Below are positions 1 through 38,078 of a stretch of 38,078 bases of DNA, in pieces (position 1 is the first letter of the stretch; every line of letters starts with the position of its first letter). This DNA comes from a virus. The stretch lies in IMG/VR virus record IMGVR_UViG_3300020036_000999, positions 1-38,078 of that record; one strand, written 5' to 3'. The notes under the pieces are model-generated. The model was not told the DNA's origin. It searched no databases and saw nothing but the letters and a program-made list of their open reading frames with translations. The position numbers and the translations under genes were made by a program.

Positions 1-121
1 CAAACCGAATACACTTTTCATTATCCGCTTGAATAGGCGCTATTATTTTTTTAACTTTTAGCTCTATAAAAGGATAATGAAAAGCATACCATCGTATTTC
101 TTTATTTCCTCTACCTTCTAC
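1..121. repeat. Left copy of an exact 121-bp terminal direct repeat (identical to 37958..38078)
   Basis: Base-by-base comparison of the first 121 nt (caaaccgaatacacttttc...ctaccttctac) with the last 121 nt of the window. Implies a unit length of 37,957 bp. Confidence 0.95.
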
Positions 122-301
122 TGCAATATGAAGATGTATAGACCCTTCCTCTATTAAGTTATTATACATAAAGACGACGTTTATCTCGTCTTTATGCTCA
201 AGCGCTATGTAGACTGCGCTTTCATCACTGCAGTATTTTTTACCTTGTTTTTCAGCTATCCATTGACCGCATCTTTCTGGTTGGTCAACTATAATTTTCA
301 T
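1..301 (-). CDS. GNAT-like acetyltransferase, 5' part of the ORF. It runs off the left edge and continues at 37957 in the circular map. Full product is 135 aa.
   Basis: ATG at 301..299 overlaps the TAA of the upstream 525-aa gene (TAATG). Manual translation gives MKIIVDQPERCGQWIAEK...IHLHIAVEG...HYPFIELKVKKIIAPIQADNEKCIRFAINAGFVCEHIIKD..., which resembles the GNAT C-terminal motif (N..a.rf..k.GF..EG). AT-rich, about 32% GC in a sampled 60-nt line. Confidence 0.5.
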   Translation of the reverse strand, partial: MKIIVDQPERCGQWIAEKQGKKYCSDESAVYIALEHKDEINVVFMYNNLIEEGSIHLHIAVEGRGNKEIRWYAFHYPFIELKVKKIIAPIQADNEKCIRF

Positions 302-1878
302 TATAGTACGCCCCCGCCTTCAAATACATAGTCCGTTGCATAATAGCGTAAATCTGAAGTCATACTAGATGTTCTGATTCTAAATGACCCATAATACCCC
401 ATTCCCGCTGCCATTTGCCAACGAGAGAAAGGCTTAATATCACCACCCCATGTTGACGTATCCCAAACACCTGCATCCCAAATACCAGCAGTCGTAGATA
501 GCAAATTGTACGGTTGCGGCGGTTGAGATGTTAAATCAAAGTTAAGGTTAATTTGACCTGAAAACGCAAACGCATAATCATAACCCATTGACACTTTAGC
601 CATTGTCCAGCGTTTTACTTGGCTTTGACTGCCAAACGCAGAAAAAGCAGGTAGAAGGTCAGTATTGATAACTTCGCCATCGTCAGTTGGCCCGTCCCAA
701 AACTTAAAGACTTTACCGTTCTGTCCAAAGAACAGCGTATCGTTAATAAACGTCCAGCAGGTCGCATTAACGCCGGTAAAGCGTGACCATGCCCCGCTAA
801 TCGTGTTCATTACATATTGGTCAAACTGCGTTGAGCTAACCGGCACATTAATAAACAGCATATTGTTAGGCGGATTTAAAATAACCTGCCAGCCGTAATT
901 ATCTACATATGCCGTTGTTGCATCAGTTATACGTTGCTGAATCTTGTTTGTGATAGATGTTTTGACGTTAACACGGCTAGACATGAGCCACTGCGACAAA
1001 GGAACTAAGCCGTCTTTATTTAGCAGTAATACGTCGCCGCCGAATTTAATTGTGCAATTACGCCCAACGGGTGAGCCGCCGTAATAAACACCGTTAAGTG
1101 ACCATGTAGCTGCATCAGCAGGGTTTGTGCCGCTATAGACCGCAATTTCGCCTGCCGTAGTAACAACAACAAAATAGTCATCCATGCCATTACCAGCGTC
1201 CAGCGTCCATGTTTCAATCTTAGCAATACTGCCCCCATTGATGAACAATGGCGCGAAGTCAAACGAAGTTGCTGCGCCAGCAATGGCATCAGTAGCTAAA
1301 TACCAACATTTCATGCTGTTTTTTTGAACAAACCACGCTCTGCGGTGATGCACCAACACGTCGGCTAACAGGCTAGTATCAACACCTGTTATTGCATAAG
1401 GTGTAGATACGCCCGTCACTTGTTGCCATGCCGTGCCGTTATAAAGCAACATATAGTCTTCAGCGTTTACAGCAAGCGTAAATGTGCCACCTGTTGTAGA
1501 CACTTGCCCAAAATGCCATCGGGCGTTAGTAAGTCCTGTGACAACTTCCGTTGCGGCGGTGATATGCCCTGTTGGGTCTTCGTATATAGTTGTTACATCC
1601 CAAACACTGCAATCTCCTTCATCATCCGCTACAGCAAAAGTATGCGCAACACCATTTTGCCCGTCATAAGTAATAAACGATTCAATATTTCCGGTGATAT
1701 TTTGCTGCCACATTGTGTAGCCTTTGCGTGATTGCAATTCAGTAGGCAAGCAAAACCAGTTGTCGATAATAACCGCCTCATTAGGCGACATCGCGGCTAA
1801 TTGATTGACCGCGTTCCACCCACCAATTGGCGCGGTGACAGTGACGGTTCCTGAAGTTTGGCGTTTAGGACGTAGCAT
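301..1878 (-). CDS. Tail nozzle / tail tubular protein B-like (P22 gp10 / T7 gp12-like) virion protein
   Basis: 525-aa ORF. The position after an adaptor-like gene matches T7-like order. The N-terminal pattern GGWN..(L)..P.EA....N......L..R.G and the beta-rich C-terminus are reminiscent of the stabilisation/nozzle family. Confidence 0.45.
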   Translation of the reverse strand: MLRPKRQTSGTVTVTAPIGGWNAVNQLAAMSPNEAVIIDNWFCLPTELQSRKGYTMWQQNITGNIESFITYDGQNGVAHTFAVADDEGDCSVWDVTTIYEDPTGHITAATEVVTGLTNARWHFGQVSTTGGTFTLAVNAEDYMLLYNGTAWQQVTGVSTPYAITGVDTSLLADVLVHHRRAWFVQKNSMKCWYLATDAIAGAATSFDFAPLFINGGSIAKIETWTLDAGNGMDDYFVVVTTAGEIAVYSGTNPADAATWSLNGVYYGGSPVGRNCTIKFGGDVLLLNKDGLVPLSQWLMSSRVNVKTSITNKIQQRITDATTAYVDNYGWQVILNPPNNMLFINVPVSSTQFDQYVMNTISGAWSRFTGVNATCWTFINDTLFFGQNGKVFKFWDGPTDDGEVINTDLLPAFSAFGSQSQVKRWTMAKVSMGYDYAFAFSGQINLNFDLTSQPPQPYNLLSTTAGIWDAGVWDTSTWGGDIKPFSRWQMAAGMGYYGSFRIRTSSMTSDLRYYATDYVFEGGGVL

Positions 1879-1913
1879 TTAATTACCTATTTAGGATACG
1901 AAAAACCGTATCT

Positions 1914-2822
1914 TTACGATGTAGTGTTTCCATAACCCGTATCCGGTATATTGTTCTGGGTGAGTAGTATATTTGGATAGCGTGGCGCGAGGGACAGCGT
2001 ATCTGCGCCGCTCTCTGCTGCTTTCCATTTCTCCAGCTCACGGGTGTAATCCTGAAGCACTGCGGTGGTGTCAAAGCCTTTAATCTCAAATAGCTTAAGT
2101 TTTGTGCCTAGCACCATTACGCGGTCTGGGAATAGCGTTGTATCTGTATCAACCGTTAGGCGTGATTTGGGCGTTCCATCAGCCGCCACAACCCATGCGT
2201 TAGAAACGTATTCAAAGCCCATTACTAGCACTGCGGTAGGCGCAGGCCAGATAGTGAACTTATTACCCATCATTCTAAAGCGCATACGAGGGCCTGTTGT
2301 GACATAGCTTGCTTTAAGCCATTGCCACTCTTGGGCGTCTTTAGGTCCGATAATCGACCAACGGTTTGATTTGTTGTATTGGGTTTTGTCTACCATCCGC
2401 GCATAGTCGCTAGGCATTGCGTACTTAGCTTGGCTAAACGTAATGGTAATACCTGTTGCAGTGGCAGTAGCAGGAATAGAAGTTGTAGCCGTTGTTGTAC
2501 CAACAAAAGTGACAAAAGTGTCTTGTGACAATCCTTCGCCGATAGCCATAAAATCAGTTGATAACCCTGTTACTGACGACAAATTAGTGATGGTTGTTGA
2601 GCCTTCAGTAACATCGCCCGTATATTGATAGTAAACCGTTTCAAAACGGTACTCAGCCGCTAGCGCTTGCCAGTCACGCTCAGTGGATAGCGTGTCGCCT
2701 GTACGGTTCATCAGCGCTTGAATTTGAAGCACTTGAGGGTCTGTTGACGTCGCCACTTGCGTGGGGACAGGCAAACCTATTTCTAAACAGACATCTTGAA
2801 CATTCGTAAGTAGGTTTGCCAT
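1914..2822 (-). CDS. Virion structural protein, putative head-tail adaptor / tail tubular A-like
   Basis: 302-aa ORF with an AAGGAA Shine-Dalgarno (SD) about 8 nt upstream of the ATG. Assigned from its position between the capsid genes and the nozzle-like gene. No motif recognised with certainty. Confidence 0.35.
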   Translation of the reverse strand: MANLLTNVQDVCLEIGLPVPTQVATSTDPQVLQIQALMNRTGDTLSTERDWQALAAEYRFETVYYQYTGDVTEGSTTITNLSSVTGLSTDFMAIGEGLSQDTFVTFVGTTTATTSIPATATATGITITFSQAKYAMPSDYARMVDKTQYNKSNRWSIIGPKDAQEWQWLKASYVTTGPRMRFRMMGNKFTIWPAPTAVLVMGFEYVSNAWVVAADGTPKSRLTVDTDTTLFPDRVMVLGTKLKLFEIKGFDTTAVLQDYTRELEKWKAAESGADTLSLAPRYPNILLTQNNIPDTGYGNTTS

Positions 2823-2827
2823 GCGTT

Positions 2828-3340
2828 TTATTCCTTAACGGTTCTAACTCTTTTGACTTCAGGTGGTTGTGCATCCATCAAAATTTTCATTTGCGCTTGA
2901 AGCTCTGCAATTTGGTCATTTTGAGCTTTAATTAGCTCGTCAGCGTCTATTTTACCACGATTTAAAAAGGCTTGTGCTTTATTGCGAAGTTGAGTGCCGC
3001 CCATAATGCGAAGGAAAGCACTGTCAGGTGCGCCTGCAACTTGTTCAATATATCTAAACCCTTGGTAGGCTAGCTCAATGCGGAGAGTTTCGGCAATTTC
3101 TGGCCACTCCTCCATTGGCGTACCTTTAATATCTTTTAAGCCTTTATAGGCTTGCCATTGCCGTGCAAAACGGGCTTTATGGTTGTCATCGGCAATTGTG
3201 TCAATTGCAAGCGATTTGTCGCCGGGGACATTGATTCGGATAAAGTCGTATTCTTGCCCATCGTGCGTTCCAATGTAGAAAGAAACGTCTAAGTAAGCAT
3301 CGCCGCCGGTGTCGCCGACGTAAGAAATTTTTTCGCTCAT
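2828..3340 (-). CDS. Hypothetical virion-module protein with a C-terminal coiled coil
   Basis: 170-aa ORF in the late operon. C-terminal heptad-like stretch DELIKAQNDQIAELQAQMKILMD. Confidence 0.4.
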   Translation of the reverse strand: MSEKISYVGDTGGDAYLDVSFYIGTHDGQEYDFIRINVPGDKSLAIDTIADDNHKARFARQWQAYKGLKDIKGTPMEEWPEIAETLRIELAYQGFRYIEQVAGAPDSAFLRIMGGTQLRNKAQAFLNRGKIDADELIKAQNDQIAELQAQMKILMDAQPPEVKRVRTVKE

Positions 3341-3358
3341 ATTTAATCCTAGAAAGTT

Positions 3359-3384
3359 GGCGGTAAGCCGTCTAGCTTACCGCC
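3359..3384 (-). terminator. Perfect 10-bp stem-loop downstream of the capsid/decoration genes (attenuator or mRNA-stabilising hairpin)
   Basis: GGCGGTAAGC-cgtcta-GCTTACCGCC lies between the stop of the 164-aa gene (3392) and the start of the next gene (3340). Only a short U stretch follows on the minus strand, so full termination is unlikely. Confidence 0.4.
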
Positions 3385-3391
3385 TTAAAAA

Positions 3392-3886
3392 TTATGCTAC
3401 TTGACCTTGGTGGAATGGACGGTTGATTTGAATCAACGCCAAGCCAGAGCTAGGTGTACCTGTTGTGGTAGATACTTTAGCATTTAAGATTTGCTCACCG
3501 TTTACTTGAGCATCGTCAACGCTGCCAGGCGTTGCAGCTAACGCATAAACGTCAGCGCCAACAGTCATTGCGTTAGGCGCTTTAACAGCCGCAATACCAG
3601 TAATTTGATACCAGCCATATTGTGACGCTACGTTAGCAGACATCGCTACAGCTACAGAGCCAACGCCGCCAGTAGCAGGTGCTAACGCAGTTGTCGCTAA
3701 GTAAGAATCATAATCAACTAATGAACCAACAACAGTTGATGCAACGCCTTTCAAATAAATGAATTCGCCTGCGCCGTATGTTGGGTCTACCGCAGCTACG
3801 ATAGTACCTAATGCGTGGTTTTGAGTAGTATCAGTAATGGCGATACCTTGGAAACCCGCTAAAGGGGTTGTAATGTTATAAGCCAT
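3392..3886 (-). CDS. Head decoration-like protein (DUF2190-like pattern)
   Basis: 164 aa, immediately downstream of the major capsid gene, with a GGAGG SD. The pattern GvA..v..g..G.v...G...vka......G..vy is typical of small capsid decoration proteins. Confidence 0.45.
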   Translation of the reverse strand: MAYNITTPLAGFQGIAITDTTQNHALGTIVAAVDPTYGAGEFIYLKGVASTVVGSLVDYDSYLATTALAPATGGVGSVAVAMSANVASQYGWYQITGIAAVKAPNAMTVGADVYALAATPGSVDDAQVNGEQILNAKVSTTTGTPSSGLALIQINRPFHQGQVA

Positions 3887-3895
3887 GAGTGCCTC

Positions 3896-4894
3896 CTAGG
3901 TTGTGCTGAATGTTGCGTTGAATTGCGCACCAGAACAGGTTAACGCGCCAGAGAAGCCCATTAAGCGAACAATCGCGTCTTGGTTAACTGCTTGACGGTC
4001 ACCGCCGATTGGCACGAAGTTACGGTCTTTGTGAGGACGGAAGTACACATATTTTGTGTTAATAAAGTCCATACGAGTTGCAGTTTGGTTACCACCAATA
4101 CCGCCACCAAGTACAACGTCAGCCGAGCCAGCGCCGCCGTAGAATTTCAACGCAGAGAAGCCTGCCGCGCCTAATTTGTCGTCAGTGATACGTTGGATTG
4201 CTTGCAAAGACGCTAAGTAAAGCGAATAAGCTGTTGAACCCGCATAAATCAAATCAACATGGTCTGTACCACGAACAACTGATAACGCTACTGTGTTCAT
4301 GCTGTTTTGAATGTTAGCTGCTGTAGCAGCGGCTGAAGTCAAACCAGTTGAAGTGTACGCGCCATTGCGCCAGAAAGTCCAAGTAGCGCGGTCAATACCG
4401 CCGTAAGTACCTGTAGATGGCGAAGTGCTAATCATAGCCGCTAAACCAACTAAGTTTTTACCTGCGTTGCCTGTACCGTCACCATGTAAATCGATGTCGA
4501 TTTTGTTGTTAAGTCTTGCTTCAGCAATTTCAACACGGGTCGCAAGCAATTCAATCATTGCTTCTTTGCCGCTGTTAGCTAACATTTCAGGGCCTGAGAT
4601 GGTTACAGCGTCTGCGTAATGCTTTAAATTGAATTGCGCAGCACTGATTGGCGAATCAGGTGAAATATTGATTGTTTCGTAACCACTATAGCTTGACGCA
4701 TAGTTGGTTGCAGGGTCGTTATAAAACAATTCTTGCAAGATGGTTGAACCACCGCTGATTGTTTTTACGTTACCGCGTTCTTTCAAACGAAGTAATAACG
4801 CGTTGTTGTTTGTTAAGTTATCTTGAGCCGATTTGGTACGGCTTTCGATGGTTGTTGCGATAATGTCACTAATCGCGCTGTTTGCAAATGCCAT
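3896..4894 (-). CDS. Major capsid protein
   Basis: 332 aa, follows the scaffold-like gene, GAGGA SD. Size and position are typical of an HK97-fold capsid protein. Assigned by synteny and composition only. Confidence 0.7.
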   Translation of the reverse strand: MAFANSAISDIIATTIESRTKSAQDNLTNNNALLLRLKERGNVKTISGGSTILQELFYNDPATNYASSYSGYETINISPDSPISAAQFNLKHYADAVTISGPEMLANSGKEAMIELLATRVEIAEARLNNKIDIDLHGDGTGNAGKNLVGLAAMISTSPSTGTYGGIDRATWTFWRNGAYTSTGLTSAAATAANIQNSMNTVALSVVRGTDHVDLIYAGSTAYSLYLASLQAIQRITDDKLGAAGFSALKFYGGAGSADVVLGGGIGGNQTATRMDFINTKYVYFRPHKDRNFVPIGGDRQAVNQDAIVRLMGFSGALTCSGAQFNATFSTT

Positions 4895-4913
4895 TGCTTA
4901 ATCCTCGTAAAAT

Positions 4914-5846
4914 TTAAAAACCGTGAAGGCGCATCGCCTGTCTAACGGCATCTTCAGTAGTTGCAGGGATAACTGTTCGGTTCGCGCCCGCAGGTGAACC
5001 TTTAACCGATACCGCTGCTGCCTTTGCTGCTTTTGCAGCTTGGTCTGCCTGCGTTAAATTTTGACGATTCCCGCCGCCTTGCTGTTGAGCATAGACTTTT
5101 TGAAACGTATTATCGTTTAACCGCAATGCTTTTTCATAAGCATCATCCAAGTCGTTTGCAAGTCCACGTTCTAGCAGGTCTGCCATCGTTGACTGCACCT
5201 CGGTAAAATACTCATGACGTTGCGCAAAATCCGAAATTTTAGATTGAATTTGAGCGTCTTCGTGACTTTGTCTAAATTCCGAAGCATCTCGCAGTTGTCG
5301 TTCTTTTTCGTCTAGCTGCGCTTTAAGATTGTGCATGGTTGGGTCGTATGGCAAACCGGCTAGCTGGCTCATATCAATCTGATAATCATGCGCTAATTTC
5401 ATTAGCATTTCCGCTTTTTCTTGGTATGACCCTCGACGAAGCGTATGTTCTGTTTTTAGAAGATTAAAAAACGCGACGTCAGGCGTGACTTGCATTTCAT
5501 CTAAATAATTTTTGTACGGAGCAATCGACTTATCAATGGTTTTAGCAAAGTTAGCCGCCGATTTATATTGCTCTATCCCTCTATGGAACTGTTCTTCACG
5601 CTCTATAATATGCTTCTGTACAGTTTCTGGCAACTTTTCTAATTCGGCTGCCGCTTCCGCTTTCCATGATTTCCACGGTGAGCGTTCAGGAGGAGTTGTT
5701 TTTACTTCCTCTTGTGGAGCTTCCTCGCGAACTTCGGCGGGAGCTGAATCTTCAAGTTTATCCAGCTCACGGCCAATAATATCGTGTGTACTTTCTTCTA
5801 CTGCAACTTCTTCGACTGAGTCTTCAGCCGTCGTTTCTTCACTCAT
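4914..5846 (-). CDS. Scaffolding protein
   Basis: 310 aa. Very acidic N-terminus (EETTAEDSVEEVAVEE), then long helical/charged sequence and an Ala/Lys-rich C-terminus. Located immediately upstream of the capsid gene. Confidence 0.6.
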   Translation of the reverse strand: MSEETTAEDSVEEVAVEESTHDIIGRELDKLEDSAPAEVREEAPQEEVKTTPPERSPWKSWKAEAAAELEKLPETVQKHIIEREEQFHRGIEQYKSAANFAKTIDKSIAPYKNYLDEMQVTPDVAFFNLLKTEHTLRRGSYQEKAEMLMKLAHDYQIDMSQLAGLPYDPTMHNLKAQLDEKERQLRDASEFRQSHEDAQIQSKISDFAQRHEYFTEVQSTMADLLERGLANDLDDAYEKALRLNDNTFQKVYAQQQGGGNRQNLTQADQAAKAAKAAAVSVKGSPAGANRTVIPATTEDAVRQAMRLHGF

Positions 5847-5859
5847 GTGATGTCCTTAG

Positions 5860-6186
5860 TTAATTTAGTTTTGCGGAAATTTCTTGCCGCAAGGCTTCTT
5901 TTTTACGCTTTTGCGCAAAATGGTCTACTTTGGGCGTCATGTCTTCGTTACCAACTTCGCTACACCCATTGTTCTTTAAATGCCTACGATGCTGCCCTCT
6001 ATCAGAAATTATACTACCGTCAATTTGTGACTTATAAGGTGCAAACTCGGCGTGTACAAAAGACGCAGAAATAACCCGCGTCATTATCGTGTCGCAACAC
6101 TCCGGCAAATCATTGTAATCCGCCAGCTTTCTGAAAATGTCTTGCGACGCTCCGCATTTCTTGCAAGTGACTTCATACAGCGGCAT
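5860..6186 (-). CDS. FmdB-type zinc-ribbon protein
   Basis: Start refined to MPLYEVTCKKCG (ATG 6186..6184, TAATG overlap with the upstream stop). CxxC...CC arrangement as in the CxxC_CxxC_SSSS zinc-ribbon family. Confidence 0.55.
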   Translation of the reverse strand: MPLYEVTCKKCGASQDIFRKLADYNDLPECCDTIMTRVISASFVHAEFAPYKSQIDGSIISDRGQHRRHLKNNGCSEVGNEDMTPKVDHFAQKRKKEALRQEISAKLN

Positions 6187-6782
6187 TACGCGGCGTCCTC
6201 TGTCCATTCAAAGCTCAGGTACAAACTAGCGCCTGCTGGAACGGCTTGCCCGTTAAAGTTAATTGCTAAAGACTCTGAAGTACCTCTAAGAACGATGGCT
6301 TTGTCATTGCGAACGCCAAACTCATAGGTCGACGGCAGTGCTGCCGCTCCCGGCGTTGCGCTAGCTGATAAGTATGTTTTATGGGCTTCTACCGCAATGC
6401 CTGTGCCTACTGCTGAAGGATTTGCCGTGTATAGCGCTAATGCCGCTGTTTGTGCATCGTCGGCTGAATCTGACTTTGCGGCGGTTACGTTGGTTGATGT
6501 ACCTCCGGTATTAGCGGTGGTGCGCTTAACAATGTAATGGTCATAGATAGACGCTGTTGTAGCCGTCCCCACAACTTCCACTTTTGTTACGCGGATAACT
6601 TTTGTTGCCGAGCCAGTCAGCACAAGCACGTCAGTGGCCGTTGCTACAGGTGTAATGTCTTGCGCAACATACCGAAATGTGGCGCGTGTCCCGTTGGTGC
6701 TAATACCTACGACATTACCGTCGGCTCTTGCAGCCACTGGAATACCAGTGCTACTAACGGCTGAAATAACTTCAAATCCCAT
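6186..6782 (-). CDS. Hypothetical beta-rich structural-module protein
   Basis: Start refined to ATG 6782 (GGAGAttaaaATG SD). The track's start at 6794 is a TTG. 198 aa, Thr/Ala/Val-rich. Confidence 0.45.
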   Translation of the reverse strand: MGFEVISAVSSTGIPVAARADGNVVGISTNGTRATFRYVAQDITPVATATDVLVLTGSATKVIRVTKVEVVGTATTASIYDHYIVKRTTANTGGTSTNVTAAKSDSADDAQTAALALYTANPSAVGTGIAVEAHKTYLSASATPGAAALPSTYEFGVRNDKAIVLRGTSESLAINFNGQAVPAGASLYLSFEWTEDAA

Positions 6783-6794
6783 TTTAATCTCCAA

Positions 6795-7532
6795 TCATAA
6801 TAATAAAAGTATGGCTTCTTCGTCATCACGCTCGTCTTCAAGCATTTGCGCAATAGCAATTTCTAGTGCAGCCTTTTCAGTTTCTATGCGGAGGATTGCT
6901 TCATAATCCTCGACAAAGGTGTTGGGTTCTTCTACTTCTACTTTAGGCGCAACCTTAACCTTTGGCTTAGGTTCTCCGGTCACTGCCTCAACAGCATCTT
7001 CAATTGCTTTCTTAACGTCAGCGCTGTTGTTTTTATATTCTTTTTTCTTAGCTTTTATCCCGCCCCTTGTTGGCATCGCCGAAGGTTCTGGTTCTTGATT
7101 AGCAAGGAAAATAATATCTTCTAAAGTTACCGCTAACGAGCCTGCATGAACATTTGCGCCTGCCGCTAAGAAAGTTACGCTTTCAAGCGTTAGCGCCATT
7201 TCCCCAGTAACTTTGCCAGCGCCGCGAGCATCAAAGATAATGTCGTCTAATGTAAGCGCTAATGTGCCGTTGTGCTTAATTACTCCCGACACTGCAACCG
7301 CAATATCATCTAGCGTAACCGCTAGACTTCCAGTGTGACCGTTAACCCCTGCTCCAGCAAGCGTAATATCATCTAATGTGACTGCTAATGTGCCGTTATG
7401 CGTTACAGAACCAGAACCAGCAAATACAATGTCGTCTAACGTAACAGCTAACGTTCCAGTGATGCTTGTGCCACTTCCTTGCGTTGGAAGTGCGGCAAAA
7501 GGACTGTCAGCAAAAGGATTATGCCCAAACAT
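6795..7532 (-). CDS. Repeat protein: six tandem 21-aa units plus a Lys-rich linker and an acidic helical C-terminus
   Basis: 245 aa. Repeat units are G[TS]LAVTLDDI.[FL]AG.G....H[NT]. The C-terminus is ...EDERDDEEAILLLL. Confidence 0.5.
   Translation of the reverse strand: MFGHNPFADSPFAALPTQGSGTSITGTLAVTLDDIVFAGSGSVTHNGTLAVTLDDITLAGAGVNGHTGSLAVTLDDIAVAVSGVIKHNGTLALTLDDIIFDARGAGKVTGEMALTLESVTFLAAGANVHAGSLAVTLEDIIFLANQEPEPSAMPTRGGIKAKKKEYKNNSADVKKAIEDAVEAVTGEPKPKVKVAPKVEVEEPNTFVEDYEAILRIETEKAALEIAIAQMLEDERDDEEAILLLL
7098..7457 (-). repeat. About 5.7 tandem copies of a 63-nt (21-aa) coding repeat
   Basis: Protein residues 26 to about 145 read GTLAVTLDDIVFAGSGSVTHN / GTLAVTLDDITLAGAGVNGHT / GSLAVTLDDIAVAVSGVIKHN / GTLALTLDDIIFDARGAGKVT / GEMALTLESVTFLAAGANVHA / GSLAVTLEDIIFLA. 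Confidence 0.85.
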
Positions 7533-7536
7533 AATC

Positions 7537-7971
7537 TTATGGTGCTACTGGAAAATCTACAGCGAAAGGAAACCCTGCTTGCAAGGTAATATCTCTAAGT
7601 GCTTGGCGATAAACCGCCCACGCTAAATTGTCTACAGGTGCATCGGCTAATTGCGTCCAGTCTGATTGTGTGAGTAGCATATTGCGTTTGTAGCGGACTT
7701 CATTGGCTTTTTGAGTATTTTCAGCATCAAGCTCATCTTGTGTTTTATTCTCAACAACCACGTCATACACTACGCCATTTTCAATATACGGCTCAACTGA
7801 GGTGAGTTTTTGAGTAGGTAAGCGTGTTCTGTCTGACTGTATTTGATACGCATTGCGCTCCTGCGCCCACATTAAATCAAGCCCCTCTTGTGGGAACGAT
7901 ACGTTAGGAAACACCTCTGTATGCTCACCATGTGCTGTAATTATGTTGCTTTCAATTATGGCTATTTTCAT
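7537..7971 (-). CDS. Tail fibre assembly chaperone-like protein (DUF4376-like C-terminus)
   Basis: 144 aa. C-terminal pattern R..LL.qSDW.....ap.....W..YRqaLRDi....gFP....P is typical of tail-fibre assembly/XkdW-like proteins. It follows the receptor-binding-domain (RBD)-like gene. Confidence 0.55.
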   Translation of the reverse strand: MKIAIIESNIITAHGEHTEVFPNVSFPQEGLDLMWAQERNAYQIQSDRTRLPTQKLTSVEPYIENGVVYDVVVENKTQDELDAENTQKANEVRYKRNMLLTQSDWTQLADAPVDNLAWAVYRQALRDITLQAGFPFAVDFPVAP

Positions 7972-7975
7972 GTTT

Positions 7976-8671
7976 TTATCCTATTGGGAGTGGGGCTGTT
8001 GGCGGGGTAAAATTAGCTGTATATCTAGCTACACCTTTTGTAATTCTCAGGTCGTATAAATAGCCATTGAAAGAGTACCCTCCAGTAACAGCTTCTTCGC
8101 CAATCAAAGGTCGAGATGACCCTCCTAAATAATTATTAGAGTCAGTATATGTTGAACCAGTTTGATTACCGTTCAAAAATAACTTTGTTTGTCCAGATGA
8201 CTTGCATAAAGTAATATATTGCCATGAACCAGTTGCTAATGTACTTCCAGAGATTACATTTGTTGAGTTAACATAAAATATTATGTTTCCAGCAGGTGCA
8301 AAGTATAAACACGGATAATACCCTTCGACTGAAGGCCGCATATCATATACTATCCTAATAATCCCAAATGAAGTAGGGTAAACCCAAAACTCAATAGTAA
8401 AATCCCCAGTTCCAAAAGTAAACCCAGAACTGGTAGCGCAACGCAAATAATCCCTAACACCGTCAAAATATACTGAGCCACTACCGAATTGACTTTGCGT
8501 AGTGCTAATAACTGTATTTCCAAATATTGTCGTTGCAATATTATTACTAGACGAGTCAACAATATTAGATGTTGTACCATTTGCTCCATTACCGACAAGT
8601 AAATAAGATACATTCGCCCAATACGGGTCACCACCCCCACCAGTAGTTGCAAACCTCGATAACATACTCAT
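7976..8671 (-). CDS. LamG/concanavalin-like lectin-fold protein, putative receptor-binding domain
   Basis: 231 aa. The pattern F.G..dyl......f.fg.gDFTIEfWv and the C-terminal ..G.lyDlRItkG.aRY fit LamG_3-type domains. Strongly AT-rich relative to its neighbours. Confidence 0.55.
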   Translation of the reverse strand: MSMLSRFATTGGGGDPYWANVSYLLVGNGANGTTSNIVDSSSNNIATTIFGNTVISTTQSQFGSGSVYFDGVRDYLRCATSSGFTFGTGDFTIEFWVYPTSFGIIRIVYDMRPSVEGYYPCLYFAPAGNIIFYVNSTNVISGSTLATGSWQYITLCKSSGQTKLFLNGNQTGSTYTDSNNYLGGSSRPLIGEEAVTGGYSFNGYLYDLRITKGVARYTANFTPPTAPLPIG

Positions 8672-9492
8672 CGCACAAACTTCCCATAGATAGTTGTACC
8701 TGCATCACGAGTCCAAAGTAAGCACCAGTCTGTACCCGATGTTTGCAAAGTCACACCGTTAGACGAGAACGTAGTCGTTGTCGCGCCAGTAGAGGTAATC
8801 CAGTTAATCGTTGGCCATGTAATCGTACCCGCAGCGCCTAAGTTAACCCCTTCAATTAAAAGTTCACCTAAGTTACCCGATGGCGGCCAGTTTGTGATTG
8901 AGAGCGTAGGACTGCTTGATGCCGTTGGTGCCCAGCGTTGCTGAGAGCCGTTAGTAAAATCTAAAGCCGCTGTGGTACTGCTGTTGTAGTAAACCCAGCC
9001 AGTATCTTTATACATCGCCCGAGTCAGTGAGTAATCACCACCCGTTAAGTTACCACCAAGCGTTGATGCACTAAGCGTAATACCAGCAGGCAATGTAGGC
9101 GTACCCGATAAGTTAGCCGCTGTAGTTGCTGTGTGCGCATTACCTGTCGTGCTCTGGTTCCATGTCGGTACAGTACCACTTAGATTAGCGTAGGTGTATC
9201 CAGTACAGTTTGTTAACGTACCACTCGAAGGCGTACCTAATACCCCGCCAATAGCAACGTAGTCTGTGCCAGCAGTTGCGTCTGTAAAAGCACTTGTGCC
9301 ATTACCTTTTACCAATCCGGTTAGTGTTGTTGCACCTGTGCCGCCTTGTGCTACTGTTAATGCTGTTGTCAAACCAGAAAGCGAAGTAATATCACTATTT
9401 GCGCCAGATGCAGCTAAACCGGTTACGGTGTCGCCTGTTTGTAATTCTTGAATAGCCGCCCCATTTAGGACTAGAGGGTATCGTGCTGTCAT
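8668..9492 (-). CDS. Tail fibre protein
   Basis: 274 aa, Gly/Thr/Ser-rich, with the common fibre motif A.GGTGATT..G...LG. ATGA overlap with the next gene. Confidence 0.6.
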   Translation of the reverse strand: MTARYPLVLNGAAIQELQTGDTVTGLAASGANSDITSLSGLTTALTVAQGGTGATTLTGLVKGNGTSAFTDATAGTDYVAIGGVLGTPSSGTLTNCTGYTYANLSGTVPTWNQSTTGNAHTATTAANLSGTPTLPAGITLSASTLGGNLTGGDYSLTRAMYKDTGWVYYNSSTTAALDFTNGSQQRWAPTASSSPTLSITNWPPSGNLGELLIEGVNLGAAGTITWPTINWITSTGATTTTFSSNGVTLQTSGTDWCLLWTRDAGTTIYGKFVR

Positions 9493-9920
9493 TAGCTCAC
9501 GCTCACGTTAATTGTTGACCCTGAATGATTCAGCACAGGAAGATACCCGTTTGCTAACGCAACTTGAATCACCGATGATGAATGATTTAATACTTGTAAT
9601 GTTGTGGCTGGAATAGCACGTTCAGCAGGTAGCGTTACAAATACGTCTTTAGTACCTGAAGTAAATGTGACTAAACTGCCAGCGTTACTAGATGCCAATA
9701 CAGTGGTTCTGGCAAGTGTGTTACCAGAGCTTGCGTAAGTGCCAATTCCTACTTCCCAATTTGCGCCTGTCTGGTCTGCAATGGTGTAGTAAGTGGTATT
9801 TCCATCTCCTACCGCAGCAGAAAATGATTGGTATCCTGTCGCCGCGCCCGCTAAAGTAATAGCGGTAGTGCCTGTAGAAGTCGTCGTTTCCTTAACTCTA
9901 TCCGCTAAAATTAACGTCAT
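9492..9920 (-). CDS. Tail fibre-associated protein
   Basis: 142 aa. The motif GY.sF......g....Y.i.d..g..WEvG.Gty.s..ntL.Rt.vl.SSN.g recurs at N-termini of podovirus fibre proteins. TAATG coupling on both sides. Confidence 0.45.
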   Translation of the reverse strand: MTLILADRVKETTTSTGTTAITLAGAATGYQSFSAAVGDGNTTYYTIADQTGANWEVGIGTYASSGNTLARTTVLASSNAGSLVTFTSGTKDVFVTLPAERAIPATTLQVLNHSSSVIQVALANGYLPVLNHSGSTINVSVS

Positions 9921-10291
9921 TATGCGTTGCCTTCTGTAATTGTAGCTGATGAAATTGCTACGCTATCGCCTGTTGTAATAGCTGTACTAGACAAATTGAT
10001 ATTACTGCCTGACGTTCCAACAGTTAACCCAGAAATAACAAGCGTTGTGCCATCAGATTTATAAATACTTGCATTAGTTGCTGTTCCTGTCGCTCCCGCT
10101 GTTCCAGCGGTGATTGAGCTTAGCGTAATGACGCCGCCAGACGCTGCGCCGGCAAAAGGCGTTCCGCAAGTACATTCTGCCAATTCAACTGCACCTGCTG
10201 TGTAAATGCGCAGTTTTGCGCCGTTGCCAGCAAAAGTAGTAATTGCGTCCGCGCGGGAATTGCGCAATGTGGTATTAAGTGAAACTGCCAT
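9920..10291 (-). CDS. Small Gly/Thr/Ala-rich structural protein
   Basis: 123-aa ORF directly after the portal stop (TAA ATG). Confidence 0.4.
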   Translation of the reverse strand: MAVSLNTTLRNSRADAITTFAGNGAKLRIYTAGAVELAECTCGTPFAGAASGGVITLSSITAGTAGATGTATNASIYKSDGTTLVISGLTVGTSGSNINLSSTAITTGDSVAISSATITEGNA

Positions 10292-12508
10292 TTATTTGAC
10301 TCCTATAATTCTGCCGTTAGCATCTCGAACAACTTGTTTTGGTCGAGTTACTTGGTTGTGCATTTCAGACATTCTGTCGAGTAATGCTTGGTTCTGTTGG
10401 TTTGCAAGTGTCATCATTTGCGTCATGTTCATATTTACGTTTTCAATGACATTGTTTAGTGATGTTGATAATACGCTATTCAACTGTGGGTTTCCAGTTT
10501 CATCAAGTTCTGTCATTGAATCTTCTTTACCTGCATTTAAACTTAAAACGTGTTGCTTCATACTGTTTTGAGCTTGTATCTGCGCAATGGTAATCTTTGT
10601 ATCATTATCAAGCTGTGTTTTCCACTTATCAAACTCAAGTTTAGCTTGTTCAAGCTGATTGCTGGCTTGAAGTTTAACTTGTTCAAGTTGCATTGTCGCC
10701 TGCTCTGATTGCTGTTGTGCTTGCATTTTCATTTGGGCAATTTGAGCCTCTGCTTGTGTACGCTGTTCGTCTTTGCTTGGTGGTTGCGGCCCTGCTGCTT
10801 TTTTGGTTGCTTGGTCAACAAACTGCTCAAGGACACCTTCAAGTTCTCTGCCCGCTTTAAACCCACGAACGCCATAAAGCAATAGCTCTCCAACTAACGG
10901 CGCCATTGCAGGGTCTTCTTTAACCGCGCCAATGCCGTCTTTAATAAAGCCGCTTACCGCCGTCAAAAATTCCATGCGGTTTTGCTTTTCAGTCTGCTTA
11001 TCAAGCTCAACTAGCGTGTCTGTTTCAATATCAATATTGAACACCCTAGCAGGCTCATTTTTAAGCAGCTGAATCGCTTGCTCTACAAATTGCGCGTCAG
11101 GCGTGTTCATAATGCCTGATACTTCAACTAAGGTCTGTGGTTGGTATTTCGAGCAGATAATCTCTGACTTCATGCGTAGAATTTCACGCGCAAAGCGATA
11201 CAGCCCGTCTTTCATGTTGCCAAGACGTAGTGACGCAAACTGACTCTTAATTTGCTGTGCTGTCGCGGTTTCACTCGCTACCGACGCGCCGCGCATGATG
11301 TCGGACAGGCCAGTTGTTTCGTAAATAATTTGCTTACATGACTCACGCGCTTGATATAGCTGTTGCAGTGCAGACGCAACGTCGCCAAGTGGCATAAATT
11401 GCACAGCACCTTGCAGTCCGCCTTTTTCAACAAACGCCGCCCAATTTTTGACAGGGACAAGCACCCCATCATTACCTTCTTTCATCAAGCGTTCAATTGC
11501 AGGCTCGTCCGCCGCGTAGATGCCCATGACTTTGAGTGCTTTGGTCAAATGCTTGATTCGACCTGTTAGCTCGTCAATTTCGTCTGCTTGGTCTTGATAG
11601 AGTAGGAAATCTGCTACAGGAATCAGCGTCCCTGTCGATGTAGTGGCAAAGTAAGGCTTAGGGCAGGGGAAGAAGTTTGAAAGCTCTAGCGGGTCATCTC
11701 TGTGGTCTAAAATGACATCGTACTGCTCCGCTATCCAATAGACGCATTTTTCTGCTTTTGACCAGATTTCCCAGATTTCCGCCTTTTTATCCGCTTTAGT
11801 GGTTTCTTTGTCGCCGTCTTTACGGTTTGATGTGTTAGTTAACGGAACTTTCTCAAAGATGTCGCCAAAGCGGTCAACCCCTTCGTCTAAGGTCATATAG
11901 ACGCGTCGTGCTACCCATGTCACCTCGTCCCACGTCCGAGCAGGTAGATGTGCAAAGTCCTGCCAATAGACATAATCCACCGGTGTTGTTTCAGACACAA
12001 CGTGTTCGTAGACTTCCGTCTGCGCCAGCCCGTTTTCTTCGTCCAACGTGCGCTCAGGTGAGTATTCTTCCCCACCTATCTCCGCATAATTGGTAATTTC
12101 AGGCTCAAACGCTTCAATCTTTGGCTCATAGCGTAGCCACGCCACGCCTCTGCCCGGAAGAAGCCTATCATCCACCACGCAAGACAGCGTATCGTGAAAA
12201 TCAGGGTATTCTTTAATCTCAAAGTCAAGAACGCGCTCTAAAATCATCGCCGCTACTCTGCCGGCGTTATTTTTATCATCAAAACGTCTTGAAATGTCAG
12301 GATTGGGCGGTTTTGCGTAAATTGCCGGTTTTAGCGTCTGTACGTTAGACCAAAGAATGTTAAATCGTGCGTCCGCTTGCTCTGCGTCCTTACGCTCGTC
12401 GCGGTAACGCTTGACAATCTTCTCGCCACGCTCGGTCCACTTCTTATATTCTTCTTGGTAGCGCGATATTTCGTCGTGCCAAGGCTGTGCTGATAGTTTG
12501 TCACTCAT
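10292..12508 (-). CDS. Portal protein
   Basis: 738 aa, TAATG-coupled to the large terminase gene. Long Q/E-rich coiled-coil C-terminus (..QAEAQIAQMKMQAQQQSEQATMQLEQVKLQ..), as in barrel-bearing podovirus portals. Confidence 0.8.
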   Translation of the reverse strand: MSDKLSAQPWHDEISRYQEEYKKWTERGEKIVKRYRDERKDAEQADARFNILWSNVQTLKPAIYAKPPNPDISRRFDDKNNAGRVAAMILERVLDFEIKEYPDFHDTLSCVVDDRLLPGRGVAWLRYEPKIEAFEPEITNYAEIGGEEYSPERTLDEENGLAQTEVYEHVVSETTPVDYVYWQDFAHLPARTWDEVTWVARRVYMTLDEGVDRFGDIFEKVPLTNTSNRKDGDKETTKADKKAEIWEIWSKAEKCVYWIAEQYDVILDHRDDPLELSNFFPCPKPYFATTSTGTLIPVADFLLYQDQADEIDELTGRIKHLTKALKVMGIYAADEPAIERLMKEGNDGVLVPVKNWAAFVEKGGLQGAVQFMPLGDVASALQQLYQARESCKQIIYETTGLSDIMRGASVASETATAQQIKSQFASLRLGNMKDGLYRFAREILRMKSEIICSKYQPQTLVEVSGIMNTPDAQFVEQAIQLLKNEPARVFNIDIETDTLVELDKQTEKQNRMEFLTAVSGFIKDGIGAVKEDPAMAPLVGELLLYGVRGFKAGRELEGVLEQFVDQATKKAAGPQPPSKDEQRTQAEAQIAQMKMQAQQQSEQATMQLEQVKLQASNQLEQAKLEFDKWKTQLDNDTKITIAQIQAQNSMKQHVLSLNAGKEDSMTELDETGNPQLNSVLSTSLNNVIENVNMNMTQMMTLANQQNQALLDRMSEMHNQVTRPKQVVRDANGRIIGVK

Positions 12509-13812
12509 TATATTCGTCTACCTCTACGTTTCGAGCTGTGTTCCCACAACTCCTCTAAGGACTGGTCTTCCCAGAATTTTGCTTTGGGTTTTGGCGCTGC
12601 GTCTGGTCGTTGTTCACGCCATGCAAGACACGCGTACCGGAAAGCGTCAGCAAAGTGAGATGTCCAATCGTGTTTAGGTCGTTCATTAAACACCTTTTTG
12701 TCCACATTATACTCTCTTTGGTACTGTGTTAGCGCTTCCATTCCTTCTTTGCAACTTGGGTCGAACCAACAGTTTGCTAATGATAACCTAGCGGCTTGTA
12801 TCCCGTCCATAAGTGATATGTTTGGCACAATTCTAGGCGACCACCCAAGTGACCTAAACTGCTCCTCGATACTTCTGCCTGTTTGCAGTGATTTAGCCTT
12901 CGCATCGTGCGGCAAGTACAGCCATTCGCCGTAATCATAGCCTTTACTCTGCAAAATGTCATGATAGTGCGCGATAGGCATACCGCTGTTGCTGTAGCAG
13001 TCAATAAACCTAAGCTCTTTGCCCGCCACTTGGAACCACCAAATCGCCGTGTCGTCACTCCACCCCAAATCGATAGCCGCAAATGTCTTGAGCTTGCGGT
13101 CATAGCAAGGTCTTTCCCTGCCCGACTGCTTCACTTCGTACATTTCCTTACCATATATCGCCCCCGGTATCGCCGCGTCGAAGTTGCACTCCATCTCTTG
13201 CAGCCATGCGTCCTCCGACAACTCCTTCCTCAACGCGTCTATTTCCTCTTGGTCGAGGATACCCGAATTTGAAGCTGTCAACAGCAGGGTAAAACAGTCC
13301 TTATCTTGTTTACCCGCTTCAAAACGTTCATAAAAGCTATTCTTACCCTTTGGCGTTCCAATAATTATCGCCCACCCTTTGCGGTCAGCCAGCGCAGGAC
13401 GGATAACATATGGCCATACAGTTGACTTCCAATCGCCATACTCGTCAGCAATAATCCCGTCAAAGTAAAGACCGCGCAACCTGTCAGGATTGTCAGCACC
13501 AAATAACTGAATACGCGCCCCGTTTGGAAAATCGAGTCGTAATTCACTTTCGTTCACCTTTATGTTGGGTATGGGTTTTGTAAACGTCTTACAGTAATCC
13601 CAGATTACTTGTTTTGCCTGTGAGTAGTATGGGCAGATGTAGGCATACCTACCATCTCCACTAGCGTCCATACAAGCACACTTTATCAATTCGTTAATAC
13701 ACGCTACCGACTTGCCCGCCCTTCTGTGAGCAACCACAACTGCCCATCTTTCTTTTCTTGCGTGGAGTGGTCGAAATACATCTCTTGGCTTATAGGGTAT
13801 GACAACCTTCAT
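12508..13812 (-). CDS. terL: Terminase large subunit
   Basis: Walker A-like AHRRAGKS, Walker B-like GIIADEYGDW, and a C-terminal nuclease region with conserved acidic residues. Start refined to ATG 13812 (ATGA overlap with the upstream stop); the track start is a GTG. Confidence 0.85.
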   Translation of the reverse strand: MKVVIPYKPRDVFRPLHARKERWAVVVAHRRAGKSVACINELIKCACMDASGDGRYAYICPYYSQAKQVIWDYCKTFTKPIPNIKVNESELRLDFPNGARIQLFGADNPDRLRGLYFDGIIADEYGDWKSTVWPYVIRPALADRKGWAIIIGTPKGKNSFYERFEAGKQDKDCFTLLLTASNSGILDQEEIDALRKELSEDAWLQEMECNFDAAIPGAIYGKEMYEVKQSGRERPCYDRKLKTFAAIDLGWSDDTAIWWFQVAGKELRFIDCYSNSGMPIAHYHDILQSKGYDYGEWLYLPHDAKAKSLQTGRSIEEQFRSLGWSPRIVPNISLMDGIQAARLSLANCWFDPSCKEGMEALTQYQREYNVDKKVFNERPKHDWTSHFADAFRYACLAWREQRPDAAPKPKAKFWEDQSLEELWEHSSKRRGRRI

Positions 13813-14186
13813 GATTCCCACCCTATGACAAGGCTTGCCGCTGTGCCGTCCGCGTTAGTGATACCAAACGCCACTTTGTTTTGCTCTTTAGCGCTTGCCC
13901 ACCCGTGTACGTTCTGAAGGATAGCTAACGCCGCCTTTGTGTCGCCACCTAGCGCCGCGTCTTTTAACACCTGTGCCATTTGCGCCTCTGCGTCGGCAGC
14001 ACCCTTCATCGTCATTAACTCGACGTTTGGGTCTAGCTGGCACAGTTGCCGATACTCGCTTGGAAGTAGCCCCGCAGCAAGGGCGAGCTTGTCACCCTTT
14101 AGCCCAAGCGCTGACGCATCGTAAATGGCGTTTAGGCGCGCCTCTGTCACTTTTAACTCTCTTGGTGAATATGGAAATGATTGCAT
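13809..14186 (-). CDS. Putative terminase small subunit
   Basis: 125-aa helical ORF immediately upstream of and overlapping terL, and the first gene of the late operon. Assigned by position only. Confidence 0.45.
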   Translation of the reverse strand: MQSFPYSPRELKVTEARLNAIYDASALGLKGDKLALAAGLLPSEYRQLCQLDPNVELMTMKGAADAEAQMAQVLKDAALGGDTKAALAILQNVHGWASAKEQNKVAFGITNADGTAASLVIGWES

Positions 14187-14295
14187 GGTCGCATGAATCC
14201 TTAGCTTGTGAAAAATATTTATAATATATATGGAAATGACTTTTTTGGCTGTGAATGTTTTGCATCGCCTTCGGAATTGAACGCCCCCCCCTATG

Positions 14296-14311
14296 CGTCA
14301 ATTATTTGACG
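14296..14311. promoter_or_regulatory. Operator-like palindrome CGTCAA-ttat-TTGACG (copy 1)
   Basis: Perfect 6-bp arms with a 4-bp spacer, preceded by C8-TAT. Confidence 0.5.
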
Positions 14312-14481
14312 GTATATATGAAAAATGCTTTTACTATATGTGAAAACGCTAATGTTGGAGATGGTAGGCCTGCCAGTCGTCTTGTCAAGTCCTCCCCACC
14401 TGCGCTTTTTTATTTTATTTTAACCCCCCCCTATCGCTGCAAGCCACGAAATACGCGGGCTGCAGAGGATTCAAGGATAAG

Positions 14482-14497
14482 TGTCAATTATTTGACG
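14482..14497. promoter_or_regulatory. Operator-like palindrome TGTCAA-ttat-TTGACG (copy 2)
   Basis: Same motif as copy 1. Shares the left flank AAGGaTAAG with copy 3. Confidence 0.5.
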
Positions 14498-14516
14498 TTA
14501 TTGCAAGTCTTTGATT

Positions 14517-14544
14517 CTTATAGCTTATTAAGGGTAAGCGTCAA
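14517..14544 (-). promoter_or_regulatory. Candidate sigma70-type promoter facing the terminase/late operon
   Basis: On the minus strand: TTGACG (14544..14539), 16 nt, TATAAG (14522..14517). The -35 is one arm of palindrome 3. Confidence 0.4.
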
Positions 14545-14554
14545 TATATTGACA
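14539..14554. promoter_or_regulatory. Operator-like palindrome CGTCAA-tata-TTGACA (copy 3; core GTCAATATATTGAC is a perfect 14-mer palindrome)
   Basis: Read directly. Overlaps the -35 of the candidate minus-strand promoter. Confidence 0.5.
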
Positions 14555-14587
14555 CTATGGCTACCTTGCACCGGCTTGACTAGGTTT

Positions 14588-14958
14588 GTAGGCAGTCGTT
14601 ACCAGTCTTTTCTGCACTGCCTACAATTGACAACGACACACTTTGCCAGATTGCACCCGTCTAAAAGTGTAGGCAGTGTAGGCAGTGTAGGCACTGCCTA
14701 CAAAGTCGCCAGAAATTCGTGGAGAGTTATACGGCTTATAATATATACATCTAATTTTTAAAGTAGATAATGGTATACCAACAACCACCCACAATCCCGC
14801 CAGCATAGAGCGGGCGTGGGCGCGCGCGTAGGCAGTCAATTGATTGCTAAACTACCCACCGCATACAGACACGCTACCAACAAACAACAAAAAGTATTGC
14901 AAAAGTTAAAACTTGCTGTATAATCTTTTGCAAGTCGTCACTTTTGGCGACTGCCTAC
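14588..14958. repeat. Cluster of 8 copies of the 9-mer GTAGGCAGT / ACTGCCTAC
   Basis: Forward copies at 14588, 14669, 14678, 14687 (one mismatch) and 14828. Reverse copies at 14616, 14693 and 14950. 14669..14701 is three tandem copies abutting an inverted copy. Two reverse copies extend to ACTGCCTACAAT(T)GACAAC. Confidence 0.85.
14897..14933 (+). promoter_or_regulatory. Near-consensus early promoter of the ardA operon, embedded in a 9-bp perfect inverted repeat
   Basis: TTGCAA (14897..14902), 16 nt, TATAAT (14919..14924). TTGCAAAAG (14897..14905) pairs with CTTTTGCAA (14925..14933). The ardA ATG is 63 nt downstream of the -10. Confidence 0.6.
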
Positions 14959-14986
14959 AATGACAACAATTTGAGAGACTACCAAC

Positions 14987-15469
14987 ATGAAAATTTACGT
15001 CGGAACATATAACAAGTATAACAATGGCAGCATTGCAGGCGCGTGGCTAGATTTAAGCGACTACAATGACGCCGAACAATTTATCGACGCGTGTAAGGAA
15101 TTACACAATGATGAAATTGACCCTGAATTGATGTTTCAAGATTTTGATGACATACACAAAAACTATTGCCGCGAGTGTATCGACATTGCTGAAGTCTATT
15201 ATTATGTCAACGCTTGCAATGGTGATGGTAAAGACGTCATTGATGCAGGGCTTGATTGTGAAATACCACTTGATTCAATCATGGACGCGTATATCGGCGG
15301 TTATGAAAGTGATGTTGATTTTGCTTACGATATGGCCGAACAATGTGGCTACTTAACCTTAGAGACTAACGCGTGGCCGTATAACTGCATTGACTGGCAT
15401 AAAGCGGCGCGCGAGTTAATGTTTGATAACGTAGAATCAAAAGGTCATTACTTTAACTGTCATTTTTAA
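14987..15469 (+). CDS. ardA: ArdA-family antirestriction protein (DNA mimic, anti type I restriction-modification)
   Basis: The N-terminus MKIYVGTYNKYNNGSIAGAWLDLS matches the ArdA signature (YvanLg.YNeG.L.GaW.dl). Highly acidic. The C-terminal CIDWHKAARELM resembles ArdA YIDY.AYGRDL. Confidence 0.85.
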   Translation: MKIYVGTYNKYNNGSIAGAWLDLSDYNDAEQFIDACKELHNDEIDPELMFQDFDDIHKNYCRECIDIAEVYYYVNACNGDGKDVIDAGLDCEIPLDSIMDAYIGGYESDVDFAYDMAEQCGYLTLETNAWPYNCIDWHKAARELMFDNVESKGHYFNCHF

Positions 15470-15547
15470 GATTCCAGCGTGTAGCGCGTGGCTAACGTCG
15501 CGCGTTATGCGGTGTAATTTTGCACCTAATAAAAATAAGGTTTAACA

Positions 15548-15814
15548 ATGAAAACATATAGAATTTTATCAATTGACGCGTGGCGTGAATGTGAGGGTTA
15601 CACTTGGAACGCGTGGTATGACGCGGGCGATATTACACCCGACGCAATCCATTGGAACGCGCGTAAGCTGCTGAAATATTTTCGTGATAACGGTTTTTTA
15701 ACTGAAAAAAGCGCCGGTAAATGTGCAATTGAAGACGACCAGTATAATATTGTTATTGTTGAACGTTCAACGCGCCGGCCCTTGTTTGCTATTGAATATG
15801 GGGTAGACAACTAA
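15548..15814 (+). CDS. Hypothetical early protein (Trp-rich; SIDAWRECEGYTWNAWYD)
   Basis: 88-aa ORF with an AAGG SD-like sequence upstream, co-oriented with ardA. Confidence 0.5.
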   Translation: MKTYRILSIDAWRECEGYTWNAWYDAGDITPDAIHWNARKLLKYFRDNGFLTEKSAGKCAIEDDQYNIVIVERSTRRPLFAIEYGVDN

Positions 15815-16032
15815 TGACGACTATATACCTAGAATTTATTGACGCCCCTATGTGGTATCACACGCGCGGGTTAATGCAAACCGCAACAGGTTACGGTCGC
15901 AAACTAAACACCGGCAAAAAAGCTATTGTAGGCGACAAAGAATATCGCGTTTATGCTAGTTGCTTCTCAAATGTAGCGTGTCTTTATATCATCATTAAAG
16001 GCGTCAAAATTTACGTTGATAACTGGAAATAA
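15814..16032 (+). CDS. Hypothetical early protein
   Basis: 72 aa, TAATG-coupled to the upstream ORF. Contains the motif TGYGRKL.T......eYRVY...FSN. Confidence 0.5.
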   Translation: MTTIYLEFIDAPMWYHTRGLMQTATGYGRKLNTGKKAIVGDKEYRVYASCFSNVACLYIIIKGVKIYVDNWK

Positions 16033-16036
16033 TAAA

Positions 16037-16234
16037 ATGAAAACATATTTAATAAATGACGACGAATTATTCAATTATAGGGTTGAAGCTACCAGTTACC
16101 ACCAAGCCATTGCACTATTTAAAGACTTATATCGCGTTCAAGGCCGGTTACGGTTGACGGCGCGTTATGCAAACGTTAAAGAATACAAACTTGATAAATC
16201 AAACTATAAATTTAGCATAAAGGAACTAACATGA
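16037..16234 (+). CDS. Hypothetical early protein
   Basis: Start refined to ATG 16037 (MKTYLINDDE...); the track start at 16016 is a TTG. 65 aa. Confidence 0.45.
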   Translation: MKTYLINDDELFNYRVEATSYHQAIALFKDLYRVQGRLRLTARYANVKEYKLDKSNYKFSIKELT

Positions 16235-16293
16235 TAATAATATTTTTGATGCTGATTAAATTCGCAATACTGGCGATAATGCTAGAAAACTAA
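16231..16293 (+). CDS. Possible 20-aa hydrophobic micro-peptide (MIIIFLMLIKFAILAIMLEN)
   Basis: ATGA overlap with the upstream stop. It ends 8 nt before the terminator. Not in the ORF track (under 60 aa). Very short, so uncertain. Confidence 0.25.
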   Translation: MIIIFLMLIKFAILAIMLEN

Positions 16294-16300
16294 ACAAAGA

Positions 16301-16326
16301 ACCCGCGATAACAAGCGGGTTTTTTA
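16301..16326 (+). terminator. Rho-independent terminator of the ardA operon (first of two)
   Basis: ACCCGC-gataacaa-GCGGGT followed by TTTTTAT. Confidence 0.8.
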
Positions 16327-16343
16327 TTGCATCAAACAATTGC

Positions 16344-16365
16344 AAGGGCTTAACGCCCTTTTTTA
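16344..16365 (+). terminator. Second tandem rho-independent terminator
   Basis: AAGGGC-ttaac-GCCCTT followed by TTTTAT. Confidence 0.7.
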
Positions 16366-16540
16366 TTGCCTACCATTTAACGGCCTACAATGGCCGATAG
16401 ACTGCAAAACAATTTAAAGCAATACTACCCTACGCCTTATCATTCAATCAACCAATGACAAGCCAATAAAAGCTATTCTATAACCCTATTCAATAGCAGG
16501 TGTAGCACGGGTTAACAGGCAATTGAACGCGTAAAATCTT

Positions 16541-16655
16541 ATTTGATGGTCATTTGATAGGCTCAGAATTTCAAATCTGGTAAGGGCTAGGATTTCAAAT
16601 CTAATGAACGGCCAAATTCTGCCACGAAACGATTTGCAAAATTCTGCCACGAAAC
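16541..16655. repeat. Three pairs of short direct repeats (iteron-like)
   Basis: ATTTGAT at 16541 and 16552 (11-bp phase). ATTTCAAATCT at 16568 and 16592. AAATTCTGCCACGAAAC at 16614 and 16639 (25-bp phase). Confidence 0.8.
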
Positions 16656-16661
16656 CGATTG

Positions 16662-16730
<69 letters not shown>

Positions 16731-16768
16731 CCATGAACTAACAATTAGAGAGAATTGTTAGAGGTATG

Positions 16769-19039
16769 TTATTTGATTGCTACAACTTTTGCAACAGGTT
16801 TCTGCTCTGCCAAATCCCGAAGGCTAGATTTGCTCATGTGCGCAAACTCAGGTGCGCAGAAGACGTGCTTCTTAGTCTTAACAGAGCGCGACGCACACAT
16901 ACCGACATCAACCCAACCTGCTTCTTCAAGCGCGTGGAACAGCGCGGCAGGCGGGAATTGTTTACTGCCAAACGACATAGCAGCTCGCTCACAAATTGCC
17001 TGAAAAGGAGAGGCAATCACGCCCGACGCAAACTCACCCATACGCAAAGAAATCATATCCAGCAGTGATGACTCAACAGCAGACATACCATTCTGCACCA
17101 GTGACATCTTAAAGTCCGTCATAGGTGCAGGCGCAGCAGGGTTGAACGCGCTAACGTCACGGTTAAACAACCAGTTAGCGATAAGGTCATATCCACCGTT
17201 GTTAAACCAGCTCCAAATACGCGACGCAACATCAGGCGGAAGACGCGACGCGTTGCTCCATGTACCAAACCACCGACGGTCACCCGATTCAAGCGACAGC
17301 GGCACACGGTCATTAGAGAACGCAAGCACGGCAAGACGGTTTACAAGATTGTAAGGGGCAAGACCTTTACGGTTAACTGATAGCATCTCAGGTGGCGCGG
17401 CGATGACTGGCTTGAGTTTGTTCGCAAGCATCCGACGTGCGGCGCTGTCTGCTTCTTTAAGCTCGTTAATGACTACGATTTCTGCTTCAAGATGATACCC
17501 CCACGCGGACTGAATCGTATCAGTAGACATCAGAGAGTAATTGCGCAGGTTAGGCCCGCATACGGCGTATATGAACGGCGCGTACATGGTGTCTTTACCG
17601 ATACCTTGACCGCCAGCGTGAAGGATAGCGTGGTTAATCTTAACGCGTGGGTTCTGCACCTTGAACGCCATGTAATCCCAGATATGCGCAAGCTCACGCT
17701 CATCTGGAACAAGAGATTTACAGTGGTCGAGCCATAGAGATATGTCGCCGCCCAAATTTCCGCCACGGGACGAATTGGGGCGGGCGTCGCGCCACCGGTT
17801 GCCGTAAAGCTCACCGTCACGCGTAGCAATAACAGAATCACCGGCAGCAAAGGTAATACCTGCAAGCACTTTAGCGCCCATCACCTGACGGTTTTCGTCA
17901 AAGCTCATTGCTGCTTCAACTTTACGGTCAGAGTGAATACTCTTGCACGACACATGACGGTAGACGGCGTTAAACGTCTGGCGTGAGAACTCACGACGGT
18001 TCTGCAAATCGAAATAAGAATCGTCAGACATAACGTACGCAAAGCGCTGATACCACTCTGCCTTCTCAAGCCGTGCGATTTCCTTCTGTTCGACTTCTGC
18101 AATAATAGCGGCGGCGTCAGTGCTGAACATATCCGACGGCTCAAGTTTGCCAATCGCATTGTGCATCACCTCCGCCAATATTTCCTCCCGAAGACCGTGT
18201 GAGTGCTTAGGTCCACCCATCTCAGCCACCCACGCGAGGTAAGTACGACTGTCCCATGACGAACAATGTCCGTGAAAGCAACAGTAAGCGCGGTTGAGCG
18301 GGTGGTATCTGCCCATCAACTGCCCATCAGTATGCTCGGCGTGGTTAGGGCAGACTACGCCAACCCAGCCTTCAGCATTAGCAGACTCCATCACGTCGCC
18401 ACGAGAGGCTAACCAGTCAAGCACTTCATCGTTGCCTGTGTCAATAATAGCGATTGGACGCACGGACGCGGTGTCAGCATCAGACGGGTGAACATCCAGC
18501 GCCGAGCAAATTTGGTCGAGGGTAAACTCACGCTCAGGGTGGAATTCTACAAGGATAGACTGAAACGATGCGCGGTCAGGCTTTAAATTGACCGACGCAG
18601 GCAGGCGAAAATTCCGCACAGGGTTAATTGCGCCGCTGTCAGTGTAGCCAGCGTCAGCGATTGCTTTAATAGCTGCACTGAATTCACCCTTAGTGGGCAT
18701 ATCATCTAAAGCGAAGGTGTAGCCCCATTGAAAATTTTGCGGTGAGGTCTCCATTATCCACGTCGGCTCAATGGGCGGGCGTAAACTCTTAGTGCCAATA
18801 TCATCAAGCACAAGGAAGGCGACATACTCGCAGTTGCCCGCACTCGCAGACGGTTTGCCCTCTTTAAAGCGTGACGTGATAAACGACGCGGTATTGCCAT
18901 ACCATGCACCCTTGCCATCGTACTTTGCTGGCAAGTAAGCTGGCCACGCAAACTGACCATTGTCTTTAGCTATTTGTTTGACCAGAAGGACGCTCTCGCC
19001 CTCAGGTGCAATACGTTCCAAATACTTAATAAAATTCAT
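16769..19039 (-). CDS. Bifunctional primase-helicase (AEP prim-pol N-terminus, Cys/His zinc region, SF3/D5/VirE-like P-loop helicase)
   Basis: DxD-type motif FLVLDDIG. CPNHAEH...CCFHGHC. Walker A GGQGIGKDT and Walker B VVINEL. Start refined to MNFIKYL (ATG 19039, ATGA overlap with the polymerase stop). Confidence 0.8.
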   Translation of the reverse strand: MNFIKYLERIAPEGESVLLVKQIAKDNGQFAWPAYLPAKYDGKGAWYGNTASFITSRFKEGKPSASAGNCEYVAFLVLDDIGTKSLRPPIEPTWIMETSPQNFQWGYTFALDDMPTKGEFSAAIKAIADAGYTDSGAINPVRNFRLPASVNLKPDRASFQSILVEFHPEREFTLDQICSALDVHPSDADTASVRPIAIIDTGNDEVLDWLASRGDVMESANAEGWVGVVCPNHAEHTDGQLMGRYHPLNRAYCCFHGHCSSWDSRTYLAWVAEMGGPKHSHGLREEILAEVMHNAIGKLEPSDMFSTDAAAIIAEVEQKEIARLEKAEWYQRFAYVMSDDSYFDLQNRREFSRQTFNAVYRHVSCKSIHSDRKVEAAMSFDENRQVMGAKVLAGITFAAGDSVIATRDGELYGNRWRDARPNSSRGGNLGGDISLWLDHCKSLVPDERELAHIWDYMAFKVQNPRVKINHAILHAGGQGIGKDTMYAPFIYAVCGPNLRNYSLMSTDTIQSAWGYHLEAEIVVINELKEADSAARRMLANKLKPVIAAPPEMLSVNRKGLAPYNLVNRLAVLAFSNDRVPLSLESGDRRWFGTWSNASRLPPDVASRIWSWFNNGGYDLIANWLFNRDVSAFNPAAPAPMTDFKMSLVQNGMSAVESSLLDMISLRMGEFASGVIASPFQAICERAAMSFGSKQFPPAALFHALEEAGWVDVGMCASRSVKTKKHVFCAPEFAHMSKSSLRDLAEQKPVAKVVAIK

Positions 19040-20949
19040 TTTCCATATCTCTCTAATGTTGATACACCAACGGCTAGCGGTAAGCCTTCTGCCCATGCAG
19101 GAGCGCTACACATCACCGTTTCCAAGTCTTGCGCGGCGCTTTCCGCGTCTTCTTTTTTCACTTCTAAGACGATTTCATCGTGAACATGAAGCACGACAGT
19201 ATGCCCGATTCGACGCAACGCGTCACGAAGTAAATCGTTGGCAATCGCTTGTGTAATATTCTCACAAGCAAGTCCAGCCCATAGCCTAGCTCGCGGCCAT
19301 TCAACTGCATCAGCAGCGGGTTTCCACGCCGCCTTAGCGTAAGATACGCTACCGTCTTCAATGTATGCCGACGGGTAGCACAGCACCCGACCCGAAGGCA
19401 GGGCGTACCACAAATTCACGCCATCAAACAGATACGTCACGCGCCCAGCGGTAAACTCACGACCTTTGTGACGCATGGCGCACATATACGCCCGCTCAAG
19501 CTCACCCCAGTAGCGCACTGCCCAAGTGTTACTGCGACGCCACGCGTCAACGGTACGTTTAGCCTCCGCTTCAGGCAGTGAGATGCCATAGGCTTTGCCC
19601 ATTGCACCAAACGCGCCAGCACCACCCATATAACCACACGACAGAATCGCCACTTTACCTATCTGACGTTGGTCAGGCGTGATGGCGTCCATTGGACGGT
19701 TAAAGATACCTGCCGCCGCGCGAATGTAGATGTCCTCACCCGTGCGAAACACATCAAGCACATCTTCACTGCCATGCTGCAAACTAGCCCAAGGCGTCAC
19801 ACGCGCTTCAATACCTGCCCAATCTGCTACCACGAACACATTACCATCGGCAGGTATTAGCGCAGGGCGAAGCATACCTTTTAGAACGTCCGTAACGCGC
19901 TTGCCATGCACTGGAACGATGTTGCGCCCGATGACCATATCATCGCGCACTCGCTGTGGCTCTTTAGCGCATTTACGCGTGAAGTTATGCACCTGCGCAC
20001 CATATGACGACGCTCGACCAGTTGCACTGCCACCGTTGAACACAAACGCGCCACGCACACGGTGGTCTTCAAAGTCCGCAAGGTAAAGCAGACGATTAAA
20101 CTTCGCCACCGACGACGCCCACAGGTCATCAGCGCACTGAATCACCTCACCAACGTGCGAGGGGATTTCCTCTGGGTCGTCAATCAACATCAAATTAGCG
20201 CGAACGCTTTTATCAATGGAATACTTCTCACCGTTCCACATCAACGCACGCGCCGCAGGGCCGACACGCTCAAGCACCCACTCACGCATCTTAGGCGAGC
20301 GAACGGACTTAATTGCACCGTCGGTCAGCTCCACGACACGCGATTGGATTTCTTCAAGCTCGACACTGGCGTAACGCATTGCGGCGCGACACAGGTCAAC
20401 GTCCACGAGAACACCCGCGTCGTTAATGCGCTCATTGACGTGATAATCCGCAAGCTCGTCATCAGTCAATTGACGTAGCGCAGTAGACACTGCTCGCATA
20501 GTCCGAACGTCTTGACGGCAATACTCGATAAGCTCAGGTAGCAGTTTGGTGTTAAATGGTGGAGTGCAGCACTGCTTGACTAGCATCTTGCCTCGGTGGT
20601 CTTTGCGCATTTCGCTAGAGATAGCACGACCAACGTCTTCTAAACTGCCGGGAAGACAATTAGCGCGGGCTTGCACAGCCGTGCAGTAAAACTGCTCTAA
20701 CTTAAAGTCTATCTGTAGAACGTACCAAAAGATTAACCGCTCAAAGGCAGCGTTATGCGCGCGTATCTGACCCGTGTAGTTGCGCACGTCATCGGGGAAC
20801 GGCAAGTTAGGCGTCCATGTCTGCACGTCACCATCATCAAAGGCGTAGCACATACACAGCACGTCAGTAGATAGGTCTTGCGCGTAATTGTAGACGCCGT
20901 GCTTGGGCAGGTCACATTCGCTCTTTGTTTCAAAGTCAATATATAGCAT
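19036..20949 (-). CDS. Family A DNA polymerase with an N-terminal 3'-5' exonuclease
   Basis: ExoI IDFETKS, ExoII HNAAFE, ExoIII YCRQDV. Pol motif A VVADWAGIEAR, motif B RQIGKVAILSCGYMGG, motif C LHVHDEIV. Start refined to MLYIDFET (ATG 20949, TGATG overlap). Confidence 0.9.
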   Translation of the reverse strand: MLYIDFETKSECDLPKHGVYNYAQDLSTDVLCMCYAFDDGDVQTWTPNLPFPDDVRNYTGQIRAHNAAFERLIFWYVLQIDFKLEQFYCTAVQARANCLPGSLEDVGRAISSEMRKDHRGKMLVKQCCTPPFNTKLLPELIEYCRQDVRTMRAVSTALRQLTDDELADYHVNERINDAGVLVDVDLCRAAMRYASVELEEIQSRVVELTDGAIKSVRSPKMREWVLERVGPAARALMWNGEKYSIDKSVRANLMLIDDPEEIPSHVGEVIQCADDLWASSVAKFNRLLYLADFEDHRVRGAFVFNGGSATGRASSYGAQVHNFTRKCAKEPQRVRDDMVIGRNIVPVHGKRVTDVLKGMLRPALIPADGNVFVVADWAGIEARVTPWASLQHGSEDVLDVFRTGEDIYIRAAAGIFNRPMDAITPDQRQIGKVAILSCGYMGGAGAFGAMGKAYGISLPEAEAKRTVDAWRRSNTWAVRYWGELERAYMCAMRHKGREFTAGRVTYLFDGVNLWYALPSGRVLCYPSAYIEDGSVSYAKAAWKPAADAVEWPRARLWAGLACENITQAIANDLLRDALRRIGHTVVLHVHDEIVLEVKKEDAESAAQDLETVMCSAPAWAEGLPLAVGVSTLERYGK

Positions 20950-21818
20950 CAAAACACCTCGCACGATTCTGAACACGCACCGGCAGAGTCTAAATCATCA
21001 TTAAAATTAGCCATAGTAACTCTGTACCCATCCACAAAAGGTTCAAAAGGCAGTTTTGCTTCAGCTAGAATATCTTTAGTAGATTTAGCACCTCGAAAAA
21101 ATACACGCTGATACTCAGGGTCTAAATTAAAACCGGCGTTACCATACATAGCCTCCATTCTTGCAGGAAAATCAAAGATAGCAGGGTTTTCTTTAGCTAA
21201 AGTTAATAACTTACGTTTAGACTTTTTCCAACACCATTTACAATTACCTTCATGTTCGTGCAAATTAAGCCTAAAAGGTTGCAGTTCCCAAAAGTTTCTA
21301 ACTTCTTGCTTAGTAATTTTTAAATCAATTAACGGGTAGATGATTCTGTTTTCTGAAAACTTGGCGCTAACCCTATCAAGCTCATCTAACCGAATACCTA
21401 TGGCAGTATCATACGACCCGCTTTCCCACCCTAAATTGCGAACGTATTTAGTTATAGGCGCTAACTTTAGTTCTCTTGTGCAAATAGGCTGCTTTTGATT
21501 AGGTATGCCGTACTTTTTAATAATTTCTTCAAATGGCTCACCTAACCTAGAAGCAGACGCAAAATCTACCACGTTAAATCCTGAACCTTTGCGTTCGTTA
21601 TGGAATACTTTAGTTTCAAGCCATACGACATTAAAGTTAAAATGCTTGTCACATAAGTCAACGAATTTCAATGTAGCTTCGCTTTCTTGTCCAGTATTGG
21701 CAAACAAAACAACGGTTTCTTTATAGGGGTTATTTTTTAGCAATAGCGAGGTCATAAAACCTGAAGTTTCTCCGCCGCTAAAACTTATTAAAAGTCTGTC
21801 TTTTTTATTTGTATTCAT
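20949..21818 (-). CDS. PP-loop ATP pyrophosphatase, PAPS-reductase-family protein with C-terminal Cys motifs
   Basis: PP-loop SFSGGETS at residues 12-19. CKWCWKKS and CSESC occur near the C-terminus. About 37% GC versus about 60% in a sampled line of the adjacent polymerase gene. Confidence 0.7.
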   Translation of the reverse strand: MNTNKKDRLLISFSGGETSGFMTSLLLKNNPYKETVVLFANTGQESEATLKFVDLCDKHFNFNVVWLETKVFHNERKGSGFNVVDFASASRLGEPFEEIIKKYGIPNQKQPICTRELKLAPITKYVRNLGWESGSYDTAIGIRLDELDRVSAKFSENRIIYPLIDLKITKQEVRNFWELQPFRLNLHEHEGNCKWCWKKSKRKLLTLAKENPAIFDFPARMEAMYGNAGFNLDPEYQRVFFRGAKSTKDILAEAKLPFEPFVDGYRVTMANFNDDLDSAGACSESCEVF

Positions 21819-21843
21819 AAAAAAAGGCGGCCTTTCAGCCGCC
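21819..21843 (-). terminator. Rho-independent terminator-like hairpin abutting the start codon of the PP-loop gene
   Basis: Minus strand: GGCGGC-tgaaag-GCCGCC-TTTTTTT, followed directly by ATG (21818). There is no SD between the hairpin and the ATG. Confidence 0.6.
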
Positions 21844-21857
21844 CCTCTCCTTATCGG

Positions 21858-22496
21858 TTATGCGCGTCTGCGGCGGGTGGCAGGCGCTTCATCCTCGACA
21901 GCTTCTTCTTTTGGCGCAGGCTCACCATCTAGGCTAATCCACTCCACAATGTCAAACATCGGTGTGTAGATACGCCCGTAGGCTTTATGCTGATAATGTT
22001 CTTTGCCCAAAGAAACAACAGCCACTGGCTTACTTTGGTCTGTTTCTACTTGATTGGCAATGTTGACCGCTAAGGTCTGCACTGCGCGTTTACCACCCAC
22101 GCTAGTGACGGTGTAGCGTACTTCTTCGCCTTTATCTTCACCATCTATACATTTGAGCGAAAAGCCCACTTGCGTTTCCCAGCCACGTTTAGCGGCGGCA
22201 GGCGCAGGGTCTAGTTGTGGCAATGGCTCAGTAACGCTAACCATCTTTTCACCTAGCACTTCACCCTCGCCCCATGCAATAAAACCATGCGTAAAGCTGA
22301 ACGGATTAACTGCCCAAATGCTGTCATTGTCTACTTCGGTTTCTGACGCGCCATATACCCAATGGCCTGTTCTATCCATTTTAAGGATAGTCACGCCGCC
22401 AGCCGTGCTGGTGTCGGTTTGAATGTTGCGAAGTGCGCTGCTGATTGAATTTACTGCTGGAAGGTTGGCGTTGCCAAATACGGTTAATGATGTCAT
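21858..22496 (-). CDS. Hypothetical protein, candidate ssDNA-binding/annealing partner of the exonuclease
   Basis: 212 aa, immediately downstream of the Cas4-like exonuclease. Acidic C-terminal stretch PKEEAVEDEAP followed by RRRRA. No family recognised. Confidence 0.3.
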   Translation of the reverse strand: MTSLTVFGNANLPAVNSISSALRNIQTDTSTAGGVTILKMDRTGHWVYGASETEVDNDSIWAVNPFSFTHGFIAWGEGEVLGEKMVSVTEPLPQLDPAPAAAKRGWETQVGFSLKCIDGEDKGEEVRYTVTSVGGKRAVQTLAVNIANQVETDQSKPVAVVSLGKEHYQHKAYGRIYTPMFDIVEWISLDGEPAPKEEAVEDEAPATRRRRA

Positions 22497-22508
22497 TTTA
22501 ATTTACCT

Positions 22509-23627
22509 TTAAAGTTTATTGAGGGCATTTGTTAATTGTTGCCCGATTAGTAAGACAGTAGGGCGGGGGTCACTTTCGTGCGCCATCGTACTGCCAGAAG
22601 ATACCACTGCAACGACGTCCGTTGGCATAGGCAGTTTCAGAGCCTTTAATTTCTTCTCTGCCTGTGCCGGTGAAACTAATTTAGAATCGTAGATGTCATC
22701 GTTTGTTAAACCAAGCGCCAGAAGCGACTCAACTGCTTCTGACTCATTAGTCCATTTTCTTGTCCCTCGTTTAGCTACTAATTTGTAGTTAGGGACAGGT
22801 TTACCCGCTTCGAGCATTTGAAACGCAAGCGCTCTCAAATCGGTAATCCATTGTTCCAGAATCTCAGCCTGTTGTAAATAGTTTGCAATAGAATCTGCAT
22901 CAATATTATCTAGCGACGCCTGCAACGCTCTATCTACCTCACCTGTCATTAAAGGACAAGTTGGTTTAGCTGCGCACCACTTGCAGTGCTTACCGCTAGC
23001 TAATGGCGCGTCAGGTGCGTCAGACAAATCGATAGCCTTCTTAAGTGTATTTTCAAACTCTCTAATGCGTTTAAAGGTGGTTTTCCAGCGCTTGACCGAC
23101 GGAGGCTGAACAATCACAAGCTCAATAGACGCCGCGCCATCAAACACCCATTCTAGCCCTTTTGTGCGCATAGCGGCGGCGGCATAGAACATGAGCTGTT
23201 CGTTCTCCTCCACTTCTACGCTAACGCCACTGCCAAACTTCCAATCTAATATGACGGCGCGGTCACCAAGGCGTCCAATAAGGTCAACGCTACCAAACAC
23301 CTCAGGCAAGAAGTCACCATAACTGACATTGGCTTCAACGGTAAACTCCATCGACTTGGTAGGGTCAATTTCATCAAGCGCCGCTAGCGCCGGCTCAATC
23401 TTTTCCTTTGCCAGCTCAGTTGTCATATCAATGCCAGCATAAGATAGACTGTAGATGTTGAAGTTATCCTCAGTGAGTAATTTCTCCATTGCAAGGTGGC
23501 AAAGTGTACCTTCATCGGCAAACGATGACGACGGCTTAGGTGGCATTTGTTGCACCAACTTAACACTGGCTGGGCAGGCGATAACACGTTTGGCGGTGCT
23601 ACCGCCGGCGATACTTGAATGGCTCAT
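22509..23627 (-). CDS. PD-(D/E)XK Cas4-like exonuclease (DUF2800-like)
   Basis: Start refined to MSHSSIAGGSTAKRVIACPAS (GAGGAAactaaaATG). D...DWK nuclease motif (VDLIG...ILDWKFG). C-terminal CKWCAAKPTC plus an N-terminal Cys, i.e. Cas4-type 4-Cys cluster spacing. Confidence 0.75.
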   Translation of the reverse strand: MSHSSIAGGSTAKRVIACPASVKLVQQMPPKPSSSFADEGTLCHLAMEKLLTEDNFNIYSLSYAGIDMTTELAKEKIEPALAALDEIDPTKSMEFTVEANVSYGDFLPEVFGSVDLIGRLGDRAVILDWKFGSGVSVEVEENEQLMFYAAAAMRTKGLEWVFDGAASIELVIVQPPSVKRWKTTFKRIREFENTLKKAIDLSDAPDAPLASGKHCKWCAAKPTCPLMTGEVDRALQASLDNIDADSIANYLQQAEILEQWITDLRALAFQMLEAGKPVPNYKLVAKRGTRKWTNESEAVESLLALGLTNDDIYDSKLVSPAQAEKKLKALKLPMPTDVVAVVSSGSTMAHESDPRPTVLLIGQQLTNALNKL

Positions 23628-23668
23628 TTTAGTTTCCTCTAGTTTAGTGAGATTGCAGTATATCAAAA

Positions 23669-23702
23669 AAAGTTTGCAAAGAAAAGTTTGCAATGATAAA
23701 CT
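23669..23702 (+). promoter_or_regulatory. Candidate promoter for the plus-strand middle operon, with the direct repeat AAAGTTTGCAA x2
   Basis: Repeats at 23669..23679 and 23683..23693. TTGCAA (23674..23679), 17 nt, TAAACT (23697..23702). The predicted transcription start falls at about 23709, the A of the VRR-NUC ATG. Confidence 0.4.
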
Positions 23703-23708
23703 TTAGTC

Positions 23709-23984
23709 ATGTTAGAAAAAGACATCGAAAAACATCTAATAAAAGTCGTCAAAGAGCTTGGCGGCAAATCATATAAGTTCACCTCCCCTGCTTGTCGGGG
23801 AGTGGCAGATAGAATCGTGTGTCTACCGAATGGCAGTACATGGTTTATTGAGCTTAAAACCGCAGGTGGCAGTCTGTCAGCACTGCAAAAAGTCTTTGCA
23901 TCAGATATGAGCAAACTTAATCAAAAGTACGCTTGCCTCTGGAGCAAAGAAGATATTAACAACTGGAGAGAAAACAATGATTGA
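23709..23984 (+). CDS. VRR-NUC domain nuclease
   Basis: 91 aa. GVADRIVCLPNGSTWFIELKTAGGSLSALQ matches the VRR-NUC PD-(D/E)XK core (G.pD......g...fiE.K.....ls..Q). Confidence 0.75.
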   Translation: MLEKDIEKHLIKVVKELGGKSYKFTSPACRGVADRIVCLPNGSTWFIELKTAGGSLSALQKVFASDMSKLNQKYACLWSKEDINNWRENND

Positions 23985-24123
23985 ATTTGTACAGTACCTT
24001 GATGAAAGCAATTTAGCGTACCTTATTATGCTGTTTTGTTTCTTGCTAATGGCGCGTTTGCATCTTAATGCGTTAACTGAAATTGCGCGTCTTCGCAAAA
24101 TTATGAAGCAGGTGATGAGATGA
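23977..24123 (+). CDS. 48-aa single-TM protein (not in the ORF track)
   Basis: Manual translation: MIEFVQYLDESNLAYLIMLFCFLLMARLHLNALTEIARLRKIMKQVMR. Overlaps the VRR-NUC stop by 8 nt, and its stop overlaps the next ATG. Confidence 0.4.
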   Translation: MIEFVQYLDESNLAYLIMLFCFLLMARLHLNALTEIARLRKIMKQVMR

Positions 24124-24368
24124 GTGCAACTTTACTTCTCACATTATCTTTTTTGACTGTCGATACCAATATCGACAAGAAAGGGCGCACTACGACGCAT
24201 GAAACGATTGCGTACACAACCAGCGCTATACCCTACGAGTCTATGCGGGCGTGTACTAACGCTCGTGAAGAATGGAATCTTGCTATTGGAGCTTACCAAA
24301 TGAGTAAGCGCCCTACTCGCATCATAATGGCGGTGTGTAATGACAGCGCAATGGGAGTGGTAGAGTGA
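24120..24368 (+). CDS. Hypothetical protein with a hydrophobic, signal-like N-terminus
   Basis: 82-aa ORF, ATGA-coupled upstream. Confidence 0.45.
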   Translation: MSATLLLTLSFLTVDTNIDKKGRTTTHETIAYTTSAIPYESMRACTNAREEWNLAIGAYQMSKRPTRIIMAVCNDSAMGVVE

Positions 24369-24565
24369 CCGAGATAACTTTAAAAGCCTACTGCGCGGCA
24401 CATAAAGTTAGCCGCACCAGTATGGACTATCACATCGTTAAGATGGGGGTATATCCTGCCGGCAGTATAAGATTATCCGAAGCAGGCGCACCGTCATTCT
24501 TGTGGCGCGTTAAAGATTTAGACAAAGCCAGACTTAGACTTGGCATTAGAGGGAATGGAAAATGA
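24365..24565 (+). CDS. Small putative helix-turn-helix (HTH) DNA-binding protein
   Basis: 66 aa. GTG start overlaps the upstream stop (GTGA), with GGGAG 8 nt upstream. LKAYCAAHKVSRTSMDYHIVKMG looks like a helix-turn-helix. Confidence 0.4.
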   Translation: MTEITLKAYCAAHKVSRTSMDYHIVKMGVYPAGSIRLSEAGAPSFLWRVKDLDKARLRLGIRGNGK

Positions 24566-24765
24566 AAGACGAATACAAAGGTTGGGTGGTCGCAGTTATA
24601 TTTGCAACGTGTTTTATCATAGCGCAAGCGACTAACTATGTGGACAACAAGCACCGGCACACTATCATCAAAACCAATATTGGTGAGTTTATTCTTCGCG
24701 ACGGTAAACTGTATGGTGTGTATGAAATGTCCAGAGATGTGCAAGGTAATATGGTGTCAAAATGA
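24562..24765 (+). CDS. Hypothetical single-TM protein
   Basis: 67 aa, ATGA-coupled. TM segment WVVAVIFATCFIIA. Confidence 0.45.
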   Translation: MKDEYKGWVVAVIFATCFIIAQATNYVDNKHRHTIIKTNIGEFILRDGKLYGVYEMSRDVQGNMVSK

Positions 24766-24896
24766 CTAAAGATGAACTTTATAAACGCCTAACGACGGCG
24801 CAGAAAAACAAAAAGGAATTGAAGAAAATTAAACTTCAACTCCTCAAAGAAATCGAGCAGTTGAAATTGATGCTCAGAGCATTGGAGGAAGGGTAA
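24762..24896 (+). CDS. 44-aa coiled-coil micro-protein (not in the ORF track)
   Basis: MTKDELYKRLTTAQKNKKELKKIKLQLLKEIEQLKLMLRALEEG. ATGA-coupled upstream. Confidence 0.4.
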   Translation: MTKDELYKRLTTAQKNKKELKKIKLQLLKEIEQLKLMLRALEEG

Positions 24897-24957
24897 TGGA
24901 AATAGATGATGTTGCAGCGCTCATGTTTTACATTGGCGTACTATTTTTAACGGGGGT

Positions 24958-25122
24958 ATGGCTATGTCATTAGTTAAGCCTGTATCTCCAGTAACACCTG
25001 CGCCAACAGCCGTTGACTGTAAACATGACCATTGGCGCGTATATAATAGCCTTGGTTACCGCGAGTGTGACCGATGCAAAGAACAAAGACCCATTTTTAA
25101 CGATATACGGCATCAAAGATGA
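24958..25122 (+). CDS. 54-aa Cys/His-rich micro-protein (not in the ORF track)
   Basis: MAMSLVKPVSPVTPAPTAVDCKHDHWRVYNSLGYRECDRCKEQRPIFNDIRHQR. The alternative start ATG 24964 has better GGGGG spacing. The stop overlaps the next ATG (ATGA). Confidence 0.4.
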   Translation: MAMSLVKPVSPVTPAPTAVDCKHDHWRVYNSLGYRECDRCKEQRPIFNDIRHQR

Positions 25123-25352
25123 ACATTTCACAGATTTTTATTGGTTTGTCACCATTTTTAAAAGACAGATTTACAAGCGAGGTATTTACGCTTGGGCTTA
25201 TTAACGAGCTAAACGAGCAACGCTTTCGTGCTAGATGCAGACGATTGATACGTCAGCACAACGGCGAAACGCGCAAGCTGTACAAAGCGCTAAACAACTT
25301 AACAATGAATGACAGATTGCGATTTTTTGATGTGGTGAGCGGACATGAATGA
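25119..25352 (+). CDS. Hypothetical protein
   Basis: 77-aa ORF, coupled on both sides. Confidence 0.45.
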   Translation: MNISQIFIGLSPFLKDRFTSEVFTLGLINELNEQRFRARCRRLIRQHNGETRKLYKALNNLTMNDRLRFFDVVSGHE

Positions 25353-25932
25353 CAAAGATTTAGATATAGTAAGAGAAGCGGTAAAGTACAACAGTCAAAC
25401 AGGACACTTTTACAAAGGAGGCGCATCTACGCCTGCTGCACTTAACTGGAAAAACAAAAACGCAACAATCAACGTTAAAAAAAGTGGGCTGCACACTAAC
25501 TTTTTAGCGTGGAAGGTTGCGGTGTTTTTAGCCTACGGTTGGTATCCAGCGCATACTGACGCGGTAGAGTATTTAGATGACAATCCAACTAATCTGCGCA
25601 TCAGCAATATTAGAGTCATTAAAGCGTCTGAAGACGAAATGACCATGATTGACTTCTGTGATGAAAACGACTTGCGCTACCCTAGCGTGTCGGCGCTTAT
25701 GCGCGGCGAACCGTTTACCCGCCGAGTAGAGAACGGGTATTCAAGAGCGTATTTTAGTAAAAGCATACTAGAAGCTAATTGCGCCAAATTGCTTGCTAAG
25801 AAACTTCGCGATGAAGAAATAAGAGAAAAGCCCAGAACGCGACCAATGGGCAAACGTCGAAATGAACACTTTATGCAATTCTTGAGAACGCACACTATCG
25901 TGCCTAAAGGTTGGGAGATGACGTTATGTTAA
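25345..25932 (+). CDS. HNH_3-like homing-endonuclease-related protein with a degenerate catalytic motif
   Basis: AVEYLDDNPTNLRISNIRV aligns to the HNH_3 core vdHiDgn..nNri.NLr, with Tyr in place of the first His. Confidence 0.45.
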   Translation: MNDKDLDIVREAVKYNSQTGHFYKGGASTPAALNWKNKNATINVKKSGLHTNFLAWKVAVFLAYGWYPAHTDAVEYLDDNPTNLRISNIRVIKASEDEMTMIDFCDENDLRYPSVSALMRGEPFTRRVENGYSRAYFSKSILEANCAKLLAKKLRDEEIREKPRTRPMGKRRNEHFMQFLRTHTIVPKGWEMTLC

Positions 25933-26165
25933 AAGGCGACTCAGTACACGCAGGCGACCCCGTAGACGCACCAGCACATTATCAAGGTGACAAGATGCAG
26001 TGCATCGACGCAATGGAAGCAATGCTAAGTGTTGATGAATTCAGAGGATATTTGCGCGGTAATATTTTTAAGTACCAATGGCGTTTTAGAGATAAAAACG
26101 GTCTTGAAGACTTGCGCAAAGCACGGTGGTATTTAGACAGACTAATCAAATTGGAGAATTTCTAA
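25926..26165 (+). CDS. DUF3310-family protein
   Basis: PAHYQGDKMQCIDAMEA...LRGNIFKYQWRFRDKNGLEDLRKARWYLDRLI matches the DUF3310 pattern (p.HY....e.id.i.......gn.iKY..R...K.g.eDL.KA..Yl). Start refined to ATG 25926 (GGGAG SD). Confidence 0.7.
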   Translation: MLKGDSVHAGDPVDAPAHYQGDKMQCIDAMEAMLSVDEFRGYLRGNIFKYQWRFRDKNGLEDLRKARWYLDRLIKLENF

Positions 26166-26326
26166 TGTACGCATTTAAAAGTGGACCCGTAGACCAAGAC
26201 CCAACCATCAAAGCGCTACGCGGCGAGGATATGGAAAACTACATGAATTTGCTCAAATGGCTAGATACCGTGCCGTTTATCCCCTTGAAGGTAAGCGACA
26301 TTGTGTTGCCTTGGCGGGATAGATGA
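26165..26326 (+). CDS. Hypothetical protein (53 aa)
   Basis: Start refined to MYAFKSG (TAATG overlap with the DUF3310 stop). Confidence 0.4.
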   Translation: MYAFKSGPVDQDPTIKALRGEDMENYMNLLKWLDTVPFIPLKVSDIVLPWRDR

Positions 26327-26706
26327 AACCAAAGCTCAAAACGATGAATGGGGTGTGGATATGCTACACCCCTTGCTGCTCCATTCCGATGATGGCAGAC
26401 CACCCCAAAACAGCGTACTTAAGATGGAAATTTATCAATGCTAAGACCCAACCAGATAGAAGCTGTTGCCTTTTTGAGCCAAATAGACAAAGGGATGATT
26501 CTTGCCCCAGTAGGGGCAGGCAAGACAGCAATAACATTGACAGCGATGAAGGAGGCGCTCGACACGGGCAGAGTACGTCGGTTCTTAGTGATAGCGCCAA
26601 AGCGTGTCTGCACGGATGTGTGGACGATAGAGCCGGCGAAGTGGGCGCCAAGTCTGACAGTATCTATCGCCGTTGGCTCGCTAAATCAGCGTCTAGCAGC
26701 ATTTGA
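26323..26706 (+). CDS. Small ORF coupled upstream (MKPKLKTMNGVWICYTPCCSIP...AYLRWKFI...). Its 3' extent is uncertain because it runs about 270 nt out of frame into the helicase gene.
   Basis: ATGA overlap at 26323. The first 38 or so codons precede the helicase ATG. The remainder overlaps the helicase in the -1 register. Confidence 0.3.
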   Translation: MKPKLKTMNGVWICYTPCCSIPMMADHPKTAYLRWKFINAKTQPDRSCCLFEPNRQRDDSCPSRGRQDSNNIDSDEGGARHGQSTSVLSDSAKACLHGCVDDRAGEVGAKSDSIYRRWLAKSASSSI

Positions 26707-27724
26707 CGCGCCATCTCAGGTGGTTGTGACTAATTACGATACCCTTCAAACGCTACCGCCATTGCCTGACTTTGATGGCGTGGTGTTTGACGAATTGACT
26801 GTTTTGAAGAACCCGTCAGGCAAGCGTTTTAAAGCGCTGTTTGCGCGTATCAAAGACTTCAAAATTAAATGGGGGCTTACCGGTTCGTTTACCAGTAACG
26901 GACTTGAGGACGTGTTTGGGCAGTGCAAGATAGTGGACGCATCGCTTCTTGGTAAATCCAAAACCGCCTTTCTTCAAACGTATTTTGTGCTACTCAATAA
27001 AGACTTTGGTGAATGGGTTGCCAAGTCCACATCACTGCGTGACGTCATGGCGGAAATTAAACCCGCAACGTATCTTATCGACACGCAAGAGTACATGGAC
27101 ACTTTGCCCCCGCTTAACGTTGTGCCAGTCAAATGCGCGATGGATATGAAGCAATACGGTGAGATGAAGAAAGACTTTGTGGTGTACTACGAAGACAAAG
27201 AAATCATTGCGGTTAACGCCGCCGTAGTGGTCAACAAACTGCAACAAATGGCTAGCGGGTTTTCCTACATTGAAGGACACCCTACCACATGGTTCTCGCG
27301 CCACAAGTTTGACCGTCTTGATGAAATACTAGCGGAAAACCAACACGCCAATACGATTATCGTGTACAACTTTCAGGCAGAGCTTGAAGAACTTAAACGC
27401 CGATACCCAAACGCGCGGACAATCGACCAGCAAGGCGTCATTTCGTCGTGGAACGCAGGGCGAGTGGAATTGCTACTGGTACACCCTAAATCAGCAGGGC
27501 ATGGGCTGAACCTCCAATTTGGCGGCAGTAAAATGGTCTTCCTGTCGCTTCCTTGGTCACTTGATAGATATGAGCAGACCATTGGACGGTTGCACCGTAG
27601 TGGACAAAAGAGTGCCGTATATTGCTATGTACTGCTAACAGACAAAACCGTAGACGAGCGCATATTCGCAAGTCTGCATGACAAACGCGCAATCTCAGAT
27701 ATTGCCTTAGAGGAATTAAAATGA
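26438..27724 (+). CDS. SNF2/DEAD-like superfamily 2 helicase
   Basis: LRPNQIEAV, Walker A APVGAGKT, DEAD-like VVFDELT, and C-terminal motifs HPKSAGHGLNLQ and GRLHRSGQ. Confidence 0.85.
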   Translation: MLRPNQIEAVAFLSQIDKGMILAPVGAGKTAITLTAMKEALDTGRVRRFLVIAPKRVCTDVWTIEPAKWAPSLTVSIAVGSLNQRLAAFDAPSQVVVTNYDTLQTLPPLPDFDGVVFDELTVLKNPSGKRFKALFARIKDFKIKWGLTGSFTSNGLEDVFGQCKIVDASLLGKSKTAFLQTYFVLLNKDFGEWVAKSTSLRDVMAEIKPATYLIDTQEYMDTLPPLNVVPVKCAMDMKQYGEMKKDFVVYYEDKEIIAVNAAVVVNKLQQMASGFSYIEGHPTTWFSRHKFDRLDEILAENQHANTIIVYNFQAELEELKRRYPNARTIDQQGVISSWNAGRVELLLVHPKSAGHGLNLQFGGSKMVFLSLPWSLDRYEQTIGRLHRSGQKSAVYCYVLLTDKTVDERIFASLHDKRAISDIALEELK

Positions 27725-27900
27725 ACAACTTAACATGGCGCGACATCTTCTTTAATTTGAACAATTACACAGAAGGTGAATTACAGGTGATGATTGAGTC
27801 AGAGCGCCACGGTAAACGTAGACGCTCTATCTTGGTGCGGTTGCATCAGCGCTACTGCATACTCCGCGCTAATCGTGAGCGTGACGAATTACTCGCTTAA
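27721..27900 (+). CDS. 59-aa basic protein coupled to the helicase (not in the ORF track)
   Basis: ATGA overlap with the helicase stop. MNNLTWRDIFFNLNNYTEGELQVMIESERHGKRRRSILVRLHQRYCILRANRERDELLA. The 3' end overlaps the endolysin 3' end by 12 nt (convergent). Confidence 0.45.
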   Translation: MNNLTWRDIFFNLNNYTEGELQVMIESERHGKRRRSILVRLHQRYCILRANRERDELLA

Positions 27901-28335
27901 AAACAATTCTGCTTCCGCATTTCTGCGTCGAGTAAGCCCAGCTAATACTTTACCGCCGGCCTTGTTCCACCGCAGAAATTGCTCTGCTATTTCAGATTTA
28001 GGTTCTTTTGCTTTTAGCATCTTAACAAGCGTTGACGAAACTAAATTCCCGCTGCCAATGTTATAGCAGAGGCAAACTAGCGCATCGTATTCATTTTGGG
28101 TAAGCGGTTCGCCAATAGCGTTGACGGTATGCTCATAGGGCGCTAGCGTCTGCGCTAGTAAATGCAACGCCGCTGCTTCGCCCGGCAATGCCTGATTAGC
28201 TTTTACGGGCGTTCCATCCGCATAGCGCGTTGAGCCTATGCCAATTGTCCAAACACCTGCTGGGCATTTATAGCTTTGCAGTTTACAACCTTCAAATTCT
28301 TTAATTAGGGCTAACCCTTTCTCACCTATCTTCAT
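27889..28335 (-). CDS. Endolysin, GH24 (T4/P1 lysozyme family) with an E-8-C-5-T catalytic signature
   Basis: LIKEFEGCKLQSYKCPAGVWTIGIGST closely resembles the P1 Lyz core EGC.....Y.CPAGVWT.GIG. No N-terminal TM/SAR segment. Confidence 0.85.
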   Translation of the reverse strand: MKIGEKGLALIKEFEGCKLQSYKCPAGVWTIGIGSTRYADGTPVKANQALPGEAAALHLLAQTLAPYEHTVNAIGEPLTQNEYDALVCLCYNIGSGNLVSSTLVKMLKAKEPKSEIAEQFLRWNKAGGKVLAGLTRRRNAEAELFLSE

Positions 28336-28574
28336 TTTTTCCCCCGTAGCGATAAAATAGTCGTTAGCTTTTGTGTCAGCCGAATCATGTCGTTATCTAG
28401 CACCCGCACTTGGTCGATTAGCTCAATTAGCGCGTCTGTTGCTTCTTGCAAAATAGGCTTTACGACGGTGGTCGCCCAGAGCCAGACAAAGTAGACAATA
28501 TAGCCCATACCGCCAGCAGCGATAATTGGGAATCCATACTGGTTAATATATTTAGCGATAGCATCGGCGTCCAT
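28332..28574 (-). CDS. Single N-terminal-TM plus coiled-coil protein (holin/antiholin or spanin-like candidate), paralog A
   Basis: 80 aa. YGFPIIAAGGMGYIVYFVWLWA TM segment, then a helical region ..VRVLDNDMIRL... ATGA-coupled to the endolysin. Confidence 0.45.
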   Translation of the reverse strand: MDADAIAKYINQYGFPIIAAGGMGYIVYFVWLWATTVVKPILQEATDALIELIDQVRVLDNDMIRLTQKLTTILSLRGKK

Positions 28575-28837
28575 TAGCCTTTTCGCTCCACTGATGGGGG
28601 CTTGGGTTTTTCTTGCGGTATCTCAAGCGCCGTAGACGCTAATTCATCAATTCTAACGATGTCATGCGACATGGCTGTAACACGTTTATCTAGCTGCTTG
28701 ATAATACCAATCAGACTTTTAATCTTCTCAAGCACACTATCAAGCAGAAATTTCTGCGTCAGGTAGACGAAATACATTCCGCCAGTTGCCGCCGCAATAG
28801 GAAACCCTACGTCCGAGGCAAATTGCAGGAATTCCAT
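28574..28837 (-). CDS. Single N-terminal-TM plus coiled-coil protein, paralog B
   Basis: 87 aa. VGFPIAAATGGMYFVYL TM segment, then ..RVTAMSHDIVRI... Aligns to the 80-aa neighbour (GFPI.AA.G...VY ... D.[IV]R[LI]). The GFPI motif is reminiscent of YvrJ-family proteins. Confidence 0.45.
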   Translation of the reverse strand: MEFLQFASDVGFPIAAATGGMYFVYLTQKFLLDSVLEKIKSLIGIIKQLDKRVTAMSHDIVRIDELASTALEIPQEKPKPPSVERKG

Positions 28838-29049
28838 TATTTACTCGTCCACCAAGCGATGAAAGAGAACAGTGCGCCAACAGTAAAGACGATACCGCCG
28901 ATAAAGCCCTTGTAGCGCGTTTGCTCGGTTTTCATCTCGTCAAGCGCAGCTATGATAGCGTCTAGCTTTCTCCCTCTGTCTTCAAACACTTCTTCTAGTG
29001 CATCAATGCGCTGTTCTACTTTAGCTAAACGGCAGGCTTCGTCGGGCAT
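28837..29049 (-). CDS. Coiled-coil plus C-terminal-TM protein (XhlA-like architecture)
   Basis: 70 aa. An N-terminal helix (RLAKVEQRIDALEEVFE) and a C-terminal TM segment FIGGIVFTVGALFSFIAWW. Confidence 0.4.
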   Translation of the reverse strand: MPDEACRLAKVEQRIDALEEVFEDRGRKLDAIIAALDEMKTEQTRYKGFIGGIVFTVGALFSFIAWWTSK

Positions 29050-29056
29050 CTCGACC

Positions 29057-29413
29057 TCACTTCAAGAATCTAAGTTTATAAAGCACGGTGAAATAAGTTT
29101 CCATTACTCCATCGATTAGGTTTTGAATTGGCGTGTCATCTTTACCGCAGACTTTATAGCGGTTTTCGTCAATCCATGTCACTTGTTTCTTTAAGAAGTC
29201 TTCAATATTATCGACATTTTTACTGCCAATAATTTCTAAGTCTTTTAGCAGTTGATAACTGCCTTGATACGCCTCAACTAAGCCGTCCGCTTGTTCGATA
29301 ATCTCATGATAAAAGTCGTTTAGCGCCATGTGCGCGGCATAACTTCTAGTGCGTAGATGCTCACGGTGCGCAACATCTCTTGCAAGGAATAATAACGAAA
29401 TAAAATGCTCCAT
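29057..29413 (-). CDS. Hypothetical four-helix-bundle-like protein (Dps/ferritin-like pattern)
   Basis: 118 aa. AHREHLRTRSYAAHMALNDFYHEIIEQADGLVE resembles lH..hw.t.s...H.al.efy....d..D.l.E. Confidence 0.3.
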   Translation of the reverse strand: MEHFISLLFLARDVAHREHLRTRSYAAHMALNDFYHEIIEQADGLVEAYQGSYQLLKDLEIIGSKNVDNIEDFLKKQVTWIDENRYKVCGKDDTPIQNLIDGVMETYFTVLYKLRFLK

Positions 29414-29793
29414 TATAAGACCTTATCAATAGACACTTGTGAAATTGAGCCGCTATCAACAAGCAGTTGAAGCCAAGGCTCTGCATCGGAAACAAGCAGT
29501 GGTTGTGCAAACTCGACTTTCACTGTTGTGATTTCATCCGTCTTGTTATTATCCCATTTGATTTTCTCGGCAAGCGTTAATGCGTTGCGTATGTCGTCTA
29601 AAGATATGCGTTTTGGTAGTGCCACAGGAACAACAGGCGCGGGGGAAATGAAAATACCGTTAACATAGTCGTCACCAATGTTTGCTGTGTCTGATTTAAT
29701 AAGCACCCAATCACTAGGCATTAAATGTACATCTTCGTCACGCAAAACAAGGGTGTTCTCTACTTTTAAATTTAATATTTTTGCGTATCTCAT
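29413..29793 (-). CDS. Tail-fibre-associated small protein
   Basis: Start refined to MRYAKIL (GGAGAGagtgATG, TGATG overlap). The N-terminal pattern M.YAkI.n..V.N........d......W..i......iGD.Y.nG.F..P is common in fibre-module accessory proteins. Confidence 0.4.
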   Translation of the reverse strand: MRYAKILNLKVENTLVLRDEDVHLMPSDWVLIKSDTANIGDDYVNGIFISPAPVVPVALPKRISLDDIRNALTLAEKIKWDNNKTDEITTVKVEFAQPLLVSDAEPWLQLLVDSGSISQVSIDKVL

Positions 29794-30470
29794 CACTCTC
29801 TCCAAAAAATAAGGCAGTATCCGCCCGTGCCCGCGGTAATGTTAATAAACGAATTAGAAGAATCACTTTGATTGCTAACCCCTCTAGCGCCTTGACCACC
29901 ATACCCGTAAGCATTATTTAAAGGTGAGCTTCCGCCAGTGCCACCGACAACGAATAAATATTCTGTCTGCCCTGCGGTAAGAATAAACCCATTAGACCCC
30001 GTAGCGCCGTTATTCCCACCAAGCCCTCCAAGCCCTCCAAAACCGTGATATACGTTACCACCAACTTGAAAGAAATCGCCGTATCCTCCACCAGTACCGC
30101 CCGCAGCGGATAAAGAAACGCCTGTTCCGGTCACTGAAGACGTACCGCCCGCAGCGCCCCCTGCACCAGCAGAAGTAGCCGCCGCGCCGCCTGAGCCTAA
30201 AGACACAGTTAAATTTGACGTAATTTGAACGATTGCAGTGGTTAAATAGCCGCTACCTCCTCCACCTCCGCCGCCACCAGTTAGCTTAGTAGTTGATTGT
30301 CCATAACCGCCAGAACCCCCACCACCGCCACCACCAAGCAGAACAACCATACATTCAGTCACCGCGCCAGAAGGACGCGTCCATGTACCGCCGCTAGTAA
30401 ATGCTTGAGAACGATTCCACCCGCCACCAGCACCGCCGGTGCCTATAATAGCGCTCATTTGTAATGTCAT
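29793..30470 (-). CDS. Glycine-rich-domain tail fibre protein
   Basis: 225 aa. FTSGGTWTRPSGAVTECMVVLLGGGGGGGSGG, followed by further GGGGGGGGSG and GGAGGAAGG runs. Confidence 0.55.
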   Translation of the reverse strand: MTLQMSAIIGTGGAGGGWNRSQAFTSGGTWTRPSGAVTECMVVLLGGGGGGGSGGYGQSTTKLTGGGGGGGGSGYLTTAIVQITSNLTVSLGSGGAAATSAGAGGAAGGTSSVTGTGVSLSAAGGTGGGYGDFFQVGGNVYHGFGGLGGLGGNNGATGSNGFILTAGQTEYLFVVGGTGGSSPLNNAYGYGGQGARGVSNQSDSSNSFINITAGTGGYCLIFWRE

Positions 30471-30485
30471 TTTTTAAATCCTATA

Positions 30486-31166
30486 TTAAAGAACAATTAC
30501 CCAGCCTTTAGTGCTGCCGGTATATACAAGAGTTACGTTTCTATACGCAACATTTAATTCAAGATTTTGCACTGTCCCCATGATTTTTAAACCGTTAGGG
30601 TTAATAGTCAACGCGCTAGTGCTAAATGTACCAGCATAATCTGCTACAGCGACATAATCATTAGTAGCCGGAGAAGCAGGAAGGGTAATGGTGAACGCGC
30701 CGCCAGACGTATCGGCTAATATAGCATCCCCAACTAAAGCGGGGTCATAGGTTGCGTTTTTGTATATCCATTTTAAAAATACTTGCCCAGATGCAAACGT
30801 AATTGCACCCGTCATCGTGCCGCCAGCTAACGCAAGATAGCCTGCAATAGTTTGACCTGCATTGAAGACGATATTACCTGTCATCGTACCGCCAGCTAAC
30901 GGAAGAAACAGTGCAGCAGCGGCTGTTAATTGCTCATATCTTACGGAGTCACCATTCGATGTACCAGCGGCAAGCCCTGTGAGTTTCATTGCGTTCATTG
31001 GCAAGTTAGCAGACGGCGTAGATTGACCGTCACGCGTCAAGCAATTTGTCAAAGCTGTAGCAATGTCGGTATTGGTGTTGTTTGTCGTTGACGAAGAAAT
31101 CGTTGTGCCGGTGACAACGGGGTTGCCAGCGGGCAGACTATATGTTCCTGAGCCGTTAAAAGGCAT
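30486..31166 (-). CDS. Tail fibre protein (N-terminal virion-attachment domain)
   Basis: 226 aa. MPFNGSGTYSLPAGNPVVTGTTISS...N.DIATALTNCLTRDGQS...N..KLTGLA.G....DSVRYEQL is a recurrent fibre N-terminal signature. Confidence 0.6.
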   Translation of the reverse strand: MPFNGSGTYSLPAGNPVVTGTTISSSTTNNTNTDIATALTNCLTRDGQSTPSANLPMNAMKLTGLAAGTSNGDSVRYEQLTAAAALFLPLAGGTMTGNIVFNAGQTIAGYLALAGGTMTGAITFASGQVFLKWIYKNATYDPALVGDAILADTSGGAFTITLPASPATNDYVAVADYAGTFSTSALTINPNGLKIMGTVQNLELNVAYRNVTLVYTGSTKGWVIVL

Positions 31167-34003
31167 TATTTTTCTCCTGTTATTGAGGTGACTGCGCCAG
31201 CAGCAGTGCGTGGTAGAATTCTACCATACTCTATTGCCGCAGAGGGAATTGCATATTCATCTGCTTTTTGAGCGCGTTCCAACGCGTTAGCAAAGGCTTC
31301 TGACGATATTAACTCCCTAGATAATTTATCGGCAAGTTTAGTGTCGGCTGATTTTAGTAAAGAAGTGTGAATCCATTTAACCAGCGAAGCGCCTTCAGTC
31401 AATGCAAACGGTAAAGATGGCGTCGCTTTGGTCGCCATTTTAATCGTCCCCTCGTTTGCTTTTCGTCCACTACTAGCAAGCTCAGCAAACTTTTTCTGGT
31501 CAGTAAGCGTGGCTAGGATACCTTCTACCGCGCGTTTAACTTGAGGCTTATCAGCGGTTAAATTATCAAGCGCTTGAGCAGTGTCGTAAGGGTGTGCGGG
31601 CGCGGCTTTTTTAACGCTTTCAATCATTGACTGAATATGCGCTGTTTCTTTAAAATCAGCTAGTTTAGCCGCACCTTCTTCTTTACCATAAGTAGATTTT
31701 AATAGCGTCGCAATGCGCGGGTTTTCTAAAGCCGCATTTACTTTAGTGCCTGCTTTGTCTACGCCTGTTGTAATAGGCTCAAACGCATTGCTAATAACTT
31801 GCTTTGCCAATTCAGGTTTAGCTTCAGGCGTCATCTTGTGCAGTATGCGCCCCATTACACGAGCGTCAGCGTTGACCGCTACTTTAGCCAAGTTTGCCGC
31901 GTCAGATACGCCGCTTAGGTCTTTAGCTGATTTGCTAATAATACGCTGTTGATTAGCAACCGATTCGTCCACCACTTTAGGAATCGCTTTAACTTGCTCA
32001 CCAAGCGCGGTTTGATTTGCTTCGATAGGTTCAAAGTTACGCACGATTTCACTTAGCCGGTTTTGAATCCCCGCGCCAGTAGAATCAAGCGTTTTTAGCG
32101 CCTCTCGGTTATCTTTTAAAAATTTATCTGCGGATTTGCCGCCTTGCACAACTTCGGCGTTGAATTTGCCCTCAACGCCTGTTGCAATAGCTTGTAGCGC
32201 TTCGGGGTCATTCCCAAACGCGCGAATAAAATCCGCCGCTCTATCTGGCTGAAGCATCCGCTCCGTTACATCTGACGGGCTTATTTTAGGGCGAGCGTTA
32301 CTTGTCTGACGCGTTAAATTAGAAACGGCACCTTCTTTAAACGGCTCTGCAACAGTTGTTCTGTAAAGCTCATTGGCTTGGTTAAAAACGGTTCGCGCTT
32401 CAGAAGGTGCGTGTTTAGCGATAGATTCTTCAATACCCTGTCTTAATAAGTCTAAGTTAGCAATGGTAAGCCCTGCTTTAGGGTCACCTTTAAGATTTCT
32501 TGCTTCTTTTAATACGACACTGCGAAGCTCTTTAAGGTCTTCCAATTTAGCCGCATGAGGTATGCCCTCAGACGTCTTTTTCATTGGATTGCCTCTGGCG
32601 TCAAGAATTGCAGGCCCTTCTTCTGCTTTTTGTTTAAATACGGTAAGCGCTTTATCAGTTAAAGGGGCGGTATCTTTATTGATAGCGGTAGAAATTTTAT
32701 CCGCTATTTGAGATGCTTTATCAATTAACGGTTGAACGCTAAAAGGCTCAGGCGCAAGCTCATAGGCTTGTTTGTATATAGGACTTACTAGAGCTTTAGC
32801 TTCATCTTCTAGTGCTACTTTACGCGCAGCAATAGACTGCCCAATTTTACGTTGTTCTGGTTGCGCAACTGTACTAGCTACCTGCTGCTTGGCTTCTTCA
32901 AGTCCTGCCTGTTGTGTTTCGGCTTGGCGCAATAGTTCGGCTGTGCGAGCCGATTTAGTATCTTCAAGCGCTCCTTTCTGCGCAATTTGCGCGTCACGCA
33001 CGTTCTGATATGGCGCGTTAGCGCTTACATTGCTAACAGGCAATTCACCTTGGTGCAACGCATTAAGCGAGCTTTGCGCTTGATTAACTCTTGATGCTAA
33101 TGCTTCATTTTCGGCATTACGTTTAGCTGTCCATTCTTGCGGAAGTTGCTCCTCTGAAGTTCTTATTGACCCCGCTAATTCAGGCGAATTCATCTTGACG
33201 GCTAATTGTTCAGGTGTAACACCCTTATTTCTTAGCCGGTCAATCATAGCAGGTATATTTTCTTCGCTGCCTGCAATATCACGCATTTTTCTATTGACCA
33301 TAGCTTCTCTGCCACGCTCAAACACAGGCTCAACAATTTTATACCCTAGCTTAGCCGCAGGATTTATAAACGAAGTTGCTGCGCTTACGCCTCCGCCTAC
33401 AACGCCGCCAGTAAGTCCTCCATCGTCTTCAGGCGCTATAGCTTGCCCAGTCAACCCGCCTACGGCTGTGCCGGCGGTGGTTTTAGCAAGAAGGTTTTTA
33501 GCAAACCCTGTAGCTTCGCCAGTGCTTAATCCGCCAGATTTCAAGGCTTCTACAAATCGCGAAGGCGCTTTAGCTAATTTTGCCGCGCTCCCTAACGCTC
33601 CGCCAATAGGAAAAGTAGCGGCTACTTCACCTCCAAATTTACCCGCGCCATACACGTCACTTTCAGGTTTAACACCTAAATCAGTAAGTTTTTGTTGAAC
33701 GGCGGATTTAAAATCTTGCGCTGCGGTTGACTCAGGGTTAATTAGTTTATGCGGTATATCCGCTAAGTTGATTACTGCGTTAGCCGCCCCCCCTACAACG
33801 CCTCCAGCCAAATTTTGAGCTTCTTGCGCATAGGTATCTACAGGGTGTTCCATAAACCGTTTGAGCATTGACGGCTCTTGCTTAGGTGCTTCTTGCGCTT
33901 GAGCGCCGCTTAAATGCAATAGCCCTTCATCGCTTACTTTAGTTAAATCATTATTAGCTAACGCCATTAAATCACTATCGGATAACTTGCTTAAATCGGT
34001 CAT
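31166..34003 (-). CDS. Large internal virion / DNA-ejection protein (T7 gp15/16-position analogue)
   Basis: 945 aa, largely helical, located between smaller internal-protein genes and the tail fibre. ATGA and TAATG coupling. No enzymatic motif recognised. Confidence 0.5.
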   Translation of the reverse strand: MTDLSKLSDSDLMALANNDLTKVSDEGLLHLSGAQAQEAPKQEPSMLKRFMEHPVDTYAQEAQNLAGGVVGGAANAVINLADIPHKLINPESTAAQDFKSAVQQKLTDLGVKPESDVYGAGKFGGEVAATFPIGGALGSAAKLAKAPSRFVEALKSGGLSTGEATGFAKNLLAKTTAGTAVGGLTGQAIAPEDDGGLTGGVVGGGVSAATSFINPAAKLGYKIVEPVFERGREAMVNRKMRDIAGSEENIPAMIDRLRNKGVTPEQLAVKMNSPELAGSIRTSEEQLPQEWTAKRNAENEALASRVNQAQSSLNALHQGELPVSNVSANAPYQNVRDAQIAQKGALEDTKSARTAELLRQAETQQAGLEEAKQQVASTVAQPEQRKIGQSIAARKVALEDEAKALVSPIYKQAYELAPEPFSVQPLIDKASQIADKISTAINKDTAPLTDKALTVFKQKAEEGPAILDARGNPMKKTSEGIPHAAKLEDLKELRSVVLKEARNLKGDPKAGLTIANLDLLRQGIEESIAKHAPSEARTVFNQANELYRTTVAEPFKEGAVSNLTRQTSNARPKISPSDVTERMLQPDRAADFIRAFGNDPEALQAIATGVEGKFNAEVVQGGKSADKFLKDNREALKTLDSTGAGIQNRLSEIVRNFEPIEANQTALGEQVKAIPKVVDESVANQQRIISKSAKDLSGVSDAANLAKVAVNADARVMGRILHKMTPEAKPELAKQVISNAFEPITTGVDKAGTKVNAALENPRIATLLKSTYGKEEGAAKLADFKETAHIQSMIESVKKAAPAHPYDTAQALDNLTADKPQVKRAVEGILATLTDQKKFAELASSGRKANEGTIKMATKATPSLPFALTEGASLVKWIHTSLLKSADTKLADKLSRELISSEAFANALERAQKADEYAIPSAAIEYGRILPRTAAGAVTSITGEK

Positions 34004-35529
34004 TTTACAAGCCCTCGTCTACGAATTTCAGCCATAAGGTCGTTTTGTGGAGGTACGCCCACAGGCGCTTGTTGTACAGGCTGTTGTACAGGCTGTTGTA
34101 CAGGCTGTTGTACAGGCTGTTGTACAGGCTGTTGAGGATTAGCAAGTCGCTTGCTAATATCTGCGGTACCTGTTTTAAAACTTTCAAGTCGGTTGTTAGC
34201 TTCTTGTCGTAAAGTTTGCAAGCCCCTGTTAAATGCTTCTGGGCTGTCGGCAGTGCTTAGCATTTCACGAGCGTGTTTAGCGGCAGCCACAGATACAGCG
34301 GACGACCCAGTGCTACCAGACATGATTTTAGCGTATTCATTAACGGCTGTTTCAGTCGAGTTTTTAAACGCTTTTAATTCAGGGTTTTGAACGCCGCTTG
34401 ACTGCCATGACTGAATAAGTTGGTTAACCATTGGAGATTTAGTTCGTGCAATATTGTTGCTAAACTCAAGCGCCATTTGAGCGTTTTTATCAAACGTATC
34501 GCTAAAGTTTTTGGCGGCTTCATATTGCTTAGTTTGCACCCCTAATGAGCTAGCCCCTGCTTTAGCCCCTGCTGTCCCGCTAACAATAGCGTTAACATCG
34601 CCGCCGTTTTTAGATAGCCATTCTTGATACCGCACTTGCGTTTTAGCAGGGATTCTAGGGTTAAGCCCCGCTTGTTGCCCTTTATAAAGCTGCCCAAAAG
34701 AAGCGTTTTCTGAATCTGTAAACGGTTTAGCTGCGCCGCCCAACGCTCCACCCCCAGCGCCGTAAGGCTTAATTTCACCTGTACGGTGGTCAATAACCCC
34801 CACGCTTCCATCGGGTAGGTTAACTGGTGAATATGAAGGCGTACCACCGCTAGTAGGCGAAGGCATCATGTGTATATCAATTCGATTTTGACGATTTAAA
34901 TCGTTTTGACCACCTTGAAAGTTAATATTTTTATCTTGACGAGCATTTTTACCTGCTTCAGTTTGCGCAAGAATCAACTGTCTGAGAGCGGCTGCGTCTT
35001 CAGCGGCTACTCTCCGAGCTTCTCTATTAGCTTGATTGTTTCCTATAGTCTGCGCCATAGCGCCAACATCAGGGTTAACAACAGACAAAGCTAACGATTG
35101 TTTATCCATTTCTTCAGGGGTCACATTTTTAGCAACATTCTGCGCCATAGGTTGCGCAGGCGTGGCTTGAGGTTGGTCTTCTAATCTAACAAAAGCGCCT
35201 AAACGTGACCATATTGACGGGTCTTTTGCAGGTGTTCCTGCGGCTAATGCCATTTCAGGAGGTGCTTCTATACCTATAGAATTTAAACCTTTAACAGAAG
35301 CAGAAGCCCTTTCTTGCTCTGCTTTAGCCAAATCTTCCTTAGCTTGGCCTTCTTGATAGCCGCCCATAAGGTTTTTCACCGCGCCTAAGATAGCACCGCC
35401 AGTATTTGGAACGTACCATCCGCTAACCATCTGACCTGCGGCTACATTGTCGCCTTGTTCTTGTAGCTTACGGGCTAAAGCGATTCTATCTTTAGCGCCA
35501 AGTACCTTTTCATCATATAAACTAGCCAT
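34000..35529 (-). CDS. Internal virion protein with a C-terminal (QQPV)5 repeat
   Basis: Start refined to MASLYDEK (GGAGGAAgtaATG at 35529, overlapping the upstream stop). The 36-codon N-terminal extension in the track lacks an SD. Confidence 0.5.
   Translation of the reverse strand: MASLYDEKVLGAKDRIALARKLQEQGDNVAAGQMVSGWYVPNTGGAILGAVKNLMGGYQEGQAKEDLAKAEQERASASVKGLNSIGIEAPPEMALAAGTPAKDPSIWSRLGAFVRLEDQPQATPAQPMAQNVAKNVTPEEMDKQSLALSVVNPDVGAMAQTIGNNQANREARRVAAEDAAALRQLILAQTEAGKNARQDKNINFQGGQNDLNRQNRIDIHMMPSPTSGGTPSYSPVNLPDGSVGVIDHRTGEIKPYGAGGGALGGAAKPFTDSENASFGQLYKGQQAGLNPRIPAKTQVRYQEWLSKNGGDVNAIVSGTAGAKAGASSLGVQTKQYEAAKNFSDTFDKNAQMALEFSNNIARTKSPMVNQLIQSWQSSGVQNPELKAFKNSTETAVNEYAKIMSGSTGSSAVSVAAAKHAREMLSTADSPEAFNRGLQTLRQEANNRLESFKTGTADISKRLANPQQPVQQPVQQPVQQPVQQPVQQAPVGVPPQNDLMAEIRRRGLVK
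34069..34137 (-). repeat. 12-nt tandem repeat, about 5.5 copies (ctgttgtacagg on the plus strand; encodes QQPV)
   Basis: Perfect copies at 34081, 34093, 34105 and 34117. A one-mismatch copy at 34069 and a partial copy at 34129. Confidence 0.9.
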
Positions 35530-35821
35530 TACTTCCTCCAAATAGCCCGTTCCACTTATTCTGCATACCCTGCATAAAACTGCCTTCGTCAGGTGTTTTA
35601 GCTTGTTGCGCAGCAAACGCAGGGTCAAACTTGCCAAACTCGTCAGCGTACTGCTGCGCGTCGCTTTTGCCGGCTTCTTTAATATCCTGATACCCTTTAG
35701 CTAACGTATCAGCGTTAGCCATTATTGTCTGTGCTGACGGCGCGGCGTTAAATTGCGGGTATTGCGGTTTATTTCTAAGTGCTTGCGCAAGCGCTTGTTG
35801 TTGTTGTTCGCCTAGCATCAT
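35522..35821 (-). CDS. Small Gln/Ala-rich virion-module protein
   Basis: 99 aa. The ATG shares one base with the upstream TAA (TAATG), and its stop overlaps the next ATG. Confidence 0.45.
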   Translation of the reverse strand: MMLGEQQQQALAQALRNKPQYPQFNAAPSAQTIMANADTLAKGYQDIKEAGKSDAQQYADEFGKFDPAFAAQQAKTPDEGSFMQGMQNKWNGLFGGSNG

Positions 35822-37836
35822 TATAGTAGCCCCAACATTGAATAGTTAACCATTTTAAACCCACTTGGGTGCGTAACAACAGCTTCTGGCATGACTTGTT
35901 CCACTTCGTCTGCCATAACACCTGAAAATGGTTGCCCCCACAAATAATCCCATGTGTAAAGTCCAATGCCAAGAACGTGCGTACCAATGCGTTTAATGTT
36001 CTTTTTAAGCCTTCTGTCAGACGCCGCTTTAATCCCCGCGCCACCAAGCGCCCCGCCTGCGCCAATTAACGAGCTAGTTAATGCCGAGTTAGATGCCATT
36101 TGTGCGTTATACGCGTTCATGTCGTATTGACCTTGCGCTGTAGCCGCACCGAGAAAATCCGGCCCCTGCCAGTTAGCGGCCTGTCCGGGGGACGTAACCC
36201 CAACAGCAGGTAGGTTAGCGGTGTTAAGTTGAGCACCTGTTCGCAACGCTTGCAGAATATTAAGTGGGTTCTGTTGAATCGCTTGATTCTGCGCGAGTTG
36301 TTGATTGCTGGCTTGATTGCTAAGTTGAGCGCTTTGCAGTTGTTGATTATATAACTGCGATAATTGCTCGTTATTTAAGTTAGCGTTAGCAAGCCCAGCG
36401 TTAAATGTTAACTGTTGCGCGCTATTTGAATCCGCTTGATTAGATGTATCCATGCCGAAACGCTGACTAACCGCTGCGTTTTGCGCTTGCATATTAGACA
36501 AATTTTGCCCGTATTGCTGTGCTTGCGCCGCATTTTGAAATTGCGCGTTGCCTTGTGCTTGATTGTACGCTTGCTGCTGCGCGGAATTAGCAAAATTTGC
36601 CGCCGTGACATTTTGACCAAATTGTTGCCCTAATGCAGCATTAGTAAGCCCCATATTGGTTTGCGCGTTGGCATTGTTCTGCCCCGCCGAAGCGTTAGCA
36701 AGTTGCTGCGCCGTGACATTTTGCCCAAACTGTTGACCTAAAGAAGTATTGCCAAATTGAGCGCCTTGTAGCCCCATACCAAACAGCCCCTGCGCTGCGG
36801 CTGTGCCTTGTCCAATCGCTTGGTTTCTTGCATCCGTGTACGCTTGTTGCTTTTGATTGTTAAAGTTTTGCATCGCATTGTTATACGCTTCACTTCCTCG
36901 CGTAATGCCTTGGTTAGCCAATTGGCTTTCCATTTTTGCTTGGTTTTGCGCAAACTGCGGGTCTAGGTACTGCGTATTAGCTTTATATAGCGCATCAACG
37001 GCTTGTTGGTTAAGTAACGTTGGGTCTAACCCTAAGCTAGTTTGAATTTTAGCAGAATTATTTAGCCCCGCCCCCAGTGCGCCCGCTTGCTGAGTAGCGT
37101 TTGCGCTTGTTTGAATTCTGTCACCGTTATTATCAACAACGTATTGCGCTTGCCCGTTTACGTCCCCAATAGACGTTCTCATTTGCCCCGCGCCCTCTAC
37201 GCTACCCTGCAAACCGGTAGTATTTAAGTTGCCTCCGGTAAACGTAGGTGCGTTAACGCTTTTCGTCATTAGGTCAGCAGTAGCCGCAGGGCCACCTTGG
37301 ACTTTAATATCCGGCGTTATATTACCGTTATAATTAGGGTCGGTAGGGTCGGTAGCGCGTCTTACAGCCTCAAGGCCTTTTAAAGAAATATCGGACAGTC
37401 CTAATTGCGCAACTTGGCTCTGGTTGTATAATGTTCTGTCGTTACCACCTAAAGTTTGCGCTTGCGTGTACTGCTGAGGTAGATACGTTACGTTAAACTT
37501 TTTAGGTAGCGTCCCACTAGCAAGATATTCTGCTTTTTGAGCGGGCGTAAGCGTAGATTGGTCAAAAGGCATATTGCCATATTTGTCCGCTTTAACGTCG
37601 GCAGGTAAATTATAGCTAACGCCCGACCCGCCTAATTCAGCTTGCTTTAAGTCTGTTGTTACTTGGTTGTTTGCGTCAAGGTAGTTACCGCTACTATCAA
37701 GCCTATACTGCATAGGCCCTGATTGATTGGTCATATTAGCTTTTTGTGCAGCAAGCGACGCGTTTTGATTGCCGGATGCGGTAGCTTGCGCGGCGGCATA
37801 ATAGTCTGGTGCCGCAGGCATAGTTGGGCTGCTCAT
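35821..37836 (-). CDS. Q/N-rich fibre-like protein with a C-terminal Peptidase_S74 intramolecular chaperone domain
   Basis: 671 aa. The C-terminus ASDRRLKKNIKRIG....LY.WDY......SGVMADEVEQVMPEAV......F..VNYSML matches the S74 autoproteolytic chaperone signature (SDrrlK.nI). Internal GQQFGQNVTA repeats. AGGAG SD. Confidence 0.65.
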   Translation of the reverse strand: MSSPTMPAAPDYYAAAQATASGNQNASLAAQKANMTNQSGPMQYRLDSSGNYLDANNQVTTDLKQAELGGSGVSYNLPADVKADKYGNMPFDQSTLTPAQKAEYLASGTLPKKFNVTYLPQQYTQAQTLGGNDRTLYNQSQVAQLGLSDISLKGLEAVRRATDPTDPNYNGNITPDIKVQGGPAATADLMTKSVNAPTFTGGNLNTTGLQGSVEGAGQMRTSIGDVNGQAQYVVDNNGDRIQTSANATQQAGALGAGLNNSAKIQTSLGLDPTLLNQQAVDALYKANTQYLDPQFAQNQAKMESQLANQGITRGSEAYNNAMQNFNNQKQQAYTDARNQAIGQGTAAAQGLFGMGLQGAQFGNTSLGQQFGQNVTAQQLANASAGQNNANAQTNMGLTNAALGQQFGQNVTAANFANSAQQQAYNQAQGNAQFQNAAQAQQYGQNLSNMQAQNAAVSQRFGMDTSNQADSNSAQQLTFNAGLANANLNNEQLSQLYNQQLQSAQLSNQASNQQLAQNQAIQQNPLNILQALRTGAQLNTANLPAVGVTSPGQAANWQGPDFLGAATAQGQYDMNAYNAQMASNSALTSSLIGAGGALGGAGIKAASDRRLKKNIKRIGTHVLGIGLYTWDYLWGQPFSGVMADEVEQVMPEAVVTHPSGFKMVNYSMLGLL

Positions 37837-37850
37837 GATAAACTCCTAAA

Positions 37851-38078
37851 TTATCTTAAAAATCGGCATTGCTCTTTGGTCATGGAAAAGAGCCATAAAT
37901 CGCCATTATACCCTGCGTCTTTAATTATATGCTCACATACAAACCCTGCATTTATCGCAAACCGAATACACTTTTCATTATCCGCTTGAATAGGCGCTAT
38001 TATTTTTTTAACTTTTAGCTCTATAAAAGGATAATGAAAAGCATACCATCGTATTTCTTTATTTCCTCTACCTTCTAC
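37851..38078 (-). CDS. GNAT-like acetyltransferase, 3' part of the junction-spanning ORF (stop at 37851..37853)
   Basis: Continuing the frame from 1..301 across the repeat gives ...CIRFAINAGFVCEHIIKDAGYNGDLWLFSMTKEQCRFLR*. The stop lies 14 nt upstream of the next gene's ATG, with the AGGAG SD in between. Confidence 0.5.
   Translation of the reverse strand, partial: VEGRGNKEIRWYAFHYPFIELKVKKIIAPIQADNEKCIRFAINAGFVCEHIIKDAGYNGDLWLFSMTKEQCRFLR
37958..38078. repeat. Right copy of the 121-bp terminal direct repeat
   Basis: Identical to 1..121. Confidence 0.95.

Follow-up and report, generated by a model that had tools for sequence, protein, structure and literature searches.

A multi-part non-coding hub with opposed 9-bp repeats and a candidate replication origin in an uncultured freshwater podophage

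Comparison with related phages, which have its layout in common, supports the view that the 800 bp separating the late operon from the early one in an uncultured freshwater podophage, a non-coding gap, function as a multi-part cis-acting control hub. At the center of this hub, two arrays of a 9-bp repeat face each other across an AT-rich core, and we judge the chances to be about even that the gap is a combined replication origin and bidirectional promoter region, laid out like the origins of SaPIs, P4 or polyomaviruses, whose initiators are self-loading helicases. For nearly every uncultured phage, neither the replication origin nor the early/late control region is known. The gap offers a signature at the sequence level: opposed arrays of 9-mers flanking an AT-rich core, next to a sigma70-type early promoter and upstream of terS. 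Many metagenomic genomes of about 37-40 kb have this signature in common.

The window analyzed here, 38,078 nucleotides in length, is a complete circular assembly of a 37,957-bp genome. We found no cultured relative of this phage. A DNA similarity search with the window against GenBank phages gave no match. At the protein level TerS has a single GenBank relative, from a metagenomic phage that itself lacks annotation, which left nothing to transfer. The gap was compared across ~130 related metagenomic loci, with an alignment subset of 25 gap-spanning relatives (blastn, MAFFT). Related contigs have been binned into Burkholderiales and Rhodoferax MAGs.

Layout of the gap and its flanking modules

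A sequence-only reading of the window had singled out the gap (14187-14986) as its largest non-coding stretch, placed between divergent terminase and ardA operons. Both points hold. The gap measures 800 nt and the next largest stretches 534 and 192 nt, and the flanking genes are as named. The late operon begins with a gene for a 125-aa TerS-like protein (13809..14186, minus strand), which overlaps the start of the gene for a Terminase_6N TerL. The early operon begins with ardA (14987..15469, plus strand; Pfam ArdA, E = 9e-21), the first gene of a cassette that is mosaic among relatives. Across clades, the order of 9-bp repeats (iterons), early cassette and primase-helicase is kept. Coding within the gap was rejected: a 168-aa ORF at 14255-14761 and several smaller ORFs are unconserved and broken by indels in relatives. 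We found no intrinsic terminators within the gap, no tRNAs in the genome, and nothing near threshold in an Rfam scan of 13800-16900. GC skew tracks gene orientation and is of no help in locating an origin.

Relatives split the gap into four modules: a terS-side block, a slippage site, the iterons with their AT-rich core, and the early promoter with an RNA hairpin. The repeat families had been described as independent, and they do act as separate modules. The comparison with relatives that had been proposed as a check places the palindromes and G-run boxes in a conserved block of ~90% identity, whereas the fast-evolving 9-mer block keeps its layout and not its sequence.

The terS-proximal late-side control block (14187..14557, minus strand) is ~90% identical in close relatives (25 spanning sequences; blastn, MAFFT) and is probably non-coding, since its indels are not in multiples of 3 and no ORF is conserved. 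It contains the three palindromes of the earlier description: GTCA-W6-TGAC occurs at 14297, 14483 and 14540 and nowhere else in the genome, with 0.02 copies expected. Palindrome 1 (GTCAATTATTTGAC, 14297..14310) is present in many relatives as two copies 19 bp apart, palindrome 2 (GTCAATTATTTGAC, 14483..14496) is the best conserved of the three, and palindrome 3 (GTCAATATATTGAC, 14540..14553) is perfect and is missing from many relatives. The outer GTCA/TGAC is invariant among relatives and the center is a variable AT stretch. With half-sites at a fixed spacing, repeated and conserved, the palindromes are operator-like and resemble sites for a dimeric helix-turn-helix protein. The minus-strand promoter TTGACG-16-TATAAG that had been read from one palindrome arm is present in the sequence, but it is not a conserved promoter, because palindrome 3, its source, is absent from many close relatives.

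The two reported copies of CCCCCCCCTAT were also recovered, at 14284 and 14424 (ATAG8 on the minus strand). Both of these G-run boxes read ATAGGGGGGGG on the minus strand; box 1 (14284..14294) adjoins palindrome 1 and box 2 spans 14424..14434. The G-run varies in relatives from C7 to C10, and an ATAG7-8 box occurs twice in the clade with 82% TerL identity (L056, near 5384 and 5479). A 12-bp direct repeat, ATATGGAAATGA, is found at 14169 and 14228 as claimed, but the 14169 copy falls within the terS coding sequence. Two promoter-like units form a direct repeat on the minus strand, TTTCCATATATATTATAAATATTTTTCA (14209..14236) and TTTTCACATATAGTAAAAGCATTTTTCA (14319..14346). The first, just upstream of the terS ribosome-binding site, is a candidate late promoter. 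Paired units of this kind (..TAAATCTTTTGCATTTT..) are present in the TerL-82% clade (L056, 5445-5515), and in relative L001 the unit (copy 2) takes the form of three tandem 15-mers. A further leftward candidate, the sigma70-like TTGACA-16-TACCAT (14361..14388, minus strand), was identified by promoter match; its -35 block, GGACTTGACAAGACGACTGGC, is almost invariant in close relatives.

The other end of the gap carries a sigma70-type early promoter, TTGCAA-16-TATAAT (14897..14924, plus strand), which agrees with the consensus at 10/12 positions and is near-invariant in 25 relatives. As judged from its sequence, this promoter drives ardA and the remaining early cassette. Other clades have sigma70-like promoters 35-60 nt upstream of the first early gene, detected by scan in L081 and L163 and by eye in L164. 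The promoter had been described as near-consensus, with a perfect 9-bp inverted repeat. Promoter and repeat (TTGCAAAAG/CTTTTGCAA) are both real, but relatives keep only TTGCA(W) and TTTGCAAG, and the hexamer TTGCAA is palindromic on its own. The predicted early transcript has at its 5' end a stem-loop with an 8-bp stem and a 4-nt loop (14933..14952, plus strand). In the alignment, 94.3% of cells are paired and three pairs are changed on both sides. At pair 11-22, 15 sequences have GC and 7 have AU; at pair 12-21, 12 have UG, 8 have UA and 1 has GC. The observed covariation score was reached by 0/500 shuffles, and the U-G/U-A/G-C alternation holds on the plus strand only. Its probable role is to shield the transcript at the 5' end.

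Opposed 9-bp repeats around an AT-rich core

The 9-mer GTAGGCAGT/ACTGCCTAC has seven exact copies, all within 14588-14958 (14588+, 14616-, 14669+, 14678+, 14693-, 14828+ and 14950-). The motif enrichment test that the sequence-only reading had called for gave an expected count of 0.24, and 0/100 shuffles reached 7. Eight copies in both orientations had been claimed; seven are exact, but the eighth (GTAGGCACT, 14687) counts only with one mismatch. This copy completes the triple tandem at a 9-bp period that had been described as abutting an inverted copy. The two extended copies, ACTGCCTACAAT(T)GACAAC, are found at 14616 and 14950. For the degenerate pattern TGT-D-D-N-Y-A, 12 of the 93 matches in the genome fall within 2% of its length (p = 6.6e-7). 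The core had also been said to recur at ~16383. A copy, ACGGCCTACA, does occur in the second non-coding zone (16380..16389, plus strand), but it is a single copy with one mismatch and could be a chance match.

The repeats are arranged in two arms. The left arm (14587..14702) has six TGTAGGCAGT copies, at 14587>, 14616<, 14668>, 14677>, 14686> (one mismatch) and 14693<, and contains the triple at 9-bp period. In the right arm (14827..14883), CGTAGGCAGT (14827>) faces a degenerate ACTACCCAC (14855<), which is followed by other degenerate '<' copies (TACCAACA); at this position relatives have an inverted pair and three direct copies with an 11-bp period. One more copy abuts the hairpin in the early 5' UTR (14950..14959, minus strand; ACTGCCTACA on the plus strand), and its central bases vary freely in relatives (ACTGNNTAC). 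Between the arms lies an AT-rich core of ~65 bp (14719..14783), a candidate DNA-unwinding element. Its 60-nt stacking energy of -65.5, compared to a genome mean of -82.8 (sd 5.4), puts it among the four least stable windows, an instability that is not unique to the core, the early cassette being equally AT-rich. The core contains a weak promoter-like TATACA-16-GATAAT and is bordered by a GC-rich segment (CCCGCCAGCATAGAGCGGGCGTGGGCGCGCGCG, 14795..14826); a GC-rich border is present in other clades as well. In the window, '>' copies lie mainly to the left of the core and '<' copies mainly to the right, which is the pattern of the family.

Each clade has its own 9-mer, and nearly all of them fit TGT-D-D-N-Y-A. 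Six clade representatives have six different 9-mers: TGTAGGCAG (this genome), TGTAGTCAG, TGTGGGCAG, ATGTTAGCT, ATGTGTCAA and TGTGGACAA. In all six, the terS-side copies are '>' and the early-side copies '<', aimed at the AT-rich core, and an equivalent core lies between the arms in the five representatives of other clades. Over 50 loci, TGT-D-D-N-Y-A had 556 matches upstream of terS vs 126 in adjacent coding sequence. The '>' copies were closer to terS than the '<' copies in 38/49 loci, a fraction that overstates the number of independent observations because of the phylogenetic relatedness of these loci. Clades with TerS identity as low as 56% still have the TGT...YA frame and the two arms, and arrays at 9-bp and at 11-bp period both occur. 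On a finer scale, close strains (TerL 97-99% identical) bear different 9-mer variants that have changed together within each genome. Variants are homogenized within genomes, and some genomes have mixed types.

A candidate initiator and parallels to known origins

An early/late switch, a pac site or an origin had all been proposed for the gap. An origin fits the 9-mers best, because of the opposed arrays around an AT-rich core, the DnaA-box sequences in two clades and the single locus; a pac site read by TerS is disfavored. Seven exact copies and one near copy cluster within 14587-14959, and an AT-rich center with at least two opposed repeats per side is found in the window, in the five other clade representatives and in 38/49 (phylogenetically related) loci. 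The repeats are not adjacent to the primase-helicase gene: its 3' end is 1.8 kb away, on the far side of the early cassette. An alternative place for the origin could be a second non-coding zone that also bears repeats; it includes a 33-nt poly(A) run and follows the primase gene directly on its downstream side.

If the gap is an origin, a phage-encoded initiator would bind the repeats on both arms, melt the AT-rich core and load the phage's own helicase in both directions, in the manner of SaPI Rep, P4 alpha and polyomavirus large T antigen. The likeliest initiator would be the primase-helicase, with either the winged helix at its C-terminus or the template-binding domain of its primase making the contact. 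The initiator would read mainly the outer bases (TGT...YA), and the middle bases would drift and be homogenized among copies by slippage or gene conversion; clade- and strain-specific versions of the repeat would follow. It would also modulate early transcription, given that the early promoter directly follows the right arm and that one copy sits at about +20.

The sequence-only reading had seen no obvious regulator besides a 66-aa ORF. This was too strong: a helix-turn-helix is predicted in the TerS-like protein and a winged helix in the primase-helicase. The primase-helicase (gene 16769-19096) has DUF5906 and primase matches and is a fusion of an AEP-type primase and an SF3/D5-type helicase. 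The winged-helix domain predicted at its C-terminus by AF2 and Foldseek (16856..17005, minus strand) was modeled as a helix-helix-hairpin unit with pLDDT of about 90. All top Foldseek matches were winged-helix DNA-binding domains, with weak E-values of 0.04-1. The protein had no sequence match to P4 alpha or SaPI Rep, and P4 alpha was absent from the structure matches too. We infer from the model that this winged helix is the leading candidate for the iteron reader. Its predicted recognition helix (AALFHALEEAGW) is conserved across clades; if this domain reads the iterons, specificity would therefore have to sit in the wing. The residues of the wing vary from clade to clade, each having its own wing sequence and its own 9-mer, a correspondence that is inseparable from shared ancestry. 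Within the clade of the window, where strains have TGTAGGCAG, TGTAGTCAG or TGTGGGCAG, no winged-helix column tracks the repeat variant. A search for per-column association with repeat type in TerS, TerL, the primase and two early proteins yielded only the Ser/Thr-rich linker of the primase (residues 615-629), whose association is partial.

The winged helix of SaPI5 Pri-Rep reads 6-12 short iterons that lie on both sides of an AT-rich center in opposite orientations (PMC9371898). SaPI origins are like the gap in having many short repeats at one locus, opposed around an AT-rich center, and in a repeat sequence that differs between related elements (PMC9371898). The phage protein, too, is a fusion of primase and helicase with a predicted winged helix at the C-terminus, which is the domain order of SaPI5 Pri-Rep. 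By contrast, SaPI iterons are 5-6 nt long and immediately downstream of rep, whereas those of the phage are 9 nt long, at a distance from the primase-helicase gene and in a region shared with early and late promoters. Moreover, the fine-scale covariation of repeat and winged helix was not found in the phage.

The ori of P4 has TGTTCACC octamers in both orientations that are bound by the C-terminal winged-helix domain of alpha, in which a primase is joined to an SF3 helicase; crr, a further cis site, lies elsewhere. The 9-mers of the phage likewise start with TGT and its candidate initiator has the same domain order. The repeat-like copy in the second non-coding zone is reminiscent of crr, but it is only one weak copy, and P4 ori is not a divergent promoter region. 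In SV40 and other polyomaviruses, the control region combines the origin and both promoters between divergent early and late units. SV40 ori has opposed pentanucleotide repeats and an AT tract that are read by the SF3 helicase large T antigen. Polyomaviruses also have strain-variable tandem duplications, and their initiator autoregulates early transcription. By analogy, the phage window appears to combine the same features; it differs in being a bacterial system with sigma70-type promoters and 9-mers, in which the initiator is only a candidate. If the origin reading is true, the gap would be a bacterial-virus counterpart of the polyomavirus control region. Lactococcal phage c2 has its origin in a ~600 bp non-coding region that is rich in direct and inverted repeats and carries the early promoter. 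The c2 early transcript is thought to prime replication, and we know of no iteron-binding initiator for this phage. Its origin region resembles the gap in lying between divergent early and late genes, but the phage lineage and host are unrelated.

We also considered a broader proposal, which we hold tentatively and regard as rather doubtful: that the origin and bidirectional promoter region of this freshwater podophage family uses 9-bp repeats that derive from or mimic host DnaA boxes and that diversify quickly and in concert as strain 'barcodes'. The family would be widespread, uncultured and probably infecting Burkholderiales. Diversification would reflect an arms race over replicon specificity, for example escape from origin decoys, satellites or co-infecting relatives. 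The repeats would be read by a phage protein that recognizes the TGT...YA frame only, or by one with as yet unlocated specificity residues. Were the origin reading true, phage iterons would be linked to DnaA boxes and origin specificity would diversify between strains that share 97-99% identity in other respects, with implications for interference among phages and between phages and satellites.

Alternative readings of the repeats

The 9-mers could instead form an operator array, coated by a phage DNA-binding protein for early shut-off or activation and the late switch, with no role in replication. We consider this unlikely. The gap does contain both early and late promoter regions, in several clades the early promoter follows the right arm at a distance of ~35-110 bp, and the +20 copy in the window would suit an operator. 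In relative L081, the AT-rich core bears a near-perfect LexA box (TACTGTATAAATATACAGTA), which marks it as a regulated promoter region in that clade. The short abutting repeats, present in both orientations, are also similar to the heptad operators to which ribbon-helix-helix repressors such as omega bind. However, the repeats are found at no other promoter region of the genome, and an operator array gives no reason to expect two arms facing each other across an AT-rich core, or canonical DnaA boxes in two clades. Readers are lacking as well. No early-cassette protein is common to the clades that share the layout, and these proteins were rejected as candidates. The 66-aa HTH-like ORF (24365-24565) and its 67-aa neighbor have no match in Pfam or PHROG. 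Like many specificity factors, the two proteins (24365-24765) come in sharply different allelic forms in otherwise close relatives. These forms track neither 9-mer nor palindrome type, and both proteins were rejected as readers. The operator and origin models are not exclusive, since initiators commonly autoregulate. DNA looping between 9-mers that flank the early promoter could also be accommodated by an operator array.

Host DnaA could bind the 9-mers as strong or weak DnaA boxes and open the core, or be titrated by them, which we think quite unlikely. A phage-encoded reader would not be needed. In two clades the repeat is an exact DnaA box (TTATNCACA or TTGTCCACA): the L162 group has the canonical TTATACACA/TTATGCACA, with 9 of the 15 boxes in the locus falling in the gap, and the L163 group the canonical TTGTCCACA, with 7 of 11 in the gap. 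As in bacterial oriC, units of 9 bp lie beside a (putative) AT-rich unwinding element. The 11-bp period of direct copies in relatives (9-mer plus 2 bp) is that of the low-affinity DnaA arrays of E. coli oriC, and the MAGs with related contigs belong to Burkholderiales and Rhodoferax, in which canonical DnaA boxes are in use. The window repeat itself, however, fails the consensus: CTGCCTACA differs from TTATNCACA at four positions, CACA core included. A search for TTATNCACA with <=1 mismatch gave one one-mismatch match in the gap and no exact match genome-wide. The 9-mers of most clades are not DnaA-like, and the concerted variants that distinguish strains with 97-99% identical TerL would not be selected by an unchanging host protein.

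A pac site, at which TerS oligomers bind repeats beside their own gene and direct the first terminase cut, is very unlikely to account for the 9-mers. The repeats adjoin terS, tandem copies at a 9-bp period could wrap around a TerS ring, and many related contigs end within the gap. The TerS-like protein had no match in Pfam or PHROG. Its AF2 model is helical, with a predicted helix-turn-helix at residues 32-51 followed by a long helix, and among its best Foldseek matches, all of them weak (E about 1), are the small terminases 2ao9 and 6w7t. Homologues (n=267) lie beside TerL and a P22-type portal in every locus examined. However, the same predicted recognition helix, PSEYRQLCQL, occurs in the window (CTGCCTACA), in the TerL-82% clade (TWGCTAACA) and in L162 (TTATACACA), clades whose 9-mers differ at 4-5/9 positions. 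Its invariance argues against a pac site read by TerS and led us to reject TerS as the 9-mer reader. Furthermore, repeat type is not associated with any column in the TerS or TerL alignments. The contig ends are spread over about 600 nt (roughly 14380-14970), at the same places as hypervariable tandem arrays, and so look like assembly breaks. Fixed genome ends or a cos site were rejected as well, the ends in relatives failing to coincide. In addition, the window was assembled as a circle with its overlap elsewhere, and the pac site of P22-like phages lies within the terS gene. The conserved G-run boxes or the palindromes could be TerS sites.

The slippage hotspot (14558..14586) is single-copy in the window. 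In most relatives, it is a tandem array of a different unit (6, 7, 9, 12 or 14 nt), and their contigs often break there; the tandem arrays explain the assembly breaks at this spot in this phage family. That the 9-mers are themselves by-products of slippage and gene conversion in a tolerant spacer, with no sequence-specific function, is a far-fetched reading: the zone does generate arrays of arbitrary units and variants are homogenized within genomes, some of them mixed, but slippage yields head-to-tail arrays, not dispersed two-orientation copies with conserved inward polarity, and the TGT...YA frame and two arms have outlasted divergence to 56% TerS identity. For the origin reading, the proneness to slippage is compatible with frequent unwinding or initiation in this zone.

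The intergenic gap and its late-side block

The window covers an entire phage genome whose assembly is circular: bases 1-121 recur at 37958-38078, leaving a unit of 37,957 bp. Its gene products include a TerL with a T4-type N-domain, a portal that is a distant relative of the Mx8 and Brucella Tb-like podophage portals, ArdA, a DNA polymerase of family A, a primase-helicase (DUF5906), an exonuclease (DUF2800/PD-(D/E)XK), a helicase of the SNF2 type and an endolysin. No nucleotide match was found among 50,697 GenBank phage records, the terS-like protein matched a single metagenomic record, and Burkholderiales and Rhodoferax MAGs contain binned contigs related to the window. The late operon runs on the minus strand from terS (14186) over the circular junction as far as the endolysin gene, and a short early cassette on the plus strand begins with ardA. 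The gap between them (14187-14986), proposed as a control hub in the sequence-only reading, is indeed the largest non-coding stretch (800 nt, versus 534 and 192 nt for the next two).

We gathered 249 related loci, ~130 of which span or adjoin the gap, by IMG/VR searches with TerL, the helicase and TerS, by TerS-homologue look-ups and by one genome-contig scan. Alignment of 25 close relatives (TerL 97-100% identical), each spanning the entire gap, divided it into four modules: a terS-proximal block (14187-14557), a site at ~14558-14586 that is single-copy in the window and a tandem array in most relatives, the 9-mer repeats (14587-14883), and the early promoter with the sequence immediately downstream (14897-14959). 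The terS-proximal block is ~90% identical among close relatives, equal to the flanking genes, and indels among these relatives exclude a coding role. Found within it are the palindromes, a pair of promoter-like repeat units, the ribosome-binding site of terS and a leftward element, TTGACA-16-TACCAT, whose -35 block is near-invariant. Two G-run boxes, reading ATAG7-10 on the strand of terS, also belong to it and lie where they had been described as C8TAT boxes. GTCA-W6-TGAC palindromes occur three times in the genome, every one in the gap (14297, 14483 and 14540), against 0.02 expected, and the first is present twice in many relatives. The minus-strand promoter TTGACG-16-TATAAG noted earlier rests on the third palindrome, which is missing from many relatives. 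Both positions of the reported 12-mer repeat were correct, but one copy falls within the coding part of terS. The palindromes, with the G-run boxes, constitute a separate, slowly evolving late-side module that most likely controls the late promoter(s) via a putative dimeric DNA-binding protein; a role in TerS recognition is conceivable. The C/G homopolymer of the boxes (14284-14294 and 14424-14434) is 7 to 10 bases long depending on the relative, in genomes that are otherwise nearly identical; this could be true slippage, giving phase-variable spacing of the late control elements, or an error of homopolymer sequencing.

The unit of the adjoining tandem array is 6, 7, 9, 12 or 14 nt long depending on the relative. 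At the equivalent of 14558-14600, units among relatives L001-L078 include CCAGTT, CAGCAC, GCAGACA, CCCTTGCTA, GTCTGCCCTGCT and CCTGAGGTGGTCAG, and relatives at 82% TerL identity (the TerL-82% clade) carry CTTGCC and GTCA arrays; the sequence amplified in one relative, L033, is single-copy in the window. The gap is also a recurrent assembly breakpoint: contigs of many relatives, MAG contigs among them, end within it, three of them being 37.2-37.8 kb long. These ends are scattered over roughly 14380-14970, which fits assembly breaks in a repetitive, strain-variable zone and gives no pointer to a fixed DNA terminus.

The 9-mer arrays and the early promoter

The GTAGGCAGT family is real, with seven exact copies, all at 14588-14958, versus 0.24 expected, and the reported triple at a 9-bp period abutting an inverted copy is completed by an eighth, one-mismatch copy. 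Relatives in the window's clade carry ACTGCCTAC, ACTGACTAC, ACTGCCCAC or ACTACCTAC, usually with one dominant type per genome and mixtures in some. At the equivalent position, the TerL-82% clade has ATGTTAGCT/A copies in both orientations, including a triple at a 9-bp period, with a tandem array and ATAG7-8 boxes on the terS-ward side, and the more distant locus L081 (TerS 58% identical) has at least 12 copies of ATGTGTCAA/ATGTGCCAT. Across 50 loci upstream of TerS homologues, nearly every one contains a clade-specific 9-mer in 6-15 copies and both orientations, and almost all of these fit TGT-D-D-N-Y-A(A).

The copies are laid out in opposed sets. In six clade representatives, those on the terS side mostly point away from terS and those on the early side towards it, separated by 40-70 nt of at least 80% A+T with GC-rich DNA at the borders. 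Over the 50 loci, the degenerate pattern matched 556 times in the upstream 1.4 kb versus 126 in the adjacent coding 1.4 kb, its orientations peaking 200-600 nt and 400-800 nt from terS; 38 of 49 loci have the convergent arrangement, although the loci are phylogenetically related and such counts are therefore not independent observations. In the window, the gap holds 12 of the 93 genome-wide matches (p = 6.6e-7), and every copy in the '>' orientation lies left of an AT-rich core (14719-14783) that is among the four least stable 60-nt windows of the genome. In L081, a nearly perfect LexA SOS box (beta/gammaproteobacterial type; TACTGTATAAATATACAGTA, 5400-5419) lies in the AT-rich core between the repeat arms, a match that suggests SOS control of this region in the L081 clade; no LexA box was seen on reading the window's gap by eye.

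The TTGCAA-16-TATAAT early promoter was found where the sequence-only reading had put it and is essentially unchanged across close relatives; other clades have sigma70-like promoters 35-60 nt upstream of the first early gene. The inverted repeat described between its -35 and +1 regions largely follows from TTGCAA being itself a palindromic hexamer. GTCGTCA-N4-TGGCGAC starts ~2 nt downstream of the predicted transcription start, and its arms in relatives are GTCATC/GATGAC, GTCAGC/GCTGAC and GTTAAAA/TTTTAAC variants. In a 22-sequence alignment, 94% of hairpin cells were paired; one covarying pair was GC in 15 sequences and AU in 7, a second was UG in 12, UA in 8 and GC in 1, and the covariation score was reached by 0 of 500 shuffles. 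U-G pairs form on the plus strand only, so the element is a stem-loop of RNA, placed at the 5' end of the early message, rather than a DNA palindrome bound by protein. Given what is known of mRNA decay in bacteria, it would shield that end. The 9-mer copy at 14950 adjoins the hairpin and may not be a true family member, since its central bases (ACTGNNTAC) differ freely among relatives.

Candidate readers and function of the gap

We consider the chances about even that the gap is a combined origin and promoter region. This reading draws on the single-locus opposed arms, the AT-rich centre and the primase-helicase with its predicted winged helix, which match the architecture of SaPI origins. SaPI origins have 6-12 short iterons and an AT-rich centre, with two or more iterons on each flank and the flanks oppositely directed; their reader is the winged helix of a Rep that loads itself and, in SaPI5, is fused to the primase (PMC9371898). 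The gap likewise has short single-locus repeats in opposed arms around an AT-rich centre, and the window encodes a primase-helicase with a predicted C-terminal winged helix. SaPI origins share their build with the P4 ori, served by the alpha protein, and with that of polyomaviruses. In polyomaviruses, a single non-coding stretch separates the divergent early and late units; it contains the origin, the promoters of both units and tandem repeats that vary by strain, and early transcription is under feedback from the initiator. The likeness of the gap to this region would go beyond the origin itself.

The window's primase-helicase combines an AEP primase, which carries a zinc-binding motif, with an SF3/D5 helicase; its C-terminal domain is modelled as a winged helix (pLDDT ~90). 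The top structural matches of this domain were all winged-helix DNA binders, replication terminator protein and Orc1/Cdc6 among them, with weak E-values. Between clades the wing varies and helix 3 is constant; within the window clade, no winged-helix column tracked the repeat variant. Two observations weaken the case for an origin here: the repeats lie 1.8 kb from the candidate initiator gene, and the primase-helicase gene has, immediately on its downstream side, a second repeat-rich non-coding zone (16235-16768) that might serve replication in cis, instead of the gap or in addition to it.

A purely transcriptional operator array, itself compatible with an origin, is possible and distinctly less probable. 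Among candidate readers, no early-cassette protein is common to all clades. Adjacent 66-aa and 67-aa genes (24365-24565 and 24562-24765) have sharply distinct alleles among otherwise close relatives, and these alleles tracked neither repeat type nor palindrome type. The 66-aa protein is at least 95% identical in 13 relatives and below 70% in 30, and the 67-aa protein, with a hydrophobic N-terminus, is below 70% in 47 of 51; neighbouring genes are 83-96% identical. Judged by eye, the 66-aa product looks like a small DNA binder of the Xis/AlpA type, but it had no Pfam or PHROG match.

That the repeats form a host-DnaA element is improbable. Canonical DnaA boxes do occur in two groups of loci, as TTATACACA/TTATGCACA in the L162 group (9 of the 15 boxes of a 12.5-kb locus fall in the gap) and TTGTCCACA in the L163 group (7 of 11); the window repeat CTGCCTACA departs from the DnaA-box consensus. 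A pac site read by TerS is slightly less probable still. TerS is an unlikely reader of the 9-mers: its predicted recognition helix, PSEYRQLCQL, is the same in the window, the TerL-82% clade and L162, and their repeats differ at 4-5 of 9 positions. Slippage products without function are very unlikely.

For the favoured origin-and-promoter reading, the simplest account of the repeat data, we infer, is a reader protein that would recognise the outer TGT...YA frame of the 9-mers, while their central bases would drift and then be homogenised by slippage and conversion, both of which clearly take place in the gap zone. Precedents exist for every component of the gap. What is unusual is that the entire architecture is kept across a large, uncultured phage family, that the 9-mers form a continuum reaching true DnaA boxes, and that repeat sequence diversifies in concert, even between strains with TerL 97-99% identical.

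The second non-coding zone and other loci

The zone at 16235-16768 extends from the end of the early cassette to the primase-helicase 3' end and contains hairpin terminators (16300-16321 and, bidirectional, 16344-16360), paired GAATTTCAAATCT motifs, 2.3 copies of a 25-nt unit (16610-16667) and a 33-nt poly(A) run (16664-16696). The repeat and poly(A) run fall within an 82-aa ORF (16486-16734) that has only partial matches in relatives, at 55-82% identity; it is unlikely to be a gene. The equivalent zone of one relative, L047, has an 18-mer in three copies plus an (AGCAGG)n array.

Repeats also occur within late genes. A perfect 12-nt tandem repeat at 34070-34134 (TGTTGTACAGGC, 5.4 copies) is in frame and encodes a 4-aa repeat near the 3' end of a 545-aa minus-strand gene (34000-35637); few genes diverge as much in relatives as this one and the 945-aa gene beside it (median 60-63% identity). 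Three 63-nt repeats of 61-71% identity (7229-7461) lie within a 245-aa gene (6795-7532) that is unusually divergent (median 64%, minimum 26% identity) and may encode a repeat-domain surface protein under diversifying selection.

A 127-aa ORF (26323-26706), conserved in relatives at 70-95% identity, shares 270 nt, in another frame, with the start of the SNF2-type helicase gene (26438-27724); either the helicase start is mis-set or the ORF is a genuine overlapping gene. Finally, a 289-aa PAPS-reductase-like gene (20949-21818) between the DNA polymerase and nucleotidyltransferase-like genes looks like a recent insertion or replacement, since among the relatives fetched its product was matched over the full length in just two cases, at 44% identity.

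Follow-up and report, generated by a model that had tools for sequence, protein, structure and literature searches.

The replication operon of the phage studied here has taken up an intact member of the lambda NinC family (phrog_424), with a PP-loop ATP-pyrophosphatase fold, as a precise open reading frame at the start codon of the gene for a family A DNA polymerase (polA). The window, by which we mean the whole stretch of DNA analysed, is the 38,078-nucleotide IMG/VR record IMGVR_UViG_3300020036_000999, and the inserted gene is referred to as the cargo gene. Taken as a whole, the data are best explained by a NinC-family cassette that is lodged in a socket at polA and encodes a sulfurtransferase for counter-defence, a reading that we hold with moderate confidence and of which the mechanism is the part that we infer. 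No cultured phage matched positions 19000-24000 in a megablast search, so that the phage is known from metagenomes only. The features of the locus are collected in Table 1.

Table 1. Coordinates of the cargo gene, its insertion site and the neighbouring features of the replication operon.
Feature	Position	Strand	Description
Cargo gene	20949..21818	-	Open reading frame, 289 aa, ATG at 21818; NinC-family (phrog_424) PP-loop ATP-pyrophosphatase-like protein
Cargo protein motifs			PP-loop S12-S19; CTRELK (C113, K118); GIRLDELDR (G141, E146, R149); GNCKWC (C193, C196); CSESC (C282, C286)
Insertion, 869 nt	20950..21818	-	Relative to empty-site relatives; an ATG present at both junctions leaves a 3-nt ambiguity in placement
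Identical tract, 1021 nt	20873..21893		Cargo gene with ~75 nt on either side; 100% identity with metagenomic contig L001
polA, family A DNA polymerase, 637 aa	19036..20949	-	PF00476 E 1.9e-21, phrog_17 E 9.5e-93
Primase/helicase-like protein (DUF5906)	16769..19039	-	Last gene of the replication operon
212-aa gene, upstream of slot	21858..22496	-	phrog_9528; no Pfam match
DUF2800 / PD-(D/E)XK exonuclease	22509..23630	-	PF10926 E 1.8e-59; start as called in L001
Hairpin GGCGGC-TGAAAG-GCCGCC	21843-21826	-	Predicted by folding; 6-bp GC stem, 6-nt loop; originally directly 5' of polA
U7 run	21825-21819	-	Between hairpin and ATG; terminator-like; can pair with the purine-rich Shine-Dalgarno (SD) sequence in an extended fold
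AAGGAGA, SD-like	21852-21846	-	Directly 5' of hairpin; kept in relatives with an empty site, in which polA would use it
GAGGTG	20960-20955	-	In the last codons of the cargo gene (...CEV), 5 nt before the polA ATG; likely SD sequence for coupled polA translation

The original prediction of a PP-loop gene with C-terminal cysteine motifs was borne out by HMM searches and structural comparison, which placed the gene, located on the minus strand, in the phrog_424/NinC family, with SspD as the nearest defence profile and PP-loop proteins as the nearest folds. The match to phrog_424 covered the full length of the protein (aa 4-288, E = 7.5e-48), so the gene is not a chance open reading frame. Lambda NinC, which itself scores phrog_424 at E = 1.2e-89, was 31% identical to the cargo protein over aa 10-289 (tblastn, E = 9e-25). 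The family comprises 3044 clusters at 50% identity in a set of 1.84 billion metagenomic representatives, and the phage collection held 522 records of NinC-type "PAPS reductases", the label used for such genes in PHROGs and GenBank. Long homologs scanned for informative fusions carried extensions without a Pfam domain, and a scan of bacterial genomes yielded relatives at 42-55% in unrelated phyla, with no clue to the host.

We examined residue conservation in an alignment of 12 sequences that included lambda NinC, the phage Chi protein and PptA of Vibrio phage vB_VhaP_VH-5, as well as in 47 homologs. Residues S14, G16, S19, E45, C113, K118, G141, E146, R149, C193 and C196 were invariant from lambda NinC to PptA, and C282 and C286 were near-invariant in the NinC family. 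The PP-loop of the cargo protein reads SFSGGETSG (aa 12-20) and keeps the canonical SGGxxS ATP site. Cysteines 193 and 196 lie within CKWCWKKS. With C113 they give the C...CxxC arrangement known from DndC, APS reductase and the [4Fe-4S] PP-loop sulfurtransferases, which here marks a putative Fe-S site. The second pair, C282 and C286, lies within the terminal CSESCEVF, of which CSESCEV is conserved across NinC-family homologs. An AF2 model of the protein had a pLDDT of 90.8, with values of about 50 for the C-terminal tail.

The GC content of the cargo gene was 0.370 (GC3 0.31), the lowest of the 33 genes and in agreement with the previous figure of about 37%; the GC content of the other genes had a mean of 0.462 (sd 0.038). 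Only 0.7% of the 870-nt windows had a GC content as low, and the sliding-window calculation thus recovered the predicted compositional island. The value of about 60% that had been given for polA was an overestimate, since the gene has a GC content of 0.532 overall and reaches at most 0.57 in 300-nt windows. A low GC content as an intrinsic trait of the family was ruled out, since copies in GC-rich bacteria have GC contents of 0.56-0.64. The nearest homologs of the cargo were found in phages with GC contents of 0.34-0.36, and the cassette derives from an AT-rich phage lineage.

The insertion was delimited by comparison with close relatives. The site was empty in about 26 of these, with polA proteins 93-98% identical, and filled in the window and in contigs L001-L003. 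The empty site runs from TTTTTTTATG directly into CTATATATTGAC, whereas the filled site runs from TTTTTTTATG into AATACA, the beginning of the insert, and from its end, TTTTGATG, into CTATATATTGAC, so that the slot gap measures 908 nt rather than 39 nt. The insertion is thus precise to the open reading frame: it reuses the original start codon and upstream region of polA, which now starts at a TGATG overlap. No flanking direct or inverted repeats or att-like sites were found around the insertion, and a transposon- or integron-like event was ruled out on the lack of such repeats. The backbone of L001 was otherwise 7.7% diverged from that of the window, and the probability of zero mismatches over the identical tract was about 4e-36. 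Complete identity over 1021 nt between such backbones indicates a very recent transfer, and the cassette has just spread between them by homologous recombination through the flanks of ~75 nt. Together with the empty sites and the homologs in AT-rich phages, this tract substantiates the recent horizontal acquisition that had been proposed from composition and boundaries.

A GC hairpin followed by a run of seven Ts had been noted to end exactly at the ATG of the cargo gene, and the U7 run does abut this codon. The hairpin has a folding energy of -20.6 kcal/mol (z = -4.4), with none of 200 shuffled sequences folding as well, and its combination of a G+C-rich stem-loop and a U-run fits the pattern of an intrinsic terminator; it was absent from the output of a simple terminator scan. 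An identical hairpin is present in the empty-site loci L004-L034, where hairpin, U7 and ATG start polA. The hairpin is therefore an element of the backbone that predates the insertion, and its description as a boundary feature of the insert has to be replaced by that of polA's own initiation region. Its position was conserved across all clades of the phage group with differing stems, and since the other clades keep the hairpin and not the U-run, what is conserved may be a role other than termination. No promoter-like site was found between the hairpin and the ATG, and no Rfam family matched in the window. The statement that the gene has no SD sequence holds for the usual window of -5 to -12, and fails to account for the AAGGAGA motif on the 5' side of the hairpin.

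At the other end of the gene, the stop codon TGA (20951-20949) overlaps the ATG of polA (20949-20947) by one base, as predicted. The cargo gene thus borrows the old start of polA and is translationally coupled to it. The term moron, which had been applied to the gene, is apt with regard to its patchy presence among close relatives and its deviant GC content (0.37 versus 0.46-0.53). It is not apt with regard to transcription, since the insert runs from start codon to stop codon and brings neither promoter nor terminator; it is therefore not a classical moron.

Profile matches of the neighbouring genes agree with the predicted placement between the exonuclease and its 212-aa partner on one side and polA on the other. 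Neither SspB/SspC nor DndD/DndE partners were found among the neighbours of the cargo and ten further open reading frames of the window, no cys genes were present nearby in the replication operon, and the phage contained no tRNA genes. The slot, which lies between the hairpin downstream of the 212-aa gene and the polA start codon, is a socket for cargo. Relatives carried in its place a 254-aa phrog_424 gene, a 233-aa SspD-like gene (L063, SspD E = 4e-47), phrog_757 and Dcm DNA methyltransferases or HNH endonucleases, and every one of these alternative occupants ends overlapping the start of polA. NinC-like genes have entered such replication modules at no fewer than three different junctions, and elsewhere close homologs were found beside Mom, Dam and a C5 methylase. 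The annotated surroundings in Touem01, Chi, lambda and Vibrio phages, all of them cultured, consisted mostly of hypothetical proteins. In a census of the neighbours of 54 non-redundant NinC loci and of distal control genes, the 25 commonest families in each set included polA (9 at NinC loci, 3 among the controls) and DNA-modification genes (about 5 and 2, respectively; C5 methylase 4/142 and Mom 1/142 at NinC loci, N6/N4 methylase 1/148 and Mom 1/148 among the controls), an enrichment too weak to be leaned on.

Among defence-family profiles, the best match of the cargo protein was to SspD (PADLOC, E = 8.4e-13), followed by BrxP (1e-5). The SspD match is modest: it aligns aa 10-224 with positions 3-201 of a 277-position profile that has no curated threshold, and leaves the C-terminal third of the protein unaligned. 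There was no PADLOC match to DndC, and the DndC model TIGR03183 gave 11.2 bits (cut-off 290) over aa 100-148 only. Foldseek searches against PDB and BFVD recovered generic PP-loop folds, including [4Fe-4S] LarE, TtuA, APS reductase, GMP synthetase, MnmA/TrmU and CysH at TM scores of 0.34-0.43, and one better viral model (TMq 0.73). A sequence search of the PDB with the cargo protein gave no match, and a search with the family profile retrieved PptA alone, at a marginal E of 0.19.

On these grounds, the most likely function that we infer is that of an ATP- and Fe-S-dependent sulfurtransferase, which would use host IscS and modify nucleic acid for counter-defence. The cysteine pair in the flexible C-terminal tail would accept sulfur, as persulfide, from IscS, the cysteine desulfurase of the host, and the enzyme would adenylate a nucleic-acid substrate and then insert the sulfur. 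The substrate would most probably be phage DNA under replication, and the chemistry would be of the phosphorothioate type known from SspD, DndC and BrxP. Made together with the polymerase, the enzyme would be able to place the sulfur mark while DNA is being copied, and marked progeny DNA could then evade host defences that depend on modification, such as Dnd or Ssp. The DNA-directed or counter-defence role favoured by the original prediction is in this respect the best-supported reading, given the SspD match, the methyltransferases and SspD-like gene that share the slot, the PDB entry of PptA with IscS and the anti-Dnd activity conferred by a Vibrio phage protein with PAPS and Dam domains (10.1101/2021.05.05.442762). 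PAPS reductases have also been found in Aca-regulated anti-defence operons (PMC13551039). The cargo gene itself is accessory and exchangeable and does not belong to the core genes. In known phosphorothioation (PT) systems an ATPase (DndD or SspC) and a protein for DNA recognition and nicking (DndE or SspB) are needed as partners (PMC12914056, PMC12707154), and their absence among the scanned frames of the window counts against a PT-type mechanism. The proposal is further weakened by the restriction of the SspD match to the N-terminal two thirds, by the lack of a match to DndC models and by the presence of tRNA and cofactor thiolases among structural neighbours of low TM score.

Most database annotations imply instead an auxiliary metabolic gene, in which a CysH-type PAPS/APS reductase boosts host assimilatory sulfate reduction. 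This we consider exceedingly improbable. In its favour are the "PAPS reductase" labels, a PF01507 match (E = 1.3e-5) limited to the N-terminus and fold matches that include APS reductase as well as CysH, but the CysH equivalog NF002537 gave 11.9 bits (E = 0.12) against a cut-off of 154 bits, and hhalign assigned a probability of 1.4% to E. coli CysH versus 96.5% to the SspD-like cargo of the same slot. The protein moreover lacks an ECGLH tail, keeps a canonical ATP-binding PP-loop in place of the SSSFGIQ of CysH and is encoded in a replication operon away from cys genes; it is no bona fide CysH, as the original prediction had anticipated. An RNA- or nucleotide-directed thiolase or amidotransferase (TtuA-, TtcA-, MnmA- or ThiI-like, with a tRNA, nucleotide or cofactor as substrate), serving for example translation reprogramming or evasion of anticodon nucleases, is a less remote alternative and still an unlikely one. 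TtuA, MnmA/TrmU, LarE and GMP synthetase score near APS reductase in the fold search, there are faint NCBIfam matches to TilS and LarE, and the NinC-like gene gp42 of phage Chi adjoins a nucleoside 2-deoxyribosyltransferase gene. However, the top profiles are the DNA-PT enzymes SspD and BrxP rather than tRNA thiolases, the slot is otherwise occupied by DNA methyltransferases and an SspD-like gene, and this phage has no tRNA genes.

Dnd and Ssp systems use IscS or DndA. The cargo protein could be a decoy that mainly binds IscS and diverts or blocks the flow of sulfur, starving host phosphorothioation, tRNA thiolation or Fe-S assembly without modifying any nucleic acid. PDB entry 21fy holds phage PptA with E. 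coli IscS, the degenerate PP-loop of PptA (SCGAPS) hints that catalysis may be dispensable in some members, and the partner genes are absent among the scanned frames. A pure binder would hardly explain the canonical SGGxTS motif and the invariant E45, K118, E146 and R149 in the cargo and most of the family, however, and a genuine sulfur acceptor is equally expected to bind IscS; we regard the decoy as improbable. It is very unlikely that the gene is a neutral hitch-hiker, spread through an insertion-tolerant socket or a linked homing activity without benefit to the phage. HNH homing-endonuclease genes do occupy the slot in some relatives, most close relatives have no cargo at all and lambda ninC is dispensable in the laboratory (PMC10695390). 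Against this stand the lack of a nuclease domain in the cargo, catalytic motifs that stay invariant in thousands of divergent homologs, the independent acquisitions at three junctions of the same module and a cassette identical across diverged backbones, which fits recent selective spread.

The sulfurtransferase reading can be extended to NinC-family proteins at large, lambda NinC included, as solitary phage enzymes that would draw on IscS and write sulfur (a phosphorothioate or a different thio-modification) on phage DNA during its replication, with no need of the partners (DndD/E or SspB/C) on which cellular systems depend. The polA junction would then be a plug-in socket for alternative DNA-modification genes (three PP-loop and two methylase types), exchanged as frame-exact cassettes under translational coupling so as to follow host defences; this wider proposal is tentative and, in our view, rather doubtful. 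The SspD-like profile, the cysteine pattern and the PptA/IscS entry, taken with the locus itself, lead to a definite hypothesis that is testable in lambda, namely that sulfur supplied by IscS is transferred to nucleic acid and serves counter-defence. Few phage accessory genes are mislabelled as commonly as the NinC-type "PAPS reductases", which are often counted as auxiliary metabolic genes of sulfur metabolism. The locus offers direct evidence of very recent cassette spread and a natural comparison, on nearly the same backbone, of an empty site, NinC, another PP-loop gene or a methylase. It also illustrates how an extra gene can enter an essential operon and leave it undisturbed, if it adopts the start codon and passes translation on through coupling.

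Among known systems, CysH has a distant alpha/beta PP-loop-type fold and the PF01507 label in common with the cargo protein. In CysH the catalytic cysteine lies in the C-terminal ECGLH, and the P-loop is degenerate and does not cleave ATP. The E. coli protein has SSSFGIQ and ends in KRECGLHEG, as opposed to SFSGGETS and CSESCEVF in the cargo protein, which also differs in its extra conserved cysteines and gene context. SspD, DndC and BrxP share the PP-loop ATP-pyrophosphatase core, and the cysteine inventory of the cargo resembles that of DndC, described with a three-Cys Fe-S site and a Cys dyad (PMC10853773). Unlike SspD and DndC, the cargo gene is phage-borne and solitary, without SspB/SspC or DndD/DndE partners among the frames scanned, and its PT activity is putative. 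The description by Piel et al. of a PAPS-domain and Dam fusion in Vibrio phages, an anti-defence module linked to DNA methylation and exchanged between closely related phages (10.1101/2021.05.05.442762), is paralleled by a slot that alternates between PP-loop genes and methyltransferases, although that fusion has 479 aa and the cargo is a single-domain protein of 289 aa.

PptA is a further counterpart, with a phrog_424 match at E = 1e-45, the shared motifs CT.xLK and NNCxxC and an hhalign probability of 82% to the family of the cargo protein (E = 1.9e-9 versus the alternative 254-aa cargo). It is about 21% identical to the cargo and has a degenerate PP-loop and a different C-terminus. We found no relevant paper on PptA; the presence of the E. 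coli IscS sequence in the same entry is experimental support for contact between a NinC-family phage protein and the host cysteine desulfurase. The cargo's own family is that of lambda NinC (ORF-290 of the nin region) and the "NinC-like" proteins of Chi-like, Stx and Vibrio phages (PHROG 424), with 29-46% identity to members from cultured phages. The literature search found no function for lambda NinC. The two proteins share the PP-loop, CTRxLK, GIRxDExxR, GNCxxC and the C-terminal CSESCE, and both are encoded by stand-alone accessory genes of the early or replication region. Unlike lambda ninC, the cargo gene sits outside a nin region, as a translationally coupled cassette in a polA-type replication operon.

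Positions 20949-21857 contain a single convincing gene, here called the cargo gene. It belongs to an operon that lies entirely on the minus strand, in the order DUF2800/PD-(D/E)XK exonuclease, 212-aa protein (phrog_9528), cargo, family A DNA polymerase (polA) and DUF5906 primase-like protein. The PP-loop and C-terminal cysteine motifs of the original prediction were located in this ORF: SFSGGETSG at residues 12-20, CKWCWKKS with C193 and C196, and CSESCEVF with C282 and C286. With a G+C content of 0.370 and a GC3 of 0.31, the gene is the lowest among the 33 genes of the window, the others of which have a mean G+C of 0.462 (sd 0.038). Since no more than 0.7% of the 870-nt windows reach such a low value, the predicted compositional island is upheld; the contrast to the neighbour is smaller than claimed, polA having a G+C content of 0.532 rather than about 60%. 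The cargo stop codon overlaps the polA start codon by one base (TGATG), as predicted, and GAGGTG is located 5 nt 5' of the latter.

On the coding strand, the stop codon of the 212-aa gene (TAA) is followed by CCGAT, AAGGAGA, GG, a hairpin consisting of GGCGGC, TGAAAG and GCCGCC, a run of seven T and the cargo ATG. The hairpin has a folding energy of -20.6 kcal/mol (z = -4.4), which no shuffle equalled. The earlier observation of a low-GC gene with a hairpin and T run abutting its ATG is thus confirmed, except that the gene lies on the minus strand and that an SD-like AAGGAGA, previously said to be missing, is present 5' of the hairpin. The first codons of the cargo gene (AAAAAAGACAGACTTT, coding strand) are complementary to the U-run and the hairpin 3' arm and may form an alternative structure, a chance match being also feasible.

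Coordinates of features in the window, and loci for features found in related phages
Feature	Position or loci	Strand	Remark
PHROG 2059 'anti-restriction protein'	14987-15469	plus	160 aa; E 3e-23
ORF-poor segment	15470-16768		
Lowest G+C of the window	15921-16790		0.349
Back-to-back terminator-like hairpins	16300-16360		between plus-strand early genes and primase gene end
Tract identical to L001	20873-21893		
Cargo gene	20949-21818	minus	289 aa
Cargo first codons / U-run and hairpin 3' arm	21791-21806 / 21820-21835		81% complementary
Small phrog_93 endonuclease-like protein	23709-23984	plus	divergent plus-strand block
84-aa protein matching 'nucleotide kinase' PHROGs	25911-26165	plus	divergent plus-strand block
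phrog_62 DNA helicase	26438-27724	plus	divergent plus-strand block
PptA gene (phrog_424)	L083 4971-5720 = MN497414.1 18758-19510		
Further slot occupants	L035, L037, L042, L054, L057, L063, L069/L070, L081, L077, L080		methyltransferases, SspD-like, HNH, Cys-rich ORFs
polA/NinC/primase order	L096, L099, L101, L129-L131, L136		
NinC-like gene upstream of exonuclease	L097, L115-L119		

With the PHROG 2059 ORF, which is located outside the replication operon, the phage has at least one further candidate for counter-defence. The ORF-poor segment that follows this ORF could serve regulation or be an origin. No tRNA genes were found in the phage, and no Rfam families in the window.

We retrieved 80 IMG/VR loci with polA relatives (61-98% protein identity) and mapped the five genes on each. 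Among the loci of the close clade (polA 93-99%), the 212-aa gene and polA are just 39-45 nt apart in about 26; this spacer has the same CCGATAAGGAGAGGGGCGGCTGAAAGGCCGCCTTTTTTT, and ATG CTA TAT ATT GAC, the start of polA, comes immediately after it. Because these empty sites carry the same sequence right before polA, the hairpin, U7 and ATG represent the native initiation region of polA and did not, as previously proposed, arrive with the cargo. In the window, 869 nt are inserted directly after the old polA ATG. The cargo gene takes over the old start codon together with its ribosome-binding arrangement, polA restarting at the TGATG overlap. No flanking repeats were found around the insertion, and the flanks of the nearest homologs had no similarity to sequence outside the cargo ORF. 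The term moron is appropriate in that this is an accessory gene with a presence/absence polymorphism among relatives, but not in the classical sense because it has neither promoter nor terminator of its own; a more apt description is that of an ORF-precise cassette, coupled translationally, in a hotspot.

A hairpin was kept at this position in every clade (related loci L004-L082). The stem sequences are unrelated, a U-run is present in some clades only, and SD-like purines are located 5' of the stem in some clades and inside the stem 3' arm in others. A conserved position with differing stems and a variable U-run makes a conserved role in governing how polA is translated, or how the transcript is processed, likelier than one in termination as such; in the clade of the window, the hairpin would additionally resemble a leaky intrinsic terminator.

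The slot between the 212-aa gene and polA has other occupants. Seven close relatives (L009, L020, L021, L028, L032, L060, L079) contain a 254-aa PP-loop gene (SFSGGMGS...NNCGGFC...GGCGCA; phrog_424, E 1.4e-37; GC 0.36-0.39) with a GGAG of its own. Six of the seven keep the old polA ATG as an 8-codon leader ORF (MFVLLELI and a stop) that overlaps the cargo ATG, and in L009 this ATG is replaced by ATT, leaving no leader ORF. A third PP-loop gene, 233 aa in size and strongly SspD-like (PADLOC SspD, E 4.2e-47), is present in L063. Also in the slot are a phrog_757 DNA methyltransferase of about 200 aa, present in four loci, and, in other relatives, a C5 cytosine methylase of 461 aa (Dcm-type; PF00145, E 6e-40), two kinds of HNH endonuclease and two small Cys-rich ORFs. 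Every slot cargo starts right behind the hairpin and ends with a stop codon overlapping the polA start (ATGA, TGATG or a 14-20 nt overlap), indicating that selection requires the plugged-in gene to pass ribosomes to polA. Judged by the sequences of its occupants, the slot appears to be a hotspot for DNA-modification genes.

The exact cargo protein was found on four metagenomic contigs. In a comparison with L001, a metagenomic contig with a diverged backbone, the cargo was identical at 870 of 870 nt, whereas the upstream flank was 91.8% and the polA flank 93.6% identical. The identical tract covers 1021 nt, against 279 differences across the 3.6 kb outside it (P of 0 mismatches ~4e-36); the cassette therefore moved very recently between diverged backbones, by homologous recombination via flanks of about 75 nt. 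The nearest cargo homologs outside the phage group, with 76-79% protein and ~75% nucleotide identity, are located in phages of GC 0.34-0.36. Low GC as a trait of the family was considered and rejected since members in GC-rich bacteria have GC contents of 0.56-0.64; GC-rich hosts thus carry GC-rich members, and the low GC of the cargo is a donor signature. The empty sites, the identical tract and the AT-rich phage homologs all bear out the predicted recent foreign origin.

In a wider group that shares this replication module, three junctions were occupied by NinC-like genes with 50-54% identity to that of the window: before polA, between polA and primase, and in divergent orientation upstream of the exonuclease. 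The use of three different junctions indicates that such genes were acquired repeatedly and independently. Close homologs in unrelated phages adjoin ParB and Mom, Dam, or a C5 methylase. A census of neighbours at 54 non-redundant loci yielded polA at 9/142 versus 3/148 for distal control genes and, among the families listed, C5 methylase at 4 versus 0, hinting weakly at a link to DNA modification.

PHROG 424 matched the cargo protein over its full length (E 7.5e-48), and Pfam PAPS_reduct covered just the N-terminal 67 residues (E 1.3e-5). A tblastn search yielded 522 phage records, every one below 60% identity and annotated as 'NinC', 'ninC-like' or 'PAPS reductase'. Identities were 43% to the homolog of Pseudomonas phage Touem01, 38% to Chi-like phages and 31% to lambda NinC (residues 10-289, E 9e-25), with further matches in Stx phages and hundreds of Vibrio phages. 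The cargo is a new member of the lambda NinC/PHROG 424 family with at most 46% identity to any cultured-phage protein. This family is already known yet uncharacterised, with 3108 matches in a 90%-clustered collection and 3044 50%-identity clusters at E<=1e-3 (911 at E<=1e-30) among 1.84 billion representatives. Of the defence-system models, SspD, which acts as sulfurtransferase in SspABCD phosphorothioation, matched best (E 8.4e-13, residues 10-224), and BrxP came next (1e-5); DndC gave no match among these models. The AlphaFold model has a pLDDT of 90.8, with low confidence only at residues 1-4 and the C-terminal tail, and its PDB fold neighbours are generic PP-loop enzymes ([4Fe-4S] LarE, GMP synthetase, TtuA, APS reductase and CysH; TM 0.34-0.43). 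Across lambda NinC, Chi gp42, the alternative cargos and PptA, the phrog_424 protein of Vibrio phage vB_VhaP_VH-5, the PP-loop residues S14, G16 and S19 as well as E45, C113, K118, G141, E146, R149, C193 and C196 were invariant, and C282 and C286 nearly so.

The suggested DNA-directed counter-defence role is reasonable given the SspD-like profile, the methyltransferases sharing the slot and a putative relative with anti-Dnd activity; the feature is real and well explained in its anatomy and evolution, its biochemical function being inferred. The putative relative, a Vibrio phage PAPS-domain and Dam protein exchanged between near-identical phages, let phage infect a Dnd+ host (bioRxiv 10.1101/2021.05.05.442762), and Aca-controlled anti-defence operons repeatedly contain PAPS reductases (PMC13551039). 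PDB entry 21fy contains PptA (100% match to QGH73774.1) and, in addition, the sequence of E. coli IscS; the literature searched yielded no paper on this entry. PptA matches the 254-aa cargo at E 1.9e-9 and the window family with an hhalign probability of 82%. We propose that the cargo protein would bind ATP at the PP-loop, carry a [4Fe-4S] cluster on C113/C193/C196, take persulfide from host IscS on its CSESC tail and thiolate a nucleic acid after its adenylation, the most probable substrate being the backbone of phage DNA during replication. Made by co-translation with the polymerase, the protein would then put a mark on progeny DNA and weaken modification-dependent restriction.

The chief obstacle to this sulfur-transfer mechanism is that every characterised phosphorothioation system requires an ATPase as well as a partner that recognises or nicks DNA (PMC12914056, PMC12707154), and neither was found among the window ORFs scanned. 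The enzyme may rely on host partners, work by itself or have some other job. Rival explanations would make it a decoy for IscS, the protein found with PptA in the PDB entry, a thiolase of tRNA or nucleotides, or a neutral passenger in the slot. A true CysH-type auxiliary metabolic gene is largely excluded: the CysH equivalog scored 11.9 bits, with the cut-off at 154, and a profile-sequence comparison with E. coli CysH gave a probability of 1.4%, in agreement with the earlier view that sulfur assimilation is unlikely.

The NinC family is common and anti-defence roles are already suspected; with this locus, a long-standing unknown gains a concrete hypothesis that can be tested in lambda, and the natural comparison it affords is unusually clean. 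CysH has SSSFGIQ and ECGLH; in the cargo protein, the corresponding places are taken by a canonical ATP PP-loop and another tail. DndC contains a three-Cys 4Fe-4S site and a Cys dyad (PMC10853773), and the C...CxxC triad and the Cys pair on the flexible tail of the cargo protein constitute the same inventory, on which an Fe-S cluster may be placed. Matching these families in part or not at all by profile, the cargo protein would, as far as sequence tells, resemble SspD, DndC and BrxP in the way it works.
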